Source: Escherichia phage EC115
Reading direction: 5' to 3' (one strand)
Sequence record: NC_073080.1
DNA length: 44,849 nt
Shown here: one piece after another, positions 1-44,849 of the stretch
Numbering within the stretch: position 1 is the stretch's first letter
How the letters are laid out: each line of letters begins with the position of its first letter
Program-made: the position numbers and the translations under genes
Notes under the pieces: generated by a model
The model's input: the letters and a program-made list of their open reading frames with translations, nothing else
The model's database searches: none
What the model was told of the DNA's origin: nothing

Positions 1-573
1 ATGTACAAAAGGGCTTATATCATGGCAGAAATCAAAGTTAAGGGCCGACGCGCCAAACTGGACGGACGAGTAGCAGTAACCCCGCGCCGTAAACCAGGCG
101 AGCAAACCGAGCATACCAATCTCGGACCTGAAATCGAGTACGGAAAGCGCCGTAAAGGCGGCAAATGTGGACGCCCTACTGACTACCGATCCGTTTACTG
201 CGACCAGCTTCGTCGCTATTTCGCCGACGCCGACGCCTGGCAGGTCAACTACTCCGATAAAGGCGCTGCGCAGGTAATCCCTCGCAACAAAATGCCAACC
301 TTCGGTCGATTTGCCGCGGAAATCGGCGTTGGCGTTGCTTGCCTGTATCGCTGGGCGCGTGCGCATGAGGAGTTTGCCGAGGCGATGGCGGACGCGATGG
401 AGTTGCAGAAAACTTTCCTGATGGAAGCTGGCGGCGTGACCATCGCGGCGGGCTTCGCGACCTTCCTGCTTAAAGCCAACCACGGAGTCCGCGACGATAT
501 CCCACTGGATGACGACGAAGATGATAACGGCGACGTCGTTGTCGAACCTACCGGAAAAGGCCAGGGCGAATAA
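1..573 (+). CDS. Terminase small subunit (putative)
   Basis: ORF immediately upstream of and overlapping (TAATG) the large terminase; basic N-terminus, HTH-like segment, acidic C-terminal tail. True start may be the second ATG at 22. Confidence 0.6.
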   Translation: MYKRAYIMAEIKVKGRRAKLDGRVAVTPRRKPGEQTEHTNLGPEIEYGKRRKGGKCGRPTDYRSVYCDQLRRYFADADAWQVNYSDKGAAQVIPRNKMPTFGRFAAEIGVGVACLYRWARAHEEFAEAMADAMELQKTFLMEAGGVTIAAGFATFLLKANHGVRDDIPLDDDEDDNGDVVVEPTGKGQGE

Positions 574-1958
574 TGCGTAACTATGCGGCAGAACACCGCG
601 CACTGGAGCGCACGATCGCAAAGCGCAACCGACCACCACGCCCGACACGCGTTGCGCAGGCCGTCCGCCTGTACCAGCCTGATTGCCTACCGCACCAGGT
701 CGAACTACTGCGGGACACGAAGACTAAAATCCTCGGCCTGTGTTCCGGCTTCGGCGGCGGCAAGTCATGGGTCGCCGCCCGTAAGGTAATCCAGCTTTTA
801 ACCCTGAACCCTGGTTATGACGGCATCGTGACCGAACCGACTATTCCACTCCTGGTTAAAATCATGTATCCGGAACTGGAGAAGGCATTCGACGAGGCTG
901 GCTTCCGGTGGAAGTTCAATAAGCAGGACAAGATCTATAACGTGCTGGTGAAAGGGAAATGGACCCGCGTTATCTGTGAATCAATGGAGAACTATACCCG
1001 CCTGATCGGGGTCAACGCCGCATGGATTGTCGCCGACGAGTTCGACACCACGAAACAAGACGTCGCAATGGCGGCATACCACAAATTGCTCGGTCGTCTG
1101 CGTGCGGGCTTCGTCCGCCAGTTTGTCATCGTGTCCACGCCGGAAGGCTACCGGGCGATGTATCAAATTTTCGAGGTGGAGAAGGGTAGCCAGAAGCGCC
1201 TGATCCGGGCGAAGACCACGGACAACCACCATTTACCGGCAGACTTTATCGACACGCTGCGCAGTCAGTACCCGACTAACCTGATTGATGCGTACCTGAA
1301 CGGCCTGTTTGTTAACCTTACGTCGGGCGCGGTGTACAAGATGTTCAACCGCGAGGAGAACGCCAGCACCGAAGAAGTGCAGCCGGACGACACGCTGATT
1401 ATCGGTATGGACTTTAACGTCACGAAAATGGCGGCGGTTGTGTATGTCAGACGGCAGCGCATCACCGAGAACAAGGAGTTCCGCGACGAGATCCACGCAG
1501 TGGATGAATTTGTGGACCTGTTTGACACCCCGGCTATGATTGAGGCGATCGAGGAGCGCTATCCGGAACATTGTGCCGCCGGTAGGGTCGTCGTTTACCC
1601 GGATAGCAGCGGCAAATCCCGCAAGACGGTCAACGCGTCGTCGTCCGATATCGCACAACTGGAAGACGCGGGCTTCGAGGTGGAATATGACAGCGTTAAC
1701 CCGCCAGTGAAAGACAGACTTATCGCGATGAATACGATGATGTGCAACTCGAAGGGCGTGCGCCAGTATTTTGTCAACCTGGATAAATGCCCTACACTAG
1801 CGAAATGTCTGGAGCAGCAGGTGTACGACCTGAAGAAAGGCGAACCGGATAAAACTGCCGGTGTGGACCACATGAATGACGCGGCGGGCTACCCGATTGC
1901 GCACTTGTTCCCTGTGATTCGTCCGATCGCCGTTGTTCCAACCGTAGACTTCTACTAA
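573..1958 (+). CDS. Terminase large subunit
   Basis: 461 aa; Walker A-like GLCSGFGGGKS, Walker B-like WIVADEF, C-terminal nuclease-like region; position between small terminase and portal. Confidence 0.9.
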   Translation: MRNYAAEHRALERTIAKRNRPPRPTRVAQAVRLYQPDCLPHQVELLRDTKTKILGLCSGFGGGKSWVAARKVIQLLTLNPGYDGIVTEPTIPLLVKIMYPELEKAFDEAGFRWKFNKQDKIYNVLVKGKWTRVICESMENYTRLIGVNAAWIVADEFDTTKQDVAMAAYHKLLGRLRAGFVRQFVIVSTPEGYRAMYQIFEVEKGSQKRLIRAKTTDNHHLPADFIDTLRSQYPTNLIDAYLNGLFVNLTSGAVYKMFNREENASTEEVQPDDTLIIGMDFNVTKMAAVVYVRRQRITENKEFRDEIHAVDEFVDLFDTPAMIEAIEERYPEHCAAGRVVVYPDSSGKSRKTVNASSSDIAQLEDAGFEVEYDSVNPPVKDRLIAMNTMMCNSKGVRQYFVNLDKCPTLAKCLEQQVYDLKKGEPDKTAGVDHMNDAAGYPIAHLFPVIRPIAVVPTVDFY

Positions 1959-1969
1959 GGAAACCGACC

Positions 1970-3490
1970 ATGACCGTTAACGTTGACAACCAGCACCCGC
2001 TCTATGCGCGCATCGCGCCAGAGTGGAAAATGATCCGTGACTGCGTAGCGGGGGAGCGCGCCGTGAAGGCGTGCGGCCCCTTGTACCTGCCACACCCAGC
2101 AAGCGGCGACACCTCCGACCCGAAATCGCGTGCGCGCTATAAGGCGTATAAGCAACGTGCTGTCTTCCTGAACGCCACCGCCCGCACACTGAATGCACTG
2201 TTAGGCGTCGCCTTCGCCAAACCGGTGAGTATGGACCTTTCCGGGGCAATGGCTGACCTGATCGAAGACGTAGACGGCAGCGGGATGCCCCTGGCGCAAC
2301 TCCTGCGCGGCGCTATGTCGGAAGTGCTGCAATCAGGCCGTGCCGGGTTTATGGTCGACTACGACCGCCAGGCGCATTTTGACGAACTGGGTAACGTAGT
2401 ACCGCAGACCGCCGCTGAAATGGCAGCACACCGCCCGCTTATCCGCCTGTATACGGCTGAACAGATCATTAACTGGCGGCAGACCCACGGCGTCGACACG
2501 CTGATTGTGCTGAAGGAAACGGACGAAATCAGCACCGAAGACCCGGACGACTTCGCAAACCACGAAGTAACGATCTGGACCGAGCTTCGCATGATTGCAG
2601 GTAAGGCCCACGCCCGCCGCTGGTTTTACAACGCTGACACGTCCGAGGTGCAGATGGACTTGCCGCGAGGCTTCACCCGCACCGACCTTGTACCATTGGT
2701 GGATGCCTCCGGTAATGCGCTAACTCAACTGCCATTTTGCTGGTGTGGCGCGGTGGACAACAACGCGACACCGGACGCCGCACCGCTGGCGGATATTGCG
2801 TCCATCAACATTAAGCACTACAACGCCGAAGCGGACGTCGCCGAGATTGCGCACATCGTGGGGCAACCTACCCTCATTGCGACTGGTCTTACTCAATCAT
2901 GGGCGGACAAAAACCTGAAGGGCGGGATCGCGCTCGGGGCAACCAAGGGCGTTATCCTGGGCCAGAACATGGACGCCAAACTGCTTCAGGCGGAGGAGCG
3001 CAACTTGTCGGTTGCACTGTGTGAGCGCCGTGAATTGCAAATGGCTAAACTGGGCGCGGCCCTGGTCGAGAAGGGGACCGCACCTAAGACGGCAACCGAA
3101 GCGGCCTACGATGCGCAGACTGATAACAGTATCCTGTCACTGATTGCCGGTAACGTCGAGAAGGCTTTCAACCGGGCGCTGCAAATCGTCAAGCTGTTCA
3201 CGGGCGACACCGCAGATCAACGCGTAACGCTGAATAAGTTCTACACCGAAATCACGGTTGACGCACAGCTTATGACCGCAATGATGGCGGGTGTGCAGAC
3301 CGGTACGGTCCGGCTGGCGGACTTTATCAAGTGGATGATGGCCCAGGGCGTCATTGATGACTCGCAAACCGTCGAGCAGGTGGAAGACGAACTGCGAAAT
3401 CAGAATCCATTGCCTCAAATGTCCCCTGATGCGGTAGAATCTACCGAAGAAGACCCGGACAAGGTAGCGGACAATGGCGAAGACAATTAA
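1970..3490 (+). CDS. Portal protein
   Basis: 506 aa ORF directly after the large terminase; acidic C-terminus; assigned by size and position. Confidence 0.7.
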   Translation: MTVNVDNQHPLYARIAPEWKMIRDCVAGERAVKACGPLYLPHPASGDTSDPKSRARYKAYKQRAVFLNATARTLNALLGVAFAKPVSMDLSGAMADLIEDVDGSGMPLAQLLRGAMSEVLQSGRAGFMVDYDRQAHFDELGNVVPQTAAEMAAHRPLIRLYTAEQIINWRQTHGVDTLIVLKETDEISTEDPDDFANHEVTIWTELRMIAGKAHARRWFYNADTSEVQMDLPRGFTRTDLVPLVDASGNALTQLPFCWCGAVDNNATPDAAPLADIASINIKHYNAEADVAEIAHIVGQPTLIATGLTQSWADKNLKGGIALGATKGVILGQNMDAKLLQAEERNLSVALCERRELQMAKLGAALVEKGTAPKTATEAAYDAQTDNSILSLIAGNVEKAFNRALQIVKLFTGDTADQRVTLNKFYTEITVDAQLMTAMMAGVQTGTVRLADFIKWMMAQGVIDDSQTVEQVEDELRNQNPLPQMSPDAVESTEEDPDKVADNGEDN

Positions 3491-4577
3491 TCAATATATG
3501 GCGGATCGAATGATCCGCCGACACATCTTCACCCAGCGCCTGAGTAATGACCAGGCGCGAAGGGTGTTGGCTATGTGGGAGAAGTTCCGGCCCACGTTAC
3601 TGGGTAAGCTAACCGAGTTACTTGATGGTAAAAAGTCCATGAATAACAAGGCACTTACCACTTTGTTAACGCAACTCGACAAGACCGTTAAAACAGAACT
3701 GCGCACCGAGTTTAAGGCGTTGGCTGAAAGCCTTCAGGAGTTTGCCGACACCGAGGCCGATTATCTCGCCGACACATTGACGGCAGCGATCCAGCCGGTG
3801 GTCGCCGTACCGGCGGTCGAGGTGGTCGGCGTAGTGACCGGTGCGCAGATCGCAGCGACGGCAATGAAAAACCCGTTCCTGGGTAATACGATGATGCAGT
3901 GGCCTGACTCCCTTTCTGAGTGGACCAGGACGCAGATCGGGAATCAGGTGCGCGCTGGATTCATCCAGGGCAAGCCAACTATGGAAATTATTGCGGACGT
4001 GAGGCGCGCGCTCGGCGGTCGTAGTGCGCAAGCTATCTCGAGCGTTGTTAAATCCGCAGTAAACCACTATGCGGCGACTGCCCGCGAACTAATGGTAAAA
4101 GCAAATGACGATATTCTCGAAGGTCGCCTATGGTTATCTACATTGGACACACATACTTCTCCCATGTGCCAGCTACGCGATCGCCTGTTTTATCCGGTTG
4201 ATGTTACTCCCGACACCAAAGGAAAGCGCGGCGGGAAAGTGGTGGCGGGGTCACAGTATGGCGATGGCCCAGGAAAGCTGCATTATTGCTGCCGATCGAC
4301 GGAGACGTGGAAAGTCAAAGGCATGGAAGATTGGCCCAGTGGTAAGCGTCCGGCACTGAAGGCCGACGCGGGTCGATTACTGAGTGAGCAGGTAGACGCG
4401 CAGACTGATTTCTTCTCATGGGTGCAGCGCCAGCCGCGCCATATCCTGGAAGAATTATACGGAGTGCAACGCGCCGACCAGATTATGCGCGGCGTGAAAG
4501 TGCCGAAGATGTTTACCGATTCTGGCGAACTGATGACTATCGCACAGCTTAAAAACCGGGGGTTATGGCGTGATTAA
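3474..4577 (+). CDS. Head morphogenesis protein (Mu F / SPP1 gp7-like)
   Basis: 367 aa after portal with overlapping start; Cys/His-containing C-terminal region typical of Mu-F-like minor head proteins. Confidence 0.65.
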   Translation: MAKTINQYMADRMIRRHIFTQRLSNDQARRVLAMWEKFRPTLLGKLTELLDGKKSMNNKALTTLLTQLDKTVKTELRTEFKALAESLQEFADTEADYLADTLTAAIQPVVAVPAVEVVGVVTGAQIAATAMKNPFLGNTMMQWPDSLSEWTRTQIGNQVRAGFIQGKPTMEIIADVRRALGGRSAQAISSVVKSAVNHYAATARELMVKANDDILEGRLWLSTLDTHTSPMCQLRDRLFYPVDVTPDTKGKRGGKVVAGSQYGDGPGKLHYCCRSTETWKVKGMEDWPSGKRPALKADAGRLLSEQVDAQTDFFSWVQRQPRHILEELYGVQRADQIMRGVKVPKMFTDSGELMTIAQLKNRGLWRD

Positions 4578-4899
4578 ATATGCAGCGATTGGACTGGTTA
4601 TCGGTCTGGCGGTAGGATTCTGGCTAGGTGACTCCTATCGCGCTGGCGTAGTGGCGGAGGCGGCGCAAGAAGCGCAAGCCAAAGCCCAACGGCAGCAAAC
4701 TAAAGTTGTGGAGCGCTCCGTGCAGGCCGAACAGGCCCGCGACGTGGAATACCGGACTATCACGAAAGAGGTTGTTAAATATGTTACGCGCCCTAACCGC
4801 CCTGATTGTAGTTTTGATGCTGAGCGCGTGCGGATCAAGCAACGCGCCGTTGATGCCGCTAACGGAGTCGGCACTGCGACCGCCGTGCAAGTTCGATAG
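4570..4899 (+). CDS. i-spanin-like protein (Rz-like)
   Basis: 109 aa; N-terminal transmembrane segment (IGLVIGLAVGFWLG) followed by a charged Ala/Gln-rich helical region. Confidence 0.55.
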   Translation: MIKYAAIGLVIGLAVGFWLGDSYRAGVVAEAAQEAQAKAQRQQTKVVERSVQAEQARDVEYRTITKEVVKYVTRPNRPDCSFDAERVRIKQRAVDAANGVGTATAVQVR

Positions 4900-5011
4900 C
4901 CCGTCCGCAGACCCCGACGAGGATTTGATGATTGACGTGAAAAATATGGAATGCGGGGCGAAGCTAAGGGCGCAGGTGCTGGAGTTGCAGCAAATAATTA
5001 AGGGGCCGTAA
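4781..5011 (+). CDS. o-spanin-like lipoprotein (Rz1-like)
   Basis: Internal ATG with AAAGAGG RBS; MLRALTALIVVLMLSACGSS signal peptide with lipobox LSAC; Pro-rich mature part; out of frame and overlapping the 3' end of the i-spanin ORF. Confidence 0.6.
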   Translation: MLRALTALIVVLMLSACGSSNAPLMPLTESALRPPCKFDSPSADPDEDLMIDVKNMECGAKLRAQVLELQQIIKGP

Positions 5012-5023
5012 TGGCCCCTTTTT
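5001..5023. terminator. Bidirectional intrinsic terminator
   Basis: AGGGGCC-gtaat-GGCCCCT hairpin followed by a T-run, flanked by an A-run; sits between converging genes ending at 5011 (+) and 5026 (-). Confidence 0.6.
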
Positions 5024-5025
5024 CG

Positions 5026-5790
5026 TTAGCGCGGAATACCGCAAATCTCGTTGAGAGTTTTCACATCCAGCGCCACCGCCGTGGATTTTGGCTTATCCGG
5101 GTAAGGGATGAATTGCTCAACTTCAGGCCATGCCTTAATCAGCTTCTTATCGGTATTGTGCATGTCCAGCACACCGGTAACGGTAAACTTGAATGCGTCA
5201 TACTTAGCACGCAACTCACGGCGGGCCTTGTCGTTACGGTCAAGGCGCTTGCAGAAGTCATGATCTGCCGGGAAATCCGCACGGCAGCGTGGCTTATAGA
5301 TCGGCAGCGATTTTCCGTCCTCGTCCACTTCACACACTGAAGCCAACATAACTGTCTCGAACCCCGGAACGATATCTCCGAGATCAGGCGAGAGCGTATT
5401 CATATATTTCTCTTCCCAGTATCCGCGATGTACGCGGTATTGGCGACCGTCACCGCTCAAGGACAAGATGCGAACATTGCCGCCTGCGTTGATTTCAAAG
5501 GTGGCGTCGTAAACGCTGCCGATACCCTTCGGGCGATCTGTGTCATAGCGATATGTTGCCTTGTTGGTGTATACGCTGACGTTGTACATCTGCGACTGGT
5601 CGTCGCGGATTGCCTTGATATGCTCGCGGAGCGCTGCGAACGTGCGAATGCCTTCCGGCATACAGTCCAGCGTGATTGCGTACGCCAGGTCGCGAGAGTC
5701 CATCATGATTGTTTTGGCTTCGGTAGCGATTTCGTGGTCGCGCAGGATGTTAGCCAGGATCTGATTTTTAATGTCTTTCGTCAGTCTCAT
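5026..5790 (-). CDS. Hypothetical protein (reverse-strand moron in head module)
   Basis: 254 aa ORF on the strand opposite to the structural genes, bounded by the terminator at 5001-5023; no recognisable motif. Confidence 0.6.
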   Translation of the reverse strand: MRLTKDIKNQILANILRDHEIATEAKTIMMDSRDLAYAITLDCMPEGIRTFAALREHIKAIRDDQSQMYNVSVYTNKATYRYDTDRPKGIGSVYDATFEINAGGNVRILSLSGDGRQYRVHRGYWEEKYMNTLSPDLGDIVPGFETVMLASVCEVDEDGKSLPIYKPRCRADFPADHDFCKRLDRNDKARRELRAKYDAFKFTVTGVLDMHNTDKKLIKAWPEVEQFIPYPDKPKSTAVALDVKTLNEICGIPR

Positions 5791-5829
5791 TTTTATGTCC
5801 TCATTTTAGGGGCTTTCGCCACGATTGGT

Positions 5830-6144
5830 TTAGTTGAATTTGATGTTGCCACCGGTGGAAGTTAAGCGGGCACATACAGCTTCAACGGCATCGACGCACA
5901 TGAAATCGTTAAAGGCTTCGACCAGGGCGTTTATGAAAGATGCCGGAACCAGGCCGCAAGCCGGATTATCGAATATCGCGGAGTTGATCGCCGCTTTTGC
6001 CGCTTCAGAAGCATTCATGCTCTGGCACAGATTCAGCGCTTCCGCGTTACGCATTGCGTGAAAGGTAAAGGTATTAGCTACGGTAGCTTTATTGAAACGG
6101 GCCATTGCGGCGTCTACTGGAGTTGCTACGGTCATGTTAGTCAT
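5830..6144 (-). CDS. Hypothetical protein
   Basis: Minus-strand ORF upstream of 5026..5790; start chosen at the ATG (MTNMTV) preceded by GAAGGAAG RBS; track ORF extends to 6204. Confidence 0.5.
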   Translation of the reverse strand: MTNMTVATPVDAAMARFNKATVANTFTFHAMRNAEALNLCQSMNASEAAKAAINSAIFDNPACGLVPASFINALVEAFNDFMCVDAVEAVCARLTSTGGNIKFN

Positions 6145-6179
6145 TTTGTCTTCCTTCATATCTCTGTTGGTGTGCAACC

Positions 6180-6209
6180 AATATACTGCAACCAACATTC
6201 GCAATGCAA
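6180..6209 (-). promoter_or_regulatory. Sigma70-like promoter for the reverse-strand cassette
   Basis: On the minus strand TTGCAT-N18-TATATT; contains two TTGGTTGCA 9-mers; the 21-mer TATATTGGTTGCACACCAACA is identical to the one at 40282-40302. Confidence 0.45.
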
Positions 6210-6298
6210 GCGAATTTTGCGATTATTTTTATCGCTGATAATATTAAGGCGTGAAGTCAAGCGGGTGGCCCGCTTTGCCACAATCCCAGGGGGATAGC

Positions 6299-7000
6299 AT
6301 GAAACTTACTAAAGCAGAATATGACGCGTTGCCGGAAGGCATGAAGGCGCTTTTTGTTGCCGATGGTGACGGGTATAAATCCACGTTCATGACCGCCGAA
6401 GAAGTACAGGCGGAGATCAAGGGTCTGAAAGACAACAACGCGAAGCTGGTTAGCGAAAAGAAAGCAGAAGCCGAACGCCGCGCCGAAGCCGAGCGCCTTG
6501 CGAAAGAGAAAGAGGAAGCCGCCGCGCGCAAAAATGGCGACCTCGAAGCGATCGACAAGTCCTGGAAAGATAAGTTTGCGAAACACGAAGCAGACACATC
6601 GGGAAAAATCGAAGCCTACCGCAAGCAGATCCACGATCTAACCATCGGCAGCGCTGCCAAAGACCTAGCGTCGAAGCTATTCGGTAAGAATGCCGGGATC
6701 ATGCAACGCCACGTTATGGACCGCCTGACGCTGGAAGACGGCGAAGACGGCAGCTTGAAAGTGCGTGTCTTGCAGGATGGCAAACCGTCCGCGCTGACTA
6801 TGGAAGAGCTTGAAAAAGAGTTCCGTAATAACGCCGATTTTGCATCCGTCCTGGCTGGCACGCCAGCCGGTGGTGCGCCGAGCAAACCGACGCATGTTGT
6901 CGAAGATGTGAAGTCGAAAATCTCTATGGGCCACAGCTTCGGCATCACCGATCTGACGAAACAGGCTGGTGAAATCATCGCTAAAATGGGCGACGAGTAA
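6299..7000 (+). CDS. Scaffolding protein (putative)
   Basis: About 233 aa, charged and helical (Ala/Glu/Lys-rich), directly upstream of the major capsid gene; ATG at 6299 with GGGGGA RBS (track ORF starts 6251). Confidence 0.6.
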   Translation: MKLTKAEYDALPEGMKALFVADGDGYKSTFMTAEEVQAEIKGLKDNNAKLVSEKKAEAERRAEAERLAKEKEEAAARKNGDLEAIDKSWKDKFAKHEADTSGKIEAYRKQIHDLTIGSAAKDLASKLFGKNAGIMQRHVMDRLTLEDGEDGSLKVRVLQDGKPSALTMEELEKEFRNNADFASVLAGTPAGGAPSKPTHVVEDVKSKISMGHSFGITDLTKQAGEIIAKMGDE

Positions 7001-7097
7001 GCACATTGCCCGCGAAAGCGGGCAATTTTGCGAGCGCGTAAATCTAAGGTAACATTAACGGTACTGGGCGAATGCTCACAACTCAAAGGATTTCGAT

Positions 7098-8192
7098 ATG
7101 TCTTTAACAGTGTTCCAGCGTAAACTCGTCACCGCGGTTACGCAAATGATCCCCGATAACCTGAACGTGTTCAACGCTGCCGCTAACGGTGCTGTTGTTC
7201 TCGGCACGGGTGAAGTGCTGAAGGACGTTGTGGAAAAAATGTCCGTAGGCTTGATCGCTAACCTCGTTACCGATCGTAACGCCTATGCCCCTGTCGGTAC
7301 TCCGGCGACCGCAAAAGTGCTGGCGCGTATGCTGACCAACTCCGTTAACCTGTCCGCGAAAGTGGGTCCGGTAGCAATCACTAAGGCCATGATGGCTAAG
7401 ATCGAAACCAACGTTAACAGCGTTGCGGCTGAGATTGCGGCACAGGCTACTCAAGCGATTATGCTGCATTACCTGAAAGCAGGTATCGGCGCAAGTAAAG
7501 CGGCGATCGAGAGCAACGCAGCGGCAAAATACACCCAACCGGCGCGCGTTGACGGCGTTGGCGGTCGAACCTTCCCGACCCTCGCAGACTTCCCGCTGGC
7601 GGCGTCCAAGTTCGGCGATCAGGCGTCTTTAATTAAATCCTGGTTTATGGACGGCGTTACCTGGGCAAACTTCATTGCATACCAGGCGCTCCCGTCTGCC
7701 GAGCAGGTATTCGCGATCGGCGACCTGCAGGTAATGGGCGATGGCTTGGGCCGTCGTTTCATTATTTCCGATGCCGCTGCCGATGCTATGGGTGCTGGCA
7801 CGATGCTTGGTCTTGTCCCTGGCGCGGTTGCAGTTACGACCAATGGCCTCGATATGCTGGCGCAGGAAAAAGGCGGCAACGAGAACATTGAGCGCTGGTG
7901 GCAGGGCGAGTTCGACTTCAACGTGGCTGTTAAAGGCTATCGACTGAAGGCGTCCGCACGTACTCCGGTCGAAGGTGTTCGCTCGTTCAAACTGTCCGAC
8001 ATCACCACTTCCGATAACTGGGAACTGGACCAGGGCCAGGTAGACAACGCACCGGCAACCGTGCAGGACGTTGGCGGCGATAGCGATACTAAAGGCCGCC
8101 GCCGTACGCAGACCGCGCAGGCAGTGCCGACCCGTCACATCAAGGAAACGGCTGGCGTACTGGTTACGCTGACTGCGACTACCGCGTCTTAA
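7098..8192 (+). CDS. Major capsid protein
   Basis: 364 aa after the scaffold, strong RBS, followed by a strong terminator; assigned by position and size. Confidence 0.8.
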   Translation: MSLTVFQRKLVTAVTQMIPDNLNVFNAAANGAVVLGTGEVLKDVVEKMSVGLIANLVTDRNAYAPVGTPATAKVLARMLTNSVNLSAKVGPVAITKAMMAKIETNVNSVAAEIAAQATQAIMLHYLKAGIGASKAAIESNAAAKYTQPARVDGVGGRTFPTLADFPLAASKFGDQASLIKSWFMDGVTWANFIAYQALPSAEQVFAIGDLQVMGDGLGRRFIISDAAADAMGAGTMLGLVPGAVAVTTNGLDMLAQEKGGNENIERWWQGEFDFNVAVKGYRLKASARTPVEGVRSFKLSDITTSDNWELDQGQVDNAPATVQDVGGDSDTKGRRRTQTAQAVPTRHIKETAGVLVTLTATTAS

Positions 8193-8210
8193 CAGGCGCA
8201 AATCCCAAAG

Positions 8211-8237
8211 GGGCGGGCTTATGCCCGCCTTTTTTTA
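8211..8237 (+). terminator. Intrinsic terminator after capsid gene
   Basis: GGGGCGGGC-ttat-GCCCGCC hairpin followed by seven T. Confidence 0.65.
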
Positions 8238-8242
8238 TAGGA

Positions 8243-8752
8243 GTGAATGAAATGTATGGCGACCCGCAAACATTTGTCGATTATGCCGCGGCGCGAGGCG
8301 TTGAAGTCACGCTGAGCGATGCAACGCGACACCTTACCGTAGTTAATGACTTCCTTAACGGCATCAACTGGATCGGAGAACCCGCAGACCAGACAGGCAT
8401 CGACGCATGGCCCCGCATAAATTACCCATCGGACGGTAAGCCGGTGCGCGACACGCTCACTGAAGTTGTGGCCGTAGTGCCTGCAGGGCAGATCGTAGAT
8501 TTTGCATCAATCCCCATTGCCGTCGAGCAAGCCGTTTACAGGTTAGCGATGTTGGTGGCGGACGAGGTCGATATTTCTCCTGTTGGCAGTGGTAAGGAGA
8601 CTATCCGCGAAACTGTTGGCCCGATCACGATGGAATATGACCCTGCGACGATTGGTAGCGGTGTCTCGTTCCCGTGGTGGGATGGCTTGCTGGGCCACTG
8701 GATTGACTCCGACGGCAACGCAGCGGGTAATTTTGACGTATTCCGGGGGTGA
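8243..8752 (+). CDS. Head-tail connector / neck protein (putative)
   Basis: 169 aa first gene after the capsid terminator; likely true start at the ATG near 8252 with AGGAG RBS. Confidence 0.45.
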   Translation: MNEMYGDPQTFVDYAAARGVEVTLSDATRHLTVVNDFLNGINWIGEPADQTGIDAWPRINYPSDGKPVRDTLTEVVAVVPAGQIVDFASIPIAVEQAVYRLAMLVADEVDISPVGSGKETIRETVGPITMEYDPATIGSGVSFPWWDGLLGHWIDSDGNAAGNFDVFRG

Positions 8753-8850
8753 TATGAATCCTGCATTACTGGCGGCTATTATCGCCGCAAATACTAAACG
8801 CCAACCGGAACAGGAACCAGCGCCAGAACCGGAACCACCGGTACAGGAGG

Positions 8851-9210
8851 ATGAAAATGGCGGGATTTAATTACACGGGCTTAAAGCGGAAAGTCAATCC
8901 GCTGATTAAAAAGTTTGGCATTACGGCTACTGTGACGCGTCCTGGCACCGTAGACCGCATAGACGGCGACGAAGTGATCATCCCTGCGACCTCGTTTGAC
9001 GTCATCGGGCTTCGCGAGGAGTACAAGCCGAGCGAGATCGACGGGACGCGTATCGTTGCCGGGGATGTGAAGTTTTTGTGCCAGGCCGTCAAGCAGGTAA
9101 AGGTCGGTGATTTGGTTAGCCTGAACAATACAGACTACCGGGTTATCAATCCCAACCCCCTGCAACCAGCGGGCCAGACCATGCTGTTTCAACTACAGCT
9201 AAGGGGCTAA
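8851..9210 (+). CDS. Head-tail joining protein (putative)
   Basis: 119 aa ORF in the neck gene block; AGGAGG RBS before the internal ATG at about 8857. Confidence 0.45.
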   Translation: MKMAGFNYTGLKRKVNPLIKKFGITATVTRPGTVDRIDGDEVIIPATSFDVIGLREEYKPSEIDGTRIVAGDVKFLCQAVKQVKVGDLVSLNNTDYRVINPNPLQPAGQTMLFQLQLRG

Positions 9211-9211
9211 C

Positions 9212-9805
9212 GTGGCTGAAGTCTACTCATTCGCCGCCACTATTGCTACGTGGGTGGATAAGACGAAGGAGAACAACGATAAGGCGGTGCGGGCGTACGG
9301 GATGCAAATACTCGGACGCCTTATTGAGATCTCACCGGTGGGCGACCCTCGCCGGTGGAAAATTAACAGGGCTTACGCGCTGGCCCGCCAGCACGCGAAC
9401 AAGGTGAACGCCGCGCAGCGTCGCAAGAATGGCGGCAAACTGAAGCGCGGGCAGAAAAAGCACGCCAGCGTGCTGGTGTCATTCAAGACTAAAAACGGCA
9501 ACGTCACGTTCCGCCAGCGTGGCTGGGCTGCGAAGAATTACACCGGCGGACGCTTCCGGGGAAACTGGCAGGTGACGTTCGACCGCCCGGCTGTTGGCGC
9601 TATTGACCGCGTGGACAAGGCCGGAACGGCAACATTAGCCGCTGGGCGTGAAGTGTTGGCGCACTATGATTCGAGTGAATACGGGTCGATCTGGTTTACT
9701 AACAACGTGCCATACGCGCAGCGACTTGAGTATGGCTGGAGTAAACAAGCGCCAGCGGGGATTGTTCGCGTCGTAGCGGCAGAAATTAATTCGAAGGTGA
9801 AATAA
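9212..9805 (+). CDS. Neck / tail component (HK97 gp10-like, putative)
   Basis: 197 aa; C-terminal WFTNNVPYAQRLEYG-type motif resembling HK97 gp10-family proteins; position between capsid and tail genes. Confidence 0.5.
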   Translation: MAEVYSFAATIATWVDKTKENNDKAVRAYGMQILGRLIEISPVGDPRRWKINRAYALARQHANKVNAAQRRKNGGKLKRGQKKHASVLVSFKTKNGNVTFRQRGWAAKNYTGGRFRGNWQVTFDRPAVGAIDRVDKAGTATLAAGREVLAHYDSSEYGSIWFTNNVPYAQRLEYGWSKQAPAGIVRVVAAEINSKVK

Positions 9806-10227
9806 TGAGCAATACCGCAATCCGCAAAGCGCTTAACAGCGTGGTTGAAGAGTTATCGGCAAGCCTGAGCACAAGCCAGCGTCCGATTAGGGTTAACTGG
9901 GAGAACGTGAGCGGCGACCACGCAAACGGCAGCGGTGTCTACCTGGAGCCGTACCTGCTACCGGCCCCGACCCAGTTTGTGGGCTTACAGCAGAAGGGTC
10001 GGATCTATGCTGGCGTATATCAGGTTGCCGTGGTGTTTCCCGCAGGAACTGGAACACAGTACGCGAGCGAACTGGCGGACGCCATCGCTACGTCTGATAA
10101 GTGGCTGGCGGTGAAGATTTCCGGTGCGTCATTTCAGCTTCAGGACGCGCCATACACCAGTTCAGTGATTGAAGACGTTGATCGCGCCCGCATCGTGGTT
10201 ACAGTACCCTACACCTGTTGCGCCTGA
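9805..10227 (+). CDS. Tail completion / terminator protein (putative)
   Basis: 140 aa ORF immediately upstream of the major tail protein gene; positional assignment only. Confidence 0.45.
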   Translation: MSNTAIRKALNSVVEELSASLSTSQRPIRVNWENVSGDHANGSGVYLEPYLLPAPTQFVGLQQKGRIYAGVYQVAVVFPAGTGTQYASELADAIATSDKWLAVKISGASFQLQDAPYTSSVIEDVDRARIVVTVPYTCCA

Positions 10228-10288
10228 TTTGGCGCTATTCTGCGCGTGCTGTATCATTAAACCGTATATCTAAACAGGAGCGTTCATT

Positions 10289-11014
10289 ATGGGTTATCAA
10301 CTTCCTAACGGGTCTAGCGTCCAGATTGGGTCCGTACTGGGCAACGGTATCGCTGTTACGGCAGCTACCAACGCCGCCGCGTCGATCTCTGATCTTACGA
10401 AAGGTTGCGTTATCACCTGCGCGGCTTCTCATGGCCTGCAAGTTGGTGACGTGGTTATGTTCACTAAAACCCCGTGGGTACGTGCGCTGAACCGCGCGTT
10501 TATCGTGGGTAAAGTGGCGACTAACGACGTTACACTGGCGCGCTTCGACACCTCGGACGTTACCAAATATCCTACCGGTGCTTTCGGCGTAGGCACACCA
10601 GGCGAGGTGGTGAAGGTGTCGAGCTTTATCGACTTCCCGTTTATCACTAACGTCGCCGTGTCTGGTGGCGACCAGCAGACTACTACCTTCCAGCCGTTGC
10701 AGGTGAATACCGCGATCAGTCTGAACACCACGAAAAACCCGTTGGTCCAGACCTACACTTTCACCCACGACGAAGAAGACCCGATCCGCCCGATTCTGGA
10801 AGACCTGGACGACACACAGAAAACCACTGTGATTAAGTTCACCAACCCGGCAGCGGCAAGCGGCAAAGGTGAGATCCGCATTTACCCGGCTAAGGTGTCT
10901 TTCCAGAAGATTCCATCTGCTGAAGTAAACAACGTGGAGACGGTGGAGTCCACCCTCACTATGCAGTCCGATATGGTTATTTACCGTAAGGATTTGGTCG
11001 AGGCGCTGTCGTAA
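10289..11014 (+). CDS. Major tail protein
   Basis: 241 aa Thr/Val-rich beta-type protein with strong RBS, followed by a terminator and then the G/GT chaperone genes. Confidence 0.65.
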   Translation: MGYQLPNGSSVQIGSVLGNGIAVTAATNAAASISDLTKGCVITCAASHGLQVGDVVMFTKTPWVRALNRAFIVGKVATNDVTLARFDTSDVTKYPTGAFGVGTPGEVVKVSSFIDFPFITNVAVSGGDQQTTTFQPLQVNTAISLNTTKNPLVQTYTFTHDEEDPIRPILEDLDDTQKTTVIKFTNPAAASGKGEIRIYPAKVSFQKIPSAEVNNVETVESTLTMQSDMVIYRKDLVEALS

Positions 11015-11043
11015 TTTGGTCGCTTAAATAGCGGGTGTTAATA

Positions 11044-11068
11044 TGGGGCCAGTACGGCCCCTTTTTTA
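11044..11068 (+). terminator. Intrinsic terminator after major tail gene
   Basis: GGGGCC-agta-CGGCCCC hairpin followed by a T-run. Confidence 0.6.
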
Positions 11069-11083
11069 TTGGAGAATTACATA

Positions 11084-11446
11084 ATGGCTAAATCACCACT
11101 CTTCACACTTGACCCTAAACCGACCTTTAAGCTGCCGATTGAGATCCCGCGCCCTGGTGAGAACGAACCGGGCAAAATGACGTTTACCGTGCGCCACCGC
11201 CCTATCGACGAATTTTCGCAGACCATGCAGGACACTGAGCGCAAATTGTCGGAGTATGACGACAATGACCCGGAAGGATTTAACGTTATGGTCGAGGCCA
11301 TCATGCACGTCGCTGAAGGCTGGAATTTGCCGGACGAATTTAATGCTGCCAACGTCCGCCGCCTGGTAGTCAACTACCCGCGCGCGTTCGGCGTGTTCCA
11401 TACGTCGTACTACCTCGAATTGATGGGGTTGCGTGAAAAAAACTAA
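11084..11446 (+). CDS. Tail assembly chaperone G
   Basis: 120 aa from ATG 11084 (GGAGA RBS; track ORF begins at a TTG at 11069); acidic; ends two codons after an A_AAA_AAC slippery heptamer. Confidence 0.7.
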   Translation: MAKSPLFTLDPKPTFKLPIEIPRPGENEPGKMTFTVRHRPIDEFSQTMQDTERKLSEYDDNDPEGFNVMVEAIMHVAEGWNLPDEFNAANVRRLVVNYPRAFGVFHTSYYLELMGLREKN

Positions 11447-11760
11447 TTGAGGCGGCGCGGCGCTTTTATGGCCCGCCGCCACCCTCCGAAGATTTAGCCG
11501 CAAGTTTATGGGGCGCGACACCTGAAGACGTGTGTCCACCCGTTGCGCTGTGGCCCGACAACGCGAAGGTAGTCGCAGTCTTCACAGATTGCTCCACGCA
11601 ATGGCGTACCGGATTTGGTGGCGCATACGGCATCGACTACGGCGTACTGGAATGGTTATTTAAGATGCACGGCATCGAAAACGCGCAACGTGCGTTTAAA
11701 GATATCAAGCTAATGGAACGCGTTGCGCTGGATGAGATGGCGCGGCAGAACCCCGCATAA
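11084..11760 (+). CDS. Tail assembly chaperone GT (-1 frameshift fusion product)
   Basis: The -1 frame is open from 11443 to the stop at 11760 (includes track ORF 11530..11760); slippery site at 11437-11443 and GC-rich stem-loop about 8 nt downstream. Confidence 0.6.
11437..11480 (+). other. Programmed -1 ribosomal frameshift site (slippery heptamer plus stem-loop)
   Basis: A_AAA_AAC in the G frame, followed by GGCGGCG...CGCCGCC hairpin. Confidence 0.6.
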
Positions 11761-11764
11761 CGAA

Positions 11765-12076
11765 GCGGGACAGGCGGGACGTCCCGTTTTGTCCCGCCAC
11801 CATTAAACCGCATATATACTCACTTTCATTGCATAAACTAAAAGCGGGACAGGGGTGCTGTCCCGATCTGTCCCGCCCCTCAAAAGTGAATGGCTATGCG
11901 GTTTTTCTGCATAAAACAAACGGGACAGAAAGCGGGACAGAATGAGGCGGGACAAAGCGGGACAGCACCCCTGTCCCAGTCAGTGCTGCCGCTGGTTTTA
12001 GCCGATCGGGACAGGCGGGACAAAGCCCAGTCTTTCAGACTAGACGGGGGTCAATGGCCCCCCTCGTCTGAGACTG
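11765..12076. repeat. Iteron array: about 13 copies of GCGGGACA(G/A) in both orientations plus a ~48 bp imperfect palindrome
   Basis: Direct and inverted GGGACAG copies, including GGGACAG-N5-CTGTCCC and GGGACGTCCC palindromes; ends with AGTCTTTCAGACTAGACGGGGG-N7-CCCCCCTCGTCTGAGACTG; 33-mer shared exactly with the array at 39942-40099. Confidence 0.75.
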
Positions 12077-12144
12077 AATAAGGTTTGTTTTAAATTCGCT
12101 GATACAATGACCGACGGCAACTGCATAAAAAGGGGGACTGCATA

Positions 12145-14787
12145 ATGGCAGATCAGGCAGCGGGCATCACGCTCAAGGCGGACGTCGCGCAAATTAAAAC
12201 GGCTAATACTGTGCTGGACACATTCGCGCAGAAATCCGAGAACACAGAACAGAAAGTAAAGAAATTAAACGACACACTCGGCAAGTCGAAAAAGGTTACT
12301 GGCGACGCCGCGGGCGGAATGGAAAAGTTAGCGACTGAATCGCAGCGCGCCGCCGACGGCATGACGAAACAGGAGCGACTAGCCAGCCGATTAGGCATGT
12401 CGACCAAAAACCTGGGATTTGCTTCACGGAACGCGGCATTCCAGTTACAGGATATTGCGGTAACGCTTGAGATGGGTATGCCGGTGCACCGCGTCATGCT
12501 TCAGCAGTTACCACAGCTAACCGGCGCATTCGGCGGATTAGGTAACACGCTGCGTTATGTTGCGGGCTTCCTCGGCCCAGTAGGGATCGGACTTGCGGCA
12601 GTAACGGCGACGTTAGGCGTGGGCGTGGCAATCACGTCACGGGCAGAGAACCAGGTAGCCGCGCTTAATAAGACGCTGGCGCTGTCCGGTAATATTTCAG
12701 GCCTCACAGCTAACCAGATCCTTGTGCTGTCCGAGAACGCTGAGCGCATGGGCGGGTCATTTCGCAAGACGCGTGACACAATCCAGGCGCTGGCGGCGGC
12801 GGGTGTGAAAGCGGGTGGTGACTTCGGCGCATTGGCTAAGGTAGTTAATGACTTTGCGAAGGTGTCCAGCCAGCCGATCGAGGATGTGGTGGCGGCGGTG
12901 GCGAAGCTGTCAACCGACCCCGTTGGCGGACTGCGTGCGCTGGCGGATAAGTATCACGTCGTAAACGAAGCGCAGATCCAGCAGGTACAGTCGCTCGTTG
13001 ATGCGGGTCGTGAGACAGACGCAGTTGCGTTGGCTAACAAAACAGCCGCTGCGTCGTTCACCAGTATGACCAATGAGATCAAGGCGAACATGGGTACGCT
13101 TGAGCGATCTATGAACGTCGTCACATCGGCAGCCAAATCAATGTGGGATGCCATCCTGGATGTGGGCCGCGCGCAGTCCTCCAATGAGTCCGAGATGAAA
13201 GCGCGCGAATCACTACAGCGCATGACCACGGCTTACTATGCCGAGATGAAAGCGGTAAACGCTGCCGGTGGGGTAATGACTGAAGCGCAGAAAGCACGTA
13301 TTAACATGCTTTACAGCGAACTGGTCGCCCAGGAAAAAGTGGTGGCGTCGCTCACCCTGCGTAACCGTGCTGAGCGAGACAACGCCCGCGCCGCAGACGA
13401 ATCCGCAAAGGCGAACGAGGAGGCCAACCGCACTGCCCGTGACCGCGCCGCGTTCGAGAAGGAATACGCCACCAACGCTAAGAAGCGCGCCGACGAGATC
13501 GCCCGCCTCAATTTGCTGAATAAGCGCGGCGTTATTGATGAGAAAGAACTAGCCGAGGCGGTGAAGCAGGTAAACGAGCGGTACAAAGACCCAGCCCCGA
13601 AAAAGGCCGCGGCTGTTCGCGTGGATGCCGGTATGAAAATGCTGGAAGTCGCACGGAGCGAACTGGCCCAGCTTCGAGAATCCGGCAAGCAGATCGAAGC
13701 CAACGCGTCTACGCAGACCCGCACGCAACGCGCTCAAGCGGCCTTAAACAAGCTGATCGCCGACAATGAGCAGTTAATCGCTGCGAGCAAAGAAAGAGCG
13801 CTAACGGCAGCAGAAAAGCAGCAATTAGTCGAGTTCGGGCGCGTGAAGGAAGTCCGCGAGCAGATCGTCGAAGAAGCCAAATTGCTGGATGCGAAAGAGC
13901 AGCAGGTTAAGGCGCACGCGCAGATCGATGCCTTCGTTAAGAACCAGAACGCCGAACTAAAAGCCACCGCCGCGGGGTATGCGCTTTCCACTCGCGAAGC
14001 GGCAAACCTGCGCGAAGAATTGCAGCTAATTGACCGCCTGAAGCGGGTTGGCGCTAACGATACCGATATTGACAAGGCGGTGTCTAAGCTGCGAGAAGTG
14101 CAGGAAGCACAGACCGGCGCTAACGCCTCGTTATGGGATGGATTCAGTCGCGGGCTTAAGGATAGCGTGGATGAAATGGGTAACGGATATACGCAGATGG
14201 CGTCGCTCACGAAATTTACATTCAGCGCTATGCAGGACACGATGAACGAGTTTTTCGAGACTGGTAAGCTGAACGCAAAGGATATGGTTAAGTCCATCCT
14301 GAGCGAATTAATCAAGCTGGCTACCTCGCAGGCGTTCAAGTCCATCGTTAGCGCTTTCGGTGGTGACGGCGGCAAAAACGGATTGTTCGGCGCTATCTTC
14401 TCTGGCCTCACTAAGAATGCGGACGGCGGAGCGTACACAGGCGGCAATCTCGCGGCCTATTCGGGGAAAGTGGTAAGCCAGCCTACCTTTTTCAGTTATG
14501 GCGTCCAGGCGTTCGCTAAGGGCGCTGGGTTGATGGGTGAGGCTGGACCCGAGGCCATCATGCCACTGAAGCGCGGGCCGGACGGGAAACTGGGCGTTGC
14601 CGCGTCTGGCGCAGGCGGTGGTATGGTCGTGACGACTAACGTTTACACGGGGACCGGTAAGACGGACACCAGTGTTAGCGGGCCAGACCCACGTACCGCG
14701 CAGGCGTTCGGCAAGCAAATCACCGAGGCGGTGAAGTCCGAGATCGTGAAAGCGACTAAACCAGGTGGTGTACTTTACAAACGATGA
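12145..14787 (+). CDS. Tail tape measure protein
   Basis: 880 aa, Ala/Gln-rich coiled-coil with Gly-rich C-terminal region; follows G/GT and precedes the M-L-K-I-J block. Confidence 0.9.
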   Translation: MADQAAGITLKADVAQIKTANTVLDTFAQKSENTEQKVKKLNDTLGKSKKVTGDAAGGMEKLATESQRAADGMTKQERLASRLGMSTKNLGFASRNAAFQLQDIAVTLEMGMPVHRVMLQQLPQLTGAFGGLGNTLRYVAGFLGPVGIGLAAVTATLGVGVAITSRAENQVAALNKTLALSGNISGLTANQILVLSENAERMGGSFRKTRDTIQALAAAGVKAGGDFGALAKVVNDFAKVSSQPIEDVVAAVAKLSTDPVGGLRALADKYHVVNEAQIQQVQSLVDAGRETDAVALANKTAAASFTSMTNEIKANMGTLERSMNVVTSAAKSMWDAILDVGRAQSSNESEMKARESLQRMTTAYYAEMKAVNAAGGVMTEAQKARINMLYSELVAQEKVVASLTLRNRAERDNARAADESAKANEEANRTARDRAAFEKEYATNAKKRADEIARLNLLNKRGVIDEKELAEAVKQVNERYKDPAPKKAAAVRVDAGMKMLEVARSELAQLRESGKQIEANASTQTRTQRAQAALNKLIADNEQLIAASKERALTAAEKQQLVEFGRVKEVREQIVEEAKLLDAKEQQVKAHAQIDAFVKNQNAELKATAAGYALSTREAANLREELQLIDRLKRVGANDTDIDKAVSKLREVQEAQTGANASLWDGFSRGLKDSVDEMGNGYTQMASLTKFTFSAMQDTMNEFFETGKLNAKDMVKSILSELIKLATSQAFKSIVSAFGGDGGKNGLFGAIFSGLTKNADGGAYTGGNLAAYSGKVVSQPTFFSYGVQAFAKGAGLMGEAGPEAIMPLKRGPDGKLGVAASGAGGGMVVTTNVYTGTGKTDTSVSGPDPRTAQAFGKQITEAVKSEIVKATKPGGVLYKR

Positions 14788-14793
14788 TAAAAT

Positions 14794-14820
14794 GGCCCTC
14801 ACTACAACGTGGGGGCTTTT
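14794..14820 (+). terminator. Hairpin plus T-run directly before the gene M start
   Basis: GCCCTCAC-tacaac-GTGGGGGC followed by five T, then ATG at 14822; terminator or attenuator. Confidence 0.4.
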
Positions 14821-14821
14821 T

Positions 14822-15421
14822 ATGTCACAAGGTACAATCACACTAACGAAAGGAAGTAAGACCGTCACGGGCGCGGGAACGGCGTTCCTTAGCGAGATCG
14901 GGAAGGTACTCGTATTCGCCCGCATCGACGGCAACGACTACACCGGCAAAATTGCGGCATTCAACTCGAACACGGTCATTACGCTGAAAGATAACTGGGC
15001 TGGGCCAACGAAATCCGGTGCGGCATATGAGCTAATCGAAGCACACGACCCGCGATCAAACGAATGGCCCTATTACTGGCACATGCAATTGCAGGGCGGT
15101 GGCGACGTGCAGTTAGCTTTCCGGTCCGAGGAATTGCAATTCGGTAATGGCTACGGGCAGAACATCGCGGACGGCCCGAACGCCGAAACTAAACAGTTCC
15201 CCGTGCAATTCATAGGGCTGACTACTGACAAGTGGTGCAACCCTAAACTGGTTTACAACTTCCTTCGCGGGCACTTCGTCAAGCCGTTTGTCGTCACCGC
15301 GCCGGATGGCGAAACAGGTTTATTCGTGGTCGAGCGTTCGAGCTTGTCGTACACGGACAACGGACACCTCACGGCAACCGTATCCGCCACCCTTAAGACT
15401 GCTATTGGATTCGTAAGATGA
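14822..15421 (+). CDS. Minor tail protein M-like
   Basis: About 200 aa first gene after the tape measure in lambda-like order; start at ATG 14822 (track ORF 14765). Confidence 0.7.
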   Translation: MSQGTITLTKGSKTVTGAGTAFLSEIGKVLVFARIDGNDYTGKIAAFNSNTVITLKDNWAGPTKSGAAYELIEAHDPRSNEWPYYWHMQLQGGGDVQLAFRSEELQFGNGYGQNIADGPNAETKQFPVQFIGLTTDKWCNPKLVYNFLRGHFVKPFVVTAPDGETGLFVVERSSLSYTDNGHLTATVSATLKTAIGFVR

Positions 15422-16206
15422 ATAAACTTTATCGCGAGGCGACGCGCTTTGACCCATCGGGTCGCGTTCGCCTGATTCACATTGACGCGCAGGACGTGGA
15501 ACCAGGCGACGGTGCGATCGGCGCGGGCCATCACTATTTCCACTACTGCTTTATTCCGCACACTGCCGAGGATATTGCTGCCGCCGGTGGTGACGAGGAT
15601 AAGCTAAAACCTAAATCCATCTTCTTCGGCGGGCAGGAGTTCGAATTTTGGCCCTTCGATTTGTCCGGCCTTAACTTCTCCACATCGACGGCGGCAGAAC
15701 CGCAACTAACAATCGTCGATATTGGCGGCATAATAACCCGGCTGTCGCTGAACCACGACCAGCTACTTGGCGCGAAGGTTGAGATCATTGATACGTTCGC
15801 GAAGTTCCTGGACAACGGGGCAGATCCAGACCCGACGCAGAAACGAGTTCAGGAGTATTACATCGACTCGCAGGTCGGGCGCAATCCGGGCAAGCAAATT
15901 ACCTTCGCACTATCCTCGCCTGCGGATATGGAAGGGCAGGTCGTTCCCCGTCGCCAAATCATGAATATGTGCGAGTGGGCGCTCAACGGGAAGTACGCCA
16001 GCGGGGACGGGTGCACCTGGAACCTTGCGAAGCCTGGTATAAAGTATTATGACGAGCGGGGTAATGAAGTCATTGCGATGAATATGGACCGATGTGGCGG
16101 CTGTTTGTCCGACTGTTATCTTCGATTTGGGCAAGGGCTTGCGGACCCGAAAGCGGCGGTGCTGGACTTCGGCGGCTTTCCTGGGTCCAGATTAATTAAG
16201 GGGTAG
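15418..16206 (+). CDS. Minor tail protein L-like
   Basis: 262 aa; overlapping start with the M gene; Cys cluster near the C-terminus; second in the M-L-K-I-J order. Confidence 0.7.
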   Translation: MNKLYREATRFDPSGRVRLIHIDAQDVEPGDGAIGAGHHYFHYCFIPHTAEDIAAAGGDEDKLKPKSIFFGGQEFEFWPFDLSGLNFSTSTAAEPQLTIVDIGGIITRLSLNHDQLLGAKVEIIDTFAKFLDNGADPDPTQKRVQEYYIDSQVGRNPGKQITFALSSPADMEGQVVPRRQIMNMCEWALNGKYASGDGCTWNLAKPGIKYYDERGNEVIAMNMDRCGGCLSDCYLRFGQGLADPKAAVLDFGGFPGSRLIKG

Positions 16207-16208
16207 CC

Positions 16209-16949
16209 ATGTTAACGAAAAAGGTTAAAAGCGATATCGCCGCGCACGTTGCGGCGTGTCTGCCAGAAGAAGCCTGCGGCCTGGTGGTCATGGTGGGTCG
16301 TAAGCAAGTGTTCGTCCCATGTCTGAACGTATTTGAAGACCCGACCGGCGTGCGCTCACGCAAAGACGCGTTTACTATTAGTGATATGGCCTGGATGGAT
16401 GCCGAGGATATGGGCGACGTCGTGCGCGTAGTCCACTCGCATCCGGGCCAGCGCGAGCTTACCCCATCACTGGGAGACGTTAACGGATGCAACGGCAGCG
16501 GCGTAGTCTGGACCATCACTAACGAATATGGCGACTTTATCGAGATCGACCCTGAAGACCCGCCGCTGGTAGGCCGCCGATTTGTTCTCGGAATTACAGA
16601 TTGTTATGGCCTCGTCATGGACTGGCACAAAAAGCAGGGCGTAAACCTGCCAGACTTCCGCGTGCCGTATAACTGGTGGGAGACAGGCGAAAATCTGTAT
16701 ATGGATAACTGGTACGGCGCGGGCTTCAGGGAATGCGAGGAGAATACGCCGGGGGCGATGGTTATCATGCAGATTAGCGCGCCAGTGCCTAACCACGCTG
16801 GGATATTCCTTCCGGGCAACCAACTACTACACCATATCTACGGCAGTCTGTCGAGCGTAGTCCCCTTCCGGGCAGGATTTTTCCGCGACAATGTGGTTAA
16901 ATGGGTCCGTCATAAAGACCTACCGGGGAATATCACAGAATGGCAATGA
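16209..16949 (+). CDS. Tail assembly protein K-like (JAMM/MPN plus NlpC/P60-like)
   Basis: 246 aa; VVHSHPGQ JAMM-type metal-binding motif and a Cys-containing GITDCYGLV segment. Confidence 0.8.
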   Translation: MLTKKVKSDIAAHVAACLPEEACGLVVMVGRKQVFVPCLNVFEDPTGVRSRKDAFTISDMAWMDAEDMGDVVRVVHSHPGQRELTPSLGDVNGCNGSGVVWTITNEYGDFIEIDPEDPPLVGRRFVLGITDCYGLVMDWHKKQGVNLPDFRVPYNWWETGENLYMDNWYGAGFRECEENTPGAMVIMQISAPVPNHAGIFLPGNQLLHHIYGSLSSVVPFRAGFFRDNVVKWVRHKDLPGNITEWQ

Positions 16950-17557
16950 CAACGTTTAAATTGTACGGCGTCTTAGGGCGTCGATTCGGTAAAGTTCATA
17001 AGCTGGACTGCTTCACTCCGGGCGAGGGTATTACCGGCCTGTGCGTGAAGTTACCCGGCTTACAGGACTTTCTAATGTCAGCCCACCTGGACAATATGAT
17101 GTTCAAGGTGCGCAAAGGCGACCACACGATGACCGGCTATGATGAGCTGGGTGAGTTCCACGGCAACCGCGTCGTCACCATCGCGCCGGTTATGACTGGC
17201 GCAAAAAGAGGGTTGGGACAATTGCTGGCGGGTGTCGCGATCGTAGTGGCGTCGTTCTATACGGGCGGACTTGCTACTGCCGCTTTCGGGGCTTCGGCTG
17301 CAACCGCTGCCGCTATCGGGACGGCGACGTTTTCGTTCGGGATGTCGATGGCGCTGGGTGGCGTTATGCAATTGCTGTCGCCACAACCGAAGGGATTGCA
17401 GACAAGGCAGGACGTGGATAACAAGGCGTCGTATGCGTTCGGCGGCCCAGTAAACACTACCGCGCAAGGCACGGCTCTTGGTGTATTATGGGGCGAGCGT
17501 GAGATCGGCGGCGCTATTATTTCAGCCGGAATCGTAACCGAGGACTTGAACGAATGA
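16940..17557 (+). CDS. Tail assembly protein I-like
   Basis: 205 aa with Gly/Ala-rich hydrophobic C-terminal half; overlaps the K and J genes. Confidence 0.7.
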   Translation: MAMTTFKLYGVLGRRFGKVHKLDCFTPGEGITGLCVKLPGLQDFLMSAHLDNMMFKVRKGDHTMTGYDELGEFHGNRVVTIAPVMTGAKRGLGQLLAGVAIVVASFYTGGLATAAFGASAATAAAIGTATFSFGMSMALGGVMQLLSPQPKGLQTRQDVDNKASYAFGGPVNTTAQGTALGVLWGEREIGGAIISAGIVTEDLNE

Positions 17558-20500
17558 CGATTATCTACGACGTCACAGGGCATAAAGGCGGCGGCGGCAA
17601 ACAGCACACCCCACAGGAGACGCCAGATAGCCTGCATTCGCTGGCTAAAATCCGCATCTTGCTTGCACTGGGCGAGGGTGAATTCGAAAGTATTACCAGC
17701 GCCAGCGAATTGCGGCAGCGTGTTTACCTGGACGGAACACCGATCCAGAACGCTGACCTGTCCGAAAACTTCCCTGGCGCGCGTGTGGAGTTCCGCCCCG
17801 GCACACAGCACCAGGATGTGATCCACGGATTTTCAGCGGTGGAAAGTGAGCAATCTGTCGGCGTAAAACTGGAAAACGGCACGCCGTGGGTGCGCCAGAT
17901 TAACGATACCAGTCTGGACGCTGTTCGCATTCGCATCGGCATTCCAGCCCTGTACACTAACGAAGATAATGGCGACCTGGTGGGCGGGCGCATCGACTAT
18001 AAGATAGTTGTGTATACGGATAACGCCGACCCGCGTGAGTTCAGATTCGCCGCCGTTGGTAAAACAATGTCGCTATATGAGCGCGACCACCGCATCGAAT
18101 TACCTCCGAACGTTAACACCGGCTGGCGCGTGGAGGTGCACCGCATAACGGCAGACTCCACATCGGCGAAAGTGGTTAATGATATCCGGGTGCAGTCCAT
18201 CACTGAGATTATTGACGCCCGCCTGCGTTACCCGCTAACCGCGCTGTTGTTTGTGGAGTTCGACGCCAAAGCGTTCCAGAACATCCCGCGCGTGTCCATC
18301 AAGTGCAAAGGCCGTAAAGTTCTAATACCGAACAACTACGACCCGATTAATCATACCTATTCCGGGGACTGGGACGGCACGTTTAAACGCGCATGGACGG
18401 ATAACCCTGCGTGGCACTGGTACGATATTTGTATTACTGAGCGCTTCGGCCTCGGTCGGCGTATCAAACCGCAAATGTTAAACCGGTACGCGCTCTACCA
18501 GATTGCGCAGCGCTGCGATCAGTTGGTCAGCGACGGCAACGGTGGTCGAGAAATCCGCTTTAAGAATGATATGTACATCCAGTCGCAGACAGACGCCTGG
18601 ACCGTGCTTAAGGATTTGGCGGCCATCTTCGCCGGAATGACCTGGTGGGGTAACCAGATGTTGAATATCGTCAGTGACCAACCGGTCGCGGCGGTGTCGC
18701 ACACTATCACCAACGCCTCGGTAATTGATGGGCGATTCGACTACGCATCTGGTAGCCAGAAAACGCGCTATTCCACATTCGCGGTAGCATACGGCAATCC
18801 GAAAAACCACTATGAAGATGCTATCGCAACGGGGCAACGTGTCGAACTGGTACGCCGCCATAAGATTAACCGTCTTGATATTACGGCGATCGGCTGTACG
18901 CGTGAATCTGAAGCGCAACGCCGGGGGCACTGGGCGCTAATCTCAAACCAGCTTGACCAGCAAGTTAGTTTTAAGGTGGGCATGGAGGGGTTATTCTTTA
19001 TCCCCGGTAGCGTAGTTGCGATCGCAGATACTAATATTTCTGGCGGATTCGAGACTCGTGGCGGTCGCCTGTTGTCGGACCCTGGAACGCGTACCGTGCT
19101 GAACACGGACAGCGAAATCACATTCCGCCCTGGCGATAAGTTCCTGGTACGCACCGATAGCGGTAATGTGGAGACTCGCGAGATCGCCAGCGTCAACGGC
19201 AACAAGGTTACGCTAAAAACCGCACTTGATGCCGACCCGATTCCAGACCAGCCGTTTTGCGTTGATGGCGACGATATCCAGTTGCAAAAATTCCGCATCA
19301 CCGACCTGGAATATGACGACTCTACGAGCACTTTCTCGGTGCGCGGGATTGAATACAACGATAGCAAGTATGATGCCGTTGATAATGGCGCTCGCCTTGA
19401 CCCTGGCATCTTTACGCAAGTGCCTGACGGTGTAATGAAGGGGCCGGAATCCGTGACCATCACCCCGTCGCAGATTTCATCGCAAGGCCAGCTAATCACC
19501 AACGTGGATATTGTATTCCCTCCGGTGAAGGATGCCGTGGTGTATGAAATCCAGTGGCGACGTACCAGCTTGCAGAATATGGAAATCCAGTGGGGTAACG
19601 ACTGGGTGAATATCCCACGCACGGCGTCGAACGGCGCGCACATCCCCAACGTGTTCTCCGGTAACTATCAGGCACGCGTCCGCGCGATCGGTATGGGCGA
19701 GATTTCATCTCCGTGGGTGTCGTCCGCCATCACGCCGGTGGAAGGTCGTCTCGGTGGGCTTAACGCACCAATCATCACCAACGCTATTTCGGGCCTTCAC
19801 CAGATCTTGTGGAAGTGGAACCACAACAACGCCGCTACTGATATCTCGTACACCGAGCTTGAAGTGCGCAAGACCGGTGAGACTGAATGGAAATTCCTTA
19901 CCAACGTCCCATATCCGGGGGCGGAGTATGCGCAAACATCGCTGGAGTTCGGAATTTACCAGCAGTTGCGCGCCCGTGTAGCGGATAAAATCGGCAACCT
20001 GTCGGACTGGTCGGCCCCGTTTGAAGGGCAGGTGAGTGACAAAGTTGACGAGTACATGAAGGGGCTTGATGACGAGTTCTTGACTTCCGAGGATGGTAAA
20101 CGCTTCCAGGAAGCAATCAACACGATCCCGCAGGGTATTTACGAGGCGATGCTCACCGACGCGCAGCAATTGTTCAACGCCCGCGCCGAGTACAAGGGTA
20201 TTTATGCGGAAATCTCGGTCGCGTATAACGTGGCGGCGGACGCCCACAAGGCGGTCGCTCAACTGGAGACGTTGATCGGCACGCGACTTGATGACGCGGA
20301 AGCTGCGATCCACACGTTGCAGACCGCGCAGAGCACACAGGAACAAGCGTTCGCCCAGTATCAGCAAACTGTTGCCGCTAAGTTCGGGGAACAAGAAGCC
20401 GCCATCCAGCAGGTACAAACGGCAACCGCAGACGTGGCGGGAGCGCTGGCGGAATATAAGACCCAGGTCGCTGCACAGTTCGGTCAGCAGTCCGCCGCTA

Positions 20501-20973
20501 TCGAGCAGAAGATGACGTCCTCGTTTAACCACTCTGGTGGTAGCGCCACGTATAGCCTTAAGGCTGGCGTGACACATAACGGGACTTATTATGATGCGGG
20601 TATGCAGCTTTCCGTTGTGACGTCTGGCAACGCGGTTAAATCGCGTATTGCGTTCAAGGCGGACCAGTTCTACATCATGCATCCGTCCAATGGGACGCTG
20701 TCGTCTGCGTTTATTGTGGACGGTGGCGCGGTGTATATCGACACGGCACGCATCAAGAACGCGTCCATCAACTTCGCGCAGATAACAGACACGCTGCAAT
20801 CGGATAACTACGACGGCAGCACGCGCGGCTGGCGCTTAGGGAAAGATGGAACGTTTATCAACCTGGGCACCGGTAGCGGCGGCGGGATGAAACAGACGAA
20901 CACAAGAATAAGCGTGAAGGACGGAAACGGCGTTCTCCGCGTGCAGATTGGTGAGCTTACTGGTAGCTGGTAG
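17554..20973 (+). CDS. Tail tip / host specificity protein J-like
   Basis: 1139 aa, size and position as lambda J; Ala/Gln-rich repeats in the C-terminal third. Confidence 0.9.
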   Translation: MTIIYDVTGHKGGGGKQHTPQETPDSLHSLAKIRILLALGEGEFESITSASELRQRVYLDGTPIQNADLSENFPGARVEFRPGTQHQDVIHGFSAVESEQSVGVKLENGTPWVRQINDTSLDAVRIRIGIPALYTNEDNGDLVGGRIDYKIVVYTDNADPREFRFAAVGKTMSLYERDHRIELPPNVNTGWRVEVHRITADSTSAKVVNDIRVQSITEIIDARLRYPLTALLFVEFDAKAFQNIPRVSIKCKGRKVLIPNNYDPINHTYSGDWDGTFKRAWTDNPAWHWYDICITERFGLGRRIKPQMLNRYALYQIAQRCDQLVSDGNGGREIRFKNDMYIQSQTDAWTVLKDLAAIFAGMTWWGNQMLNIVSDQPVAAVSHTITNASVIDGRFDYASGSQKTRYSTFAVAYGNPKNHYEDAIATGQRVELVRRHKINRLDITAIGCTRESEAQRRGHWALISNQLDQQVSFKVGMEGLFFIPGSVVAIADTNISGGFETRGGRLLSDPGTRTVLNTDSEITFRPGDKFLVRTDSGNVETREIASVNGNKVTLKTALDADPIPDQPFCVDGDDIQLQKFRITDLEYDDSTSTFSVRGIEYNDSKYDAVDNGARLDPGIFTQVPDGVMKGPESVTITPSQISSQGQLITNVDIVFPPVKDAVVYEIQWRRTSLQNMEIQWGNDWVNIPRTASNGAHIPNVFSGNYQARVRAIGMGEISSPWVSSAITPVEGRLGGLNAPIITNAISGLHQILWKWNHNNAATDISYTELEVRKTGETEWKFLTNVPYPGAEYAQTSLEFGIYQQLRARVADKIGNLSDWSAPFEGQVSDKVDEYMKGLDDEFLTSEDGKRFQEAINTIPQGIYEAMLTDAQQLFNARAEYKGIYAEISVAYNVAADAHKAVAQLETLIGTRLDDAEAAIHTLQTAQSTQEQAFAQYQQTVAAKFGEQEAAIQQVQTATADVAGALAEYKTQVAAQFGQQSAAIEQKMTSSFNHSGGSATYSLKAGVTHNGTYYDAGMQLSVVTSGNAVKSRIAFKADQFYIMHPSNGTLSSAFIVDGGAVYIDTARIKNASINFAQITDTLQSDNYDGSTRGWRLGKDGTFINLGTGSGGGMKQTNTRISVKDGNGVLRVQIGELTGSW

Positions 20974-20976
20974 TAT

Positions 20977-20996
20977 AGGGGCTTCGGCCCCTTTTT
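20977..20996 (+). terminator. Intrinsic terminator after J
   Basis: AGGGGC-ttcg-GCCCCT hairpin followed by a T-run. Confidence 0.6.
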
Positions 20997-21009
20997 AACG
21001 AGGTTATTT

Positions 21010-21312
21010 ATGGCATTCGGTATCGCAACGTGGGACGCGCAAGGACGCCCAAACAACTACGGCATTAAACCGGTAAGCGTGATCGGAAGGATTCATCTTG
21101 CGGAAGGACAAAAATCAGGCGCATGGTCATTCCCTGTACCGGCGGGGATGAAGGTCGGATACGTGGTCGCACTGGATAAAGGCGCGGTCGGGCCAGGCCG
21201 CAGAATAACCGCCAGCGGGAACACTATCACGGTTTCCGCGGCAAGTGCGGTAGGTGGCGGGGTTTACTCCGCATCTGAATGTGACGTTATTGTTTTTGTG
21301 GAGCGAGCATAA
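21010..21312 (+). CDS. Hypothetical tail-distal protein
   Basis: 100 aa ORF with GAGG RBS after the J terminator; shares a G-(F)A-x-WD-x-x-G-(K/R) motif with the next ORF. Confidence 0.5.
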   Translation: MAFGIATWDAQGRPNNYGIKPVSVIGRIHLAEGQKSGAWSFPVPAGMKVGYVVALDKGAVGPGRRITASGNTITVSAASAVGGGVYSASECDVIVFVERA

Positions 21313-21986
21313 TGGCTAATTACGGCGCGTTGATTGACTTACCAAACGGCAACCCGTTTATCACGCCAGAATCGACGCCGTTTTGTCTATTCCGCCGTGT
21401 GGTTGTTGGGTCTTCGGCAAACGGCACTGCGCAGTCGGCGGCTGCCGATATTAATTTGGGTGGTGACTACCCGGCAATAGCGTTTGTGAAAACTACGCAC
21501 ACCGCCCAGCCGACCGTCGTAGGGTCTTCTCGCGTTGGTAATGTGGTGAAGGTGAGCGCCAGCAATCCATTCGGGCAAGGCTTCACGATGACGGCTTACA
21601 TCTTTGCCATATTCCCACAGACCCTTCCGCGGTGGGGCTTCGCTATTTGGGATAAGACGGGGAAGCTAGTACTTACTAATGAGAGTCGCGTACTAAGCGA
21701 TTTAGTTACCGTCGGATCTCCTGGCGCTAACGGGGGGATTAACATTGACCAGACGCTAAATGGCAGCTACGCCGTCGCTCCGGGCATATTGGGGTCTACG
21801 CTGATCCGGTTTTTTGTGCAGGGCCAGCCGCAAGTAATATCGGTAACGGCGTACACGGGGGCCAGATTTGATGGGTCGCGAACGCGTATATCAGCAGCGT
21901 CGTCGGGGAACGCCACGGGGGATGTGGTGGGGTATACTAACAACGGCAACGCGATTATGGCGATTAACACGGCCAATTATGATTGA
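21312..21986 (+). CDS. Hypothetical tail-distal protein
   Basis: 224 aa, Gly/Thr/Asn-rich, ATGA-type start overlap with the previous ORF. Confidence 0.55.
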   Translation: MANYGALIDLPNGNPFITPESTPFCLFRRVVVGSSANGTAQSAAADINLGGDYPAIAFVKTTHTAQPTVVGSSRVGNVVKVSASNPFGQGFTMTAYIFAIFPQTLPRWGFAIWDKTGKLVLTNESRVLSDLVTVGSPGANGGINIDQTLNGSYAVAPGILGSTLIRFFVQGQPQVISVTAYTGARFDGSRTRISAASSGNATGDVVGYTNNGNAIMAINTANYD

Positions 21987-21988
21987 AG

Positions 21989-22012
21989 AAAGCCCCGAAA
22001 GGGGCTTATTTG
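21989..22012. terminator. Bidirectional terminator
   Basis: AGCCCC-gaaa-GGGGCT hairpin followed by TATTTG, between converging genes. Confidence 0.55.
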
Positions 22013-22224
22013 CAGGTGGTGCTTTTGAAGTGGTCGACCGACACATACTGGAAGTTGAACGGATACCCCGCCTTGAGCATTTTGTGCCCGCTAAAGTCGG
22101 CGACACCGAACACTGGTACAGAATACTCCATACCGCTATTCATATATGTCGCGTCGCAGATTTTAGACGGCATACCGGCACAACCGGACAGAAGAACCGC
22201 ACAAATCATAATTAAAGTTTTCAT
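22006..22224 (-). CDS. Small lipoprotein, Cor-like superinfection-exclusion candidate
   Basis: 72 aa from ATG 22224 (AGGAGA RBS); MKTLIMICAVLLSGC signal peptide with lipobox; reverse-oriented between tail-tip and tail-fibre genes. Confidence 0.6.
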   Translation of the reverse strand: MKTLIMICAVLLSGCAGMPSKICDATYMNSGMEYSVPVFGVADFSGHKMLKAGYPFNFQYVSVDHFKSTTCK

Positions 22225-22303
22225 GTTATCATCTCCTATATTTGGTTGAGTTTTAGTATTACACCTCTCAACCAGGATTGCAACCAATTACGAGGATTTA
22301 GCT

Positions 22304-24262
22304 ATGGCAGCGGGCACACTATCCGTAACGAATAACAGCAAGGCGGTTGTCGGGGTAGGCACGACGTTTACCGCGTTTAAAGCCGGAGACTTCTTAACGC
22401 TGGTGGTGGGCCAAGTACCCTACACCGTAGCGATCGCGTCCGTTGAAAGTGCAACCGCGCTAACGCTGGTGCTGCCGTTCGACGGCCCAACGGCAACCGG
22501 CCTCGCGTGGGATGGCGTTAAGCGCGATACCATGTCGCTGGCAACGATGGGCGTTACCGTACAGGCACAGAAAGCGTTGCGCTTGATGATCGCAGATGAA
22601 AACAACTGGCGTGCAATCTTCGGCGACGCTGAAGAAATCACAGTGACGTTACCTAACGGGCAAGTTATGCAGGGCATGTCGTGGGGCTATTTGTCCTCCT
22701 TGCTGAAGGAAGTAGACCCCGTTGAGATGCGCAACCTTCAACAACAGGCCGAGACGGCGAAAAAGACTGGGGCGGAGACGGCGCGCGACGCAGCTAATAC
22801 TGCGAAGACCGACGCGCAGACCGCAAAAGGCCAGGCCGAATCCGCGCGCGACGCCGCTAATACTGCGAAGACTGGGGCGGAGACGGCACGCGACCAGGCT
22901 AATACTGCGAAGACCGACGCGCAGACCGCAAAAGGCCAGGCCGAATCCGCGCGCGACGCCGCTAATACTGCGAAGACCGGAGCAGAGAACGCTCGCAACC
23001 AGGCGCAAGGCTACCGTGATGAGGCGGAAGGTTTTAAAAACCAGATTAACCCTGCACTATTCGTGCAGAAGTCCCAAAACCTGAATGACGTTGCCGATAA
23101 AGCTGAGGCGCGCGCTAACTTGCAAGTTTTATTTGCGTCAAACTCTAACCTGGGGGCTACCGACCTCAACACGCTCAACAGCACGAAGGAAGGGCGTTAT
23201 TACCAGACCACATCGGTGAACGCTACACCAGAGCGTAACTACCCGTTTCAGGAAGCCGGTTGTCTTACCGTGTTTAAAACCGGCGGGGGTAGTGTGGAGG
23301 CTTGCATCCAGGAGTACACCACGTTTTTAAGCCTGCGTCGGTTCGTCCGTTCGCTCGCTGGGGCGGTGTGGACGGCGTGGAAGGAGATCTACCTGCAAGG
23401 GTCGTCCCCAACATACGAAAATATCGACTCGACAGGACGAGTTAGATCTGAAAAGGCATACCCAGCGTTCGAGTGGGTGTCGACGAGAGTAGCCGACGAT
23501 TTCATCGGTAAGCGAGTCAGCATTGAGAACGACACAGGCGTTAATATGTATATGTTCTTCATGCGGAAAGACACAACCGCAAACAGACGTGTCGTAGCGT
23601 TCGCAAGGCCAAACTCTACTGTTTTCCACTTCGTAGGGTATAACGGCGGGTTACCTACCGACGGCAACAGTGCGCCGTCAAATAACATCAACTTTAACAC
23701 GCAACCGCAAGGCTGGCGTCTGGTGTCCGGCGGCTGGCAAAATGCACCGCTAGCCGGTAACAATTACGGGACACTATTCACGCAATGCATGCAGGGTGTC
23801 GCGGAAGGGGATTCGAAAGACAACGGTACATCAGGCTTGTGGTATTCACAGCGATATTTTAATTCCGAGTCTAGGGTGTTCATCCGACATCAAACAAACA
23901 ACGCCGCTTGGACTGGCTGGTACGAGCTTACTAAAACAGCAGTATCGGATGAACGCCTGAAGAATGTAAAAGGTAATTTGAATGTTGAAGGTGCGCTCGA
24001 TAACATCAACCGCATGGAATTTAAAATATTCTCGTTTAAGGATGAGAAGGCCGGTAAGGGGTGTCGTCGCGGTGTTATCTCGCAGCAGATTCGCCAGATC
24101 GATAAAGAGTACACGAAGGAGATCGGCGGGTACTATCACCTCGACCAGACACCAATGCTACTGGACGCCCTAGCGGCAATTAAGGCGTTGCGTGCGCGTG
24201 ACGAGGCTAATAAAGCAGAGATTGCAGAACTGAAGGCGGCTATTGCCGAATTGAAGAAATAA
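22304..24262 (+). CDS. Tail fibre protein with C-terminal intramolecular chaperone domain
   Basis: 652 aa; conserved N-terminus, tandem Ala/Thr-rich repeats, C-terminal DERLKN-containing segment resembling self-cleaving chaperone domains of tail fibres/spikes, coiled-coil tail. Confidence 0.85.
   Translation: MAAGTLSVTNNSKAVVGVGTTFTAFKAGDFLTLVVGQVPYTVAIASVESATALTLVLPFDGPTATGLAWDGVKRDTMSLATMGVTVQAQKALRLMIADENNWRAIFGDAEEITVTLPNGQVMQGMSWGYLSSLLKEVDPVEMRNLQQQAETAKKTGAETARDAANTAKTDAQTAKGQAESARDAANTAKTGAETARDQANTAKTDAQTAKGQAESARDAANTAKTGAENARNQAQGYRDEAEGFKNQINPALFVQKSQNLNDVADKAEARANLQVLFASNSNLGATDLNTLNSTKEGRYYQTTSVNATPERNYPFQEAGCLTVFKTGGGSVEACIQEYTTFLSLRRFVRSLAGAVWTAWKEIYLQGSSPTYENIDSTGRVRSEKAYPAFEWVSTRVADDFIGKRVSIENDTGVNMYMFFMRKDTTANRRVVAFARPNSTVFHFVGYNGGLPTDGNSAPSNNINFNTQPQGWRLVSGGWQNAPLAGNNYGTLFTQCMQGVAEGDSKDNGTSGLWYSQRYFNSESRVFIRHQTNNAAWTGWYELTKTAVSDERLKNVKGNLNVEGALDNINRMEFKIFSFKDEKAGKGCRRGVISQQIRQIDKEYTKEIGGYYHLDQTPMLLDALAAIKALRARDEANKAEIAELKAAIAELKK
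22766..23010 (+). repeat. Tandem 105 bp repeat (about 2.3 copies) inside tail fibre gene
   Basis: Near-identical 105 nt units encoding a repeating 35 aa block (…ARDAANTAKT…). Confidence 0.8.
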
Positions 24263-24265
24263 ATA

Positions 24266-24291
24266 GAAGGGGCCGTATGGCCCCTTTTTTA
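24266..24291. terminator. Bidirectional terminator between tail fibre and leftward operon
   Basis: GAAGGGGCC-gtat-GGCCCCTT hairpin followed by six T. Confidence 0.65.
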
Positions 24292-24864
24292 GTTTGAGTT
24301 TTCCCAGTCCATTTTGCGCCGCACTAGCGGGCTTTCGTAATACTCCTTCCCATCCACTTCCACTAAGGGCCAGTCATTAACAATGACGTAAGGCTCTGCG
24401 ATATCCTCGATCACGCCGTGCGCGCTATGTTGTCCGAAATCTACGCCCACCAGGATAACCCCGGCAACGCGACGAGTGAGATACTCGCGAGCGCAACGGG
24501 CCTCGACCAGTCCTCGACGTATTCCGCTGGTGGCCTTAACCTCGTAGGTCCAGACGGCATCGATCACATGTTCTCGGAAGTCGGGGCCGGATTTTACCTT
24601 GCGCTTGCCGACCATGATAATATCGCCGCGGTCGATCGTGTTAGCGCTAAACAGGCCGGTACGCATTAGCAAACCTTGCGGGATACAGCTACGCCCGCCC
24701 GCCTGTCCTTCGAGGTACATGCCAGCAAACATCTCGCCCAGCACACCGACAAGACGGCTTTGCTTGCAAGCGTCGGACTTGTATCGCCACTGGTCAAACT
24801 CGATGCTGGCAATCATTGCTGCCAGGTGGAATTGTTTACCGGTTATTTCATATTCGCCGTACAT
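24289..24864 (-). CDS. Hypothetical protein (possible PD-(D/E)xK-like fold)
   Basis: 191 aa, last gene of the leftward operon; D...EVK arrangement (GDIIMVGK ... TYEVKA) loosely suggests a nuclease-like fold. Confidence 0.5.
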   Translation of the reverse strand: MYGEYEITGKQFHLAAMIASIEFDQWRYKSDACKQSRLVGVLGEMFAGMYLEGQAGGRSCIPQGLLMRTGLFSANTIDRGDIIMVGKRKVKSGPDFREHVIDAVWTYEVKATSGIRRGLVEARCAREYLTRRVAGVILVGVDFGQHSAHGVIEDIAEPYVIVNDWPLVEVDGKEYYESPLVRRKMDWENSN

Positions 24865-24905
24865 TGTGTGGTCCTCATTGATGCGGGCCGAAGCCCGCGA
24901 TTAAA

Positions 24906-25457
24906 TTATTTAAGTGCGCCAGTCACAAGTGTTTTTTCCATGTTACGGAAATCTTCCGGCGTCATGAGGATTTTAGACCCGTCCTCGCCAGTGAGCACGA
25001 CCATAGGCTGGACGTCCTGATCTGCGATGCCAAAATTAGCGGCTTTAACCGTTTTACCGGGGGTAAATGCGTCTCCTGTTTTGACGGGCCAACCTTTGAG
25101 GCTATCGAATTGTGCTGCCGTTGTATCGATCTGAATCTCGTCATGCACGGTCATGTAAGACTCGCCCAGCAGGGCGGCATACGCCACCAGGTCCACGATG
25201 TTATCTTCCTGGTGCTTACGGGTCTGGCGCACCAGCTTCAGGCAGATCAGGAAGGTCCAGGCTTCTTGCTCGGTAAGGTCGCGCCCGGTAAGCGCGTTAA
25301 ACACGGCGGCGATCTGTCTAGCGCTGCGTTCCTCTTTCGCGTTGTCATAGCCGTTTTCTTTCCCGCGCTGTTCCATAGTGGTGGCGGCGTTTTTGCAGTA
25401 TTCGTATGCTTTCACAGTATTACCCTTTTTAGTGAGGGGGCGGTATTGCCCCGACAC
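24906..25457 (-). CDS. Hypothetical protein
   Basis: 183 aa ORF with its own promoter/operator at 25462-25491. Confidence 0.55.
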   Translation of the reverse strand: MSGQYRPLTKKGNTVKAYEYCKNAATTMEQRGKENGYDNAKEERSARQIAAVFNALTGRDLTEQEAWTFLICLKLVRQTRKHQEDNIVDLVAYAALLGESYMTVHDEIQIDTTAAQFDSLKGWPVKTGDAFTPGKTVKAANFGIADQDVQPMVVLTGEDGSKILMTPEDFRNMEKTLVTGALK

Positions 25458-25461
25458 GTTT

Positions 25462-25491
25462 ACTATAGTGCAACCAACCTATTGGTTGCAA
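25462..25491 (-). promoter_or_regulatory. Promoter with embedded perfect palindromic operator
   Basis: Minus strand TTGCAA-N18-TATAGT; the spacer is filled by TGCAACCAA-ccta-TTGGTTGCA (25469-25490, 9 bp arms). Confidence 0.5.
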
Positions 25492-25949
25492 GTGAATTTT
25501 GCAACGTTTATTGCGTAAATTTTCGGGACCAAATCACCACACGCCCGACGAATTGCCGCGATGTTCTTCGGGCAGTCCTCAATGATGACCAGTTCCGACA
25601 CGTCCGCATAGCAGACCATTTTGAACACGGCGCACGCCTTAAACTCTGGCGGCGGGGTGTCGTCCAGCATGTGGCGCATAAACAACCGGCCTACGGGGAA
25701 GACTTCCAGTTGTTTGGCGGTGGTGTCCCAACATTCTCGCTGCCGGTTGGTCAGATACGCGATCTCGAAGCCTTGCTCTTTATACATGCGCAGTAGCGGC
25801 AGCATATCCATGTTCAGGTCTTCGCGGACGTGCGCTTTGTGCCACTTCGCCCAAAAGGTGGATTTAGTTTTTATGCCCGGCACCAAGTCGGCGCGCGCAT
25901 CGCTTGATCCATTAATAACGCCATCCAGATCACAAATCAGTAATTTCAT
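25479..25949 (-). CDS. HAD-superfamily phosphatase-like protein
   Basis: 156 aa; N-terminal LICDLDGVI (DxDGx) HAD motif I; later Thr and acidic residues consistent with HAD motifs. Confidence 0.5.
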   Translation of the reverse strand: MKLLICDLDGVINGSSDARADLVPGIKTKSTFWAKWHKAHVREDLNMDMLPLLRMYKEQGFEIAYLTNRQRECWDTTAKQLEVFPVGRLFMRHMLDDTPPPEFKACAVFKMVCYADVSELVIIEDCPKNIAAIRRACGDLVPKIYAINVAKFTCNQ

Positions 25950-26179
25950 TTTAAGCTCTCAATAAGGGTCTGTCGGGCGCTTCGCGCAGTAACGGAGTTG
26001 CATACGAAATGACAACGCTGAGTCATGACAAGCCAACCGGTGAGGTCAAGGCCCATGATGTATTCGGGGCGAGACGCGCGCACCACACGATCGCGGCGTG
26101 GGTCGATGTTATAGTCTTTTTGCATTTGGTCTACGACCGCGTGGTCGCGGTCAACGATTAAGATATTCATGTAGCTCAC
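25946..26179 (-). CDS. Hypothetical protein
   Basis: 77 aa ORF overlapping both neighbours in operon context. Confidence 0.4.
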   Translation of the reverse strand: MSYMNILIVDRDHAVVDQMQKDYNIDPRRDRVVRASRPEYIMGLDLTGWLVMTQRCHFVCNSVTARSARQTLIESLK

Positions 26180-26636
26180 TCTCGCTCATTATTTCAATTT
26201 GTGCGCTGCCGAGGGGCGGCGCTTCGTCAAATATTATCAATTGCTGGCACTTGTTATTGCTCGGACCGACTTCGCCGGTGACGGCGTGAATGAATCTAAT
26301 CCGCCAGTCCAGAAGAATTATCATATTGGCGGTCTTCCGGGCCAGCTTCGCCCACTTAGTCGACGTGTCCTGATTCAGTAGCATGACGGTCCGGCGTCCG
26401 TGCGCTGCACACTCGACCCACGGCAGCGGATCGGAATATGGCGGGTTGCACCACTTCCACCCTTTCAACTCTGCCCAGTCCGCATCAAGCGCGCTGTGTT
26501 CCTCCGTGAAGTATCGCGGTAGCAGGTGATTGGCATCGCTTGCCGCCATATCGTAACGGAATCGGTACTTCCGACGCAGTGGTTTAAATAAAGCTGGCGG
26601 CGTGCGCCAGCTATCTTTTTGCTCATTCTTCGTCAT
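26151..26636 (-). CDS. dam: DNA N6-adenine methyltransferase (phage Dam-type)
   Basis: 161 aa; WRTPP...DMAASDANHL...WCNPPYS motifs (NPPY catalytic motif) typical of small phage Dam methyltransferases. Confidence 0.8.
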   Translation of the reverse strand: MTKNEQKDSWRTPPALFKPLRRKYRFRYDMAASDANHLLPRYFTEEHSALDADWAELKGWKWCNPPYSDPLPWVECAAHGRRTVMLLNQDTSTKWAKLARKTANMIILLDWRIRFIHAVTGEVGPSNNKCQQLIIFDEAPPLGSAQIEIMSESELHEYLNR

Positions 26637-27081
26637 AGTCTGGATCTATCGCATACAGGGCGGTTTTCTTGCCGCGAGACAGCACACGTTGGACTCGGGA
26701 TATCTCCTCCCTACTGAGCGGTCTGCTATCGGAATAGTAGCTGCCGTTTGCACGCCACGCTATATGCACCAGTCCTTTCCGCGGGATCGAAGACTGGCGG
26801 CCTTTGGGGCGCACGTACTCCTCGGCACGTTTGCAATGCTCGCGCAGACCTTCGGCAGTGATGCGGTTTAGCGCGACGGTGGTGGTGTATCCGGTGCGCT
26901 GCATAATACCCATCAACTCATACAGCAGATCGAAGCGTTCCTCTAACTCCTTGCGCACTTTCTTCTCGCCTTCATATAGCGCCTGGTTGGTGTCCGCCAG
27001 CGCGTTAGCCCGCTCGGCCTGTTCACGGGCTTCGAGGCATTGCGCGGCCCAGTATGCTTTTTCTTCTTGTAAAATTTTCAT
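26623..27081 (-). CDS. Hypothetical coiled-coil protein
   Basis: 152 aa, charged helical N-terminal half; GGAGA RBS. Confidence 0.5.
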   Translation of the reverse strand: MKILQEEKAYWAAQCLEAREQAERANALADTNQALYEGEKKVRKELEERFDLLYELMGIMQRTGYTTTVALNRITAEGLREHCKRAEEYVRPKGRQSSIPRKGLVHIAWRANGSYYSDSRPLSREEISRVQRVLSRGKKTALYAIDPDYDEE

Positions 27082-27324
27082 TTATTTAGTCTCCGTAGTG
27101 CGGATTTCATCGCGTGGAATAAATTTGCCGTCCATCTCGACCCAGCAGACACCGTAGCGCCATTGAGTGTTACGACCTGTTTGCTCTGCGTACACAGTCC
27201 GGCATTCGTAGCGTTCCGAGTAGTAGACCACCGCGGCAGGTGCGAAAACACAAACTGCGATCATGAGGGTGAGTATCACCCAAAATCGAAGGTCGCCGTC
27301 GTAGTCGAAAAATAATGATTTCAT
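27082..27324 (-). CDS. Small membrane protein
   Basis: 80 aa from ATG 27324 (GGAGA RBS); single hydrophobic helix (FWVILTLMIAVCVFAPAAVVYY); track ORF extends to 27543. Confidence 0.5.
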   Translation of the reverse strand: MKSLFFDYDGDLRFWVILTLMIAVCVFAPAAVVYYSERYECRTVYAEQTGRNTQWRYGVCWVEMDGKFIPRDEIRTTETK

Positions 27325-27370
27325 CGTGTTGTCTCCGGGTATTAAAAAGGGCTTCCAACCGGACACCCTT

Positions 27371-27399
27371 AAGATAATGCAACCAATATGATTATGCAA
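27371..27399 (-). promoter_or_regulatory. Candidate promoter with two direct TTGGTTGCA copies
   Basis: Minus strand TTGCAT-N17-TATCTT; 9-mers at 27378-27386 and 27395-27403. Confidence 0.35.
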
Positions 27400-27404
27400 C
27401 CAAT

Positions 27405-27728
27405 TTACGAATAAAAATTTGGGTCGCGCGCTACGTCTACCAGATACAGATTGCTCATGCGGTTGCCGTAGTGCCCTGGTGTGCGCTGGCGGCACACAAC
27501 GGCGAAGCCTGGGGGAATTGTATTGCCCGTCTCGATAATCCACGCCACGCGTGCGCCAGACAGCGTCTTGCCGTTGTATTCGATGCGCGTGCCACCATCG
27601 GCAGTGTTAAGGTTGCCAATCTTACAGCCTGTGGACTTCAGGCGAATGACACCGGTCTTGCTGTCGTAGGAAAAAAGCTGATTGGTCATTGCCACTGAAA
27701 AGTCGATTGCGTCGAATGCAGTATTCAT
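27405..27728 (-). CDS. Hypothetical protein
   Basis: 107 aa ORF, start overlapping the stop of the methyltransferase-like gene. Confidence 0.45.
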   Translation of the reverse strand: MNTAFDAIDFSVAMTNQLFSYDSKTGVIRLKSTGCKIGNLNTADGGTRIEYNGKTLSGARVAWIIETGNTIPPGFAVVCRQRTPGHYGNRMSNLYLVDVARDPNFYS

Positions 27729-28435
27729 TTTAAATTTTCCTCGTTAACCGCTATCGCGAAGCCGCGCGGGGTGAGTGAGCGGATTAATTTTGTACGAGCG
27801 GATTTACCACCGAGGCGACTATACTGCTTCGAGTACCCATTTTCAACGAAAACAGGTTTCTTCTCTGGCATACGGAAGCCGTTGCCGGTCCATAAGCAGG
27901 TCAGCTTCGGATATGAATCGCGGGCGTTGATGTATTCCGGGAATAACGGGTGCACGTCATCCTCCGGCAGATATCCACCATACTCCCACGGGTTAAACGA
28001 GTGGTCCGGCTTGCGCAATTGGGTCGATAGCACGCTGCGCGGATTCTCAATCATATATGGCACTTCGAAGAAGTCCCCCAGGTAAGCGGCGATCTTCGCG
28101 GTGCGCACCGCCTTAAGCTGAAAGGCCGGGTCTTTGGCCCGCTTGCGCGGGAAAGCTGGCGCACCGCTAACTGCCAGATCCGTACACGGCGGGAACGCAT
28201 ATATGATATCCGGCGTACCGAAATCGCCATTCATCGCGCGGTCTACAAAGTCCAGATCGATAAACTCATTGCGATATCGGATCCCGCGACCATAAATCCG
28301 GTAGTCTAGGTACGACCCGTGGTCGGCTTCGGAGTAGTTGAAGCAATAACACTTATGCCCCATCTCGGCAGCACGCTCAATCATCAAGCCGCTGCCGTCA
28401 AGCAATGACCAGATTGTCATTTTAGCAATAGTCAT
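27725..28435 (-). CDS. DNA cytosine-5 methyltransferase-like protein (compact)
   Basis: 236 aa; motif I-like LLDGSG, motif IV-like FPPCTDLAVSG with Cys, ENP (motif VI-like); ATGA overlap with the helicase gene. Confidence 0.5.
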   Translation of the reverse strand: MTIAKMTIWSLLDGSGLMIERAAEMGHKCYCFNYSEADHGSYLDYRIYGRGIRYRNEFIDLDFVDRAMNGDFGTPDIIYAFPPCTDLAVSGAPAFPRKRAKDPAFQLKAVRTAKIAAYLGDFFEVPYMIENPRSVLSTQLRKPDHSFNPWEYGGYLPEDDVHPLFPEYINARDSYPKLTCLWTGNGFRMPEKKPVFVENGYSKQYSRLGGKSARTKLIRSLTPRGFAIAVNEENLK

Positions 28436-29892
28436 TTGCGCGCCTTTTTAGCTTTCATGTATTCCATCAAGTCGTCCTGAATATCTCGCTTACTGTCGCG
28501 ACGTTCGGCGACCAGTTCATCCAGTGTCCCGCGCGCCTGGATAATGTAGACGAATACCGGACGAGGGTGTCCGGCTTGCATCTGGCGAACCGGCCCTATA
28601 CGCTCCACAATCTGCGAAAAGTGCTCATAGTTCCAGGTGTCTGAGAAGATAGCAAGGTGGTGCCCCCCATCCTGCAGGTTAAGTCCGTGACCCGCTGACG
28701 CTGGGTGTGCAAACATGATGGGGATCTCGCCCCTGTTCCACGCTTCCATATCCTTATTTCCTTGCTTACCCTTACCCATCGCTACGCCGTGCGGGAATTT
28801 CTTCTTGAGACGCGCCAGATCATGCTTGTACTGGTATGCGACGAGCAACGGTGCGCCGTTCAACTCCTCCACGATACTTTCCAGCGCGTCCAGCTTAGCG
28901 TCGTGAATTTTCACCCACTCGTCGGTCCGTTCACCGTCTTCGTCGACTTTATACACTGCCCCCGAAGCAAGCTGAAGGCACTTAATGGTCTTCGACGCGG
29001 CGTTCGCCGCCTCCACCGTTCCGCTTTCCAGTTCGGCAAATAGCTCCGCTTCGAACTGGTCATAAATCTTGCGGGCTTTCTTCGGCAGGTCCACAACAAC
29101 CGGCGTATAGATTGGCTTGTCACATCCGAAGTATTCAGCCGCATCAACGGTGAGCGACACGTCGGACAGGCGTTGTTGTATTTCTTTCTCGGAGTTTTTT
29201 AGCGGGGCGTGCTGCATAGTGAAGCTGCTAGGCTTAACCGGCTTGCTAATAAACCAGCGGTCTGTGAATGCCTTATAACTACTGCCGAGGCGTTCGCCAC
29301 CGTCGACAAACCACGTCTGACCCCATAAGTCCTTCAGCCCGTTTGGTGCGGGTGTGCCGGTAAGGTTAATCCAGCGTTTGACGTGCTTATGCGCAATAGC
29401 CGCCAGCGCGCGGGCGCGCTTACTCCCCTGCTTGCTTCTATAGCCTTTCAGCTTAGTGGATTCATCGGCAACAACGACCGTAAAGGGCCACTCGTCGCCG
29501 CAATACTCGACAAGCCACTCAACCACATCATAGTTAACACAAACTACGTTAGCGTCGCTCTCAAGCGCAGCGATGCGGTCCTTCTCTGGTCCGGTGCCGT
29601 CTACTACCAGCAGGGCAGGGAAGCGCCATTTTTCTTGCTCCGGGGGCCATGTACCGGACGCAACGCGCAGCGGGGCCAGCACCAGTACGCGGTCCTCCTG
29701 GTTGGATAGGATGCCGGTCTGGAACATTTTATTCAGCGCCCACATAGTCGCGCCGGTTTTACCAGACCCCATTGTCGCCCATATATTGCATCGCTTATGC
29801 TTGAGGATGAACGCGGTTATCAACTTCTGATATTCGCGACGTCGGAAACGTGCCATATCTTTATTCCGCCTTTTTCCAGACTTCTGTTTCAC
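28432..29892 (-). CDS. SF2 (SNF2/DEAD-like) helicase
   Basis: Walker A MGSGKTG, DEST (DExx) box, C-terminal helicase region; first ATG (MARF...) is at 29856, the track ORF starts at a GTG at 29892. Confidence 0.85.
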   Translation of the reverse strand: MKQKSGKRRNKDMARFRRREYQKLITAFILKHKRCNIWATMGSGKTGATMWALNKMFQTGILSNQEDRVLVLAPLRVASGTWPPEQEKWRFPALLVVDGTGPEKDRIAALESDANVVCVNYDVVEWLVEYCGDEWPFTVVVADESTKLKGYRSKQGSKRARALAAIAHKHVKRWINLTGTPAPNGLKDLWGQTWFVDGGERLGSSYKAFTDRWFISKPVKPSSFTMQHAPLKNSEKEIQQRLSDVSLTVDAAEYFGCDKPIYTPVVVDLPKKARKIYDQFEAELFAELESGTVEAANAASKTIKCLQLASGAVYKVDEDGERTDEWVKIHDAKLDALESIVEELNGAPLLVAYQYKHDLARLKKKFPHGVAMGKGKQGNKDMEAWNRGEIPIMFAHPASAGHGLNLQDGGHHLAIFSDTWNYEHFSQIVERIGPVRQMQAGHPRPVFVYIIQARGTLDELVAERRDSKRDIQDDLMEYMKAKKARK

Positions 29893-30094
29893 TGTTCCAG
29901 TTCCTTTTTGTGGCGTCGTAATTGGTGGCGTGTCCGATGTGCACGCCGGTCGCCCGGAAGCTCTTAAATTTTTGCCAGCACACCGTTAACGGCAGCGGGT
30001 AATTCATGCCCGCGATAAACCATACGCGATCGCCTGGTTTGCATTCGCCCAGTGTGGTGAGTCGGTAGTGTTCTTTCATCTTCATGTCTCCCAA
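29861..30094 (-). CDS. Hypothetical protein
   Basis: 77 aa ORF between the zinc-finger gene and the helicase. Confidence 0.4.
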   Translation of the reverse strand: MGDMKMKEHYRLTTLGECKPGDRVWFIAGMNYPLPLTVCWQKFKSFRATGVHIGHATNYDATKRNWNSETEVWKKAE

Positions 30095-30122
30095 AAATGG
30101 CGGGACAAGCCCGCCGTATTAA

Positions 30123-30296
30123 TTATTTTTGCTCTGCGCGGTAGCGGCGCTGCCGTTCGCGCTCTTTTTTATTGCGGCACGATTTGCACTCCGCCCGATA
30201 CCCGTCCGGGCTACGCGCAGTCTTGCCGGTGTATTTGTGGAACTGGGATAGCGGTTTAACGCAGCCGCAATTACTGCAGCGTTTTTCTTCAATCAT
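30123..30296 (-). CDS. Small zinc-ribbon protein
   Basis: 57 aa from ATG 30296 (GAGGA RBS); CxxC...CxxC motif and basic C-terminus. Confidence 0.5.
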   Translation of the reverse strand: MIEEKRCSNCGCVKPLSQFHKYTGKTARSPDGYRAECKSCRNKKERERQRRYRAEQK

Positions 30297-30327
30297 TTCT
30301 AAAATCCTCGATATGGCTAACCGGCAC

Positions 30328-30356
30328 ACTATACCGCTATGCGACCAATTCAGCAA
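30328..30356 (-). promoter_or_regulatory. Candidate sigma70 promoter
   Basis: Minus strand TTGCTG-N17-TATAGT upstream of the zinc-ribbon gene. Confidence 0.35.
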
Positions 30357-30615
30357 CCAATAAATCACAGTCGGCGATGTTGTCTATAACGCGAACGTCA
30401 GCGCCGCGGCGGGCCATCCGCTCATGTTCACGTACCTGGTGCGGCTTCGGTTTTCCTCCTGGGCGCTTCACTTCGACGAACACTATTTTGCCGTTGATGA
30501 TGATAATCAGGTCGGGCGCACCTGCGCGCCCCTCCCAGGCCATTTTGCGGCAGAATCCGCCTACCTCTTTCACCCGTCGCATCAGGTGACTTTGAATCTT
30601 GCCTTCTGGTGTCAT
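30337..30615 (-). CDS. VRR-NUC domain nuclease
   Basis: 92 aa from ATG 30615; PDLIIIINGKIVFVEVKRPGGKPKPHQ matches the VRR-NUC D...E.K core; start overlaps the polymerase stop. Confidence 0.7.
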   Translation of the reverse strand: MTPEGKIQSHLMRRVKEVGGFCRKMAWEGRAGAPDLIIIINGKIVFVEVKRPGGKPKPHQVREHERMARRGADVRVIDNIADCDLLVAELVA

Positions 30616-32906
30616 TACTTCCTGTACCTGTACATGATGTCGCCTTCGGCGGCAAGCGGGAAGCCTTTCGCCCAAATCGGCAGGTCGCACATCAGCGCGC
30701 ATAGCTCCTCGGTCGTGTAGTCGTCAGTATCCGGAACCTCGGTGATCAGTTCATCGTGTACGGACAGTACGATCTCATATCCCGCAGCTTCAACGCCAGG
30801 CATGGACCATGCGAGGATATCGCGACACAGCGCCTGTACGATGTTTTCCGTGAGTTTGCCGCCGTAGGTGTACTGGAAGCCCCACTGGCGGGTCGTCTGA
30901 TTCTCGCCCTGATATTTAATGCGGGTGCTGGTGCGTTTCTTGCCAGTATCTTCGTCGATCTCGGTAGTGACAGACAGCGCAATGCCTGGATAACTCATAA
31001 TACGCCCCGACGGCAACTCAATTTTCAACCACCACCCCGCGGCGTTCGGGTCGTCGCGTTCCTCGTCGAAGGTTGGGTCATGCTTCGCCTTCGTGCGGAC
31101 TATCTTGAGCGCTTTCTTACCATCCGGGCGAACGTTCGCGCCAGCCCAGTACGCTTTGCCAGGATTGCGGATTGCACACAACACCGCGTCCTCAAGCTCG
31201 GCCCAAAAGGCTACCGTCTTCGGGTGCGCCTCTCGCCACATGCGTTTAATCGCATCACACGTAAGCCATACGTTTTTCGGCAGTATGTAAGTCGGGCGCT
31301 CGTCCTTCTTGCCAGGCTTCGGCGGTCGCTTCGCTTCGTTAATGCGGGCGTACGCATAACCCCGTTTAGCCGCTGCCCAAATGTGATCGGGGAATGTGCC
31401 CTTCATGACGTCCGCCATCGCGTAAAGGTCGAGGCCCAGGTTTTTAGCGAACTGCAAGAACGCAGCCACGCCGCCGCCATAGCCAAGTCCCAACTCACAC
31501 GCCTTACCAATCTGGCGTAGGTCTTTGCGGTTGGCTTTAATGTATTCCGGGTCAAGGCCGAACATCTTACCGGCAGTTTCACAATAAATATCGCGACCGG
31601 CCCTAAACACCATTAGCGCGGTTTTCTCACCAGCGATCCAGGCGAGGCCACGCCCTTCCACGTTAGAATAGTCCGCTACGACAAACTTCTTACCCTTCGC
31701 TGGAATAATGCACCCGCGAACGGTCGAGGCCGTTAGCTTCGATATGTCATACGCCCAGTGCGCTGTCCCGCGTAACAGGGAGTTTATGCCGTTGGTGAGC
31801 ATGTGCGACCGCACCCAAAACGCGACGTCGCTCTCGCCTTCACGGCGTTTAATCTTCCCTTCGTGGTCGTCGCTATACTCGCCGCGTGCCAGGTTTTGCG
31901 GCTGGAAGCCTTTACCGGCCCAGCGTAGCGTGCGTTTCGCCCCACCATACTGGAGACACCCACGACGGCGACCATCTGCAGATAAGCCATTAACGAGCGG
32001 ATTGTACTTAGTCGATGCCGTTGATGATGCACCGAGGCGCATCTCGATAAGCACTTTGCCCTCGTCGGGGAAGTCCGGGTCTTCCAGCAGGTCGTTAAGC
32101 GTGGATTTCTGCGCGTTGTGTATTGTGAACGCAGGCGCGAGGTCGCGCAGCGCTGGCAGGAAGTCATTGCCTGTCAGCTTACCGCCGAAGCGCTCCCATG
32201 CTTCTTCCTTCAATTCTTCCTTATGCGCCTGCACCGCTTTGATCGCGGCGTTCGCCAGGTCAACGTCCACATAGAAGCCGCGGTCGTTGATCAACTGGTC
32301 AATAAGCAGGATTTCATCTTCCTTCGGCGTGTTACCCCAGTCCGGTATGCGCCAGTAGACTTCCCTCATCGCTATAATGTCAAGCGCGGCATAGCGCAGG
32401 AATTTAGCCCACTCCTCGGGGTGCGTCTCGCGCGTGTAGCGGCGGATTTTGTAGGTCTTAGGGGTTGGCTTACAGAATCGTTTGATCAGCGCCTTGCCCG
32501 CCTTATCCTTCGCGTGCTCTGCGTCAACGCCCAGCACCTGGCATTGCATATCGAGGCTACCCGGCAGCGCGTGGCGAAAGGCCATAATCATGGTATCTTC
32601 GATCTGGCCTACCGGCAGGTCAATGCCCCACTTCTCGCGAATAACCAGGCGGTCAAACAGGAGGCCGTTAGCCATCACGATTTTTGCTTTCTTGCGGGAT
32701 ACCTGGCGGAGCGCCTTGCGCAGTTCACGCGGCATTGTGGGGGATTCGGTGCAATCCCAGGTCTGCACGCGGCCCTCGTCGATGGCGTATGTGCAAATCA
32801 TAATCTCAGTAGTTGGGTGTTCCGCGTAGGCGTATGCGCCCACTTTCTTCAGATCCACCCCGCTAAATGTCTCGGTATCGAGAAACAGGCGTTCAAAGTC
32901 TTTCAT
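30615..32906 (-). CDS. DNA polymerase, family A (3'-5' exonuclease plus polymerase)
   Basis: 763 aa; Exo I-like LDTETFS, motif A-like VADYSNVEGR, motif B-like RQIGKACELGLGYG, motif C LSVHDELI. Confidence 0.9.
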   Translation of the reverse strand: MKDFERLFLDTETFSGVDLKKVGAYAYAEHPTTEIMICTYAIDEGRVQTWDCTESPTMPRELRKALRQVSRKKAKIVMANGLLFDRLVIREKWGIDLPVGQIEDTMIMAFRHALPGSLDMQCQVLGVDAEHAKDKAGKALIKRFCKPTPKTYKIRRYTRETHPEEWAKFLRYAALDIIAMREVYWRIPDWGNTPKEDEILLIDQLINDRGFYVDVDLANAAIKAVQAHKEELKEEAWERFGGKLTGNDFLPALRDLAPAFTIHNAQKSTLNDLLEDPDFPDEGKVLIEMRLGASSTASTKYNPLVNGLSADGRRRGCLQYGGAKRTLRWAGKGFQPQNLARGEYSDDHEGKIKRREGESDVAFWVRSHMLTNGINSLLRGTAHWAYDISKLTASTVRGCIIPAKGKKFVVADYSNVEGRGLAWIAGEKTALMVFRAGRDIYCETAGKMFGLDPEYIKANRKDLRQIGKACELGLGYGGGVAAFLQFAKNLGLDLYAMADVMKGTFPDHIWAAAKRGYAYARINEAKRPPKPGKKDERPTYILPKNVWLTCDAIKRMWREAHPKTVAFWAELEDAVLCAIRNPGKAYWAGANVRPDGKKALKIVRTKAKHDPTFDEERDDPNAAGWWLKIELPSGRIMSYPGIALSVTTEIDEDTGKKRTSTRIKYQGENQTTRQWGFQYTYGGKLTENIVQALCRDILAWSMPGVEAAGYEIVLSVHDELITEVPDTDDYTTEELCALMCDLPIWAKGFPLAAEGDIMYRYRK

Positions 32907-33073
32907 TGCTTAATCCTCACTACGGCGTCGGCGCTGCCGATCATGGAGAAGATACCGTCGGAAAGGGTTATCTCCTCGCCGTTGTTACGAACCTCGGCAA
33001 CGGTGAAATACTCGCCCAGCAGTTTAGACCATACCTGCATTCCGACTTTTACTTCGCTGGCTTTAATGCGCAT
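32903..33073 (-). CDS. Small ORF translationally coupled to polymerase (hypothetical)
   Basis: 56 aa (MRIKASEVKVGMQVWSKLLGEY...), AGGA RBS, ATGA overlap with the polymerase start; below the ORF-track size cutoff. Confidence 0.3.
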   Translation of the reverse strand: MRIKASEVKVGMQVWSKLLGEYFTVAEVRNNGEEITLSDGIFSMIGSADAVVRIKQ

Positions 33074-33084
33074 TTTTCATTGTC

Positions 33085-33113
33085 CTATTAAAAAGCCCGC
33101 ATTAAGCGGGCTT
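33085..33113 (-). terminator. Intrinsic terminator after SSB gene
   Basis: On the minus strand AAGCCCGC-uuaau-GCGGGCUU followed by UUUAAU. Confidence 0.45.
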
Positions 33114-33131
33114 GAATAGTGGGCTTTGCCC

Positions 33132-33914
33132 TTAACGGCGGCGACGTTTACGTGGCGCTTCGTCTTCGTCGTCGTCCTCATCTTCGTCATCGCGTGGCTT
33201 ACGACGTTTACGAGGTTTCTCGTCTTCGTCATCATCATCGTCATCGCGGCGCTTGGACTTTTTGGACTTGCGCGGCTTGTCGTCTTCGTCATCGTCATCA
33301 CGACGTTTTGACTTTTTGGACTTGCGCGGGCTTTCATCTTCGTCATCGTTGTCCAGGTCTTCGTCTGAGCAAGAAGAACCGCCACCGCCGAAGGCTTCGC
33401 CGTCATCGCGGAAGCGCAGACCCAAAAGACCCGCACCGAGTCCCTTGCCGTTGGTATTGTTCCACGCCCAAATGTCGAGGGACACGTTGCAATAACAACC
33501 GGAGTAGATCTCCTGGCCTTCGATCTCGTCACCTTCTACGGTCAGACCTTGTTCAGTCTGTTTCTCGCCGAGTGACGTTTGAATGTTTGGCTGCTTGAAC
33601 GATTTGGCGTTGATGTACAACATGCCTTCAAATTCTTCGGTTACTTCGTCACGCTCGTCACCGTCGCGGACTGCGCATTCCTTAGAATCCTGGGCGTAGT
33701 GCCGGTCCATCCACTTATCGGCATTCTTCTCGGATTTCAGCTTGTCGGTGAGCACTGCGCGCGCTGCCGCTTCCACTTTGTCCACCAGCGGATCTTCTTT
33801 ATCCAGAAGAATCACTGCACGGTATGCCGGTTTTTGTCCATCCTGTTTAGGGGTATCACGTTCCCAAATTTTCAGGAAACATACGCGCACATTTTTCAGG
33901 TTGACTTTAGCCAT
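33132..33914 (-). CDS. Single-stranded DNA-binding protein (T7 gp2.5 / DUF2815-like) with repetitive charged C-terminal tail
   Basis: N-terminus MAKVNLKNVRVCF... (start at ATG 33914 with GAGGA RBS; track ORF 33935); C-terminal third is three DDDDEDDKPRKSKKSKRR-type repeats. Confidence 0.55.
   Translation of the reverse strand: MAKVNLKNVRVCFLKIWERDTPKQDGQKPAYRAVILLDKEDPLVDKVEAAARAVLTDKLKSEKNADKWMDRHYAQDSKECAVRDGDERDEVTEEFEGMLYINAKSFKQPNIQTSLGEKQTEQGLTVEGDEIEGQEIYSGCYCNVSLDIWAWNNTNGKGLGAGLLGLRFRDDGEAFGGGGSSCSDEDLDNDDEDESPRKSKKSKRRDDDDEDDKPRKSKKSKRRDDDDDDEDEKPRKRRKPRDDEDEDDDEDEAPRKRRRR
33160..33340 (-). repeat. Tandem ~57-60 bp repeats (3 copies) inside SSB gene
   Basis: Repeated cgtcttcgtcatcgtcatc...gactttttggacttgcgcgg units on the plus strand. 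Confidence 0.7.
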
Positions 33915-34004
33915 TTTCCAATTCCTCATTTTCACATGTATCGGGGTTATTATGAGCCACCCCGTTCGGCTTGGTTGCTAATCTACTTGGTTGCGCCTAA
34001 GCGA

Positions 34005-34247
34005 TCAAGCACTTTTATTAAAAAGATTTCTGGTCACGTAGTTGGTAGCGTTCTCGACCCAGCTTAACGGCGGTCGGTCGATGTTCTTCTCCACCCAGTC
34101 GACGGCAGCGTCACTATATCCGTCGTCAAGCCAGCGGGTCGGATGGCGAATCATCCAGGCTACCATTAACACGCCTTGCACGCAATGCAGGATAAATCCC
34201 AGCGCGCCGAGCAAAAACATCAATAAGATCGCAAATACTTTATTCAT
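34005..34247 (-). CDS. Small membrane protein
   Basis: 80 aa with two hydrophobic helices (AILLMFLLGALGFIL; VLMVAWMI). Confidence 0.45.
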   Translation of the reverse strand: MNKVFAILLMFLLGALGFILHCVQGVLMVAWMIRHPTRWLDDGYSDAAVDWVEKNIDRPPLSWVENATNYVTRNLFNKSA

Positions 34248-35670
34248 TGCTTAAGTCCTCGTCAGTAGCTTCCGACCACGCAGGGCGCGGGTCGTCGATC
34301 GGTGCTAACACCGGTTTGGCGGGTGCGCGCGTGATTTTAGCACACAGCTTCGCCCACACTTTCGGTTTTTCGTCCTTCAGTACCTTCTCGGCATCGGTCG
34401 GGCTGAGCAATGTTTCTTTGTACATCACATCGCGCTTGATCCGGGCCTTCGTGAAGATTTCAATCACTTCGCTCTCGTCCGCCCACTTACGGATCCCTTC
34501 CTTACCGGCAACCATCTTGAGGCCTAGCGATTCGCCATCGCCCGCCATGACCGCCTTGAATACCGCTGACTCGATAGCCTTGATGTGCTGGCGCATCGCA
34601 TCAAGGCCTTCATAAGCCTTGCGCAGTTCCGCCGCGCTCATAGCGCCGGGGGCCGCTTCCTTCTTGCCGCGCTTCGCACGTCGGGCCGCCTTCCGGGCTT
34701 CGCGGGCCATATTGCGGTCGTGATTGGCGCATTCTTCCTCGGTCGCCACGCTCACGTCGTCGCCCAGGTCTTCGTCGGTTGCCGTTGGTGGTGTCATCGT
34801 GTCGATTGCGGCCTTCGCCCGGACGCTGCACTGGTCCGCAAATCTGCACCACTGGCACGCATCAACGCTCGGTCTGAAGTCGGCGCGGGTGAGTCCCTTT
34901 TTGCCTCTGGCGTACGCTTCCAGCGCGGCGATAGCGCGCTTGGATGCAAACTTCGCGAATATCTCCAGGGCTTCTACCGAAATATCCCATTCCGACGCCC
35001 CACCGCAATACGGCTGGAAGATAACCAAGCGCACAGACGTAATGTCGTACATGGTTTGCAGCTTGCGCAGCAGGCCGAGCGCGTACAACATAAGCTGTTT
35101 GTTTTCTTTCGCCTCGACCTTATGCCGCCCAGTCTTCAGGTCGCCAACAATCAGCATGTACGTCCCGTCGGTCTTTTTCATGACCATGACCATATCGGCA
35201 GTACCGAACGTTTTAATCCTGTTGCCGTCGATCTCGTAGCCTGAGTGAAGGACGCGGGTCAGGTCGGCGCGCATCTCAAGCTGGACAAACTCCGCCACTT
35301 CGAGGAGCGGTCGCCAGTGGTCGATGTACGCGTCGCACTGTTTCACCATGTCGTCGTTGACCAGTACGCCGCCTTTCGGTGCTTTAGGGTGTGCCTTCAC
35401 TGGCCCCTTGCCTTCGTTCTCGACGTAGCACCCTTTATACGTCTTTGCGGTTATCTGCTTCTCACCGGCGATAATACGGTTTAGCACCACTTCAGATACG
35501 GTGTGCATACTCGTACCGTTAATCGCGGCTTGCCCGGATTCGTTAGGGATATCTTTTTCCACCACCAGGGCGGCCGGACACCCCATCCATTTTTTAGCTC
35601 CGGATGGCCCGAGTAATGAGTGTTCCGTATTACTACCGGATTGCGTTTTACGTTTTGGTTTAATCGCCAT
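34240..35670 (-). CDS. PD-(D/E)xK exonuclease, DUF2800 / Cas4-like (putative)
   Basis: 476 aa; N-terminal HSLLGPSGAKKWMGCPA-type motif with a C-terminal Cys cluster (CQWCRFADQC); gene partner of the gp2.5-like SSB. Confidence 0.6.
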   Translation of the reverse strand: MAIKPKRKTQSGSNTEHSLLGPSGAKKWMGCPAALVVEKDIPNESGQAAINGTSMHTVSEVVLNRIIAGEKQITAKTYKGCYVENEGKGPVKAHPKAPKGGVLVNDDMVKQCDAYIDHWRPLLEVAEFVQLEMRADLTRVLHSGYEIDGNRIKTFGTADMVMVMKKTDGTYMLIVGDLKTGRHKVEAKENKQLMLYALGLLRKLQTMYDITSVRLVIFQPYCGGASEWDISVEALEIFAKFASKRAIAALEAYARGKKGLTRADFRPSVDACQWCRFADQCSVRAKAAIDTMTPPTATDEDLGDDVSVATEEECANHDRNMAREARKAARRAKRGKKEAAPGAMSAAELRKAYEGLDAMRQHIKAIESAVFKAVMAGDGESLGLKMVAGKEGIRKWADESEVIEIFTKARIKRDVMYKETLLSPTDAEKVLKDEKPKVWAKLCAKITRAPAKPVLAPIDDPRPAWSEATDEDLSNE

Positions 35671-35858
35671 TATTCCACCCTTGAAAACTGAGCAATGTAA
35701 TATTCATGTTTAACCCCAGCACGCTTCGCGGCTTCGTTCATGGTAGCCGCCAAACCTCTGGCTTGAGTCCAGCAGCAATTCCAGTTCTGATTCATAACGA
35801 TTTCCGGTTGCTCATCGCCGGTAATACGGCAACGAAATAAAACAAAGAATATAGCCAT
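35670..35858 (-). CDS. Hypothetical protein
   Basis: 62 aa ORF with abutting neighbours. Confidence 0.4.
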   Translation of the reverse strand: MAIFFVLFRCRITGDEQPEIVMNQNWNCCWTQARGLAATMNEAAKRAGVKHEYYIAQFSRVE

Positions 35859-36110
35859 TTATTTTGTCTCCCAGCGGTCAATCGTTCTTGCTTCGGATGC
35901 AACTGCAAAGCGAACATATTCCAGATTGGAATCCGCCCAAATATAAAAGTCGGGGTTAGTAAAGGTGGTGCGCTTAATTTGCGCGGGGGTGTTACGGCGT
36001 TTATCTATTACAGCAACGCGCGATTGAAAGCTGCCGATGCGTTCGAATAGCCAATAGTACGGGCGCTGGTCGCGGGAATCCACCGCCTCGATTAGCGTGA
36101 ATCGTGCCAT
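35859..36110 (-). CDS. Hypothetical protein
   Basis: 83 aa ORF with GAGGA RBS. Confidence 0.5.
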   Translation of the reverse strand: MARFTLIEAVDSRDQRPYYWLFERIGSFQSRVAVIDKRRNTPAQIKRTTFTNPDFYIWADSNLEYVRFAVASEARTIDRWETK

Positions 36111-36120
36111 TGTCTCGTCC

Positions 36121-36151
36121 TCTAAAAAGAGGCCCGCTAATATGCGGGCCT
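36121..36151 (-). terminator. Intrinsic terminator (leftward)
   Basis: On the minus strand AGGCCCGC-auauua-GCGGGCCU followed by CUUUUUA. Confidence 0.45.
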
Positions 36152-36288
36152 GATAATATTAATCTTCACCGCCGAGTTGTTTATAAACCTCGTCCGGGTC
36201 GTCGCCTCTTTCTTCGCAGAAGGCGGTGAATTCCGCCCAATTTTCTGCTATGAAATCGAGCATGATTCTCATTTCATAGTCCATGATA

Positions 36289-36828
36289 TTAGTCTTCCAG
36301 TTCGAAATAAGTTTCGACGATTTCTTTTAGCTCTGTGTGGAAGTCTTCGACGTCGTCATCTTCCAGCTTGGCGATTGATTTGATCTCGAACGATTCCAGA
36401 AGGTCGTCGAATTCGTCGTTGGCATCGTCGTCGTCACCACCCGCGATAATAGCGGCGTACTGTTTGATCTCGTCGCGCATCTCCGCCAGCGGATCGGCAT
36501 CTTTCTTACCTTTGCCTTTAGCCGGTGCTTTTTTGGTTTTCGCCGGTTTTACGTCATCGGCATCGTCGTCGTCGTCATCTTCTACGACTTCTTTTTTGGC
36601 TTTACCTTTAGACTTGGTTTCTTTTGCCGCGCCTTTTTTCGCTTTTGGCGCATCTTCGACTTCGTCCTGGTCGTCGTCTTCGACTTCAGTCTCCGGCTTG
36701 GCCTTGCCTTTCTTAGCTGTGCCGTTTGCTTTTGGGTCTACGGCAGCGCCAACGGTTTCATAATGCTTAGCGATGGTTTCCAGTGCTACTACGCCGCGAG
36801 TAATCAGGTTTACGATTTGTTCAAACAT
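36289..36828 (-). CDS. Highly charged low-complexity protein (alternating Lys-rich and Asp/Glu-rich blocks)
   Basis: 179 aa; first gene of the leftward operon with GGAG RBS; long poly-acidic runs interleaved with KKGKAK-type basic stretches. Confidence 0.6.
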   Translation of the reverse strand: MFEQIVNLITRGVVALETIAKHYETVGAAVDPKANGTAKKGKAKPETEVEDDDQDEVEDAPKAKKGAAKETKSKGKAKKEVVEDDDDDDADDVKPAKTKKAPAKGKGKKDADPLAEMRDEIKQYAAIIAGGDDDDANDEFDDLLESFEIKSIAKLEDDDVEDFHTELKEIVETYFELED

Positions 36829-37026
36829 GTTTTATATCTCCGATTGGTTAAGTTTAGGTGTCGACCATTAACTTCGTCGGTGGCCTTAACATATTGCCAG
36901 GTTACGCGTTCTCCCGTTCGGGTAGTGGACCTGGTTATATAATCACGGTTGGGAATCCTGACACTTCGATCCGGCCCCTGCGTTGCCCCTCTCCAGTTTG
37001 CGTCCTGCATCCTGTCGACGAGGTGA

Positions 37027-37055
37027 ATATTAGATTGGTTGCATGAGGGAGTCAA
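37027..37055 (-). promoter_or_regulatory. Leftward sigma70-like promoter for the early/replication operon
   Basis: Minus strand TTGACT-N17-TAATAT; overlaps a TTGGTTGCA 9-mer. Confidence 0.5.
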
Positions 37056-37063
37056 CAACTAAT

Positions 37064-37101
37064 TTCAAAAAAAAAGCGCCGAAGCAAAATGCGACGGCGC
37101 T
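37064..37101 (-). terminator. Strong leftward intrinsic terminator (orphan, upstream of the leftward promoter)
   Basis: On the minus strand AGCGCCG-14 nt loop-CGGCGCU followed by nine U (the A9 run on the plus strand). Confidence 0.6.
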
Positions 37102-37125
37102 AACCAATAAGAGACAATGAGACGG
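37067..37125 (-). ncRNA. Candidate small RNA (about 55 nt) ending at the orphan terminator
   Basis: Candidate leftward promoter at about 37131-37158 (TTGAAA-N17-AATAAT on the minus strand) lies about 30 nt upstream of the hairpin; no ORF. Hypothetical. Confidence 0.25.
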
Positions 37126-37170
37126 GAGTATTATTACACGCGTGCGCGCCCGTTTCAATATCCAAAGGAT

Positions 37171-37199
37171 TTGACACCTTGTGGTTTTAGGTGTAGTTT
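37171..37199 (+). promoter_or_regulatory. Rightward promoter for the HTH/primase operon
   Basis: TTGACA-N17-TAGTTT, then GAGGG RBS before the ATG at 37231; divergent from the leftward promoters. Confidence 0.45.
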
Positions 37200-37230
37200 C
37201 GTTGGTCATTAACCAACTGAGGGCAGAGCA

Positions 37231-37560
37231 ATGAATGTAAACGACGCAATCGAAATGTTAACGACGACTGTTAGCAGTGAAACAAGCCGGTCATGGGCTT
37301 ATACCGATGCCGTTGGGGCGGTGCTATTTGAGGTCGAGCGCCTGCGCAGTGTAGAAAAAGAATTACGCGCCAGGCTGGAATTGCTCAACGGTACGGCGGC
37401 GAGCAAGCTACAAAAACACAATGAAGAAATGGAAGAATACAAAAAGCAGGTTATCCGTTTGCGCGCCGAGGGCAAATCCTGGGCGATGATTGCCGAGTTG
37501 ACCGGAATTAATCAGAGCACAGTGCGCTCTTGGGTACGCAATAACAAAACTTCTAAGTAA
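37231..37560 (+). CDS. HTH DNA-binding protein (putative regulator)
   Basis: 109 aa; helical N-terminus and C-terminal HTH-like segment (SWAMIAELTGINQSTVRSW). Confidence 0.6.
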   Translation: MNVNDAIEMLTTTVSSETSRSWAYTDAVGAVLFEVERLRSVEKELRARLELLNGTAASKLQKHNEEMEEYKKQVIRLRAEGKSWAMIAELTGINQSTVRSWVRNNKTSK

Positions 37561-37570
37561 GGCCACGGCA

Positions 37571-39835
37571 ATGAGCTTAATTAAATTCGCTGTAACAAGA
37601 CCCGCTAAAAAAGGCGAAAAAGCCAGGGCGGAAAACTTCCAGATGACGACCGATGAGTTTTTCGAATTTATCAAAGATGCGAAAGAAATCTCCTCGGTGC
37701 ATATCAACAAGACGGAAGATAAAGCCGAGTATGCGCGCCGCAAGCGTAAGGCCGACGGCATCGTGGCGTATACCAGTGACGGATTGCGTCGTAAGACCAG
37801 TGCGGTGGACCGCTCGATCCTGTTCTTTGATATCGACCGCACCGACACTCGCACCTTGCGCCGCTGCCGTAAGGCTTTCATCGATGCGGGTCTGGAACAC
37901 GTATTCCACACCACTACGGGCGACCGCCACCCGCTGAAGGGCGGAACGCGTTGCGCCCGATTCCTGGTGCTCACTGACAAGCCTGTCCCGGCGGAAGACC
38001 TGGGCCGTGTCCAGTATGCGCTATTACACCAACTTGGTCTGTCAGATGTGGACTTCGACGATTGCACGAAAGACACAAACCGCCTGATGTACCTGCCACA
38101 CCAGCAGTCTGTTATTAAGTGCCACTACGGAAAACGTGCCCGAGTCCGTCGTCTGCTTCGCCTGGCGGATAAGTTGGGCGTGGAGAAGGAGGAAGTACGC
38201 CGCGAACTAACCCAGGGCGATGACGCAGTGGCAGACGGCATTCTGGACTGGTGCTTCCAGGCAGGATTCGAGGAGTTATCTTCCGGTCGCGGTTATGAAG
38301 TGCCGTGCCCGAACGAACATCTGCACAGCGGCGAAGGGTCGACGGCTATCATGGTCAAGGATGGCGAGATCCGTTTCAAGTGTATGCACACCGGCAACGA
38401 GTGTTGCTCGGAACTGAATAGACACCAGCACCTGGCGCTGCGTCTTATCGGGATCCCTGACCACCTGAACGTCGAGCCACACAACATGTCCCGTAAGCAA
38501 ATCGCCGCCATCCTTCCGGGGCTGGACGACGAGGAAGTCGAATCCTTATATGAACATATTGTTGATGCGGTTGGCGACGGCGAAGAATACGGCGTGTGCA
38601 CCGATGCGGATCTGGATAACGAGCCGGTTGCGCTGTTCAGCAAGCACGACCCGATCATCGAGGGGTTGATTAACTTCAAATCGACCTGGTACATGGCGGG
38701 TGAGTCGAATATTGGTAAGTCTTTCTACGTGCTGGGTCAAATGGGCGCTGTTGCCGCCGGTATTCCGTTCGGCGGTGCGAAGGTCGTCCAGTCTCATTGC
38801 TTCTATTTCGATGCGGAAGGTGGTGAAGCCTCCAACCAGCGTAAAGAAGCATTGCAGATTAAATACGAGCACGACCTGGACAAGCTGCACATTATCGATC
38901 TGCAGTCACGCGGCTGGGATATCACCAGCAAATCCGGCTTGCGCGAAGTTATCAGCTTTATCAACCGCACCGCTAACGGCGAACCGGTTGGCCTGGTGGC
39001 GTTCGACTCACTCAACCAGACTGTTGCGCTGCGGTCCGCCGATGCTAAACCGTTCGACGAGAACAACGCCAGCGATATGGGTGAAGTGGTCAAAGCGCTG
39101 AAAGCCATTGCGGAAAATACAGGTGGCAGTGCGGGCGTCATCCACCACCCGGCGAAGGGTGCCAACGGCAGCAGAACCCCACGCGGATCCGGCGCGCTGC
39201 ATGGTGCTGTCGATTCTGCGTTCTTCCTGGAACAGCCGGACGACAACCAGCCCGGACAATTGAACCTGTATCACGAAAAGTCACGTAACGGCATCAAGCA
39301 AGCGCCGCGCGGCTTCGTCCTGCTCAAGTGCAAGGTGAAGGTGGATCTCCGCAAGTCAGAAGCGTTCGAGGTGCACCAGTCCACCAGCACCGGGCCAGAC
39401 TTCGGCGACGTGGTTGCCGGATGGGACGTCAAGCCGATTGCCTCCACGCCACGCGACGAGACTCTCTACCTCGTACCGGTTGCCCTGGCACCGTTCGCTA
39501 TTGAACAGGCGAAGGCCGCGGGCAAAGCAGCAGTTAAAGAAGAGAACACCGCCGGACCGCGCAACGAAAAAGAGAAAGTGCTTTATGCGGCACTGGAAAA
39601 ACTGATGGAAGATAACCCGGACCATACTGGATTCAGTAAATCGGCAATTGTCCGCCAGGCTGGGCTGGCAAAAGGTGGCACTTCGACGAAGGCAATCGAC
39701 GATATGGTAGAGCGCGGAGTGATAGGTTTTTACACCGATCCGCACACTGGGGCCATCTATGGGTCGTCTAATTTGGTCATCAAATCGGATATCCCCATCA
39801 CGCTTTCAGCGACCGATGACGATTTAAAAGATTAA
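37571..39835 (+). CDS. DNA primase / RecA-like P-loop helicase with C-terminal winged-helix-like domain
   Basis: 754 aa; N-terminal acidic FFDIDRTD motif, Cys/His zinc-binding segment, Walker A GESNIGKS and Walker B-like FYFDAEGG, C-terminal ~120 aa resembling a winged helix. Confidence 0.75.
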   Translation: MSLIKFAVTRPAKKGEKARAENFQMTTDEFFEFIKDAKEISSVHINKTEDKAEYARRKRKADGIVAYTSDGLRRKTSAVDRSILFFDIDRTDTRTLRRCRKAFIDAGLEHVFHTTTGDRHPLKGGTRCARFLVLTDKPVPAEDLGRVQYALLHQLGLSDVDFDDCTKDTNRLMYLPHQQSVIKCHYGKRARVRRLLRLADKLGVEKEEVRRELTQGDDAVADGILDWCFQAGFEELSSGRGYEVPCPNEHLHSGEGSTAIMVKDGEIRFKCMHTGNECCSELNRHQHLALRLIGIPDHLNVEPHNMSRKQIAAILPGLDDEEVESLYEHIVDAVGDGEEYGVCTDADLDNEPVALFSKHDPIIEGLINFKSTWYMAGESNIGKSFYVLGQMGAVAAGIPFGGAKVVQSHCFYFDAEGGEASNQRKEALQIKYEHDLDKLHIIDLQSRGWDITSKSGLREVISFINRTANGEPVGLVAFDSLNQTVALRSADAKPFDENNASDMGEVVKALKAIAENTGGSAGVIHHPAKGANGSRTPRGSGALHGAVDSAFFLEQPDDNQPGQLNLYHEKSRNGIKQAPRGFVLLKCKVKVDLRKSEAFEVHQSTSTGPDFGDVVAGWDVKPIASTPRDETLYLVPVALAPFAIEQAKAAGKAAVKEENTAGPRNEKEKVLYAALEKLMEDNPDHTGFSKSAIVRQAGLAKGGTSTKAIDDMVERGVIGFYTDPHTGAIYGSSNLVIKSDIPITLSATDDDLKD

Positions 39836-39941
39836 ATTTTGCGCGCATTGGTTGCCATTTTGAGTGTTTTTAGCTGGTAGCATTGGTTGCCGTGTAGTGT
39901 GAATATAATGCATAGTTATGCAATAAAACTGCATAAAGTAA

Positions 39942-40099
39942 GCGGGACAAAAAGCGGGACAAACAGGAGGCGGGACAAAGCGGGACAGCACCCCTGTCCC
40001 GCCCCGGATGACGCGGCCTGACGAGGAGCGGGACAGCGGGACAGCACCCCAGTCTTTCAGACTAGACGGGGGGTCTGTCACCCCCCTCGTCTGAGACTG
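39942..40099. repeat. Second iteron array: GCGGGACA(A/G) repeats plus the same ~48 bp imperfect palindrome
   Basis: Six or more GCGGGACA copies; shares GCGGGACAAAGCGGGACAGCACCCCTGTCCC and AGTCTTTCAGACTAGACGGGGG...CCCCCCTCGTCTGAGACTG with the array at 11765-12076. Confidence 0.75.
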
Positions 40100-40258
40100 C
40101 ATAAAATCCAGGATTGCATAACGCACGGCAGCATGTTGCGGATTGCGGTCGTCGATGAACTAGGCAACCAATGCGAGGTGCAGAATGGCGGGCGGGAAAT
40201 GCAGTTTGCAGTCACAGCAGATAGCGATCAACTTTTTCATGCGCGTGATTAATATTGG

Positions 40259-40287
40259 TTGCATTCGGCCTGGCACCTTGCTATATT
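40259..40287 (+). promoter_or_regulatory. Sigma70-like promoter flanked by TTGGTTGCA copies
   Basis: TTGCAT-N17-TATATT; 9-mers at 40255-40263 and 40286-40294; GAGGA RBS before the ATG at 40316. Confidence 0.5.
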
Positions 40288-40315
40288 GGTTGCACACCAA
40301 CATGAGGACTGAACA

Positions 40316-40642
40316 ATGAAAGCGATTATCTGGAATTACGCAATGGCTATGGCGAAGGCACAAGAAGCGGCGGAGTTCGCCGGTGAAGGAGCGGAAGCGG
40401 TCGAAAGACTATCGGCAGCGTGGTCCGTTGTTCGCGTCACGCAGCAGGCCATCGCCTGTATGCTGGAGCGCCGCTTCGACACGATGGCAGAGATCCAGCC
40501 ACTAGCGAACGCAATCCAGGACTACGCGCTTGCATTTGCCCGTGAGCGCCTGGCGTATCGCTTCGGGATCGGTGAGACGGCAGTGACAAACGTCGCCCGG
40601 ATTAAAGCCCAGCGCGAGCTATTCGCCCAGCTTGCGAAATAA
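40316..40642 (+). CDS. Hypothetical protein
   Basis: 108 aa Ala-rich helical protein, first gene downstream of the promoter. Confidence 0.55.
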   Translation: MKAIIWNYAMAMAKAQEAAEFAGEGAEAVERLSAAWSVVRVTQQAIACMLERRFDTMAEIQPLANAIQDYALAFARERLAYRFGIGETAVTNVARIKAQRELFAQLAK

Positions 40643-40651
40643 GGTGCCAAA

Positions 40652-40924
40652 ATGGACCGCAGACGCGCGAAACAGCTTTCGTGGCATATCCCACTGCATT
40701 GCATACGAATATGGGCTAAGAATGCGAATGAGGGCGATTCTGTGTTCTGGAGCTATCGCGACGATGTGAAGCCCCTAACGCAGACCCGCTATCTGCACCA
40801 GTTCGCCAGGGAGCATGGATTCGCTATAAAAACGTCCTTGCAACCAATTGGCATCCGTATTACATTACGCCGGAAGCCCGCCGTTGAGCGGGTAGGCAAA
40901 CACTGGAGACTGAGCAAATGTTGA
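40652..40924 (+). CDS. Hypothetical protein
   Basis: 90 aa basic ORF in operon context. Confidence 0.5.
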   Translation: MDRRRAKQLSWHIPLHCIRIWAKNANEGDSVFWSYRDDVKPLTQTRYLHQFAREHGFAIKTSLQPIGIRITLRRKPAVERVGKHWRLSKC

Positions 40925-41048
40925 TAGGCGGATTCGCGCAGGAGTTTATCTACCTGCATATGTGCGAACTTGACTACAAACAAAACGGCATCGCTACGGT
41001 ATGCGATGGCGACACGAAGACTATCGAAGAGATCGAGGAGACAGAGCA

Positions 41049-41606
41049 ATGAAATTACTATTCCGCCGTAAGCACGATGGTCGCATCCTGAAGCCGATCC
41101 AGACCCTGGATTCCTACGTCCGCTTACAAAACGCGGCAGGCAATCGGGTGTGGCGGGCACCGAAACACACGCTGCCGCAGTTCTTCGACGTACTCACTCA
41201 CGATATCGAGCGCGGCGATGTGCTGCGGGATATTCGCGACGGGCAATTGTGGGTCGTTGAGCACACCAGCCAGCACGGCTTGCGTATGCAGACCCGCAAG
41301 GGCGGCGTAGCGGGTAACGTTCAGAGGGGTATGACCTACTTCGGGCTGGTCAACTACGTGCGCGTAGGCCGGAACTACACACCTAAGCGCCCTGGTGTAG
41401 TGGCGAAAGAGATCACCCGTACGGAACACCCATATACCAAATACGACGAGAGCAAGGTGCGCCAGCGTATCGACAATGCCAGGGCGCTAGCTGCCGCCAT
41501 GATTCAGGCTGGCAACGATGCCAAACGATTTGGGATTGGTGTTATTCTGGTCTACCCCGACGGCAGCATGAAGTCTACCGATCCGCGCGGGGTCATTCAG
41601 AAATGA
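41049..41606 (+). CDS. Hypothetical protein
   Basis: 185 aa from ATG 41049 (GAGGAG RBS; track ORF 41001); no recognised motif. Confidence 0.55.
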   Translation: MKLLFRRKHDGRILKPIQTLDSYVRLQNAAGNRVWRAPKHTLPQFFDVLTHDIERGDVLRDIRDGQLWVVEHTSQHGLRMQTRKGGVAGNVQRGMTYFGLVNYVRVGRNYTPKRPGVVAKEITRTEHPYTKYDESKVRQRIDNARALAAAMIQAGNDAKRFGIGVILVYPDGSMKSTDPRGVIQK

Positions 41607-41813
41607 GTGCGACGATCCGGGATATGCTTCAGCATAACCGCTTTGAGATAGGCGGTCGGGTATTTCGCAATTACTTCGTGGCGCGTGCATGGGCGCGCCA
41701 TATTGGCAAACCGGAAGGGGCAATTCGATGCTATACGTCTTCGCGGTAGTATGTGGCGGTAGTCTGGCGGCCCTGGTGCTGTTGGCGTCGGTTATTAATC
41801 TGGTTAAATACCT

Positions 41814-42113
41814 ATGGGGCAGATTATGATTCATGATGTGATTTATTGGTTTGGTATGGCAAGCATATTATGCCTGGTTACGGGAGCGCTGGGCGCGATA
41901 TGGGTATTCCTGGTATGGCCCGCCGTGGAAGCCGCCAGCATTACCCGCATGACGTTCGAGGTATACAAGCGCCGTGGAATCACGGAGCACCCGACCAGGT
42001 TGCGCATGTGGTGGCTGTGGTATCGGGATATGATTGGGGGCCGGATGTTCGAGGCCGTCAGATCGGAAGGATGGGAGTGGAAAGGCGTCGGCAAGTGGTC
42101 CGTTTTCGATTAA
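41814..42113 (+). CDS. Membrane protein (lysis-associated?)
   Basis: 99 aa with an N-terminal hydrophobic helix and Trp/Arg-rich C-terminus; upstream of the holin. Confidence 0.45.
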   Translation: MGQIMIHDVIYWFGMASILCLVTGALGAIWVFLVWPAVEAASITRMTFEVYKRRGITEHPTRLRMWWLWYRDMIGGRMFEAVRSEGWEWKGVGKWSVFD

Positions 42114-42130
42114 TTATGCAAGCGTGATAT

Positions 42131-42165
42131 AGTCCCAGTGAGATAAAACTTACTGGGACTTTTTT
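42131..42165 (+). terminator. Hairpin plus T-run immediately before the holin start codon
   Basis: AGTCCCAGT-12 nt loop-ACTGGGACT followed by five T, then ATG at 42166. Confidence 0.45.
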
Positions 42166-42456
42166 ATGGATAAGCTAAACGAGTGGTTATTCGCCCTTGC
42201 GTGTCTTGCTGGTGGCTTCGTAGGCGCACGCATTCATGGCGAGGCAACGAAAGGGCCGTTGAACTTCGTTTTATATGTCGTAGTTGGCTTCCTGTGTGCC
42301 ATATTTGGTGCGCCAGCTATTGCCGAGTGGTCTGGTTTGTCCGGTGAGCGCACTGTTGCCGGTTTGGGCTTCGTAACTGCCATCTTCTGGATGCCAATAG
42401 CTGACCGGATCCGGGAGACAATTGCGTCGCTACACCTTCCGGGGGGCGCAAAATGA
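42166..42456 (+). CDS. Holin (putative, three transmembrane segments)
   Basis: 96 aa with three hydrophobic segments and a charged C-terminus; upstream of the endolysin. Confidence 0.55.
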   Translation: MDKLNEWLFALACLAGGFVGARIHGEATKGPLNFVLYVVVGFLCAIFGAPAIAEWSGLSGERTVAGLGFVTAIFWMPIADRIRETIASLHLPGGAK

Positions 42457-42698
42457 TTATCACCGTCCTGTTGTTTGTTATCATAGGGGCTTCGTCCCTG
42501 TTTAACGTGTATGCGCCGTCCGTTCAGGATGGCTTCTTCGGTCGGGTGTTATATCTGCTAACAGCAATGACCTGTATTGTCGGGCTGTTGCAAACGGGAG
42601 ACGTCTCTGATGCCACCTGGACCGCGTTAATCTGGCTGTTTGCATTGCGCACCCTGCGTAATGCTGTTTTGAATGGGGTAAAACATGCGATTCAGTGA
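42453..42698 (+). CDS. Second holin-like membrane protein
   Basis: 81 aa with three hydrophobic segments; ATGA overlap with the holin, overlaps the endolysin start. Confidence 0.5.
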   Translation: MIITVLLFVIIGASSLFNVYAPSVQDGFFGRVLYLLTAMTCIVGLLQTGDVSDATWTALIWLFALRTLRNAVLNGVKHAIQ

Positions 42699-43176
42699 TA
42701 ACGGTCTACGATTTACGGCAGCATGGGAGGCTTTCAGCCCGGTGCCGTATTTCGCGACCAAGAAAGAGCAGGCCCGCGGCCTGTACACCTGGGGTTATGG
42801 GCACACTGGCACTAATCCGCCACGAAGCATTACCCGTGCGGAAGCGCTGGAACTGCTCAAGCGCGATGTGGCGTATGCTGAGGACTGGGTGAACAAATAC
42901 GCACATCCGAGCATTAACCAGGCGCAATTCGACGCGCTGGTGGATCTGGTAATCAACGCCGGTCCAGGTCCGATCGTACCGGATGACGTCGCGAACGACT
43001 TTGATGATGCGGTGCGACTGGGCGACTGGGCGAAGGTACGAGCTACTCTGCCGCAGTTCCGCAAGCAAGGTGGCGAAGTGCTTAAGGGTCTGGTGCGCCG
43101 TGCAATCGGCAGGCAAGCGCTATTCGATGGTAAGCAGTGGGACGTTGCCGAGCGAATCGGTCGTAACGCTGCATAA
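42685..43176 (+). CDS. Endolysin (phage lysozyme-like)
   Basis: 163 aa; E...YTWGYGHTG segment resembling the catalytic region of phage lysozymes; follows the holins. Confidence 0.75.
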   Translation: MRFSDNGLRFTAAWEAFSPVPYFATKKEQARGLYTWGYGHTGTNPPRSITRAEALELLKRDVAYAEDWVNKYAHPSINQAQFDALVDLVINAGPGPIVPDDVANDFDDAVRLGDWAKVRATLPQFRKQGGEVLKGLVRRAIGRQALFDGKQWDVAERIGRNAA

Positions 43177-43192
43177 TACGAGGTGACACGAT

Positions 43193-43360
43193 ATGTTAAA
43201 AAGTATTCTTGATCATAATGCGGACGCGCTTGCTGCACTGGCTAAAACCGAAGACCCTGGCGCACGCGCTATCATCGCGGACACTATCAGCCATGCAGGC
43301 GTCTTCGATGCGAAGCTGCCAAGCCCACCACCGCAGGAGGAATCTGGTCCTGCAGCGTAA
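43193..43360 (+). CDS. Small hypothetical protein
   Basis: 55 aa with GAGG RBS, Pro-rich C-terminus; followed by a terminator. Confidence 0.4.
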   Translation: MLKSILDHNADALAALAKTEDPGARAIIADTISHAGVFDAKLPSPPPQEESGPAA

Positions 43361-43366
43361 ACAATC

Positions 43367-43394
43367 AAGCCCGGATAATTCCGGGCTTTTTATT
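43367..43394 (+). terminator. Intrinsic terminator after lysis cassette
   Basis: AAGCCCGG-ataatt-CCGGGCTT hairpin followed by TTTATT. Confidence 0.65.
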
Positions 43395-43455
43395 GCTTGA
43401 CTCGCAACCAACACAGGGGCCATACTGCAACCAATCAACTGGAGGAGTAATCAAG

Positions 43456-43536
43456 ATGGCACGTAAAGATATTTGGGTATTAGCGATCTGGACCACCGCG
43501 GCTTTTATCGGCATGGTTATTTGCGAATTGATATAG
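43456..43536 (+). CDS. Hydrophobic micro-protein (26 aa)
   Basis: MARKDIWVLAIWTTAAFIGMVICELI with strong GGAGGAG RBS; two GCAACCAA 9-mers upstream. Confidence 0.35.
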   Translation: MARKDIWVLAIWTTAAFIGMVICELI

Positions 43537-43597
43537 CCAGCCGCCATACGGACCGTGGTATATTGTCCACGGTCCACTAATCAGGAATTAATTAAAT

Positions 43598-44740
43598 ATG
43601 CACCCGCAAACTAAAATTACCGATGAGCAATTGATCGCAGAAATTCAGGCAGGGACTACGGTTAAAGATATTGCGAAGAAATACGGGATTGCCCTACGCA
43701 ATGTTTATATGCGGAAAGCCCGCCTATCGAAAAAATGCATTGGACACGGCAACGATGCCGTAATCCGCAAGCGCGTTGCCGATGGCTTTGGGGTTAAGCG
43801 CGTATCGGCCCTGGTGCGCGGCAATGGCGAAGAGGTCATGTCGTGGGTCATCACTGAGCAGGACAAAGAGCGCCAACTCGAAGCCATGCGCGCTGTTGTC
43901 GAGGGTATGAACAGCGAAATCACACCGGCAGCGCCAGTAAAAGCCCCGCCAGTTCCGATCCAGGCGCTCGACTTGCTCAACCTGTACACCGTGTCAGACT
44001 TCCACCTGGGCATGTTGGCATGGGGCGAGGAGACTGGCGAAGACTGGGATATGGCGATCGCCGAAGACCTGTTCTACCGCTGGTTTGTCGAAGCCTTCGC
44101 ACGCGCCCCGGACGCAGGCACTGCCGTAATTAATATCCTCGGTGATATGGCCCACTTTGATAGCCTCGATGCTGTCACTCCGGCAAGTGGTCACATACTG
44201 GACGCGGACACCCGCTACCAGAGACTGGTACGATACATGATTCGCATGGTGCGCAACGTCGTCGAACTGGCGCTGCAAAAACACCACAAAGTCAAACTGC
44301 TAATCGTCCAGGGGAATCATGATGAGTCGGGCATGATTTGGCTTGCTGAGATGTTCAACACGCTGTACGAGAACGAGCCGCGCGTCGATGTGGACACGTC
44401 CCCGGACGTCTACAAAATGGTGCAGCACGGTAAGACCACGCTATTTTTCCACCACGGGCACAAAGCGCGATTCGATGCTATCGAGCAGGTTATGATCGCT
44501 AAATTCAGACAGGCGTTCGGGGCGAGCGAATACAGCTACGCGCACGTAGGTCATTTGCACCACCAGAAGATTGTTGAGTCCCGCAACATGATTGTTGAAC
44601 AGCACCGGACGCTCGCAGCGAAAGACGCCTACGCCAGCCGTGGTGGTTGGATGTCCGGTCGCAGCGCCAACGTCATTACCTACAGCGCCAACTACGGCGA
44701 AGTAGCGCGCTTAACCATTAGCCCGGAAATGTTGAAGTAA
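43598..44740 (+). CDS. Metallophosphatase with N-terminal HTH-like region
   Basis: 380 aa; calcineurin-like motifs ILGDMAH, GNHDE, GHLHH; N-terminal 40 aa resemble an HTH. Confidence 0.75.
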   Translation: MHPQTKITDEQLIAEIQAGTTVKDIAKKYGIALRNVYMRKARLSKKCIGHGNDAVIRKRVADGFGVKRVSALVRGNGEEVMSWVITEQDKERQLEAMRAVVEGMNSEITPAAPVKAPPVPIQALDLLNLYTVSDFHLGMLAWGEETGEDWDMAIAEDLFYRWFVEAFARAPDAGTAVINILGDMAHFDSLDAVTPASGHILDADTRYQRLVRYMIRMVRNVVELALQKHHKVKLLIVQGNHDESGMIWLAEMFNTLYENEPRVDVDTSPDVYKMVQHGKTTLFFHHGHKARFDAIEQVMIAKFRQAFGASEYSYAHVGHLHHQKIVESRNMIVEQHRTLAAKDAYASRGGWMSGRSANVITYSANYGEVARLTISPEMLK

Positions 44741-44751
44741 CGGCAACCCAT

Positions 44752-44787
44752 AAGCCTCCCAGCCTGCCGATTTGGTGGGCTTTTTTG
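44752..44787 (+). terminator. Intrinsic terminator after phosphatase gene
   Basis: Imperfect ~10 bp stem (AAGCCTCCCA / TGGTGGGCTT) followed by a T-run. Confidence 0.45.
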
Positions 44788-44791
44788 TGCC

Positions 44792-44800
44792 TGTTATAAT
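44792..44800 (+). promoter_or_regulatory. Extended -10 element (TGTTATAAT) pointing off the window end
   Basis: TGnTATAAT match 50 nt before the window end; would read into the terminase gene if the genome is circular or permuted. Confidence 0.3.
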
Positions 44801-44849
44801 CCCCCTTAGATGGCAGGGCCGTCTCCTATGTTGCCGATGGTCGGCGCAT

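What the first reader, a model, noticed from the sequence alone, without database searches (positions are those of the whole stretch)
37064..37160. Orphan strong terminator upstream of the early leftward promoter, possibly defining a ~55 nt small RNA
A leftward-only intrinsic terminator (7 bp GC stem followed by nine U) lies upstream of the leftward operon promoter (37027-37055), with no gene on that strand to its right. A candidate leftward promoter (TTGAAA-N17-AATAAT, about 37131-37158) sits just upstream, back to back with the rightward HTH/primase promoter. This predicts a short non-coding transcript or a terminator insulating divergent early promoters.
Basis: inference. Interest (0 to 1): 0.55.

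Follow-up and report, generated by a model that had tools for sequence, protein, structure and literature searches.

The report
Conserved small RNA gene between early promoters
A virulent E. coli phage (Dhillonvirus) carries, between its two divergent early operons, a conserved promoter-plus-terminator unit that should make a ~55-nt non-coding RNA; the RNA's free 5' end is complementary to the ribosome-binding sites of the first gene of each operon, so it looks like an unannotated phage regulatory RNA.

Summary
On the minus strand there is a strong intrinsic terminator: hairpin 37101-37075, nine U at 37075-37067. It lies 55 nt downstream of a near-consensus sigma-70 promoter (TTGAAA-17-TGT-AATAAT, 37158-37130), and no gene is involved.

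The window is a complete Dhillonvirus genome. The unit is present in every Dhillonvirus examined. Its 22-nt unpaired 5' region is the most conserved stretch of the intergenic region. The stem carries two compensatory pair changes in one divergent lineage. The ORFs that cross it are frameshifted among relatives.

Phages whose primase is only 37-46% identical (Guernseyvirinae-like) keep the same layout beside the primase gene, with unrelated sequences.

The RNA's 5' tail can pair with the translation-initiation region (TIR) of the HTH gene (20 bp, covering SD and AUG) and of the first leftward gene (15 bp, covering SD). These pairings are better than any of 1000 shuffled seeds. Two distant lineages show the analogous match to their primase TIR.

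Best reading: a trans-acting anti-TIR small RNA, a functional cousin of lambda OOP, P22 Sar and P1 C4.

No expression data exist, and a genome-wide DNA box sharing the AACCAAY core is a caveat.

Verdict: new member of a known kind, moderate interest.

The parts
37153..37158 (-). -35 hexamer TTGAAA of the small-RNA promoter
   Evidence: One variable column among 21 distinct relatives.
37136..37152 (-). 17-nt promoter spacer. It is G+C-rich with alternating purine/pyrimidine (CGGGCGCGCACGCGTGT), contains the palindrome CACGCGTG, and ends in the TGT of an extended -10.
   Evidence: Variants (C/T transitions) keep the alternation.
37130..37135 (-). -10 hexamer AATAAT, preceded by TG at 37138-37137
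   Evidence: Invariant in 21 distinct sequences.
37067..37123 (-). Predicted small RNA of about 54-57 nt. The TSS is inferred at G37123 (7 nt after the -10); the 3' end lies in the U-run.
   Evidence: The TSS is inferred, not measured.
37102..37123 (-). Unpaired 5' region GUCUCAUUGUCUCUUAUUGGUU, the proposed seed
   Evidence: Unpaired in the MFE and centroid folds. One variable column of 20. Complementary to two TIRs.
37075..37101 (-). Terminator hairpin: 7-bp outer stem, 3-bp inner stem, 3-nt loop
   Evidence: Two compensatory pair changes (G-C to U-A and G-C to C-G) in L014/L028.
37067..37075 (-). U9 tract. Its length varies from 8 to 12 among relatives.
37027..37055 (-). Leftward operon promoter P_L (TTGACT-17-TAATAT), starting 12 nt downstream of the U-run. 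Its spacer contains a GCAACCAAT box (37034-37042).
37171..37199 (+). Rightward promoter P_R (TTGACA-17-TAGTTT), back to back with the small-RNA promoter; the two -35 hexamers are 12 bp apart.
   Evidence: The -35 is invariant. The site is below the tool's threshold.
37210..37234 (+). Predicted target 1: TIR of the 109-aa HTH gene. Three helices with sRNA nt 4-23 cover UAACCAA, the SD (UGAGGG) and the start codon (GCAAUGA).
   Evidence: 20 bp, -19.9 kcal/mol. Rank 1 of 60 TIRs. Holds in other lineages.
36835..36850 (-). Predicted target 2: TIR of the first leftward gene (179 aa, ATG at 36828). UAACCAAU plus the SD GGAGAUA pair with sRNA nt 8-23.
   Evidence: 15 bp, -18.0 kcal/mol. Rank 3 of 60. 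At most 1 of 300 shuffles is as good in most lineages.

Best explanation
This is a small, self-contained gene for a non-coding RNA.

Proposed sequence of events:
1. Host sigma-70 RNA polymerase starts at about G37123, from a near-consensus promoter with an extended -10.
2. It stops 54-57 nt later at a strong intrinsic terminator.
3. The product has a 22-24 nt unstructured 5' tail (GUCUCAUUGUCUCUUAUUGGUUAG) and a 3' hairpin with a long U tail. A long U tail is the usual stabilising and Hfq-binding module of enterobacterial sRNAs.
4. The tail pairs in trans with the TIR of the first gene of the rightward operon (HTH regulator, followed by primase-helicase) and of the first gene of the leftward operon. 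This occludes the Shine-Dalgarno sequence and, on the right, the AUG.
5. The likely result is damping or timing of early-gene translation.
6. As a by-product, the terminator keeps this constitutive transcription out of P_L.

Shown by sequence analysis:
- the motifs and the fold;
- the conservation pattern;
- two compensatory stem changes;
- the lack of conserved coding frames;
- the synteny of equivalent units in distant relatives;
- the statistical excess of complementarity.

Inferred only:
- that the RNA is made;
- its exact ends;
- Hfq involvement;
- that pairing occurs and represses rather than activates.
For: 1. Unit anatomy.
2. Presence: the unit is in every Dhillonvirus sampled. 153-191 GenBank records match the region. 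There are 10 sRNA sequence variants, differing only in the loop, the U-run length and one lineage's stem.
3. Conservation profile over 21 distinct sequences. Conserved: seed 1/20 variable columns, -10 0/6, -35 1/6. Variable: discriminator 5/6, inter-promoter spacer 7/12, P_R spacer 13/17.
4. Stem covariation: 100% of cells paired; 2 pairs changed on both sides in L014/L028.
5. Non-coding: both ORFs crossing the site change frame and length among close relatives.
6. Distant relatives: about 20 Guernseyvirinae-like phages (primase 37-46% identical) have a minus-strand promoter 14-18 bp from the primase ATG, then 67-106 nt, then a strong terminator. The terminator abuts the stop codon of a Cro/XRE-type HTH gene. 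The sequences are unrelated to this one.
7. TIR ranking in this genome: of 60 TIRs, the two flanking first genes rank 1 and 3 for duplex energy with the seed. Five of the top 7 are the genes nearest the unit. None of 1000 shuffled seeds match either that count or the summed energy.
8. The complementarity holds in nearly all Dhillonvirus lineages (-17 to -24 kcal/mol against a shuffle mean of -8 to -11).
9. Independent lineages repeat the design. Group G4 sRNA carries UUCCAUGCU-UC-GUUCUC, antisense to its primase SD+AUG (-23.8, 0/1000). Group G1 gives -29.0 (0/1000), -21.3 (13/1000) and -20.0 (29/1000).
10. K1G has a candidate promoter inside the primase 5' end that would give a cis-antisense RNA over the primase TIR, ending at the equivalent terminator.
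Against: - No expression data exist for any Dhillonvirus.
- Covariation rests on one lineage (34/500 shuffles reach it).
- A whole-transcriptome duplex scan gives no hit better than shuffled seeds. The signal appears only when the search is restricted to TIRs, and the 'early-proximal' gene set was defined after seeing the result.
- Split seeds are weak: nt 1-16 gives p about 0.04; nt 1-13 and nt 14-24 are not significant.
- The UAACCAA block shares its AACCAAY core with a DNA box, GCAACCAAY. That box occurs 18 times against 1.0 expected, and one copy lies inside P_L. Part of the complementarity could therefore reflect protein-binding sites.
- Groups G2/G3 show no sRNA-primase TIR match.
- One lineage with a replaced right-hand gene (L013) loses the right-hand match.
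- Phage Jersey shows only the terminator.
Confidence: 0.45

Rival explanations
1. The promoter-terminator pair acts at the DNA/transcription level and the RNA is a by-product. A strong divergent partner promoter tunes P_R by RNAP competition, shared upstream contacts or local supercoiling. The terminator only stops this transcription from running into P_L, and its T-tract doubles as an A/T-rich upstream element for P_L.
For: - The -35 hexamers of the two promoters are 12 bp apart, back to back.
- The spacer is a conserved alternating purine/pyrimidine GC tract. Its variants keep the alternation but not the palindrome. This would suit a supercoiling-sensitive promoter.
- The U-run ends 12 nt from the -35 of P_L.
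- A preprint abstract reports widespread promoter-terminator coupling in bacteria (listed; the text is not held).
Against: - It does not explain why the transcribed 5' region is the most conserved stretch while the discriminator and the inter-promoter spacer vary.
- It does not explain why that region is antisense to two TIRs.
- In the Guernseyvirinae-like relatives the equivalent unit has no divergent partner promoter and sits between two co-directional genes.
Confidence: 0.2
2. The shared UAACCAA(Y) blocks are binding sites of a phage DNA-binding regulator, in the same family as the 18 GCAACCAAY boxes. On this view the sRNA-TIR complementarity is incidental: the conserved 'seed' is an operator lying in DNA that happens to be transcribed.
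For: - AACCAAY occurs 24 times against 10.9 expected, and GCAACCAAY 18 times against 1.0. The copies are often paired or palindromic, lie in promoter-like places, and one is in the P_L spacer.
- The TTGGT-N5-ACCAA palindrome at the start of the P_R transcript (37202-37216) recurs upstream of the gene at 40316.
- The adjacent gene encodes an HTH protein with HTH_23 and sigma-70 region 4 similarity.
Against: - The three sites have YTA, not TGC, before the AACCAA core, so they form a separate subclass.
- Complementarity extends beyond the core into the SD and the AUG.
- Both mRNA copies sit 1-2 nt upstream of their SD, which fits an RNA-level role.
- The G1 and G4 lineages show the same antisense-TIR design with other sequences, including the start codon.
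Confidence: 0.15
3. The transcript serves replication. It would be a primer, or a transcriptional activator of an origin next to the primase-helicase gene. This was once proposed for lambda oop and is comparable to promoter-dependent origins of T7 and T4 (from memory).
For: - The unit is always adjacent to the primase-helicase gene or operon across very divergent phages.
- Cumulative GC skew has its minimum near 36.5-37 kb.
- The RNA ends in an A/T tract.
Against: - The GC-skew switch coincides with the switch in transcription direction, so it says nothing specific.
- No origin-like iterons or AT-rich unwinding element were identified.
- A primer role does not predict an antisense-TIR sequence or a strong terminator.
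Confidence: 0.12
4. The unit is a leader/attenuator. The strong upstream promoter is the real driver of the leftward operon, and the terminator is overcome by a phage antitermination factor (Q-, N- or put-like).
For: - The unit has the same orientation as the leftward operon and lies just upstream of it.
- A promoter-proximal terminated transcript resembles lambda pR'-6S-tR' (described).
- A conserved structured RNA lies in the operon leader downstream.
Against: - A separate conserved promoter, P_L, lies downstream of the terminator.
- No alternative anti-terminator pairing is possible for the 5' region.
- In relatives the terminator faces a convergent HTH gene, so read-through would be antisense.
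Confidence: 0.05
5. The promoter-like and terminator-like motifs are adjacent by chance and have no function.
For: - A site scoring >=10/12 is expected 3.6 times per genome by chance.
- There is no experimental evidence.
Against: - Near-invariance across the genus, stem covariation and positional conservation of equivalent units in distant relatives.
Confidence: 0.03

Closest known systems
Lambda OOP RNA (pO-oop-tO)
   Same: - A short RNA with its own sigma-70 promoter and intrinsic terminator.
- Transcribed leftward, against the rightward early operon.
- Placed between a small HTH regulator gene and the replication gene. (PMC5869508): oop runs leftward from pO to the tO hairpin.
- The Guernseyvirinae-like relatives reproduce this layout (HTH gene, terminator, RNA, promoter, primase).
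- Acts as an antisense regulator.
   Different: - OOP overlaps 52 nt of cII and acts as a perfect cis-antisense RNA with RNase III. Here the RNA overlaps no gene and no known transcript.
- P_R lies downstream of it, and the proposed targets are partial matches in trans.
- There is no sequence similarity.
- The phage is virulent, so there is no lysogeny decision to regulate.
P22 Sar RNA and the P1/P7 C4 (N15 CB, P4 CI) immunity RNAs; details from memory, not checked here
   Same: - Small phage RNAs whose job is to pair with the ribosome-binding region of an early regulatory gene and block its translation.
- C4 uses two short separated blocks of complementarity to a non-overlapping target. The pairing predicted here is likewise in two or three blocks.
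   Different: - Sar is cis-encoded opposite its target.
- C4 is processed from the same transcript as its target and controls an antirepressor in temperate phages.
- Here the RNA is a primary transcript with its own promoter, in a virulent phage, with two predicted targets on divergent operons.
Hfq-dependent phage sRNAs such as lambda PreS/LPR1 (bioRxiv 10.1101/2024.10.31.621285)
   Same: - The 3' end is a GC-rich hairpin followed by poly-U.
- Phage-encoded and trans-acting by imperfect pairing.
   Different: - PreS arises at a terminator of the early left operon and targets host mRNAs (dnaN).
- Here the RNA has a dedicated promoter and the predicted targets are phage TIRs.
- Hfq binding was not tested, and host targets could not be searched.
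Lambda 6S RNA (pR'-tR')
   Same: A constitutive promoter followed closely by a terminator, giving a short transcript upstream of an operon.
   Different: The 6S terminator is read through under Q to express the late genes. Here a separate promoter follows the terminator, and no Q-like logic is evident.

Membership tests
Intrinsic (Rho-independent) terminator | G+C-rich hairpin immediately followed by a U-tract on the transcribed strand | tested here: met
   A stem of 6 G-C pairs plus 1 A-U pair, then U9. The fold gives -16.2 kcal/mol with z = -2.8. It has the longest T-run of 7 such sites in the genome.
Intrinsic (Rho-independent) terminator | Stem maintained by compensatory change | tested here: met
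   Two pairs changed on both sides in L014/L028, and 100% of cells are paired. Only 4 distinct sequences were available.
Sigma-70 promoter | -35 and -10 hexamers at 16-18 bp spacing | tested here: met
   TTGAAA-17-AATAAT with an extended-10 TG, scoring 10/12. The hexamers are near-invariant in 21 sequences.
Sigma-70 promoter | Initiates transcription | not testable with these tools
   No transcriptome of any Dhillonvirus was found.
Hfq-dependent trans-acting sRNA | Terminator hairpin with a long 3' U tail | tested here: met
   U9 here, and 8-12 in relatives.
Hfq-dependent trans-acting sRNA | Single-stranded conserved seed with complementarity to target TIRs | tested here: met
   The 5' 24 nt are unpaired and the most conserved stretch. 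TIR complementarity beats all 1000 shuffles. Split-seed tests are weak.
Hfq-dependent trans-acting sRNA | Binds Hfq; regulation depends on Hfq | not testable with these tools
   Needs co-IP, RIL-seq or an hfq mutant.
Lambda OOP-type cis-antisense RNA | Overlaps the 3' end of the upstream rightward regulator gene on the opposite strand | tested here: not met
   No plus-strand gene or promoter lies to the left of the unit in the window. In relatives only the stop codon is touched.
Lambda OOP-type cis-antisense RNA | Own promoter and terminator, placed immediately upstream of the replication gene and opposed to the rightward operon | tested here: met
   In the window the HTH gene lies between the unit and the primase gene.
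Any curated RNA family (Rfam 15) | Covariance-model match at or near the gathering score | tested here: not met
   No match at gathering score in the whole window. Only terminator-driven noise at E >= 0.18 in 36800-37300.
Protein-coding gene (the GenBank SM_S22 CDS across the site) | Reading frame conserved among relatives | tested here: not met
   Frame and length change among close relatives: 7-74 aa on the minus strand and 3-40 aa on the plus strand. A-run length varies from 8 to 12.

The most novel reading that the evidence does not exclude
One ~55-nt phage RNA governs both divergent early operons at once, because it is the antisense of a TIR module (UUAACCAA-N2-GGAGAC...AUG) shared by their first genes.

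One of those genes encodes a sigma-region-4-like HTH protein, which may be the factor that reads the 18 GCAACCAAY boxes. On this reading the RNA would be the timer of the early-to-middle/late switch in a virulent phage.

The same 'antisense-of-the-TIR RNA next to the replication gene' design, in cis or in trans, would then be an ancestral feature of the whole Dhillonvirus/Guernseyvirinae group: an OOP-like device outside temperate phages.
Probability: 0.25. Interest if true: 0.75.

Novelty: new member of a known kind. Interest (0 to 1): 0.57.

Why it matters
Regulatory RNAs of virulent phages are barely charted. The classic cases (OOP, Sar, C4) and the recent Hfq-dependent ones (PreS) all come from temperate phages.

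Dhillonviruses are common E. coli phages, used in the BASEL collection and in therapy-oriented work. Current annotations either leave this spot empty or place a spurious CDS on it.

If the RNA is real, three things follow:
- It gives a simple, testable handle on how early translation is set in these phages: one 22-nt seed and two TIRs.
- It corrects the annotations.
- It shows that an OOP-like 'small antisense unit next to the replication gene' persists across a large group of virulent siphophages even though its sequence is completely replaced.

Tried and rejected
- Rfam: nothing at gathering score, and only terminator-driven noise at permissive E-values.
- E. coli complete genomes: no homologue of the unit, so it is not a host or prophage sRNA copy.
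- Exact 15-mer scans of IMG/VR and of metagenome contigs: no new sRNA variants. The metagenome hits were all chance matches, so the pattern was too short and that scan was largely wasted.
- Whole-transcriptome duplex scan: no target stands out over shuffled seeds. Only the TIR-restricted test is significant.
- Coding potential of the 59-aa minus-strand ORF and the 31-aa plus-strand ORF: rejected because of frameshifts.
- Attenuator with an alternative structure: the 5' region has no complement to the terminator arm. In a 300-nt read-through fold the 5' region pairs with the left TIR, but the fold is not exceptional (z = -1.8).
- Bidirectional terminator: rejected in the window because there is no plus-strand T-run. 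The G2/G3 relatives do have bidirectional-looking terminators.
- Cornellvirus VSiA: the strong sRNA match to leftward-operon TIRs (0/300 shuffles) is largely explained by similarity between terminator+SD modules, so I do not count it as independent support.
- GC skew as origin evidence: confounded with transcription direction.
- tRNA/tmRNA search: none found.
- Literature: no paper on Dhillonvirus or Guernseyvirinae transcription or sRNAs.

Full report
**Context.** The window is a complete Dhillonvirus genome (HK578-like virulent E. coli siphophage). The stretch 36800-37300 is 100% identical to Escherichia phage SM_S22 and 90-96% identical to more than 120 other records.

Long ORFs run as follows (annotation):
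- rightward from 1 to about 24260 (structural genes);
- leftward from 24289 to 36828 (DNA polymerase, Gp2.5-like SSB, exonuclease and others);
- rightward again from 37231 (a 109-aa HTH protein, then the 754-aa primase-helicase).

The finding therefore lies in the single divergent intergenic region, 36829-37230.

**The observation.** On the minus strand the sequence reads ...GUUAGCGCCGUCGCAUUUUGCUUCGGCGCUUUUUUUUUGAAAUUAG.
- RNAfold gives an outer stem 37101-37095 / 37081-37075, an inner 3-bp helix, and an unpaired 24-nt 5' flank. The energy is -16.2 kcal/mol (z = -2.8).
- Nine U follow (37075-37067), and the first can close the stem.
- No T-run follows on the plus strand.
- The consensus scan missed the hairpin because of its loop limit.
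- The same scan found the promoter TTGAAA-17-AATAAT with an upstream TG at 37158..37130 (10/12) and P_L at 37055..37027.
- In my genome-wide scan this is one of two sites scoring >=10/12 and the only one with TG. The terminator has the longest T-run of seven hairpin+T>=6 sites. Shuffles yield 3.6 equally good promoter matches per genome, so the motifs alone prove little.
- With the TSS placed 7 nt after the -10 (G37123), the RNA would be 54-57 nt.

**Conservation within the genus.** The first alignment covered 13 intergenic regions; 21 distinct ones were later compared.
- The block from the P_L -35 through the U-run, hairpin, 5' region and small-RNA promoter is kept. Flanking stretches vary.
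- Variable columns: 1/20 in the transcribed 5' region, 0/6 in the -10, 1/6 in the -35. By contrast: 5/6 in the discriminator, 7/12 between the two -35 hexamers, 13/17 in the P_R spacer. Feature boundaries in that table are within 2 nt of the final coordinates.
- The sRNA occurs in only ten sequence variants. They differ in two loop positions, in U-run length (8-12) and, in one lineage, in the stem.
- That lineage is IMG/VR contig L014 and phage Ioannina L028 (primase 83% identical). It has AUCCCCG...CGGGGAU instead of AGCGCCG...CGGCGCU. This gives two pairs changed on both sides and one A-U to G-U change, with all cells paired. With four distinct sequences this is modest: 34/500 shuffles reach it.
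- The 59-aa minus-strand CDS that GenBank record SM_S22 places over the site, and a 31-aa plus-strand ORF, both change frame and length among close relatives. The region is non-coding.

**Distant relatives.** Phages whose primase-helicase is only 37-46% identical were examined. They comprise IMG/VR contigs, Hafnia phage TS33 and Cornellvirus VSiA, all Guernseyvirinae-like with a syntenic genome map.
- They carry, on the strand opposite to the primase gene, a sigma-70-like promoter 14-18 bp from the primase ATG. Examples are TTGACT-18-TATACT and (G)TTGCA-17-GATAAT.
- The promoter is followed by 67-106 nt and a strong terminator (U5-U10).
- The terminator abuts the stop codon of the upstream plus-strand gene, a Cro/XRE-type HTH protein or a small membrane protein.
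- In 19 of 20 loci a terminator passed my filter. In 15 the promoter scored 8-10 of 12 hexamer positions; the 8.5/9.5 values printed include a 0.5 bonus for a 17-bp spacer. The 'G4' group has a weaker -10 (TTTAAT).
- The RNA sequences fall into at least five unrelated groups, and their terminator stems differ by many compensating changes.
- Architecture and position are conserved while sequence is not. That is the pattern expected of a functional small transcription unit.
- The layout (HTH gene, terminator, RNA, promoter, replication gene) is that of lambda cII-oop-O.
- In these relatives the unit lies between two co-directional genes, so it is not an insulator between divergent promoters.
- Jerseyvirus Jersey keeps only the minus-strand terminator next to the primase start. 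Kagunavirus K1G also has a 9/12 promoter inside the first 40 nt of the primase gene, which would give a cis-antisense RNA across the primase TIR. This last point is weak evidence.

**What the RNA could do.** The 5' tail is GUCUCAUUGUCUCUUAUUGGUUAG.
- TTGGTTA occurs five times in the genome and three of them are here: in the sRNA, and, in the complementary sense, 1-2 nt upstream of the Shine-Dalgarno sequence of the first gene on each side.
- RNAduplex predicts 20 bp in three helices with the HTH-gene TIR (37210-37216 UAACCAA, 37218-37223 UGAGGG, 37228-37234 GCAAUGA), at -19.9 kcal/mol. It predicts 15 bp with the leftward first gene (36850-36843 and 36841-36835, including GGAGA), at -18.0 kcal/mol.
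- Among 60 predicted TIRs these two rank first and third. Five of the top seven are the genes closest to the unit.
- None of 1000 shuffled seeds reach that count (maximum 4) or the summed energy of the two flanking TIRs.
- The match holds in nearly every Dhillonvirus lineage (-17 to -24 kcal/mol against shuffle means of -8 to -11). It becomes a continuous 15-bp duplex in L030/L031, whose TIR reads UAACCAAUAGGAGAC.
- It is lost on the right in L013, where the right-hand gene has been replaced, but not in L029.
- Two distant groups show the same design with other sequences. The G4 RNA begins with UUCCAUGCU-UC-GUUCUC, the antisense of the primase AUG and SD located about 55 nt away (-23.8, 0/1000 shuffles). 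The G1 RNA carries CCCUUGAGCGG in a hairpin loop, antisense to the primase SD region (-29.0, 0/1000; -21.3, 13/1000; -20.0, 29/1000). Groups G2/G3 do not.

**Caveats.**
1. A scan of all sense transcripts gives no hit better than shuffled seeds. The signal exists only within TIRs, and I defined the 'early-proximal' set after seeing the ranking.
2. Split seeds are weak.
3. AACCAAY is over-represented genome-wide: 24 occurrences against 10.9 expected. Most of this comes from an 18-copy box, GCAACCAAY (1.0 expected). The box is often paired or palindromic, sits in promoter-like places, and has one copy in the P_L spacer. It is almost certainly a protein-binding DNA box. The three UAACCAAY sites differ from it in the upstream three bases, but some of the complementarity may reflect related DNA sites.
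4. The VSiA result is explained by similar terminator+SD modules and is not counted as support.
5. No transcriptome exists for these phages.

**Mechanism and rivals.**
- Most likely (0.45): a constitutively transcribed small RNA whose free 5' end pairs in trans with the TIRs of the first genes of both early operons. It limits or times their translation. The hairpin and U9 tail provide stability and probably Hfq binding. The terminator incidentally shields P_L.
- Rival 1 (0.20): a DNA-level role of the promoter-terminator pair, as a partner promoter for P_R plus an insulator.
- Rival 2 (0.15): the conserved block is a protein operator.
- Rival 3 (0.12): a replication primer or origin-activating transcript.
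- Rival 4 (0.05): a regulated attenuator.
- Rival 5 (0.03): chance.
- The first two rivals do not explain the antisense-TIR design recurring in G1 and G4. The origin idea rests only on adjacency and on a GC-skew minimum that coincides with the change in transcription direction.

**Comparison with known systems.**
- Functionally it resembles lambda OOP in layout and small size. It also resembles the anti-RBS RNAs Sar (P22) and C4 (P1/P7); those details are from memory.
- It is not a member of any of these. It overlaps no gene, has its own promoter, shares no sequence with them, matches no Rfam family, has no homologue in E. coli genomes, and sits in a virulent phage.
- I file it as a new member of the known kind 'phage-encoded small antisense/regulatory RNA'.

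**Side observations.**
- The roughly 155 nt between P_L and the first leftward RBS (36853-37012, minus-strand RNA) form a facultative cassette among Dhillonviruses.
- Homologues of that cassette sit in intercistronic gaps of Drexlerviridae, Murrayvirus and a Klebsiella phage. They fold into a multi-helix structure with abundant compensatory changes, and there is no Rfam match.
- The GCAACCAAY box is described above under caveat 3.
- Both deserve their own follow-up.

Noticed in passing
window 36853-37012 (minus-strand RNA; 5' leader of the leftward operon); also L288, L289, L290, L291, L294-L305: A structured RNA element of about 130-155 nt lies just downstream of P_L.
- It is a facultative cassette among Dhillonviruses. 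Some relatives have the 13-nt GGGCGGTATGCCC in its place, and L014/L028 lack it.
- Homologues at 77-92% identity lie in same-strand intercistronic gaps of unrelated siphophages: Changchunvirus PHB17, Warwickvirus ityhuna, Murrayvirus Lumpael, Klebsiella KA2-1 and about 10 IMG/VR contigs.
- RNAalifold finds 26-30 pairs, 7-9 of them with compensatory changes.
- A further helix (CCAGGT/ACCTGG in the window) appears in at least 8 different compensated versions.
- Several G-U pairs fix the strand.
- Conserved blocks are GGAGAGGRGCRACGCWGGGGC, GGATTCCCAACCGTGA, AGAACGC and GAGGCYACCGACGAAG.
- There is no Rfam match.

It may be a new cis-acting RNA (antitermination, processing, stability or riboswitch-like).
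   Followed up: partly
window, 18 sites: 6174, 6188, 16816, 22280, 25470/25481, 27379, 27396, 30353, 37034, 39847, 39882, 40164, 40254, 40285, 40840, 43404, 43427: The 9-mer GCAACCAAY occurs 18 times against 1.0 expected (0/100 shuffles reach 18).
- Copies are often in pairs 10-35 bp apart.
- One pair forms a perfect palindrome, TGCAACCAAcctaTTGGTTGCA, at 25469-25490.
- Copies are frequently flanked by -10-like hexamers, for example TATACT-GCAACCAAC, GATAAT-GCAACCAAT and TATAGT-GCAACCAAC.
- One copy lies inside the spacer of P_L.

This looks like the operator or promoter box of a phage regulator. A candidate is the 109-aa HTH protein at 37231-37560, which has sigma-70 region 4 similarity.
   Followed up: partly
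window 37202-37216 and 40286-40300: The palindrome TTGGT-N5-ACCAA lies immediately upstream of the SD of the HTH gene and recurs upstream of the gene starting at 40316. The two TIRs are similar overall (…ACCAAC(A/U)GAGG(A/G)C…CAAUGAA). It could be an operator or a 5'-UTR hairpin.
   Followed up: no
window 37030-37209 (-) and 36810-37010 (-); GenBank PP627283 CDS0052 and CDS0051: The near-identical GenBank record annotates small CDSs over the sRNA/terminator and over the structured leader RNA. The first is frameshifted among relatives, so it is probably a false gene call. Other records label the HTH gene variously as transposase, resolvase or 'recombination nuclease inhibitor gamma'.
   Followed up: partly
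L013 and L029 against the window, at about 37171-37235: A mosaic boundary lies exactly at the -35 of P_R. In two lineages everything to the right (promoter spacer, 5' UTR and first gene) is replaced by a different module, while the sRNA unit is retained.
   Followed up: no
L251-L262, L034, L035 and L256-L261: the sRNA promoters of relatives: The small-RNA promoters of the Guernseyvirinae-like relatives carry inverted repeats that bracket the -10 hexamer (GCAACACG-N11-CGTGTTGC; AACACCT-N10-AGGTGTT). This suggests a repressor, perhaps the adjacent Cro/XRE protein, controls them. Dhillonvirus P_R has a similar ACACCT-N9-AGGTGT between its -35 and -10.
   Followed up: no
phage records MG065648.1, OQ221563.1 and GQ502199.1: Records named 'Campylobacter phage A144', 'Acinetobacter phage NJ01' and 'Sodalis phage SO-1' are about 95% identical to E. 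coli Dhillonviruses over this region. The host labels of the first two look doubtful (contamination or mislabelling).
   Followed up: no
window 36130-36151 (-) and VSiA L287 around 30292 and 33199: Internal terminator-like hairpins in the leftward operon are followed directly by the SD of the next gene ('terminator+SD modules'). In VSiA these modules are near-complementary to its small RNA (GGGCUUUUCU..AAGUGGG against CCCACUUCGAGAAAAGCCC).
   Followed up: partly

What the first reader, a model, noticed from the sequence alone, without database searches (positions are those of the whole stretch)
39942..40099. Second copy of the iteron-plus-palindrome element right after the primase/helicase gene (ori/crr-like pair?)
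About 100 nt downstream of the primase/helicase stop lies a second GCGGGACA array with the same GGGACAG-CACCC-CTGTCCC hairpin and the same long palindrome as the array 28 kb away. Two iteron sites, one next to a primase-helicase whose C-terminus resembles a winged-helix domain, parallels the satellite phage P4 ori/crr arrangement bound by the alpha primase-helicase. The hypothesis is that these are replication origin and cis-acting sites recognised by the phage primase.
Basis: partly seen in the sequence, partly recalled or inferred. Interest (0 to 1): 0.8.

Follow-up and report, generated by a model that had tools for sequence, protein, structure and literature searches.

The report
Duplicated iteron replication origin, coliphage
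The repeat cluster just after this E. coli phage's primase-helicase gene is most likely the phage's replication origin, read by a DNA-binding domain at the end of that enzyme, and an old second copy sits in the tail genes; this is a classical kind of origin in a little-studied phage group, supported here by comparison between genomes only, not by experiment.

Summary
The window is a complete Dhillonvirus genome (HK578/SSL-2009a/SO-1 type). A ~190-nt module occurs twice: 107 nt after the primase-helicase stop (39927-40105) and between the tail chaperone and tape-measure genes (11907-12085). Each copy holds CTGCATAAA, four direct CGGGACA iterons, an inverted iteron, a spacer, two more iterons and a 50-nt composite palindrome.

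The origin reading is well supported by comparison. The protein is an AEP primase fused to a RepA-like (AAA_25) helicase and a C-terminal winged helix. Orthologues 37-48% identical keep the same post-gene architecture with different repeat words: CGGACAA, CCGACA, GGGATAA, GGGGAGA, TTGCGAGT. One natural chimera is 97-100% identical to phiEap-2 over residues 1-660. It has exchanged only the winged helix plus the iterons and palindrome, and its repeat word follows the winged helix. In 21 Dhillonvirus copies the iterons and palindrome stems never vary, while spacers and loops do.

The system is not a P4 alpha relative. It resembles SaPI Rep/ori, IncQ oriV and SPP1 oriL/oriR. The tail-operon copy occurs once per genome in no relative checked outside Dhillonvirus, and its role is open. 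The SO-1 GenBank record already flags both regions. No experiment exists.

The parts
37571..39835 (+). Primase-helicase gene (754 aa). It has an AEP-type primase-polymerase domain (about aa 1-205), a Cys/His zinc motif (aa 246-287), an AAA_25/RepA-like helicase (aa 357-531), a C-terminal winged helix and an acidic DDDLKD tail.
   Evidence: Pfam AAA_25 E = 2e-19. PHROG 3228 'replicative helicase-primase'. N-terminal AF2 model pLDDT 83, best PDB fold cyanophage S-2L PrimPol AEP domain E = 2.5e-5, then RSF1010 RepB'. Invariant residues C246, H252, C271, H273, C279, H285 and H287. RSF1010 RepA is the only solved-helicase sequence hit, E = 0.09.
39566..39781 (+). Coding region of the C-terminal winged helix (aa 666-737), the proposed iteron reader. 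The recognition helix starts GGT-STKAIDDMVERG.
   Evidence: AF2 topology H-H-H-beta-beta with pLDDT 80-91. Foldseek finds wHTH proteins with probability 0.9-0.99. The start of the recognition helix differs with each iteron type. The domain swaps together with the iterons in L167.
39845..39891 (+). Two GCATTGGTTGCC boxes, members of a genome-wide ATTGGTTGC motif.
   Evidence: 14 copies against 0.45 expected.
39912..39941 (.). AT-rich stretch (77% AT) with TGCATA boxes, including CTGCATAAA at 39929-39937. It is a candidate DNA-unwinding element or site for a common factor.
   Evidence: CTGCATAAA occurs exactly 4 times, only flanking the two arrays. The equivalent pair of GAATAGTTATGCA boxes is kept in relatives with other iterons.
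39942..39987 (+). Four direct GCGGGACA iterons (39942, 39954, 39970, 39980), spaced 12, 16 and 10 nt.
   Evidence: Invariant in 21 Dhillonvirus module copies while the spacers between them vary.
39980..40002 (.). Inverted iteron pair GCGGGACAG-CACCC-CTGTCCCGC (the small hairpin).
   Evidence: -11.4 kcal/mol. The inverted copy and its spacing vary between phages, and Ioannina has GCGGGAC|GTCCCG with no loop. This fits a protein site better than an obligatory hairpin.
40003..40027 (.). GC-rich spacer specific to array 2.
   Evidence: The spacer is conserved among array-2 copies and unlike the array-1 spacer.
40028..40043 (+). Two abutting iterons, GCGGGACA GCGGGACA.
40050..40099 (.). Long composite palindrome: an AGTCT/AGACT half-site pair, then G6-loop-C6, then a GTCT/AGACT pair. 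It is a candidate hairpin or cruciform and a possible single-strand initiation site.
   Evidence: Stems are invariant and the loop variable in Dhillonvirus. Equivalent palindromes with different but complementary arms occur in 8 other lineages.
40097..40121 (+). CTGCATAAA and TTGCATAA boxes closing the module.
40163..40294 (.). Inverted GGCAACCAATGC box (40163-40175) and two ATATTGGTTGCA boxes (40252-40263, 40283-40294) in front of ORF 40316. This is a probable promoter or operator region, not part of the duplicated module.
   Evidence: The sigma-70 scan found nothing at its threshold.
11763..11877 (.). Extra part of array 1: two palindromic iteron modules (11763-11798, 11842-11877) separated by an AT-rich stretch (11814-11843, 77% AT).
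11907..11977 (+). Array 1 core: CTGCATAAA (11907-11915), four direct iterons (11920, 11932, 11947, 11957) and the inverted copy (hairpin 11957-11977).
11978..12022 (+). Array-1-specific spacer (11978-12005) and two iterons (12006-12013, 12015-12022).
12028..12076 (.). Array 1 copy of the long palindrome (loop TCAATGG).
12099..12146 (+). Extended -10-like TGATACAAT (12099-12107), CTGCATAAA (12121) and CTGCATAAT, which overlaps the tape-measure ATG at 12145.
   Evidence: Conserved at the end of all array-1 copies.

Best explanation
Array 2 (39912-40121) is the phage's replication origin.

Proposed mechanism. The primase-helicase is a self-loading initiator. Its C-terminal winged helix binds the CGGGACA iterons. 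The RepA-like helicase ring is assembled at the adjoining AT-rich stretch. Opening of the duplex lets the long palindrome extrude as hairpins on either strand. The enzyme's own AEP primase domain then starts DNA synthesis for the phage's T7-like polymerase.

Array 1 (11763-12076) is an old duplicate of the same binding module, specific to Dhillonvirus, inserted between the tail chaperone and tape-measure genes and bound by the same domain. It most likely works as a second origin. Alternatively it acts as an initiator-bound fork barrier or enhancer, as proposed for SPP1 oriR or shown for P4 crr.

What is shown: the anatomy, the conservation pattern, the domain folds, and the co-inheritance of the winged helix with the repeat word. 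What is inferred: binding, unwinding, priming at the hairpin, and the role of the second copy.
For: 1. Position. Iteron arrays begin 0-110 nt after the stop codon of this gene in Dhillonvirus, in orthologues 37-68% identical, and in at least 18 unrelated IMG/VR phages whose AAA_25 helicases are only 23-28% identical and carry different primase types, either Prim-Pol or Toprim.

2. Repeat word changes with lineage while the architecture is kept. The order is iterons, AT-rich boxes, direct iterons, inverted iteron, GC spacer, two iterons, composite palindrome. The words are CGGGACA, CGGACAA, CCGACA, GGGATAA, GGGGATGA, GGGGAGA, GGGGATCA and TTGCGAGT.

3. Natural cassette swap. The L167 protein is 97-100% identical to phiEap-2 and L164-166 over aa 1-660 but 41-53% identical over aa 661-764. 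At DNA level both flanks are 88-98% identical, and only codons ~665-764 plus the iterons and palindrome are replaced. The repeat word matches the donor of the C-terminal domain. This excludes the primase, the helicase, the upstream HTH gene and the downstream genes as the specificity partner.

4. The C-terminal domain is a winged helix, and the start of its recognition helix is distinct for each iteron type.

5. Selection. In 21 Dhillonvirus copies the six iterons and the palindrome stems are invariant, whereas inter-iteron spacers, the loop and the ~30-nt spacer vary. The spacer is array-specific, so the duplication is old and both copies are maintained.

6. A 77% AT stretch abuts the iterons.

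7. Precedents. SaPI Rep uses a C-terminal winged helix on iterons immediately downstream of rep (PMC9371898). In RSF1010, RepC binds iterons, RepA unwinds and RepB' primes (as summarised in PMC4234260). pRN1 has a stem-loop origin downstream of its prim-pol/helicase gene. SPP1 has oriL at the initiator gene and oriR interrupting the late genes (PMC6316719).
Against: No binding, replication or marker-frequency data exist for any Dhillonvirus.

GC skew follows transcription direction and gives no independent origin signal.

The swapped domain and the iterons are physically adjacent, so co-transfer alone does not prove recognition. It only shows that the rest of the protein tolerates either cassette.

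The unrelated phages that share CGGGACA have C-terminal regions that cannot be aligned with this one (hhalign probability 1%).

Jerseyvirus and SonjaBuckley have an alignable C-terminal domain but no repeat cluster anywhere in the genome. One orthologue group (L154-159, L162) shows no obvious iteron.

A firing origin inside a late operon is unusual, and a crr-like dependence between the two sites is untested.
Confidence: 0.7

Rival explanations
1. The second copy (array 1) is not a firing origin. It is an initiator-bound roadblock or enhancer. The primase-helicase bound there stalls the fork coming from array 2 and triggers the switch from circle-to-circle to concatemer-producing replication, as proposed for SPP1 oriR. 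Alternatively it loops to array 2 as a cis-required site, like P4 crr.
For: SPP1 oriR has the same layout as oriL, interrupts the virion-assembly genes, lies about 13 kb from oriL on the circular map, and is proposed to stall forks when bound by gp38. Array 1 likewise interrupts the tail operon and is 16.5 kb from array 2 on the circular map. Relatives such as phiEap-2 and St162 manage with a single site, so the second site is an add-on. The phage encodes an exonuclease, a gp2.5-like annealing protein and a small endonuclease, which could process a stalled fork. In P4, crr carries the same iterons as ori.
Against: Array 1 is a complete module with AT-rich stretch, iterons and palindrome, plus extra iteron palindromes. 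Nothing marks it as defective for initiation. No data on fork progression exist.
Confidence: 0.25
2. The arrays are transcriptional control regions. The repeats are operators where a phage protein, possibly the primase-helicase's own winged helix, switches the downstream plus-strand operons (tail genes; lysis and packaging genes). They do not start replication.
For: Both arrays lie at the head of plus-strand gene blocks. They are flanked by promoter-like boxes: TGATACAAT before the tape-measure gene, and ATATTGGTTGCA boxes before ORF 40316. A 109-aa sigma-70-region-4-like HTH protein is encoded next to the primase-helicase.
Against: Across lineages the arrays track the 3' end of the helicase gene, not a particular downstream operon. 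In the L167 chimera the upstream HTH gene and the downstream promoter and genes are unchanged while the repeat word changes. The genome-wide promoter-like motif (ATTGGTTGC) is a different word from the iteron. The sigma-70 promoter and terminator scans found nothing above shuffles.
Confidence: 0.1
3. The elements act as structured RNA (a small RNA, an antiterminator of the HK022 put type, or a terminator) transcribed from the plus strand.
For: Both copies lie in the sense orientation within plus-strand transcription units and contain stable hairpins. The arms of the palindrome differ between lineages but stay complementary.
Against: No Rfam family reaches threshold. The best hit is radC at 17 bits against 40 needed, with an unconvincing alignment. 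No T-run follows the hairpins. The small hairpin is replaced by a loop-less palindrome in Ioannina and is imperfect in many genomes. The most conserved units are 7-nt direct repeats with variable spacing, which is a protein-site pattern. Complementary arms are equally expected for a DNA hairpin or a symmetric protein site.
Confidence: 0.03
4. Array 1 is a passive duplicate or a mobile repeat, or the arrays serve packaging or recombination, with no role in replication.
For: The duplication was not found in the two relatives outside Dhillonvirus checked as whole genomes. Variants are exchanged between the two copies, which shows recombination between them. Several public assemblies break at the repeat.
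Against: In array 1 the iterons and palindrome stems are 100% conserved while its private spacer has diverged from that of array 2. This indicates purifying selection on the same sub-elements. Array 1 is present in essentially all of the 157 records. The terminase genes are 11 kb away.
Confidence: 0.05

Closest known systems
SaPI Rep / PriRep and the SaPI origin (Staphylococcus aureus pathogenicity islands)
   Same: A self-loading initiator helicase, fused to a primase in SaPI5, whose C-terminal winged helix reads short iterons. Six to twelve iterons lie immediately downstream of the rep ORF. An AT-rich region sits within the origin, with iterons in both orientations. Specificity types differ between elements (PMC9371898).
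   Different: The SaPI helicase is an AAA+ SF3 enzyme moving 3'-5'. Here the core is AAA_25/RepA-like (RecA-type) with an AEP primase. SaPI origins lack the long composite palindrome and occur once per element.
IncQ plasmid RSF1010 oriV with RepC, RepA and RepB'
   Same: Iterons bound by an initiator, an adjacent AT-rich segment opened by a RepA helicase, and palindromic single-strand initiation hairpins (ssiA, ssiB) used by an AEP-type primase RepB'. RSF1010 RepA is the only solved-helicase sequence hit (E = 0.09). RepB' is among the best folds for the N-terminus (E = 0.013). The mechanism is summarised in PMC4234260.
   Different: RSF1010 uses three separate proteins, whereas here one polypeptide carries all three functions. 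RSF1010 iterons are 20 bp rather than 7-8 bp. The similarity is at fold level only. Priming at the palindrome is inferred, not shown.
Bacillus phage SPP1 oriL / oriR bound by gp38
   Same: A 44-kb virulent siphovirus with two similarly organised origin sequences (direct repeats plus an AT-rich unwinding element). One is at the initiator gene. The other interrupts the conserved virion-assembly gene order, about 13 kb away on the circular map. The initiator binds both, and oriR is proposed to stall forks and trigger concatemer synthesis (PMC6316719 and PMC3485210).
   Different: gp38 is a separate origin-binding protein that needs a loader (gp39) and a DnaB-type helicase (gp40) plus the host primase. 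oriL lies inside gene 38 rather than after it. No sequence relationship was tested or expected.
Satellite phage P4 alpha protein with ori and crr
   Same: One multifunctional primase-helicase with a C-terminal winged-helix origin-binding domain. Two distant clusters of the same 8-bp iteron, one of which (crr) lies directly after the alpha gene (PMC4234260).
   Different: There is no homology. P4 alpha is Zn-ribbon + Toprim + D5_N/SF3 + Pox_D5, and the best BLASTP E-value is 5.3. The P4 iteron is TGTTCACC. P4 ori and crr differ in organisation, whereas here both copies are the same complete module.
Sulfolobus plasmid pRN1 ORF904 and its downstream stem-loop origin
   Same: An AEP prim-pol + helicase + C-terminal winged helix in one protein. 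The origin lies downstream of the gene and needs an intact long stem-loop. The authors noted similar arrangements in some phages (PMC4234260).
   Different: pRN1 has an SF3 helicase, no iterons and a 100-nt stem-loop, and it is archaeal.

Membership tests
Iteron-type replication origin read by its own initiator (generic class) | A cluster of short repeats far above chance, conserved while the spacers between them vary | tested here: met
   19 against 2.2 expected. Six iterons are invariant and the spacers variable in 21 copies.
Iteron-type replication origin read by its own initiator (generic class) | An AT-rich unwinding segment next to the repeats | tested here: met
   77% AT over 30 nt at 39912-39941 and at 11814-11843, against a genome average of 45%. 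Unwinding itself was not tested.
Iteron-type replication origin read by its own initiator (generic class) | Repeat word co-varies with the initiator's DNA-binding domain | tested here: met
   Eight repeat words occur among orthologues, each with its own recognition-helix start. The L167 chimera shows the word following the C-terminal domain.
Iteron-type replication origin read by its own initiator (generic class) | Initiator binds the repeats and the site supports initiation | not testable with these tools
   This needs EMSA or footprinting and origin-function assays. No published data were found.
P4 alpha / ori-crr system | Initiator homologous to P4 alpha (Zn-ribbon, Toprim primase, D5-type SF3 helicase, Pox_D5 C-terminus) | tested here: not met
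   P4 alpha carries those Pfam domains. The window protein has only AAA_25 and an AEP fold. BLASTP E = 5.3. The profile search of PDB sequences returned no P4 alpha entry, and none appears in the 50 matches shown by the fold search of the C-terminal model.
P4 alpha / ori-crr system | Two distant clusters of the same iteron, both required in cis | tested here: inconclusive
   Two clusters of the same iteron are present. The cis requirement cannot be tested. Relatives have only one cluster.
SaPI Rep-type self-loading helicase origin | C-terminal winged helix on the helicase, with iterons immediately downstream of the ORF | tested here: met
   (fold). (position).
SaPI Rep-type self-loading helicase origin | AAA+ SF3 helicase core homologous to SaPI Rep | tested here: not met
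   The core is Pfam AAA_25, and the nearest solved helicase sequence is RSF1010 RepA. No SaPI Rep chain was returned by the profile search of PDB sequences.
IncQ (RSF1010) replication system | RepA-like helicase and RepB'-like AEP primase | tested here: inconclusive
   AAA_25 E = 2e-19. RepA 1g8y scores only E = 0.09 by profile. RepB' 3h20 Foldseek E = 0.013, probability 0.84, behind S-2L PrimPol at E = 2.5e-5. The resemblance is at fold level, and no family membership is shown.
IncQ (RSF1010) replication system | Hairpin single-strand initiation sites used by the primase | not testable with these tools
   A stable palindrome is present and keeps complementary arms across lineages. Priming there is inference.
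SPP1-type two-origin arrangement | Two similarly organised initiator-binding regions, one at the initiator gene and one interrupting the late structural genes | tested here: met
   (array 1 between the tail chaperone and tape-measure genes, array 2 after the initiator gene), compared with the description in PMC6316719.
SPP1-type two-origin arrangement | Homology to gp38/gp39/gp40 | not tested
   The domain content differs: a single fused protein here against three proteins in SPP1. No sequence comparison was run.
Rfam RNA families | Match at the family's gathering score | tested here: not met
   There were 0 hits at gathering score for the whole window. Only sub-threshold chance-level hits fell in the two regions.

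The most novel reading that the evidence does not exclude
Dhillonvirus, Kagunavirus-like phages and many uncultured phages share an undescribed replicon type. A single polypeptide combines the three IncQ functions: an AEP primase, a RepA-like helicase and an iteron-binding winged helix. Its specificity sits in a portable cassette of about 560 bp (winged helix + iterons + priming palindrome). This cassette is exchanged between phages and so defines replicon 'compatibility types'. In Dhillonvirus the cassette's DNA half was additionally copied into the tail operon, where the bound initiator acts as a programmed fork trap or second origin that times the switch to concatemer synthesis and late-gene dosage.
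Probability: 0.3. Interest if true: 0.7.

Novelty: new variant of a known kind. Interest (0 to 1): 0.55.

Why it matters
Dhillonviruses and their Kagunavirus-like relatives are common E. coli and Salmonella phages. They are used in phage-therapy and biocontrol studies and in the BASEL collection, yet their origin of replication is undefined.

A defined origin together with its cognate reader domain would help in several ways:
- It would allow minimal replicons and engineering handles.
- It predicts that plasmids carrying the arrays could interfere with the phage, through titration of the initiator.
- It predicts cross-interference or compatibility between phages by iteron type.
- It would give a tractable E. 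coli model for a one-protein initiator-helicase-primase.

The natural cassette swap shows how replication specificity is exchanged as a unit. The duplicated copy in the tail operon offers a Gram-negative counterpart to the SPP1 oriR question of whether a second initiator site fires or stalls forks.

Tried and rejected
- GC-skew profile. It tracks transcription strand only, with a minimum near 37 kb and a maximum near 24 kb, so it says nothing about the arrays.
- Rfam at gathering and permissive thresholds. Nothing credible appeared, and the radC hit at 17 bits was inspected and dismissed.
- Sigma-70 promoter and intrinsic-terminator scans. Results were at or below shuffle expectation. My hand-picked TTGCAT-17-TATATT promoter does not pass the scan's threshold.
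- Literature searches for Dhillonvirus, HK578, SO-1 and the repeat word itself. There is no study of the repeats, and the word search returned only unrelated primer sequences. The SO-1 GenBank note on regions A and B is cut off after 'possible ...'.
- hhalign of the Dhillon C-terminal domain against the C-terminal region of the unrelated CGGGACA-associated helicases. No similarity was detected.
- RNAalifold on a MAFFT alignment of palindromes from 13 lineages. The alignment is not structure-aware and only 5 pairs were recovered, so each sequence was folded separately instead.
- Dating the duplication in the deepest Dhillon-like lineage. The tail-chaperone region of that contig could not be retrieved.
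- Host-factor ideas considered from memory and dropped: Pho box, LexA box, sigma-54 promoter, DnaA box. The sequences do not fit.
- Packaging-site and mobile-element readings. See the rival explanations.
Full report
WHAT THE WINDOW IS. The 44,849-nt window is a complete genome of a Dhillonvirus, a virulent E. coli siphovirus of the HK578/SSL-2009a/JL1/EP23/Sodalis SO-1 group. Both regions of interest match 157 phage records at 80-100% identity. Gene order follows SSL-2009a. Packaging, head and tail genes lie on the plus strand (1-24262). A replication block lies on the minus strand (24289-36828). A second plus-strand block starts with a 109-aa HTH protein (37231-37560) and the 754-aa primase-helicase (37571-39835), followed by small genes, lysis genes and an SbcD-like gene.

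THE OBSERVATION. It is confirmed. GCGGGACA occurs 19 times against 2.2 expected, with 7 copies at 39942-40043 and 8 at 11765-12022. The two regions align over about 190 nt at 78% identity. The shared module reads, in order:
- CTGCATAAA
- four direct iterons, spaced 10-16 nt
- an inverted iteron that forms GCGGGACAG-CACCC-CTGTCCC with the last direct one
- a spacer of about 25-30 nt
- two more iterons
- a 50-nt composite palindrome
- a TGCATAA-type box

Array 2 begins 107 nt after the primase-helicase stop. Array 1 fills a 384-nt gap between the tail-chaperone reading frames (ending 11760) and the tape-measure gene (12145). Array 1 also has two extra palindromic iteron modules at 11763-11798 and 11842-11877. 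The Sodalis phage SO-1 GenBank record already annotates the two homologous stretches as repeat 'region A' and 'region B', noting their mutual similarity. The bare observation is therefore not new. I found no paper that analyses it.

THE PROTEIN.
- Pfam recognises only an AAA_25 (RepA/RecA-type) helicase core at aa 357-531.
- An AlphaFold model of aa 1-345 (pLDDT 83) matches the AEP primase-polymerase domain of cyanophage S-2L PrimPol (E = 2.5e-5), then LigD polymerase domains and the RSF1010 primase RepB'.
- An invariant Cys/His motif lies at aa 246-287.
- A model of aa 630-754 has a confident core (pLDDT 80-91) with helix-helix-helix-strand-strand topology. Its best PDB matches are winged-helix proteins: MarR, IclR, histone H1, Rio2 and ORC. 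E-values are weak (0.009-0.3) but probabilities are 0.9-0.99.
- By sequence profile the only solved helicase relative is RSF1010 RepA (E = 0.09).
- P4 alpha has a different domain set and no detectable similarity.

The enzyme is therefore an AEP primase + RepA-like helicase + winged helix, ending in a conserved acidic tail.

COMPARATIVE EVIDENCE, FIRST LINE: THE SAME WORD ELSEWHERE. I scanned IMG/VR for two GCGGGACA words 1-9 nt apart. Besides Dhillonviruses, this returned 49 loci with no nucleotide similarity to the window that carry arrays of four or more CGGGACA. In at least 18 of them the array starts at, or overlaps, the 3' end of a large gene with an AAA_25 core only 23-28% identical to this one, in the same orientation. 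Their N-terminal primases differ: Prim-Pol with or without PriCT_2 in some, Zn-ribbon/Toprim in others. Each array ends in a palindrome made of the last direct iteron, a GC-rich inner stem with a TTTA/TAAA/TATA loop, and an inverted iteron. The inner stem differs in every phage but is always self-complementary. The constant partner of the repeats is thus the helicase and its C-terminus, not the primase.

SECOND LINE: ORTHOLOGUES WITH OTHER WORDS. Full-length orthologues (37-68% identical) were collected from isolate genomes, IMG/VR and assemblies. Nearly all have a 300-650-nt non-coding stretch after the gene with the same order of parts but different repeat words:
- CGGGACA in Dhillonvirus, including a 68% lineage that also keeps the long palindrome
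- CGGACAA in phiEap-2 and relatives
- CCGACA
- GGGATAA
- GGGGATGA
- GGGGAGA in St162
- GGGGATCA
- TTGCGAGT

The composite palindrome also changes its half-sites (AGACT, GATGA, GAGGA, GGAGA) while remaining foldable. Each repeat word goes with its own residues at the start of the predicted recognition helix.

THIRD LINE: A NATURAL DOMAIN SWAP. The L167 protein is 97-100% identical to those of phiEap-2, L164 and L166 over aa 1-660, but only 41-53% identical over aa 661-764. There it is closest to L158 and L170. At DNA level, L167 and phiEap-2 are 88-98% identical on both sides, including the upstream HTH gene region and the downstream promoter and genes. There is no similarity across codons ~665-764 plus the iterons and palindrome. 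L167 carries the CCGACA word and GATGA half-sites of the donor of its C-terminal domain, not the CGGACAA and AGACT of phiEap-2. The winged helix and the repeats therefore travel as one cassette, and the rest of the enzyme works with either. Adjacency alone would favour co-transfer, so this is strong but not conclusive evidence of recognition.

SELECTION WITHIN DHILLONVIRUS. In 21 distinct copies of the module, the six iterons and the palindrome stems are invariant. The inter-iteron spacers, the palindrome loop and the inverted copy vary. The ~30-nt spacer is specific to array 1 or array 2. The duplication is therefore old, and both copies are kept under the same constraint. Some variants (the loop, and the form of the iteron pair before the palindrome) are exchanged between the two arrays. 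The small 'hairpin' is imperfect in many genomes and is a loop-less palindrome in phage Ioannina, which fits a protein site better than an obligatory hairpin. A 77% AT stretch abuts the iterons in both arrays. phiEap-2 and St162 have the element once only, so in the genomes checked the tail-operon copy is confined to Dhillonvirus.

MOST LIKELY MECHANISM (confidence about 0.7 for the origin reading). The winged helix binds the iterons. The helicase ring assembles at the AT-rich stretch. Opening lets the palindrome form hairpins, and the AEP domain primes for the phage polymerase. Binding, melting and priming are inferred from the following precedents:
- SaPI Rep, a C-terminal winged helix reading iterons directly after rep.
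- RSF1010, with RepC iterons, RepA unwinding and RepB' priming at hairpins.
- pRN1, with a required stem-loop after the prim-pol/helicase gene.

For the second copy the best precedent is SPP1. Its oriR has the same layout as oriL, interrupts the virion-assembly genes, and is proposed to stall forks when bound by the initiator. Whether array 1 fires, stalls forks or acts like P4 crr cannot be decided here.

WHAT DOES NOT FIT.
- The unrelated CGGGACA-bearing phages have C-terminal regions that cannot be aligned with this one.
- Jerseyvirus and SonjaBuckley have an alignable C-terminal domain but no repeat cluster.
- One orthologue group shows no clear iteron.
- About 31 of the 49 foreign arrays have no helicase gene within 2.5 kb.
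- GC skew is uninformative.

RIVALS. A purely transcriptional role is disfavoured. The arrays track the helicase gene rather than a downstream operon, the L167 swap leaves the neighbouring regulator and promoter unchanged, and the genome-wide promoter-like word ATTGGTTGC (14 copies against 0.45 expected) differs from the iteron. A structured-RNA role is disfavoured by the Rfam results, the absence of T-runs, and the variability of the small hairpin. A passive duplicate is disfavoured by the conservation pattern in array 1.

VERDICT. It is a new variant of a known kind: an iteron origin read by a self-loading primase-helicase. It is unrelated to P4 alpha by descent. Its distinctive features are an IncQ-like combination of functions in one protein, a swappable specificity cassette, and a duplicated copy in the tail operon. 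No experiment has tested any of this.

Noticed in passing
window 6174, 22280, 25481, 27379/27396, 30353, 37034, 39847/39882, 40164, 40254/40285, 40840, 43427: ATTGGTTGC occurs 14 times against 0.45 expected, mostly in pairs in intergenic, promoter-like positions. Five copies lie in the gap that holds array 2. Relatives carry TGTTGGCTGC or ACGGCAGCA at equivalent places. It is probably a phage promoter or operator element. The 109-aa sigma-70-region-4-like HTH protein (37231-37560) is a candidate partner.
   Followed up: partly
window 11907, 12121, 39929, 40097; L125, L161-L171 post-gene regions: Exact CTGCATAAA occurs only four times, always flanking the two arrays. Relatives with quite different iterons keep two GAATAGTTATGCA boxes at the same place. 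This AT-rich box is therefore read by something lineage-independent (a host factor?) or serves as the unwinding element.
   Followed up: partly
L005-L124 (IMG/VR), e.g. L076 5028-5195, L051 1678-2141, L052 8640-8780, L099 751-982: Arrays of CGGGACA ending in an iteron-flanked GC hairpin follow AAA_25 primase-helicase genes in many unrelated uncultured phages with Prim-Pol or Toprim primases. The same 7-mer is used although the C-terminal regions are not alignable with the Dhillonvirus one. About 31 further arrays have no helicase gene nearby.
   Followed up: partly
L167 3496-4057 versus L172 (phiEap-2) 39589-40169: A clean recombinational replacement of about 560 nt covers the winged-helix codons plus iterons and palindrome, between otherwise 88-98% identical phages. 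It is a natural specificity-cassette swap.
   Followed up: yes
window 39815-39832 and all orthologues: Every orthologue ends in an acidic tail ..DDDL(K/E)(D/N). This is reminiscent of the polymerase-contacting acidic tail of T7 gp4 and gp2.5. The phage also encodes a gp2.5-like SSB and a family-A polymerase.
   Followed up: no
window 33163-33401 (minus-strand gene 33132-33935): There is a cluster of CGTCATC/CTTCGTC repeats (6-7 copies) inside the gp2.5-like SSB gene. It is a coding repeat for an acidic stretch, not an iteron array.
   Followed up: no
L126 (SonjaBuckley) 33060-33470; L127 (SETP3) 34400-34850: These relatives have an alignable C-terminal winged helix. After the gene they have only a terminator and a convergent HTH gene, and there is no repeat cluster anywhere in the genome. 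Their origin is unaccounted for.
   Followed up: partly
public records MG065648.1, OQ221563.1, OQ291023.1; L195; MK138527.1: Records labelled Campylobacter phage A144, Acinetobacter phage NJ01 and Salmonella phage Kenya-K19 are 92-98% identical to this coliphage in the array regions searched, so their host labels look doubtful. Several records or contigs start or end inside the arrays, as expected for assembly breaks at a 190-nt repeat.
   Followed up: no
window 12099-12107: An extended -10-like TGATACAAT lies 38 nt before the tape-measure start codon and is conserved in all array-1 copies. The insertion may bring its own promoter for the distal tail genes.
   Followed up: no
L096 6640-6980: A 15-nt tandem repeat GGTCTGCG(C)GGGACA, with more than 20 units, was picked up by the pattern scan. 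It has a different organisation from the iteron arrays and is probably unrelated.
   Followed up: no

What the first reader, a model, noticed from the sequence alone, without database searches (positions are those of the whole stretch)
40255..40294. Recurrent 9-mer TTGGTTGCA (TGCAACCAA), mostly paired, at about ten promoter regions
Copies occur at 6173/6187, 22279, 25469/25482, 27378/27395, 30349, 33971/33987, 37035, 39848/39883, 40255/40286 and 43404/43426, almost all in intergenic promoter regions, in both orientations, with spacings from 13 to 36 bp. Several overlap a -35-like TTGCAT and flank a TATATT -10; the 21-mer TATATTGGTTGCACACCAACA is identical at 6160-6180 (minus) and 40282-40302. 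This suggests one factor, phage-encoded or host, co-regulates many phage promoters.
Basis: seen in the sequence. Interest (0 to 1): 0.65.

Follow-up and report, generated by a model that had tools for sequence, protein, structure and literature searches.

The report
Phage-wide operator word inside promoters
A virulent E. coli phage (a Dhillonvirus) has about 20 conserved copies of the 8-10 bp word A-TTGGTTGC-A built into the core of about ten of its promoters, most likely as docking sites for one small phage DNA-binding protein that controls them together; this type of control is familiar, but this word and this protein have not been described.

Summary
TTGGTTGCA occurs 12 times against 0.57 expected. 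The core TTGGTTGC occurs 21 times, and only two copies lie deep inside genes, which is the chance level. The window is a Dhillonvirus (HK578/EP23-like virulent coliphage). The core is the first or second most over-represented 8-mer in seven full genomes, and ranks first or second again in three relatives only ~71 % identical. Motif columns are 99.4 % conserved against 89.9 % for neighbouring intergenic columns. Copies sit inside sigma70-like core promoters in fixed registers: forward copies start at -39 (the word's TTGCA is the -35 hexamer), -22 or -8, and reversed copies lie in the spacer or just after the -10. The pair spacings of 31, 14 and 17 bp are the differences between these registers. 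The best explanation is an operator word read one monomer per word. The likely reader is the only helix-turn-helix (HTH) protein in the genome, a 109-aa protein (37231-37560) mis-annotated as transposase or Gam. Its HTH is invariant, it is confined to this clade, and its own leader carries a related site. Binding and its sign (repression favoured) are inferred, not shown. This is a new member of a known kind (compare mycobacteriophage L5 stoperators and the T1/Stevie repeats). Interest is moderate.

The parts
40255..40263 (+). Word copy (exact) in the -39 slot of P_hyp108; its TTGCAT (40259-40264) is the -35 hexamer
   Evidence: invariant in 19 unique orthologues while the spacer varies
40286..40294 (+). 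Word copy (exact) in the -8 slot of P_hyp108, overlapping the -10 TATATT (40282-40287) and the start site; part of the TTGGT-N5-ACCAA inverted repeat 40286-40300
6173..6181 (-). Word copy (exact) in the -8 slot of leftward P_hyp104 (-10 at 6180-6185); same 21-mer as at 40282-40302
6187..6195 (-). Word copy (exact) in the -22 slot (spacer) of P_hyp104; the pair also lies about -60/-74 from a candidate rightward scaffold/capsid promoter (-35 at 6217-6222, TG-extended -10 at 6239-6244)
22279..22287 (-). Single exact copy in the -39 slot of the promoter of the Cor-like superinfection-exclusion gene (-10 at 22255-22260)
25469..25490 (.). Divergent pair TGCAACCAA-ccta-TTGGTTGCA as read on the + strand (the - strand reads ...tagg...): exact copies at 25469-25477 (-) and 25482-25490 (+). 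One is in the -22 slot; the reversed one supplies the -35 TTGCAA of leftward P_24906 (-10 at 25462-25467)
27378..27403 (-). Direct pair 17 bp apart (27378-27386 and 27395-27403, both exact) in the -22 and -39 slots of leftward P_hyp80 (-10 at 27371-27376)
30340..30360 (-). Direct pair of one-mismatch copies (TTGGTCGCA at 30340-30348, TTGGTTGCT at 30352-30360) in the last codons of the resolvase gene; the upstream copy is in the -39 slot of leftward P_hyp57 (-10 at 30328-30333)
33971..33995 (+). Direct pair 16 bp apart (..GCT, ..GCG), reversed relative to the leftward promoter of the Gp2.5-like SSB gene; one copy is in the spacer next to the -10 (33980-33985), the other immediately downstream of it
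37035..37043 (+). Exact copy, reversed, in the spacer of leftward early promoter P_L1 (TTGACT 37050-37055, TAATAT 37027-37032); distant relatives have two tandem copies 9 bp apart here
37202..37216 (+). TTGGT-N5-ACCAA inverted repeat (contains the 6/8 copy TTGGTTaa on the - strand) just downstream of the -10 of P_R (TTGACA 37171-37176, TAGTTT 37194-37199), the promoter of the HTH gene; candidate autoregulatory site
   Evidence: distant relatives have a perfect GCAACCAA at the same place
37231..37560 (+). Candidate reader: 109-aa protein with a variable N-terminus, a long helix and a C-terminal HTH; first gene of the rightward operon, directly before the helicase-primase
39848..39891 (+). Two GCATTGGTTGCC copies (39848-39856, 39883-39891) on the left side of the GCGGGACA iteron cluster; a perfect TATAAT lies at 39904-39909
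40163..40171 (-). GCATTGGTTGCC copy on the right side of the iteron cluster, forming a 13-nt inverted repeat with 39844-39856
40839..40847 (-). Exact copy, reversed, inside the 3' end of ORF 40652-40924; it supplies the -35 TTGCAA (40838-40843) of a rightward promoter (-10 at 40861-40866) ahead of gene 40918
43403..43434 (-). Direct pair 23 bp apart (43403-43411 ..GCG; 43426-43434 exact), reversed, in the spacer and immediately after the -10 of rightward P_phos (TTGACT 43397-43402, CATACT 43421-43426). P_phos follows a terminator (43367-43388) and leads into the phosphoesterase and terminase genes

Best explanation
A-TTGGTTGC-A is the recognition word of one sequence-specific DNA-binding protein. 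Each 8-9 bp word is read by one monomer. The words are built into the core of about ten sigma70-type promoters, so that the bound protein competes with, or reshapes, RNA polymerase binding. Forward copies occupy three fixed registers: -39 (where the word's TTGCA is itself the -35 hexamer), -22 (spacer) and -8 (overlapping the -10 and the start site). Reversed copies lie over the -35, in the spacer, or directly after the -10. Most promoters carry two copies. The most likely reader is the 109-aa HTH protein encoded at 37231-37560 (SO-1 gp47 / HK578 gp45). It is made early from a consensus promoter, P_R, that lacks a full word. As it accumulates it would most probably turn down the word-bearing promoters and, weakly, its own. 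That is a Cro-like or stoperator-like global repressor in a virulent phage. It may also activate the rightward capsid promoter from upstream sites at 6173-6195. Shown here: enrichment, location, selection, registers, and clade-wide co-occurrence with the protein. Inferred: that a protein binds at all, that it is this protein, and that binding represses.
For: Enrichment: 12 copies against 0.57 expected. TTGGTTGC is the first or second most over-represented 8-mer in 7 full genomes, 19-22 copies against about 1.8 expected. Location: 19 of 21 copies are intergenic or in the last codons before the next gene. Selection: motif columns are 99.4 % identical and 93 % invariant, against 89.9 % and 63 % for other intergenic columns (p = 3e-15); promoter spacers vary while the word and the -10 stay fixed. 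Deep conservation: relatives only ~71 % identical still have the word ranked first or second among over-represented 8-mers, mostly intergenic and paired. One monomer per word: the information has sharp 10-bp edges, tandem copies lie 9 bp apart, spacings run from 9 to 35 bp, and both orientations occur. Registers: -10-like hexamers pile up at offsets -4, +10 and +27 on the same strand and +8 on the opposite strand. The offsets were defined on the window and tested on the distant relatives: 12/30 sites against 11.4 % of control positions, p = 6e-5. Reader: it is the only HTH protein found among about 60 genes. Its HTH SWAMIAELTGINxSTVRSW is nearly invariant while the N-terminus is hypervariable. 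The family is restricted to this clade, with 34 clusters among 5.8 billion proteins. The model shows a long helix plus a small tri-helical HTH of the kind that reads 6-9 bp. A word or a TTGGT-N5-ACCAA repeat sits in its own leader. Controls: a Kagunavirus with the same architecture but a Cro/cI-type protein in that slot has 0 copies. Paired copies elsewhere in IMG/VR are coding micro-repeats. There is no match in 5,426 E. coli genomes.
Against: There is no binding or expression data for any Dhillonvirus; the literature searches found none. The link between protein and word is only co-occurrence within one clade, so it is confounded with phylogeny. The base shift at +9 between alleles is confounded in the same way. 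The same protein is also the obvious candidate to bind the GCGGGACA iterons, and the authors of an OLD-defence preprint group it with replication initiation. Repressing nearly all promoters, including the one leading into the terminase genes, is awkward for a lytic programme unless long transcripts from P_R and P_L read through. HK578-type phages have no site in the P_R leader. The -35 and -10 assignments were made by eye or by loose consensus, and the generic promoter scan is not enriched overall (18 found against 15.5 expected).
Confidence: 0.6

Rival explanations
1. The word is read by a host (E. coli) DNA-binding protein that the phage exploits, not by a phage protein.
For: The word is invariant across phages with at least four different N-terminal alleles of the HTH protein. 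No direct evidence ties the phage protein to the word. From memory (not tested): host regulators have partly similar half-sites, for example GntR/FadR-type ATTGGT (PdhR, UxuR), the CytR GTTGCATT octamers that tolerate variable spacing and orientation, and the NtrC TGGTGCA.
Against: There are no copies in Kagunavirus St162, which infects a closely related host and has the same genome layout. The P_hyp108 unit is absent from 5,426 E. coli genomes. Dispersed intergenic pairs in IMG/VR occur only on dhillonvirus-like contigs. The conserved bases are TTGGTTGC, whereas position 9 and beyond are weak. That fits none of the recalled host motifs: CytR would need GCATT conserved and would not need TTGG; PdhR has N3 spacing.
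Confidence: 0.12
2. The word is a promoter element read by RNA polymerase itself: a phage-specific extended -35 (TTGG + TTGCA), read either directly by sigma70 or after a phage factor has re-targeted sigma region 4 (a T4 MotA/AsiA-like appropriation). On this reading it is an activating, promoter-defining signal rather than an operator.
For: In six promoters the word's TTGCA(A/T) is the -35 hexamer at correct 17-18 bp spacing (+27 peak). These -35 hexamers match the consensus at only 3-4 of 6 positions, so help could be useful. The HTH protein scores against Sigma70_r4_2. The early consensus promoter P_R has no full word.
Against: The same word is equally common in the spacer (-22), over the -10 and start site (-8), and reversed just after the -10. 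An activator or a -35 surrogate cannot work from those positions. TTGG is invariant even where the word is not at the -35. Word-bearing promoters with good -35 hexamers (TTGACT) also exist. The fold match is to generic HTHs, not specifically to sigma.
Confidence: 0.15
3. The word serves DNA replication or segregation rather than transcription, as auxiliary origin sites or centromere-like sites for the HTH protein encoded next to the helicase-primase.
For: Five copies lie in the 480-bp region between the helicase-primase gene and the next gene. Three of them (GCATTGGTTGCC) bracket the GCGGGACA iteron cluster as an inverted repeat. HK578 escapers of the OLD defence map to the helicase-primase gene and to the promoter of the HTH gene.
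Against: The other 14 or so copies are spread over 37 kb, each inside a promoter-like unit 21-72 nt before a gene start. The second iteron cluster (11761-12144) has no copy. The registers relative to -10 hexamers have no meaning for replication.
Confidence: 0.08
4. The repeats are remnants of promoter duplication or chance and are not under selection of their own.
For: An identical 21-mer occurs at two loci. The relatives used for the footprint are closely related (about 90 % identity).
Against: Similarity between sites stops at the edges of the 10-bp word. The two genes behind the 21-mer are unrelated. The word is retained at non-alignable intergenic sites in relatives ~71 % identical. Motif columns evolve about 17 times more slowly than their neighbours.
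Confidence: 0.02

Closest known systems
Mycobacteriophage L5 / cluster A immunity repressor (gp71) and its 'stoperators' (Brown et al. 1997 as cited in PMC4319613; PMC9283540)
   Same: A short asymmetric word is repeated about 20-30 times across a siphophage genome, predominantly in intergenic DNA. It is read by a monomer of a phage-encoded HTH protein. The sites overlap early promoters and also lie ahead of many other genes.
   Different: The L5 word is 13 bp long, is read by two DNA-binding domains of one monomer, and points one way relative to transcription; it blocks elongation and maintains lysogeny. The word here is 8-10 bp, points both ways (13 forward and 8 reversed in the window), sits in fixed registers inside core promoters, and is usually paired. 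The phage has no integrase or prophage form (no match in 5,426 E. coli genomes). The proteins show no detectable similarity.
22-bp asymmetric intergenic repeats of coliphage T1 and Citrobacter phage Stevie (PMC4319613)
   Same: These are virulent enterobacterial siphophages with 16-20 copies of an asymmetric, mostly intergenic repeat. No function or reader is known.
   Different: The sequence is different (VWATAGCAYKWWTTGYTAAAAV) and longer, and it has a single orientation. No relation to -35/-10 elements is reported.
Lambda Cro (and the Cro/cI-type protein in the equivalent slot of Guernseyvirinae, e.g. St162 gp11)
   Same: A small HTH protein is encoded by the first gene of the rightward early operon, just upstream of the replication genes. 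Its operators overlap the early promoters, including its own, and it turns down early transcription during lytic growth.
   Different: Cro is a symmetric dimer on 17-bp palindromes at two loci only. Here there are about 20 asymmetric words at about ten promoters, and the fold is different (a long helix plus a C-terminal tri-helical HTH).
Phage phi29 p4 and T4 MotA (from established knowledge; not tested here)
   Same: A single phage protein reads a short box placed at or near the -35 of many promoters and sets the temporal programme of a virulent phage. p4 represses and activates divergent promoters from the same sites, which could apply to the 6145-6298 divergent region.
   Different: The MotA box has one fixed position (-30) and needs AsiA. 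p4 sites are inverted repeats upstream of the promoters. Neither protein places its sites over the -10 and the start site.

Membership tests
Stoperator-type system (mycobacteriophage cluster A) | Asymmetric word present in many (more than 15) copies, predominantly intergenic | tested here: met
   21 copies of TTGGTTGC, 19 of them intergenic or at gene 3' ends; the word is not palindromic
Stoperator-type system (mycobacteriophage cluster A) | Single orientation relative to the direction of transcription | tested here: not met
   13 copies are forward and 8 reversed relative to the local direction of transcription
Stoperator-type system (mycobacteriophage cluster A) | Reader homologous to the L5 gp71-type repressor; temperate life style | tested here: not met
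   No similarity by Pfam, PDB sequence search or fold search. No integrase was annotated in the six relatives' records inspected. No prophage-like match in E. coli genomes.
Stoperator-type system (mycobacteriophage cluster A) | Bound repressor blocks elongating RNA polymerase | not testable with these tools
   Needs in vitro or in vivo transcription assays
Classical repressor operator (Cro/CI-like) | Sites overlap the -35, -10 or +1 of the regulated promoters | tested here: met
   Registers -39, -22 and -8, and reversed copies within -34..+3. The promoters themselves are predicted, not mapped.
Classical repressor operator (Cro/CI-like) | Palindromic operator bound by a symmetric dimer at fixed half-site spacing | tested here: not met
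   The pairs are mostly direct repeats with spacings of 9-35 bp. Only three TTGGT-N5-ACCAA inverted repeats exist.
Classical repressor operator (Cro/CI-like) | The regulator's own promoter carries a site (autoregulation) | tested here: inconclusive
   Distant relatives have a perfect copy in the P_R leader, window-type phages have a degenerate or inverted-repeat version, and HK578-type phages have none.
Sigma appropriation / MotA-box type activator site | Box at one fixed position that replaces the -35 element | tested here: not met
   Only about 6 of about 19 copies lie at the -35; the others are in the spacer, over the -10, or downstream of it.
Transposase / resolvase / lambda Gam (the database names given to gene 37231-37560) | A catalytic domain (DDE or serine recombinase), or similarity to Gam | tested here: not met
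   The protein has 109 aa. Only HTH_23, HTH_28 and Sigma70_r4_2 match, over residues 65-105. The fold matches only the HTH subdomain of resolvases and IstA. No Gam family hit was found.

The most novel reading that the evidence does not exclude
The 109-aa protein is not a simple repressor but a phage-specific promoter-identity factor. Tethered by its long helix, its sigma-region-4-like head reads TTGGTTGC in any of three registers of a promoter, and its hypervariable N-terminus contacts RNA polymerase or another partner. One 8-bp word would then both silence and activate promoters, as phi29 p4 does at divergent promoters such as 6145-6298. It would also couple transcription to the neighbouring iteron origin, and so set the whole temporal programme of a virulent siphophage that has no polymerase or sigma gene of its own.
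Probability: 0.15. Interest if true: 0.7.

Novelty: new member of a known kind. Interest (0 to 1): 0.45.

Why it matters
Dhillonviruses are abundant and widely used E. coli phages (the BASEL collection, SECphi18, HK578, and phage-therapy and defence-system studies), yet nothing is known about how they time gene expression. If the reading here is right, it provides three things. First, a map of about ten promoters with their control sites. Second, a named candidate master regulator that databases currently mislabel as transposase, resolvase or Gam. Third, a compact 8-bp operator plus a 109-aa protein that could be tested in an afternoon by gel shift and reused as an orthogonal regulatory part. 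It also offers a tractable model for the unexplained asymmetric intergenic repeats of other virulent siphophages such as T1.

Tried and rejected
1. The generic sigma70 scan over 24-44 kb was not enriched over shuffles (18 against 15.5), so the promoters had to be assigned from conservation and from registers relative to the word.
2. Rfam found nothing anywhere in the window. The invariant block upstream of the leftward early genes shows no unusual RNA folding (z = 0.2).
3. Covariation between protein and motif could not be tested. The HTH family has only 34 clusters, all from this clade and all with the same reading helix. The shift at flanking base +9 between allele groups is confounded with phylogeny.
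4. The IMG/VR scan for paired words returned 86 non-dhillonvirus loci, but all eight inspected in detail (those with the most dispersed copies) are (TTGGTTGCA)n coding micro-repeats inside long ORFs. They are not operators.
5. No second DNA-binding candidate was found. Pfam and PHROGs scans of 40 small or unannotated proteins flagged only the 109-aa HTH protein.
6. The helicase-primase shows only an AAA_25 core and no PDB relative, so I could not assign the GCGGGACA iterons to it.
7. Duplication as the origin of the identical 21-mer was rejected. The downstream genes are unrelated and the flanks do not align.
8. Host-motif resemblances (CytR, NtrC, PdhR-type) are recalled from memory only. They were rejected because the pattern of conserved bases does not fit.
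9. Literature searches for the word, for Dhillonvirus or HK578 promoters and for transcriptomes found no earlier description.

Full report
WHAT THE WINDOW IS. The window is a complete or nearly complete genome of a Dhillonvirus, the HK578/EP23/JL1/SO-1-like virulent siphophages of E. coli. It is 90-98 % identical to more than 130 GenBank records. It starts at the small terminase gene. I mapped the genes by tblastn of the annotated proteins of phage welsh and corrected the map with PHROGs; for example, ORF 40652-40924 is a real gene. The layout is as follows:
- Structural genes run rightward from 1 to 24262. Two small leftward cassettes are embedded in them: hyp104 plus an Nmad5-domain protein at 5026-6144, and a Cor-like exclusion gene at 22006-22224.
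- A leftward block of replication and modification genes runs from 36828 down to 24289.
- A 402-bp divergent early region lies at 36829-37230.
- A rightward block runs from 37231 to 44740: the HTH protein, the helicase-primase, small genes, lysis genes and a phosphoesterase. It leads back into the terminase genes.

THE OBSERVATION. TTGGTTGCA occurs 12 times against 0.57 expected. With one mismatch allowed, eight more copies appear in intergenic DNA. The seven one-mismatch copies inside genes are about what chance gives. Aligning the 20 sites shows that the information is confined to A-TTGGTTGC-A and drops sharply to nothing on both sides. An unbiased 8-mer screen under an order-3 Markov model ranks GCAACCAA (= TTGGTTGC) first in the window, with 21 copies against 1.8 expected. 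It ranks first or second in six other full genomes. Non-coding DNA makes up 7.1 % of the window. Sixteen of the 21 copies touch it. Three lie in the last codons of a gene just ahead of the next gene. Two are deep in genes, which is the chance expectation.

SELECTION. I aligned ten motif-bearing regions with their orthologues from 21 relatives. The 160 motif columns are 99.4 % identical and 93 % invariant. The 1,764 other intergenic columns are 89.9 % identical and 63 % invariant (Mann-Whitney p = 3e-15). The footprints show the word and a nearby -10-like hexamer staying fixed while the DNA between them changes freely. Three metagenomic relatives keep the gene order but are only ~71 % identical in the parts that still align. 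In them the word still ranks first or second among over-represented 8-mers (13, 10 and 13 copies in 20, 10.7 and 20 kb). The copies are again mostly intergenic and paired, at sites that no longer align with the window.

ANATOMY.
- Pairs are mostly direct repeats, with start-to-start spacings of 9, 12-17, 23, 31 and 35 bp. Two words can lie only 9 bp apart in tandem, so one word is one binding unit.
- Relative to the word, -10-like hexamers pile up at four offsets: -4, +10 and +27 on the same strand and +8 on the opposite strand.
- Forward words therefore start at -8, -22 or -39 of a promoter. At -39 the word's own TTGCA(T/A) is the -35 hexamer. The observed spacings of 31, 14 and 17 bp are exactly the differences between these three slots.
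- I defined the offsets on the window and tested them on the distant relatives: 12 of 30 sites fit, against 11.4 % of control intergenic positions (p = 6e-5).
- One search gives exact coordinates for 13 promoter-like units, 11 of which carry at least one word. Word-bearing promoters precede hyp108, hyp104/Nmad5, the Cor-like gene, four internal entry points of the leftward replication block, gene 40918, and the unit after the terminator at 43367-43388 that leads into the phosphoesterase and terminase genes. One of the two leftward early promoters also carries a word.
- The gaps inside the capsid and tail gene cluster (7001-21009) have none.
- The promoter of the HTH gene, P_R (TTGACA-17-TAGTTT), has no full word. 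Its leader carries the inverted repeat TTGGT-N5-ACCAA. That arrangement occurs only three times in the window, against about 0 expected, each time just after a -10. In the distant relatives a perfect word occupies this place.

WHO READS IT. Pfam and PHROGs scans of 40 small or unannotated proteins found a single sequence-specific DNA-binding candidate: the 109-aa product of 37231-37560, which matches HTH_23, HTH_28 and Sigma70_r4_2 over residues 65-105. Databases call it transposase, resolvase or 'recombination nuclease inhibitor gamma'. It has no catalytic domain and no Gam signature.
- The family is tiny and confined to this clade: 153 phage records, and 34 clusters among 5.8 billion proteins.
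- Its N-terminal ~45 residues come in at least four unrelated versions. Its C-terminal half, including the reading helix INxSTVRSW, is almost invariant, which matches the invariance of the word.
- AlphaFold2 (mean pLDDT 83.5) predicts a short helix, a 59-residue helix and a compact HTH.
- Foldseek matches only the HTH part, to the resolvase/Hin, GerE/LuxR/NarL, IstA and DeoR DNA-binding domains. From general knowledge, these domains read about 6-9 bp per monomer.
- Kagunavirus St162 has the same genome layout, but a Cro/cI-type protein occupies this slot. It has no copy of the word.
- Paired words elsewhere in IMG/VR are coding micro-repeats.
- The P_hyp108 unit has no match in 5,426 E. coli genomes.

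MECHANISM, AND HOW SURE I AM. It is well supported (about 0.85) that the word is a functional, promoter-embedded cis element read by one trans-acting factor. That the factor is the 109-aa protein is an inference from exclusivity and co-occurrence (about 0.6). The sign of regulation is inferred from geometry. Sites over the -35, in the spacer, and over the -10 and start site, in either orientation, are where repressors sit. The promoters also look able to work unaided, with 3-5 of 6 matches in each hexamer. I therefore favour a Cro-like turn-down of accessory, internal and early promoters as the protein accumulates, with weak autoregulation. The main difficulty is that almost every promoter would be repressed. 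That works only if long read-through transcripts from P_R and P_L carry the essential genes, or if the protein is a dual regulator. A dual role is possible at 6145-6298. There the two words that overlap the leftward promoter lie about 60 and 74 bp upstream of the likely start of a rightward TG-extended promoter for the scaffold and capsid genes.

RIVALS. A host factor, a promoter element read by polymerase itself, a replication function, and chance or duplication were each considered. The evidence for and against each is set out in the rival-explanations section of this report. The replication reading deserves one caution. Three GCATTGGTTGCC copies bracket a cluster of GCGGGACA iterons. In addition, an OLD-defence preprint reports HK578 escapers in the helicase-primase gene and in the promoter of the HTH gene. 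The protein may therefore also, or instead, act at the origin.

COMPARISON AND NOVELTY. The closest known systems are:
- the stoperators of mycobacteriophage L5 and its relatives (PMC9283540);
- the unexplained 22-bp asymmetric repeats of T1 and Stevie (PMC4319613);
- Cro-type early repressors.
The feature here fails the defining stoperator tests of single orientation and repressor homology, and the Cro test of palindromic operators. It works like these systems but is not a member of those families. I found no description of the word or of the protein's function in the literature I could search. The HK578 record annotates only three generic consensus promoters, and the SO-1 record only two 'repeat regions'. 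I rate it a new member of a known kind, of moderate interest.

Noticed in passing
window 11761-12144 and 39930-40050: A second, unrelated repeat family: GCGGGACA(G/A) iterons. There are 19 copies in the window, 15 of them in two non-coding clusters 28 kb apart. One cluster lies, oddly, between the tail chaperone and tape-measure genes; the other follows the helicase-primase gene. They include 32-nt inverted repeats and TGCATAA(A) repeats. The SO-1 GenBank record marks both as 'repeat region A/B'. Two iteron clusters plus a primase-helicase recall the ori/crr pair of phage P4 (from memory).
   Followed up: partly
window 5026-6144 (-): A leftward two-gene cassette sits inside the head-gene cluster: a 104-aa protein of unknown function and a 254-aa Nmad5 ('nucleotide modification associated domain 5') protein (E = 1.6e-60). 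It is driven by a word-bearing promoter that shares an identical 21-mer with P_hyp108. HK578 and SO-1 carry different genes at this spot, so it looks like a swappable moron slot.
   Followed up: partly
window 36920-37019: A 100-bp non-coding block in the leader of the leftward early operon is almost invariant (only three columns vary) across 14 unique dhillonvirus sequences. Part of it (about 36872-36996) is 87-92 % identical to unannotated DNA of unrelated T1-like phages (ityhuna, BEBK14, KMI8, PHB17). It contains a perfect TATAAT (36938-36943). There is no Rfam hit and no unusual RNA fold (z = 0.2).
   Followed up: partly
window 37231-37560: The HTH protein's N-terminal ~45 residues occur in at least four unrelated allelic forms, and HK578-type phages have a 142-149 aa version. 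The C-terminal 60 residues are nearly invariant. This pattern suggests diversifying selection or module swapping on a partner-binding end. The database names (transposase, resolvase, Gam) are unsupported.
   Followed up: partly
whole window; also L028 (Salmonella phage St162): The 8-mers ACGGCAGC and ACGGCAAC are strongly over-represented (25 and 24 copies against about 3 expected). They lie mostly on the coding strand (35 copies on the same strand as the gene, 10 opposite). The related CGGCAAC(A) is also the top word in Kagunavirus St162. The cause is unknown; it could be a codon or peptide bias or a strand-specific signal.
   Followed up: partly
window 43456-43536: A small conserved ORF (about 26 codons, hydrophobic) follows directly after the word-bearing promoter P_phos. 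It is not annotated in phage welsh, and CHD5UKE2 annotates a small ORF in the equivalent gap.
   Followed up: no
GenBank records MG065648 (Campylobacter phage A144) and OQ221563 (Acinetobacter phage NJ01): Both are ordinary dhillonviruses (91-100 % identical to the window in the regions compared), although they are attributed to hosts outside the Enterobacteriaceae. Contamination or host mis-assignment is likely.
   Followed up: no
L022, L024, L026 compared with the window: The base preferences flanking the invariant core differ between groups of phages whose reading helix differs at residue 95. At +9, A dominates with Q95 or R95, and G is the most frequent with V95. At -2, A is preferred only with V95. 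This could reflect protein-DNA co-variation, but it is confounded with phylogeny.
   Followed up: partly

What the first reader, a model, noticed from the sequence alone, without database searches (positions are those of the whole stretch)
42131..42168. Terminator-like hairpins ending immediately at start codons of the holin and tail gene M
A 9 bp stem plus T-run abuts the holin ATG (42166) with no obvious Shine-Dalgarno sequence, and a similar hairpin plus T-run precedes the gene M ATG (14822). This could be transcriptional attenuation or antitermination timing lysis, or a structure-dependent translation initiation mechanism.
Basis: seen in the sequence. Interest (0 to 1): 0.4.

Follow-up and report, generated by a model that had tools for sequence, protein, structure and literature searches.

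The report
Terminator hairpins hiding ribosome sites
In this E. coli phage (a Dhillonvirus), two strong terminator hairpins sit directly against the start codons of the holin and a tail gene; they contain those genes' ribosome-binding sites and are each preceded by a promoter-like sequence, so they probably stop and silence incoming transcripts while new transcripts start inside the hairpin, which is a compact variant of a trick known from phage T4.

Summary
Hairpin 42131-42160 (12 bp, dG about -19 kcal/mol, z -6) plus a T-run abuts the holin ATG at 42166. Hairpin 14794-14817 (9 bp, -15.5 kcal/mol, z -5) plus T5 abuts the ATG at 14822 of a lambda-M-like tail gene. Both are conserved in about 155 Dhillonviruses.

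"No Shine-Dalgarno" is not quite right. The SD lies inside the 3' arm (GGGGG for M, a weak GGGA for the holin), and the T-run is the SD-AUG spacer.

Homologous holins in Kagunavirus, Jerseyvirus and a third lineage keep the same layout with unrelated stem sequences (GGAGGA or GGGGGA in the 3' arm, TTG start). The conserved feature is therefore SD sequestration.

An extended -10 promoter-like motif (TGnTAnnnT) ends flush with each hairpin, and with three further hairpins in the genome. These sites rank in the top 0.06% of a sigma-70 scan, with P about 0.001 for the association. They are absent at lambda and Kagunavirus terminators.

Best model: junction modules that terminate and translationally lock read-through RNA, while a promoter fires from inside the hairpin, as for T4 gene e. 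The terminator and the SD sequestration are read from the sequence. The internal promoter is inferred, because no 5'/3'-end mapping exists. I found no evidence for attenuation or antitermination. Moderate interest: a new variant of a known kind.

The parts
42105..42133 (+). Promoter-like site upstream of the holin: -35-like TTCGAT (42105-42110), 17-nt spacer, extended -10 TGaTATAGT (42125-42133). Its last 3 nt are the first 3 nt of the hairpin. Predicted TSS at 42140/42141 (G/A).
   Evidence: Sigma-70 PWM rank 43 of 89,626 positions. The TG.TA...T columns are invariant across Dhillon, Kaguna, Jersey and L066 lineages, while the N positions vary.
42131..42160 (+). Terminator-type hairpin: 5' arm 42131-42142, loop 42143-42148, 3' arm 42149-42160. 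The 3' arm holds the weak SD GGGA (42155-42158).
   Evidence: Identical stem in 15 IMG/VR genomes, with changes only in the loop. 137 of 155 GenBank relatives are at least 95% identical over the junction.
42160..42165 (+). T-run (6 T, the first one paired). It is both the terminator U-tract and the SD-AUG spacer.
   Evidence: T6-T7 in relatives.
42166..42456 (+). Class II holin-like gene (96 aa), first gene of the lysis cassette (second holin 42453-42698, endolysin 42685-43176).
   Evidence: PHROG 2359 holin, E 5e-31. Pfam Phage_lysozyme on the third gene. Annotation of phage welsh.
41814..42113 (+). Upstream ORF (99 aa, unknown function). Its stop lies 17 nt before the hairpin, too far for a terminating ribosome to melt it.
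14785..14793 (+). Extended -10-like TGaTAAAAT overlapping the tandem stops (TGA TAA) of the tape-measure gene and ending flush with the hairpin. Predicted TSS near 14801 (A). The -35 is poor (GTGGTG).
   Evidence: PWM rank 54 of 89,626. Invariant in 16 genomes.
14794..14817 (+). Terminator-type hairpin after the tape-measure gene: 5' arm 14794-14802, loop 14803-14808, 3' arm 14809-14817. The 3' arm contains the SD GGGGG (14811-14815).
   Evidence: One-sided changes in relatives keep pairing (U.G to C:G or U:A). T-run positions vary in 3 of 16 genomes.
14817..14821 (+). T-run (5 T): U-tract and SD-AUG spacer.
14822..15421 (+). Minor tail protein: an 83-aa N-terminal extension plus a lambda-M domain.
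   Evidence: Pfam PF05939 on aa 86-192. The full-length form occurs only in Dhillonviruses.
11016..11067 (+). Same composite after the major tail gene: TTGGTC-17-TGtTAATAT (11016-11044), flush with hairpin GGGGCC-AGTAC-GGCCCC (11045-11061) and T6. Here a separate SD GGAG and the ATG at 11084 follow.
   Evidence: PWM rank 15. Conserved with a compensatory stem change (GGGGGC/GCCCCC) and with different -10 hexamers in lineages down to 44% protein identity.
20948..20996 (+). Same composite after the J-like fibre gene: TTGGTG-17-TGgTAGTAT (20948-20976), flush with hairpin AGGGGC-TTCG-GCCCCT (20977-20992) and a T-run. SD GAGG, ATG at 21010.
   Evidence: PWM rank 29. Relatives. Lambdoid prophages lack the insert.
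27347..27399 (-). Fifth composite, on the early strand: TTGCAT-17-TATCTT (27399-27371), flush with an imperfect hairpin (27370-27347) and a T-run, upstream of the gene starting at 27324.
   Evidence: The welsh equivalent ranks 10.
44761..44800 (+). Terminator (44761-81) overlapped by promoter-like TTGGTG-17-TGtTATAAT (44772-44800) upstream of the small terminase gene. The order here is the conventional terminator-then-promoter.
   Evidence: PWM rank 4..
43367..43426 (+). Bidirectional terminator ending the lysis cassette (43367-88), followed by promoter-like TTGACT-18-CATACT (43397-43426).

Best explanation
Each site is a junction module between two transcription units of a Dhillonvirus genome.

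(1) The hairpin plus U-run is an intrinsic terminator. It ends transcripts coming from upstream: the helicase/small-ORF unit before the holin, and the tape-measure unit before M.

(2) The 3' arm and the U-run are also the ribosome-binding site of the next gene (SD in the arm, U-run as spacer). Any RNA that reads through carries the full hairpin and is translationally locked.

(3) A sigma-70 extended -10 promoter (TGnTAnnnT) ends flush with the hairpin, so its transcripts start at the top of the 5' arm or in the loop. They cannot form the hairpin, so they are neither terminated nor locked.

For the holin this prevents premature holin synthesis from early transcription, which is the logic known for T4 lysozyme gene e. 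For M, the tape-measure stop codon lies only 6 nt from the hairpin, so a terminating ribosome can also melt it. That would give translational coupling and relief of termination.

Steps 1 and 2 are read directly from sequence, thermodynamics and comparative data. Step 3 is inferred.
For: Terminator features:
- dG -19.3 and -15.5 kcal/mol, 5-6 U, positive terminator score.
- Both are intergenic and co-oriented with the genes.

SD inside the 3' arm:
- Anti-SD duplex energies are -8.4 for M and -3.9 for the holin, against a genome median of -6.0.

Sequestration:
- Opening SD..AUG costs 17.3 kcal/mol (holin) and 22.1 (M) in read-through RNA.
- It costs 2.4 and 5.0 kcal/mol in RNA starting at the predicted TSS.
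- The truncated leaders are unstructured (z +0.65 and +0.54).

Comparative evidence for the holin:
- Homologous holins at 46-72% identity are preceded by hairpins with unrelated stems.
- The stems are ATCCTCCAG/CTGGAGGAT in Kaguna and Jersey, CCCCCGTG/CACGGGGG in L066, and AGTCCCCAGT/ACTGGGGCT in LM40P1.
- In each, the 3' arm carries the SD 6-7 nt before the homologous start codon. dG ranges from -18 to -30 kcal/mol.

Promoter evidence:
- TG.TA...T are the invariant columns upstream of these hairpins.
- The four flush sites rank 15, 29, 43 and 54 of 89,626 in a generic sigma-70 PWM scan.
- 4 of 10 + strand terminators carry such a site. P = 0.0013 under a conservative intergenic null and 2e-7 under a genome null.
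- The controls show 0 of 17 in Kagunavirus and 0 of 16 in lambda.
- Flush sites persist, with different hexamers, in lineages with 44-92% protein identity.
- 13 of 18 + strand gaps carry a top-0.06% site 28-54 nt before the start codon.

Precedents:
- T4 genes e, soc, 49 and I-TevI (PMC3014915, section 29).
- TGn promoters inside T7 class II terminators are active without a good -35 (bioRxiv 10.64898/2026.02.12.705533).
Against: - No 5'- or 3'-end mapping exists for any Dhillon-, Kaguna- or Jerseyvirus.
- The -35 elements at the holin and M sites are poor (TTCGAT, GTGGTG), and the discriminators are GC-rich. Activity could be weak or need a factor.
- The M-site motif overlaps tandem stop codons, and the J-site -35 lies in conserved coding sequence. 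Part of the match could be incidental.
- In Kagunavirus the -10 (TATCCT) is weak, it is also constrained as the anti-SD arm, and no clean U-tract follows.
- The conserved GTG can pair with the spacer/AUG region in predicted folds, which is another reason for its conservation.
- The PWM was built from remembered frequencies, and the motif association was noticed post hoc.
- One viable isolate (L-h 1M) lacks the M hairpin altogether.
Confidence: 0.45

Rival explanations
1. These are plain partial terminators (intra-operon attenuators and 3' stabilisers) in a read-through late operon, with no internal promoter. A fraction of polymerases reads through. The downstream gene is translated at a low level when the hairpin is opened, by the ribosome terminating on the tape-measure gene for M, or by breathing and the weak SD for the holin. 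This tunes tail stoichiometry and delays lysis. The promoter-like motifs are incidental.
For: - Terminators after the major capsid, major tail and fibre genes fit stoichiometric tuning.
- The tape-measure stop lies 6 nt from the M hairpin.
- The holin combines a weak SD with ATG, whereas relatives combine a strong SD with TTG. This suggests selection for low holin translation.
- T-run positions at the M site vary among relatives.
Against: - A 17-22 kcal/mol opening cost would nearly abolish translation of read-through RNA.
- The stop upstream of the holin is 17 nt from the hairpin, so ribosomes cannot help there.
- This reading does not explain the flush promoter-like sites, their statistics, their absence from the controls, or their persistence in divergent lineages.
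Confidence: 0.3
2. This is timed antitermination. A phage factor (Q/N-like protein or RNA) makes RNA polymerase resistant to these terminators late in infection, and the conserved -10-like element acts as a sigma-dependent pause or loading site, as at lambda pR'-tR' upstream of gene S.
For: - A terminator sits immediately upstream of the lysis cassette, which is followed by the terminase and structural genes, the lambda-like order.
- A second conserved A/T block (GATTAATTAT / GATAATT) lies upstream of the TGnTAnnnT element in Dhillon and Kaguna.
Against: - No Q, N or other antiterminator family appears among neighbouring proteins, and there is no Rfam hit such as put.
- Antitermination would not free the sequestered SD.
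- The Kaguna and Jersey homologues keep the hairpin but lack a clean U-tract.
- The upstream block scores poorly as a promoter.
Confidence: 0.08
3. The hairpins matter only for the upstream transcript, as 3'-end formation and protection from exonucleases. Their contact with the next start codon is simply genome compaction.
For: - Intergenic gaps are short (34 and 52 nt).
- At the other terminators of the genome a separate SD follows the T-run (8207, 11045, 20977), which shows that abutment is not required.
Against: - The SD is inside the arm in four independent holin lineages with different stems, two of them without a canonical terminator tail.
- The holin junction is more conserved (137 of 155 records at least 95% identical) than its 4.85-kb surroundings (mostly 90-95%).
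Confidence: 0.12

Closest known systems
Phage T4 gene e (lysozyme), soc, 49 and I-TevI: an RBS-sequestering hairpin with a late promoter in its 5' strand (PMC3014915, citing McPheeters et al. 1986)
   Same: A lysis gene's SD/AUG is locked in a hairpin on transcripts that come from upstream. A promoter placed in or at the 5' strand gives transcripts that lack that strand and are translated.
   Different: - The putative promoter here is a host sigma-70 extended -10 type, not the gp55-dependent TATAAATA.
- The hairpin is also a full intrinsic terminator with a U-tract (in Dhillonvirus).
- The gene is a holin, not the endolysin.
- The layout recurs at about five junctions, including structural genes.
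- The TSS has not been mapped.
Lambda pR'-tR'/Q late control upstream of S, R and Rz (my own knowledge of the lambda literature)
   Same: A terminator lies just upstream of the lysis cassette, which heads the late genes (lysis, terminase, head, tail).
   Different: No Q homologue was found. The terminator abuts the start codon, whereas it lies about 400 nt upstream in lambda, and it contains the RBS.
Lambda S 'sdi' stem-loop and dual-start motif (my own knowledge: Blasi, Young and co-workers)
   Same: An RNA stem-loop at the holin translation-initiation region governs holin translation.
   Different: There is no dual start here (MDKLNEW; no Met1-Lys2-Met3). The hairpin hides the SD completely rather than choosing between two starts.
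Intra-operon intrinsic terminators after abundantly needed genes, for example phage f1 gene VIII before gene III (my own knowledge)
   Same: A co-oriented hairpin plus U-tract between adjacent genes. The same genome has such elements after its capsid and tail-tube genes.
   Different: The SD lies inside the 3' arm, and a promoter-like element is flush with the 5' arm.
Sigma-70 TGn promoters embedded in T7 class II terminators (bioRxiv 10.64898/2026.02.12.705533)
   Same: One short sequence combines terminator and extended -10 promoter activity.
   Different: Those are non-hairpin terminators for T7 RNA polymerase in engineered contexts. Here they are natural hairpin terminators for the host polymerase.
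Translational coupling by ribosome-mediated unfolding, for example rpmI-rplT or MS2 coat-replicase (my own knowledge)
   Same: At the M site the upstream stop codon is within ribosome reach of the hairpin that hides the next SD.
   Different: This does not apply to the holin site, where the gap is 17 nt.

Membership tests
Intrinsic (Rho-independent) terminator | G+C-rich stem of about 5-14 bp with a short loop | tested here: met
   12 bp with a 6-nt loop (dG -19.3 kcal/mol) and 9 bp with a 6-nt loop (-15.5); z -6 and -5.
Intrinsic (Rho-independent) terminator | U-tract of at least 4-5 directly after the stem | tested here: met
   T6 (42160-65) and T5 (14817-21), with positive terminator scores. 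The M-site T-run is interrupted in 3 of 16 relatives.
Intrinsic (Rho-independent) terminator | RNA 3' ends at the U-tract in vivo or in vitro | not testable with these tools
   No Term-seq or transcript mapping found for this phage group.
T4 gene e-type transcript-specific translational lock | SD and/or AUG sequestered in a stable hairpin on upstream-initiated RNA | tested here: met
   SDs lie in the 3' arms. Opening cost is 17.3 and 22.1 kcal/mol. The layout is conserved with different stems in 4 holin lineages.
T4 gene e-type transcript-specific translational lock | A promoter in or at the 5' strand, so that its transcripts lack that strand | tested here: inconclusive
   Promoter-like sites are flush with the hairpins (ranks 43 and 54 of 89,626). 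The predicted TSS falls in the last nucleotides of the 5' arm. The TG.TA...T columns are invariant. No TSS data exist.
T4 gene e-type transcript-specific translational lock | T4-type late promoter (TATAAATA, gp55/gp33) | tested here: not met
   The motifs are sigma-70 extended -10 type, and there is no TATAAATA at either site. This is therefore an analogue, not a member.
Lambda-type Q antitermination module | Q-family antiterminator gene next to the late promoter and terminator | tested here: not met
   No Pfam or PHROG antiterminator hit among the genes at 40316-42113 or nearby.
Lambda-type Q antitermination module | Terminator between the late promoter and the lysis genes | tested here: met
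   Hairpin 42131-42160 lies immediately before the holin.
Lambda S dual-start / sdi control | Two closely spaced in-frame start codons giving holin and antiholin | tested here: not met
   The N-terminus is MDKLNEW..., with no second in-frame start in the first 22 codons.
Leader-peptide or alternative-hairpin attenuator | A competing antiterminator structure involving the 5' arm | tested here: not met
   Upstream segments ending in the 5' arm fold no better than shuffles (z -0.46 and +0.71).
Known structured RNA families (riboswitches, put and others) | A match to an Rfam covariance model | tested here: not met
   0 matches at gathering thresholds over the whole window.
Translational coupling by hairpin melting | Upstream stop codon within about 13 nt of the hairpin base | tested here: met
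   Met for M only: TGA at 14785-87 and hairpin from 14794 (6-nt gap). Not met for the holin: TAA at 42111-13 and hairpin from 42131 (17-nt gap).

The most novel reading that the evidence does not exclude
Dhillonviruses and their relatives may use a recurrent 'promoter-inside-terminator' junction. In it a host-type extended -10 promoter fires from within an intrinsic terminator hairpin. One element of 45-60 nt then ends the upstream unit, silences any read-through copy of the next gene's ribosome site, and launches a fresh, translatable transcript. About five such junctions would insulate the transcription units of the genome. At the holin this would give a double lock (termination plus SD sequestration) against premature lysis, conserved across at least three siphovirus genera.
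Probability: 0.4. Interest if true: 0.6.

Novelty: new variant of a known kind. Interest (0 to 1): 0.4.

Why it matters
If the model holds, it shows how a small virulent phage that relies on the host polymerase keeps its holin silent on early transcripts without a dedicated late sigma factor or antiterminator. It would also provide a natural, very compact terminator-promoter-RBS insulator part.

It also has a practical use for annotation. 'Missing' Shine-Dalgarno sequences next to terminators may be hidden in the hairpin arm. Start codons that abut T-runs, including the TTG starts in Kagunavirus and Jerseyvirus, are real.

Tried and rejected
- Upstream in-frame ATG at 14792 as the true M start: rejected, because indels put it out of frame in relatives.
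- A repeated phage-specific motif CGTGNTATNNT: 2 hits against 1.15 expected, so not a family.
- Global enrichment of TGNTANNNT: none (59 against 56 expected). Only its position relative to the hairpins and gaps is non-random.
- Rfam and tRNA scans: nothing found.
- Antiterminator alternative folds: none.
- Q-like or regulator proteins near the holin: none recognisable.
- Large protein search with the holin: only 4 close relatives, so no new lineages.
- Base-by-base covariation counting across lineages: not possible, because MAFFT places the arms of the different lineages out of register. I compared the stems lineage by lineage instead.
- Distant M homologues: they share only the C-terminal domain, so the M junction could not be followed beyond Dhillonvirus-like phages.
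- Literature searches for transcript maps of Dhillon-, Kaguna- or Jerseyviruses: none found.

Full report
**Identity of the window**

The window is a complete, rotated genome of a Dhillonvirus (HK578-like virulent E. coli siphophage). The last 4.85 kb match 156 phage records, the best being phage welsh at 93.9%. Gene order follows welsh:
- + strand 1-24262: terminase, head and tail genes.
- - strand 24289-37209: replication and early genes.
- + strand 37231-44740: helicase-primase, small ORFs, the lysis cassette and a phosphoesterase.

**The observation**

- Holin site: AGTCCCAGTGAG / ATAAAA / CTTACTGGGACT (42131-42160), then T's to 42165 and ATG at 42166. MFE is -20 kcal/mol, z = -6.05, and 0 of 200 shuffles fold as well.
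- M site: GGCCCTCAC / TACAAC / GTGGGGGCT (14794-14817), T's to 14821, ATG at 14822. MFE is -16.9 kcal/mol, z = -5.07.

Both were the top hits of the consensus terminator scan. Both score positive on my re-implementation, from memory, of the d'Aubenton-Carafa score.

The 96-aa product is a holin (PHROG 2359, E 5e-31). It is followed by a second holin-like gene and a lysozyme. The 199-aa product has the lambda-M domain on residues 86-192.

The start codons are sound. A TGA at 42139 closes the holin frame upstream. The in-frame ATG at 14792 is thrown out of frame by 1-2 nt indels in relatives.

**Conservation**

In 14-15 IMG/VR Dhillonviruses the holin stem is invariant and only loop bases change. 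The M stem changes only in ways that keep pairing (U.G to C:G or U:A), while its T-run is interrupted in 3 of 16 genomes.

In GenBank, 155-156 records carry each junction. The holin junction is at least 95% identical in 137 of 155 records, whereas the surrounding 4.85 kb is mostly 90-95% identical. One isolate, L-h 1M, has a different tape-measure/M junction with neither hairpin nor SD.

**The Shine-Dalgarno sequences are inside the hairpins**

I took the start sites mapped from the welsh annotation and measured duplex energies against the 16S anti-SD. The genome median is -6.0 kcal/mol. M scores -8.4 (GGGGG at 14811-15, 6 nt before the ATG). The holin scores -3.9 (GGGA at 42155-58, 7 nt before the ATG).

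Both SDs lie in the 3' arm, and the T-run is the spacer. Opening SD..AUG costs 17.3 kcal/mol (holin) and 22.1 (M) in RNA that comes from upstream.

**Relatives of the holin show what is conserved**

Holins at 46-72% identity are preceded by hairpins with unrelated stems.
- Kagunavirus and Jerseyvirus: ATCCTCCAG...CTGGAGGAT, then UUCAUC and a TTG start.
- An uncultured lineage (L066): CCCCCGTG...CACGGGGG, then AUUUUAUU and a TTG start.
- LM40P1/Ioannina: AGTCCCCAGT...ACTGGGGCT, T5-6, ATG.

These hairpins fold at -18 to -30 kcal/mol with z from -3.9 to -5.4. In each, the 3' arm carries the SD (GGAGGA, GGGGGA, GGGG, GGGA) 6-7 nt before the homologous start codon.

Strong SDs go with TTG starts, and the weak SD goes with ATG. 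The canonical U-tract is present in the Dhillon and L066 lineages but not in Kaguna or Jersey. The conserved property is therefore sequestration of the holin ribosome site. Terminator function is added in some lineages.

More distant holin homologues have an ordinary terminator a short distance upstream:
- Pantoea phage MED16: the terminator is followed by TGCTATCGT and a separate SD.
- L070: the terminator lies 14 nt before the ATG.

**A promoter-like element flush with the hairpins**

In the cross-lineage alignment the invariant columns upstream of the stem are T-G-n-T-A-n-n-n-T, while the n positions vary. This is the extended -10 signature.

In the window, the same motif ends exactly at the first base of three other hairpins or overlaps the hairpin by 3 nt:
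- 11036 TGTTAATAT|GGGGCC (after the major tail gene).
- 14785 TGATAAAAT|GGCCC.
- 20968 TGGTAGTAT|AGGGGC (after the J-like gene).
- 42125 TGATATAGT, overlapping the hairpin by 3 nt.

I ran a generic sigma-70 matrix (frequencies from memory) over both strands. These four sites rank 15, 54, 29 and 43 of 89,626 positions. Rank 4 is TTGGTG-17-TGtTATAAT upstream of the small terminase gene. A fifth flush case lies on the - strand at 27399-27347. Its welsh counterpart ranks 10.

Statistics and controls:
- Four of ten + strand terminators carry such a site within 8 offsets. P = 0.0013 under an intergenic null that includes the four sites themselves, and 2e-7 under a genome-wide null.
- The same pipeline finds 0 of 17 in a Kagunavirus genome and 0 of 16 in lambda.
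- Flush sites persist with different hexamers in divergent lineages: TAACAT, TATTAT, TGATAAGAT and TAGCAT, ranking 1-2 in their loci.
- 13 of 18 + strand intergenic gaps hold a top-0.06% site with its -10 ending 28-54 nt before the start codon. This looks like a genome built from many short promoter-terminator units.

**Predicted consequence**

With the usual 7 +/-1 nt between the -10 and the start site, transcripts would begin at 42140/41, about 14801, 11051 and about 20983. That is at the top of the 5' arm or in the loop.

Such RNAs cannot form the hairpin. The leaders are unstructured (z +0.65 and +0.54), and the opening cost of SD..AUG falls to 2.4 and 5.0 kcal/mol.

**Mechanism proposed**

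- Shown from sequence and comparison: the hairpins are terminator-type structures that contain the downstream SD.
- Inferred: they stop upstream transcripts and lock any read-through copy, while the downstream gene is expressed from a promoter firing inside the hairpin.

This is the logic established for T4 genes e, soc, 49 and I-TevI (PMC3014915), here with a host-type promoter and a real terminator. Extended TGn promoters embedded in terminators have recently been shown to be active without a good -35 (bioRxiv 10.64898/2026.02.12.705533).

For M, the tape-measure stop (14785-87) is 6 nt from the hairpin. From general knowledge of ribosome footprints, a terminating ribosome should melt part of the stem. 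That would add translational coupling and lower termination on translated RNA. The holin site lacks this option because its gap is 17 nt.

**Rivals**

- Plain partial terminators with expression from read-through RNA remain possible (0.3). They do not account for the very high opening cost at the holin or for the flush promoter-like sites.
- Antitermination has no support. There is no Q/N-like protein and no Rfam match, and it would not free the SD.
- Classical attenuation is not supported, as there is no competing fold.
- A purely upstream role in 3'-end stabilisation does not explain SD-in-arm conservation in lineages without a U-tract.

**Caveats**

- No transcript-end data exist for these phages.
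- The -35 elements at the two focal sites are weak.
- Two motifs overlap stop codons or conserved coding sequence.
- The Kaguna -10 is weak and is doubly constrained.
- The matrix and the terminator score are my approximations.
- The association was noticed after looking at the data.

**Verdict**

The element is best described as a new variant of a known kind (a T4-e-like transcript-specific lock fused to an intrinsic terminator). It is of moderate interest until transcript ends are mapped.

Noticed in passing
window 40254-40294, 27378-27404, 6173-6196, 25469-25490, 37034-37043, 43426-43435, 22279-22288, 30340-30361, 39847-39891, 40839-40848: The 10-mer ATTGGTTGCA (reverse complement TGCAACCAAT) occurs 17 times with at most 1 mismatch, against 3.1 expected (0 of 100 shuffles). 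It often occurs in pairs flanking promoter-like sites, where it supplies the -35 TTGCAT and covers the +1 region. It looks like an operator for a phage regulator.
   Followed up: partly
window 39942-40043 and 11765-12022: GCGGGACA occurs 19 times against 2.2 expected. The copies cluster in two iteron-like arrays. One lies in the 480-nt gap after the helicase-primase gene. The other lies in the roughly 700-nt unannotated stretch between the tail chaperone gene and the tape-measure gene. They could mark an origin or another DNA-binding site.
   Followed up: partly
window 43456-43536 and 43549-43574: A 26-codon hydrophobic ORF (MARKDIWVLAIWTTAAFIGMVICELI) with a strong SD follows promoter-like TTGACT-18-CATACT, just after the lysis-cassette terminator. 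It is followed by a perfect 9-bp hairpin (GGACCGTGG..CCACGGTCC) upstream of the phosphoesterase gene.
   Followed up: no
L175 (phage vB_EcoS_L-h 1M, NC_073086.1 31390-31476): This is a natural Dhillonvirus variant in which the tape-measure/M junction is replaced by an unrelated 37-nt sequence. It has no terminator hairpin and no recognisable SD before the same M start codon.
   Followed up: partly
window 14822-15070: The M-like protein carries an 83-aa N-terminal extension absent from lambda M and most homologues. A similar segment (40% identity over aa 1-72) matches DNA of Salmonella phage SW-37, outside any match to the M domain.
   Followed up: no
window 5000-6250: A two-gene island on the minus strand (5026-5790, 5830-6143) interrupts the head module. 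It is bounded by a bidirectional terminator (5000-5020) and a promoter-like site (TGATAATAT, 6236-6244) that would restart + strand transcription.
   Followed up: no
L031 1201, L033 186, L066 1426: The holin genes of Kagunavirus, Jerseyvirus and the L066 lineage start with TTG at the codon homologous to the Dhillonvirus ATG. The Jerseyvirus PK1 record leaves this gene unannotated.
   Followed up: partly
window, all + strand intergenic gaps: 13 of 18 + strand gaps of at least 12 nt contain a sigma-70-like site in the top 0.06% of scores, with its -10 ending 28-54 nt before the next start codon. This suggests many short transcription units rather than one long late operon.
   Followed up: partly

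What the first reader, a model, noticed from the sequence alone, without database searches (positions are those of the whole stretch)
43456..44740. HTH-metallophosphatase fusion preceded by a strongly expressed hydrophobic micro-protein
The last gene encodes a calcineurin-like metallophosphatase (GDxxH, GNHDE, GHxH motifs) with an N-terminal HTH-like region, preceded by a 26 aa hydrophobic ORF with a very strong RBS and its own promoter-like region. Phage phosphoesterases can act on host signalling or nucleotide second messengers, so this could be a counter-defence or host-modulation unit.
Basis: partly seen in the sequence, partly recalled or inferred. Interest (0 to 1): 0.5.

Follow-up and report, generated by a model that had tools for sequence, protein, structure and literature searches.

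The report
Membrane micro-protein plus DNA-binding phage nuclease
The last gene of this E. coli phage (a Dhillonvirus) encodes a DNA-binding enzyme shaped like a DNA-cutting nuclease, preceded by a never-annotated 26-residue membrane peptide; the same pair occurs in phage T1 and its relatives, which makes the enzyme a testable candidate for the still-unidentified enzyme that destroys the host chromosome.

Summary
The window is a complete Dhillonvirus genome. Gene 43598-44740 encodes a 380-aa protein with an N-terminal HTH and a C-terminal metallophosphoesterase (MPE) domain, with all five catalytic motifs invariant across relatives. A 26-aa single-pass membrane ORF (43456-43536) with a GGAGG ribosome-binding site and its own promoter lies upstream.

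Two results are new:
- The micro-ORF shows coding-type conservation (p=1e-4). Equivalent unannotated 22-31-aa hydrophobic ORFs sit directly upstream of the MPE in T1-like phages (15 of 17 loci, including T1) and in Jedunavirus.
- In Kagunavirus-like and Jedunavirus loci the MPE is followed at once by a homologue of T5 Dmp, the 5'-dNMP phosphatase. In the Kagunavirus-like loci a dNMP kinase follows that.

Best reading, at about 0.4 confidence: a DNA-targeted nuclease that degrades host DNA for takeover and nucleotide salvage, analogous to T5 A1. The micro-protein is a frequent but dispensable membrane partner. No activity has been shown.

The parts
43367..43388 (+). Intrinsic terminator (9-bp GC-rich stem, then a T-run) that closes the lysis cassette and the 55-aa ORF
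   Evidence: It is conserved in relatives.
43397..43426 (+). Promoter-like site P1 (TTGACT, 18 nt, CATACT) for the micro-ORF
   Evidence: 9 of 12 matches. It is present in every close relative that carries the micro-ORF cassette and is deleted together with it in L005, L010 and L013.
43441..43447 (+). Shine-Dalgarno sequence GGAGGAG of the micro-ORF, 8 nt before the ATG
   Evidence: Read from the sequence. Relatives have GAGAGGAG.
43456..43536 (+). Micro-ORF of 26 aa, predicted single-pass membrane peptide MARKDIWVLAIWTTAAFIGMVICELI
   Evidence: Intact in 28 loci. Synonymous variants are enriched in this frame only (17 of 32 against 22% expected, p=1e-4). It is absent from a 15-billion-protein collection and from every GenBank annotation inspected.
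43550..43575 (.). Inverted repeat GGACCGTGG / CCACGGTCC that encloses the -10 element. It forms a hairpin in the P1 transcript, or could be a palindromic operator.
   Evidence: Unique in the window. The RNA fold is -21.1 kcal/mol, z=-2.3. The outer stem is conserved and is lengthened by a paired change in L011 and L012. The repeat is degenerate in relatives that lack the micro-ORF.
43556..43564 (+). Extended -10 promoter P2 (TGGTATATT), the MPE gene's own promoter
   Evidence: The core GTG(G/A)TATATTG is present in 15 of the 16 aligned close relatives (window included), among them three of the four that lack the micro-ORF (L005, L010, L015); L013 has ATGATATATTG, which keeps the TG and the hexamer.
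43583..43587 (+). Shine-Dalgarno sequence AGGAA of the MPE gene, 10 nt before the ATG
   Evidence: Read from the sequence. The same CAGGAA...ATG context occurs in Rogue1-type T1-like phages.
43598..44740 (+). HTH-metallophosphoesterase gene (380 aa), member of phrog_704
   Evidence: phrog_704 matched over its full length at E=1.1e-159. There are 4628 cluster representatives at E<=1e-3. AF2 model pLDDT 93.9, pTM 0.83.
43622..43732 (+). N-terminal helix-turn-helix, residues 9-45
43958..44737 (+). Binuclear metallophosphoesterase domain, residues 121-380, with motifs I-V intact
44761..44781 (+). Intrinsic terminator after the MPE gene
44792..44800 (+). Extended -10 promoter (TGTTATAAT) of the terminase and late operon, which continues at window position 1. 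It shows that the MPE unit is transcriptionally insulated from that operon.
   Evidence: terS lies at 1-573.

Best explanation
The 380-aa protein is a DNA-binding, two-metal phosphodiesterase that acts as a DNA nuclease. It is transcribed as a self-contained unit from its own extended -10 promoter and by read-through from the micro-ORF promoter, and it ends at its own terminator. Its most likely job is to attack the host chromosome, for host takeover and to supply deoxynucleotides. This is analogous to phage T5 A1 (an N-terminal DNA-binding domain plus a C-terminal nuclease domain) and to the mycobacteriophage MPE Gp48. The 26-aa micro-ORF encodes a real single-pass inner-membrane peptide, co-transcribed with the enzyme. 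Equivalent peptides are translationally coupled to the enzyme gene in T1-like phages. It is probably an accessory partner, for example a membrane tether, a timing device or a modulator, and is not required for catalysis. Shown here: the gene structure, motif conservation, fold similarity, family distribution, coding-type conservation of the micro-ORF, and the two kinds of synteny. Inferred: nuclease activity, host DNA as the substrate, and any physical or functional link between the peptide and the enzyme.
For: 1. All catalytic MPE residues are invariant across 73 relatives down to 31% identity, so this is an active enzyme.
3. Motif II is GDxxH (H186, present in at least 90% of members), the Mre11-type form (my own knowledge of Mre11). 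The weak PDB profile hit 'Nuclease MPE' 6nvo shares LGDFLH and GNHD, but at a non-significant E of 1.9.
4. An HTH DNA-binding domain is fused in nearly all members, and different members match different HTH families.
5. There is gene linkage to dNMP metabolism. In 17 Kagunavirus-like loci the MPE stop is followed within 3 nt by a HAD phosphatase of phrog_415, and then by a dNMP kinase of phrog_139. T5 Dmp, the 5'-dNMPase, matches phrog_415 at E=3.6e-57. In Jedunavirus MEW1 the same HAD gene overlaps the MPE stop. In L059, L060 and a Vibrio phage a nucleoside 2-deoxyribosyltransferase-like gene (phrog_355) follows.
6. There are precedents. [quoted passage not shown] A1 lies in one operon with a two-TM protein and dmp. 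Mycobacteriophage Gp48, an MPE, disrupts host genomic DNA (PMC12287305).
7. T1 and TLS degrade the host genome and reuse the nucleotides, and the enzyme responsible is unidentified (PMC11447400). T1 ST16 belongs to this family.
8. The family is widespread in phages: 2059 of 50,697 records, including essentially all Dhillonvirus records.
9. Micro-ORF: coding-type conservation. It also recurs upstream of the MPE in 15 of 17 T1-like loci, where its stop lies 1-14 nt before the MPE ATG and, in the T1- and JK06-type loci, its ATG overlaps the previous gene's stop (ATGA). It recurs likewise in L052 and in MEW1.
Against: - No activity has been measured for any member of this family.
- This Dhillonvirus has no Dmp or dNMP kinase homologue, so the salvage linkage is borrowed from other lineages.
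- phrog_415 and PF25109 also describe polynucleotide 3'-phosphatases, so the linkage could instead point to nucleic-acid end healing.
- Profile comparison with T5 A1 aligns only motif III (probability 18%).
- Relatives occur in bacterial genome contigs that look like prophages. A host-destroying nuclease would there have to be tightly controlled.
- Host DNA degradation has not been reported for Dhillonvirus in the literature I could search.
- The micro-ORF is absent from about one third of Dhillonviruses and from distant relatives. In the T1-like subgroup the synonymous/non-synonymous test was not significant (p=0.22).
Confidence: 0.4

Rival explanations
1. A phage DNA replication, recombination or repair nuclease. 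It would process ends, hairpins or concatemers like Mre11/SbcD, or proofread like PolD DP1. This is what the PHROG label 'DNA repair exonuclease' implies.
Against: - There is no Rad50/SbcC-like partner in the genome.
- There is no capping domain. The MPE domain ends at the core sandwich and only about 190 residues align.
- Dhillonvirus already has a PolA-type polymerase, while T1 and TLS have no polymerase to proofread for (PMC11447400).
- The genomic position is not conserved. In Kagunavirus the gene lies in an inverted island inside the tail module.
- The linkage is to dNMP enzymes, not to recombinases.
Confidence: 0.2
2. A nucleic-acid end-healing enzyme, a 2',3'-cyclic phosphodiesterase or 3'-phosphatase. 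It would work with the adjacent Pnkp-type HAD phosphatase and P-loop kinase to repair tRNA or DNA cut by host defence nucleases.
For: The downstream gene matches PF25109 (HAD_PNKP, E=8.5e-21) and the PHROGs labelled polynucleotide kinase. It is followed by a P-loop kinase. From my own knowledge, bacterial Pnkp uses an MPE-fold phosphatase domain.
Against: - The linked genes are absent from this phage.
- No RNA ligase was seen in the annotated relative.
- An HTH fusion is not expected for RNA repair.
- The kinase matches the dNMP kinase family phrog_139, not a polynucleotide kinase family.
Confidence: 0.1
3. A phosphodiesterase for cyclic nucleotide or oligonucleotide immune signals (CBASS, Pycsar, type III CRISPR, Thoeris). 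This is the counter-defence idea of the first reader.
Against: - These folds rank below the nucleases.
- A conserved DNA-binding HTH has no role in degrading a small molecule.
- The gene is a highly conserved core gene (96-99% aa identity within the genus), unlike variable anti-defence loci.
- No PADLOC hit and no literature link was found.
Confidence: 0.08
4. Primarily a transcription factor: an autoregulator, or an activator or repressor of phage or host promoters through a sigma-70 region 4 / LuxR-type HTH. The MPE domain would be regulatory or act on a protein or RNAP-bound substrate.
For: The HTH matches Sigma70_r4_2, GerE, LysR and Fis families. An inverted repeat straddles the gene's own -10 element, and another lies in the promoter spacer of Rogue1-type phages. 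The gene lies just upstream of the late operon in Dhillonvirus and Jedunavirus.
Against: - All catalytic residues are invariant, so catalysis is the selected function.
- The inverted repeat occurs once in the genome and degenerates in relatives that lack the micro-ORF.
- The position relative to late genes is not conserved.
Confidence: 0.08
5. The micro-ORF is not a gene. It would be a chance ORF in a regulatory leader, or the real gene would be the minus-strand 60-70-aa ORF annotated in some records.
For: No database protein and no family matches it. JL1, PEC14 and CEC_Kaz_2018 annotate a minus-strand CDS there. The ORF is missing from a third of the genus.
Against: - Synonymous changes are enriched only in the plus frame (p=1e-4). 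The annotated minus frame is not significant and shares third-codon positions with the plus frame.
- The minus ORF would run through a terminator and has no PHROG match.
- The micro-ORF has a strong SD and a promoter.
- In L007 and L008 a downstream ORF overlaps its stop.
- Analogous hydrophobic micro-ORFs recur in T1-like phages and MEW1.
- The background rate of such hydrophobic short ORFs is about 2%.
Confidence: 0.08

Closest known systems
phrog_704 proteins ('DNA repair exonuclease'): T1 ST16, Rogue1 gp57, Kagunavirus and Jerseyvirus metallophosphoesterases
   Same: The same family over its full length (E=1.1e-159), with the same HTH + MPE architecture and invariant motifs.
   Different: Nothing structural differs. 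None of these proteins has a tested function, and the label is an inference from fold. The genomic position differs between genera.
Mre11 / SbcD nucleases and the PolD DP1 proofreading exonuclease
   Different: - Only 13-17% identity, and no significant sequence match.
- No capping domain.
- No Rad50/SbcC or polymerase partner.
- An extra N-terminal HTH and a family-specific conserved loop, VTPxSGHxLDxDxR.
Phage T5 A1 with its pre-early operon (A2, the two-TM protein T5.005, A1, dmp)
   Same: - The same domain logic: an N-terminal DNA-binding domain and a C-terminal nuclease domain.
- A small membrane protein is encoded just upstream.
- A Dmp-family HAD phosphatase lies in the same operon. In Kagunavirus and Jedunavirus it lies directly downstream of the MPE.
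- A1 is required for host DNA degradation.
   Different: - Homology is not demonstrated. hhalign aligns only motif III (NHDxxxSxWL) at 18% probability.
- A1 belongs to a different PHROG (1745) and matches no Pfam family.
- A1 is 556 aa.
- T5.005 is not similar to the membrane proteins found here.
Mycobacteriophage A10ZJ24 Gp48 (cluster A MPE)
   Same: A phage MPE with five conserved motifs and phosphodiesterase activity. It is expressed early, damages host genomic DNA and is toxic to the host (PMC12287305).
   Different: Motif I starts at residue 10 (the D10G mutant), so it has no N-terminal HTH. Its relation to this family beyond the superfamily was not tested here.
Class III cNMP phosphodiesterases and glycerophosphodiesterases (Rv0805, GpdQ), and lambda/PPP protein phosphatases
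   Same: The same superfamily fold and metal ligands.
Small phage and bacterial membrane peptides (T4 Imm-type superinfection immunity proteins, type I toxins)
   Same: A short, basic N-terminus followed by a single hydrophobic helix. In Kagunavirus the gene in the same position is an Imm_superinfect-family two-TM protein.
   Different: No sequence similarity to any family. The cassette is absent from 5,426 E. coli genomes. At 26 aa it is far shorter than Imm.

Membership tests
Calcineurin-like metallophosphoesterase superfamily (Pfam PF00149 / PF12850) | Five motifs that supply the metal ligands: DxH, GDxx(D/H), GNH(D/E), H, GHxH | tested here: met
   D134/H136, G182/D183/H186, G239/N240/H241/D242, H286 and G318/H319/H321 are all present. 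They are invariant or at least 90% conserved in 73 relatives.
Calcineurin-like metallophosphoesterase superfamily (Pfam PF00149 / PF12850) | Score above Pfam's gathering threshold | tested here: not met
   Metallophos_2 scores 23.0 bits against a cut-off of 27. Metallophos scores 20.4 against 21.5. Only 21 of 73 relatives match PF00149 at E<=0.01. The family is divergent.
Calcineurin-like metallophosphoesterase superfamily (Pfam PF00149 / PF12850) | Beta-sandwich MPE fold | tested here: met
Mre11 / SbcD nuclease family | Nuclease-type MPE core with a motif II histidine (GDxxH) | tested here: met
Mre11 / SbcD nuclease family | C-terminal capping domain | tested here: not met
   The protein ends with the core sandwich at residue 380. 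Only 185-193 residues align to Mre11 and SbcD chains of 319-362 residues.
Mre11 / SbcD nuclease family | A Rad50/SbcC ATPase partner encoded alongside | tested here: not met
   The fully annotated relative 'jat' has no SMC/ABC-type ATPase gene. None lies next to the gene in T1-like, Kagunavirus, Vibrio or Jedunavirus loci.
Mre11 / SbcD nuclease family | Mn2+-dependent exo- or endonuclease activity on DNA | not testable with these tools
   This needs a biochemical assay.
phrog_704 | Full-length profile match | tested here: met
   E=1.1e-159, with residues 5-380 matched to profile positions 2-390 of 390.
PPP protein Ser/Thr phosphatases (lambda phosphatase type) | Motifs GDxHG, GDxVDRG and GNHE | tested here: not met
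Class III cyclic-nucleotide phosphodiesterases (CpdA / Rv0805) | Closest structural or sequence neighbour, with cNMP hydrolysis | tested here: inconclusive
T5 A1-like DNA transfer / host-degradation proteins (phrog_1745) | Sequence or profile homology to A1 | tested here: inconclusive
   hhalign gives 18% probability, with 19 columns aligned around motif III. A1 falls in a different PHROG.
HTH DNA-binding domains (LuxR/GerE, sigma-70 region 4 type) | Tri-helical HTH recognised by profile models | tested here: met
   This protein matches GerE at E=0.023, below threshold. Relatives match Sigma70_r4_2 at 1.5e-9, GerE at 2.4e-8 and HTH_1 at 4.3e-6. The family profile matches GerE 1fse at E=0.03. 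The model has helices at 9-17, 22-29 and 33-45.
Small membrane proteins (for the micro-ORF) | A translated product inserted in the membrane | not testable with these tools
   Only indirect support exists: hydropathy 2.1 over 21 residues, a basic N-terminus, coding-type conservation and a strong SD.

The most novel reading that the evidence does not exclude
The hydrophobic micro-protein and the HTH-MPE form a conserved two-component host-takeover device of T1-like, Dhillonvirus and Jedunavirus phages. The peptide would recruit or gate the DNA-binding nuclease at the inner membrane. The pair would be the long-sought function that degrades the host chromosome in T1 (the classical host-degradation-defective, high-transduction mutants). 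Functionally it would be equivalent to the T5 A1/A2/T5.005 pre-early module, or alternatively it would destroy superinfecting DNA at the point of entry.
Probability: 0.2. Interest if true: 0.8.

Novelty: new variant of a known kind. Interest (0 to 1): 0.6.

Why it matters
**An untested core gene.** The enzyme family is a core gene of several of the most commonly isolated coliphage, Salmonella and Klebsiella phage groups: T1-like, Dhillonvirus, Kagunavirus/Jerseyvirus and Jedunavirus. It is present in about 4% of all sequenced phage records. Its label, 'DNA repair exonuclease', has never been tested.

**An open question it could answer.** A 2024 re-annotation of TLS and T1 states that the gene responsible for host-genome degradation and nucleotide reuse in these phages is still unknown (PMC11447400). 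This protein is a concrete candidate that one knockout could test.
- The answer bears on generalised transduction by therapeutic phages, because T1 mutants defective in host degradation transduce at high frequency.
- It also bears on what phage signals defence systems sense.

**A missed gene.** The micro-ORF is a conserved phage gene that every annotation pipeline missed, including in the T1 reference genome. It gives a defined case for studying phage micro-proteins.

Tried and rejected
**Searches that found nothing useful**
- Sequence search of the PDB with the protein, the family profile and an MPE-only profile gave nothing significant. Designed repeat proteins were spurious hits. GerE scored 0.03, SbcD 0.29 and 'Nuclease MPE' 1.9.
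- NCBIfam gave no family. PADLOC gave none.
- Rfam on 43100-44849 gave only sub-threshold chance matches.
- An exact look-up of four micro-protein variants in the 15-billion-protein collection found none.
- blastn of the micro-ORF cassette against 5,426 E. coli genomes found no match.
- The 17-mer micro-ORF pattern in IMG/VR returned the same Dhillonvirus contigs plus unrelated contigs that I took for chance hits without inspecting them.

**Literature**
- I found no functional study of this family in Dhillonvirus or Drexlerviridae.
- Three phage essentiality screens (HIDEN-SEQ, a transposon screen, CRISPRi-ART) do not cover these phages.
- The SECphi4 escape-mutant study does not mention this gene.
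- The anti-Tmn gene of Dhillonvirus is a different gene.

**Comparisons that were inconclusive or negative**
- T5 A1 homology is inconclusive.
- T5.005 is not similar to the Imm-like protein.
- The synonymous/non-synonymous test in the T1-like micro-ORF subgroup had too few variants (p=0.22).
- Homology between the Dhillonvirus and T1-like micro-proteins cannot be shown. They share only architecture and a loose motif.

**Technical failures and limits**
- The search for related loci with alignments A1 and A2 failed because no stretch was conserved enough. A3 worked.
- Distant relatives in bacterial contigs have no micro-ORF. Several sit behind lipoprotein (o-spanin-like) genes instead.

**Idea rejected**
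- I rejected the idea that the gene belongs to the terminase operon, because a terminator and a separate promoter intervene.
Full report
**What the window is.** The 44,849-nt window is a complete genome of a Dhillonvirus, an HK578-like virulent siphovirus of E. coli. The region 42600-44849 is 94-96% identical to more than 100 Escherichia phages (PNS1, JL1, SECphi4, jat and others). The window begins at the small terminase gene. The finding therefore covers the last transcription unit before the late operon.

**Check of the observation.** All the described elements are present.
- An intrinsic terminator (43367-43388) closes the lysis cassette.
- A sigma-70-like promoter, TTGACT-18-CATACT (43397-43426), follows.
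- Next come the SD GGAGGAG (43441-43447) and the 26-codon ORF at 43456-43536, which encodes MARKDIWVLAIWTTAAFIGMVICELI.
- Then comes a perfect 9-bp inverted repeat (43550-43575). It encloses an extended -10 element, TGGTATATT (43556-43564).
- The 380-codon gene occupies 43598-44740.
- A terminator lies at 44761-44781, and a further extended -10 promoter (44792-44800) serves the terminase operon.
- The five metallophosphoesterase motifs are intact.

**The enzyme family.**
- Pfam recognises the MPE domain only just below threshold.
- PHROGs places the whole protein in phrog_704, 'DNA repair exonuclease' (E=1.1e-159, full length).
- An exhaustive search of 1.84 billion cluster representatives finds 4628 relatives at E<=1e-3, nearly all 370-420 aa with the same architecture.
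- In an alignment of 73 relatives down to 31% identity, D134, H136, G182, D183, T194, N240, H241, H286, G318 and H321 are invariant. H186, D188, D202, R206, D242, H285, H288 and H319 are at least 90% conserved. The protein is therefore an active enzyme.
- The N-terminal HTH is marginal in this protein, but in relatives it matches Sigma70_r4_2 (1.5e-9), GerE (2.4e-8), LysR, Fis and other HTH families.
- tblastn finds the family in 2059 of 50,697 phage records. These cover Dhillonvirus, Kagunavirus/Jerseyvirus, Drexlerviridae (including T1 ST16), Jedunavirus, Vibrio and Campylobacter phages, and roseophages.

**Fold.**
- AlphaFold2 with the 73-sequence alignment gives pLDDT 93.9 and pTM 0.83.
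- LpxH (13.8), further Mre11 and SbcD entries (13.0-13.5) and small phosphodiesterases (MJ0936 13.4, YfcE 12.6) come next.
- Rv0805 (12.2) and GpdQ (12.1) follow. PPP protein phosphatases score only about 9.
- Foldseek agrees. BFVD shows a large clade of phage MPEs of 370-500 aa.
- Sequence searches of the PDB give nothing significant.
- There is no Mre11 capping domain and no Rad50/SbcC partner in the genome.
- The protein is therefore a distinct MPE family that resembles nucleases. It is not a member of the Mre11/SbcD family, and it is not lambda-phosphatase-like.

**Context across lineages.** The position of the gene is not conserved.
- In Dhillonvirus it lies between the lysis cassette and terS.
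- In Kagunavirus it lies in an inverted island (Imm-type membrane protein, MPE, small ORFs) inside the tail module.
- In T1-like phages it lies among small genes downstream of the helicase.
- It behaves as an autonomous unit with its own promoter and terminator.

Two linkages recur.
- In 17 Kagunavirus-like loci the MPE is followed within 3 nt by a HAD phosphatase of phrog_415 and then by a dNMP kinase of phrog_139. In Jedunavirus MEW1 the same HAD gene overlaps the MPE stop.
- phrog_415 is the family that T5 Dmp, the 5'-deoxynucleotidase, matches at E=3.6e-57. Direct Dmp-to-HAD similarity is weak (E=2e-4).
- In L059, L060 and a Vibrio phage a nucleoside 2-deoxyribosyltransferase-like gene follows.
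- All of these enzymes act on the products of DNA breakdown. This Dhillonvirus itself has none of them.

**The micro-ORF.**
- Among 15 close IMG/VR relatives the segment between the terminator and the MPE promoter is mosaic. The P1 + micro-ORF cassette is present in 11, cleanly absent in 4, truncated in Sodalis phage SO-1, and sometimes accompanied by extra small ORFs.
- In the GenBank phage collection, 103 records carry at least 80% of the 240-nt region, out of about 155 that carry the MPE region.
- Across 28 loci (15 distinct sequences) the ORF is always intact. Of 32 variants, 17 are synonymous in its frame against 22% expected (p=1e-4). The other five frames are at expectation. That includes the minus-strand frame that JL1, PEC14 and CEC_Kaz_2018 annotate as a CDS (p=0.056, explained by shared third-codon positions).
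- No record inspected annotates the plus-strand ORF. The peptide is absent from a 15-billion-protein collection.

**Recurrence of the micro-ORF in other phages.**
- In 15 of 17 T1-like IMG/VR loci a 22-26-aa hydrophobic ORF ends 1-14 nt before the MPE ATG. In the T1- and JK06-type loci its ATG overlaps the stop of the preceding gene (ATGA); Rogue1-type loci L104, L105 and L113 have an intergenic gap instead.
- Examples are T1 MKLYFAVVLTPLISFSVMYFIIM (NC_005833 40740-40811, unannotated), Rogue1 MKTLLPLMAMPLTFIIMYFIIC and the JK06-type MKSLILVALVPLFSFTILYFIVMN.
- L052 has a 27-aa ORF. L071 has a 26-aa ORF that ends 1 nt before the MPE ATG. Jedunavirus MEW1 has a 31-aa ORF.
- Only 3 of 126 ATG-ORFs of 20-35 aa in the window reach this hydrophobicity, so independent chance occurrence is very unlikely.
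- Limits: homology between the Dhillonvirus and T1-like peptides cannot be demonstrated. The substitution test within one T1-like subgroup is underpowered (p=0.22). Distant relatives in bacterial contigs lack the micro-ORF and often follow spanin-like lipoprotein genes instead.

**Mechanism.**
- The best-supported reading is a DNA-targeted two-metal nuclease used for host-DNA degradation and nucleotide salvage.
- It rests on the nuclease-like fold, the fused DNA-binding domain, the linkage to dNMP enzymes, and two precedents.
  - T5 A1 is required for host DNA degradation. [quoted passage not shown]
  - Mycobacteriophage Gp48 is an MPE that disrupts host genomic DNA.
- T1 and TLS are known to degrade the host genome and reuse the nucleotides. 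The responsible gene product is explicitly unidentified (PMC11447400).
- All of this is inference, and no member of the family has been assayed. I put it at about 0.4.
- Rivals: a replication, recombination or repair nuclease (0.2), end healing with the Pnkp-like neighbours (0.1), a signal-nucleotide phosphodiesterase (0.08) and a transcription factor (0.08).
- The micro-protein is very likely translated (about 0.9 that it is a real gene). Its role is unknown. Tight translational coupling in T1-like phages suggests a partner or modulator of the enzyme. Its absence from a third of Dhillonviruses shows that it is dispensable.

**The inverted repeat.**
- The repeat at the MPE promoter folds at -21 kcal/mol in the P1 transcript (z=-2.3).
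- It shows one paired change that lengthens the stem in L011 and L012. It degenerates where the micro-ORF is absent.
- It may be a 3' hairpin of the micro-ORF transcript or an operator. This was not resolved.

**Novelty and verdict.**
- The enzyme family is catalogued but uncharacterised.
- The micro-ORF and its conserved pairing with the HTH-MPE, including in the T1 reference genome, appear to be unreported. So does the Dmp and dNMP-kinase linkage. I base this on the databases and literature I could search.
- I class the finding as a new variant of a known kind, namely phage MPE nucleases used in host takeover, and score interest at 0.6.

Noticed in passing
L123 (phage T1, NC_005833) locus 1741-1812 = record 40740-40811; also L104-L119 just upstream of position 701: The T1 reference genome and 15 of 17 T1-like contigs carry an unannotated 22-26-aa hydrophobic ORF. 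It lies between ST17-like genes and the MPE gene (ST16). In the T1- and JK06-type loci its ATG overlaps the upstream stop (ATGA), and in all of them its stop lies 1-14 nt before the MPE ATG.
   Followed up: yes
L016 4122-5176 (and 16 other Kagunavirus-like loci); L102 5119-5610; L059 4265-4822: Directly downstream of the MPE lie a HAD phosphatase of the T5 Dmp family (phrog_415, PF25109) and a dNMP kinase (phrog_139). In other lineages a DUF7768 / nucleoside 2-deoxyribosyltransferase-like gene takes that place. This is a nucleotide-salvage neighbourhood, and it is absent from this window.
   Followed up: yes
window 43365-43577, minus strand: Several GenBank and RefSeq records (JL1 gp04, PEC14_9, CEC_Kaz_2018 gp45) annotate a 60-66-aa minus-strand CDS here. 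It runs antisense through the terminator, the promoter and the micro-ORF. It has no PHROG match and no coding-type substitution signal, so it is probably spurious.
   Followed up: yes
window 43361-43597 compared with L003-L015: The segment between the lysis-cassette terminator and the MPE promoter is a hot spot for gain and loss of small genes.
- L006 and L012 carry an extra ORF between P1 and the micro-ORF.
- L007 and L008 carry a 57-aa ORF that overlaps the micro-ORF stop.
- L005, L010, L013 and L015 lack the cassette.
- L003, L004 and L015 have a different upstream gene.
   Followed up: partly
window 43193-43360: A conserved 55-aa ORF (phrog_11068) lies after the endolysin; one record calls it the 'lysozyme downstream ORF'. 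[quoted passage not shown] I could not tell whether it is this gene.
   Followed up: no
window 42166-43176: The lysis cassette has two holin-like genes and a lysozyme, but no spanin is annotated in any relative inspected. More distant MPE loci (L139, L140, L144) have lipoprotein, o-spanin-like genes immediately upstream of the MPE.
   Followed up: no
window 11036-11070, 14785-14820, 20968-21000, 6236, 36151, 40279, 44792: There are many extended -10-like elements (TGNTANNAT) in intergenic positions. Several are followed at once by a GC-rich hairpin and a T-run, so terminator and promoter-like signals are packed together between late genes.
   Followed up: no
L073/L104 about 4845-4880 (Rogue1-type phages): The promoter-like region upstream of the Rogue1 micro-ORF contains an inverted repeat (CGCCATGGATGGCG) in the spacer. 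This parallels the inverted repeat around the -10 element of the Dhillonvirus MPE promoter and may be an operator.
   Followed up: no
L011 (Sodalis phage SO-1, 45,169 bp) about 2898-2990: The micro-ORF carries an internal deletion that fuses it out of frame to downstream sequence, giving MARNDIWVLAIWSAAIGTVVYCPRSHNQEVD. It is a naturally truncated variant in a phage that infects a different host genus.
   Followed up: partly
L076 (phage T5) 1706-4134: The T5 pre-early operon has the order A2 (DNA-binding), T5.005 (two-TM membrane protein), A1 (DNA-binding domain plus nuclease domain), two small ORFs, then dmp. This parallels the arrangement of membrane peptide, HTH-MPE and Dmp-like HAD seen here. 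Only motif III (NHDxxxSxWL) aligns between A1 and this family.
   Followed up: partly
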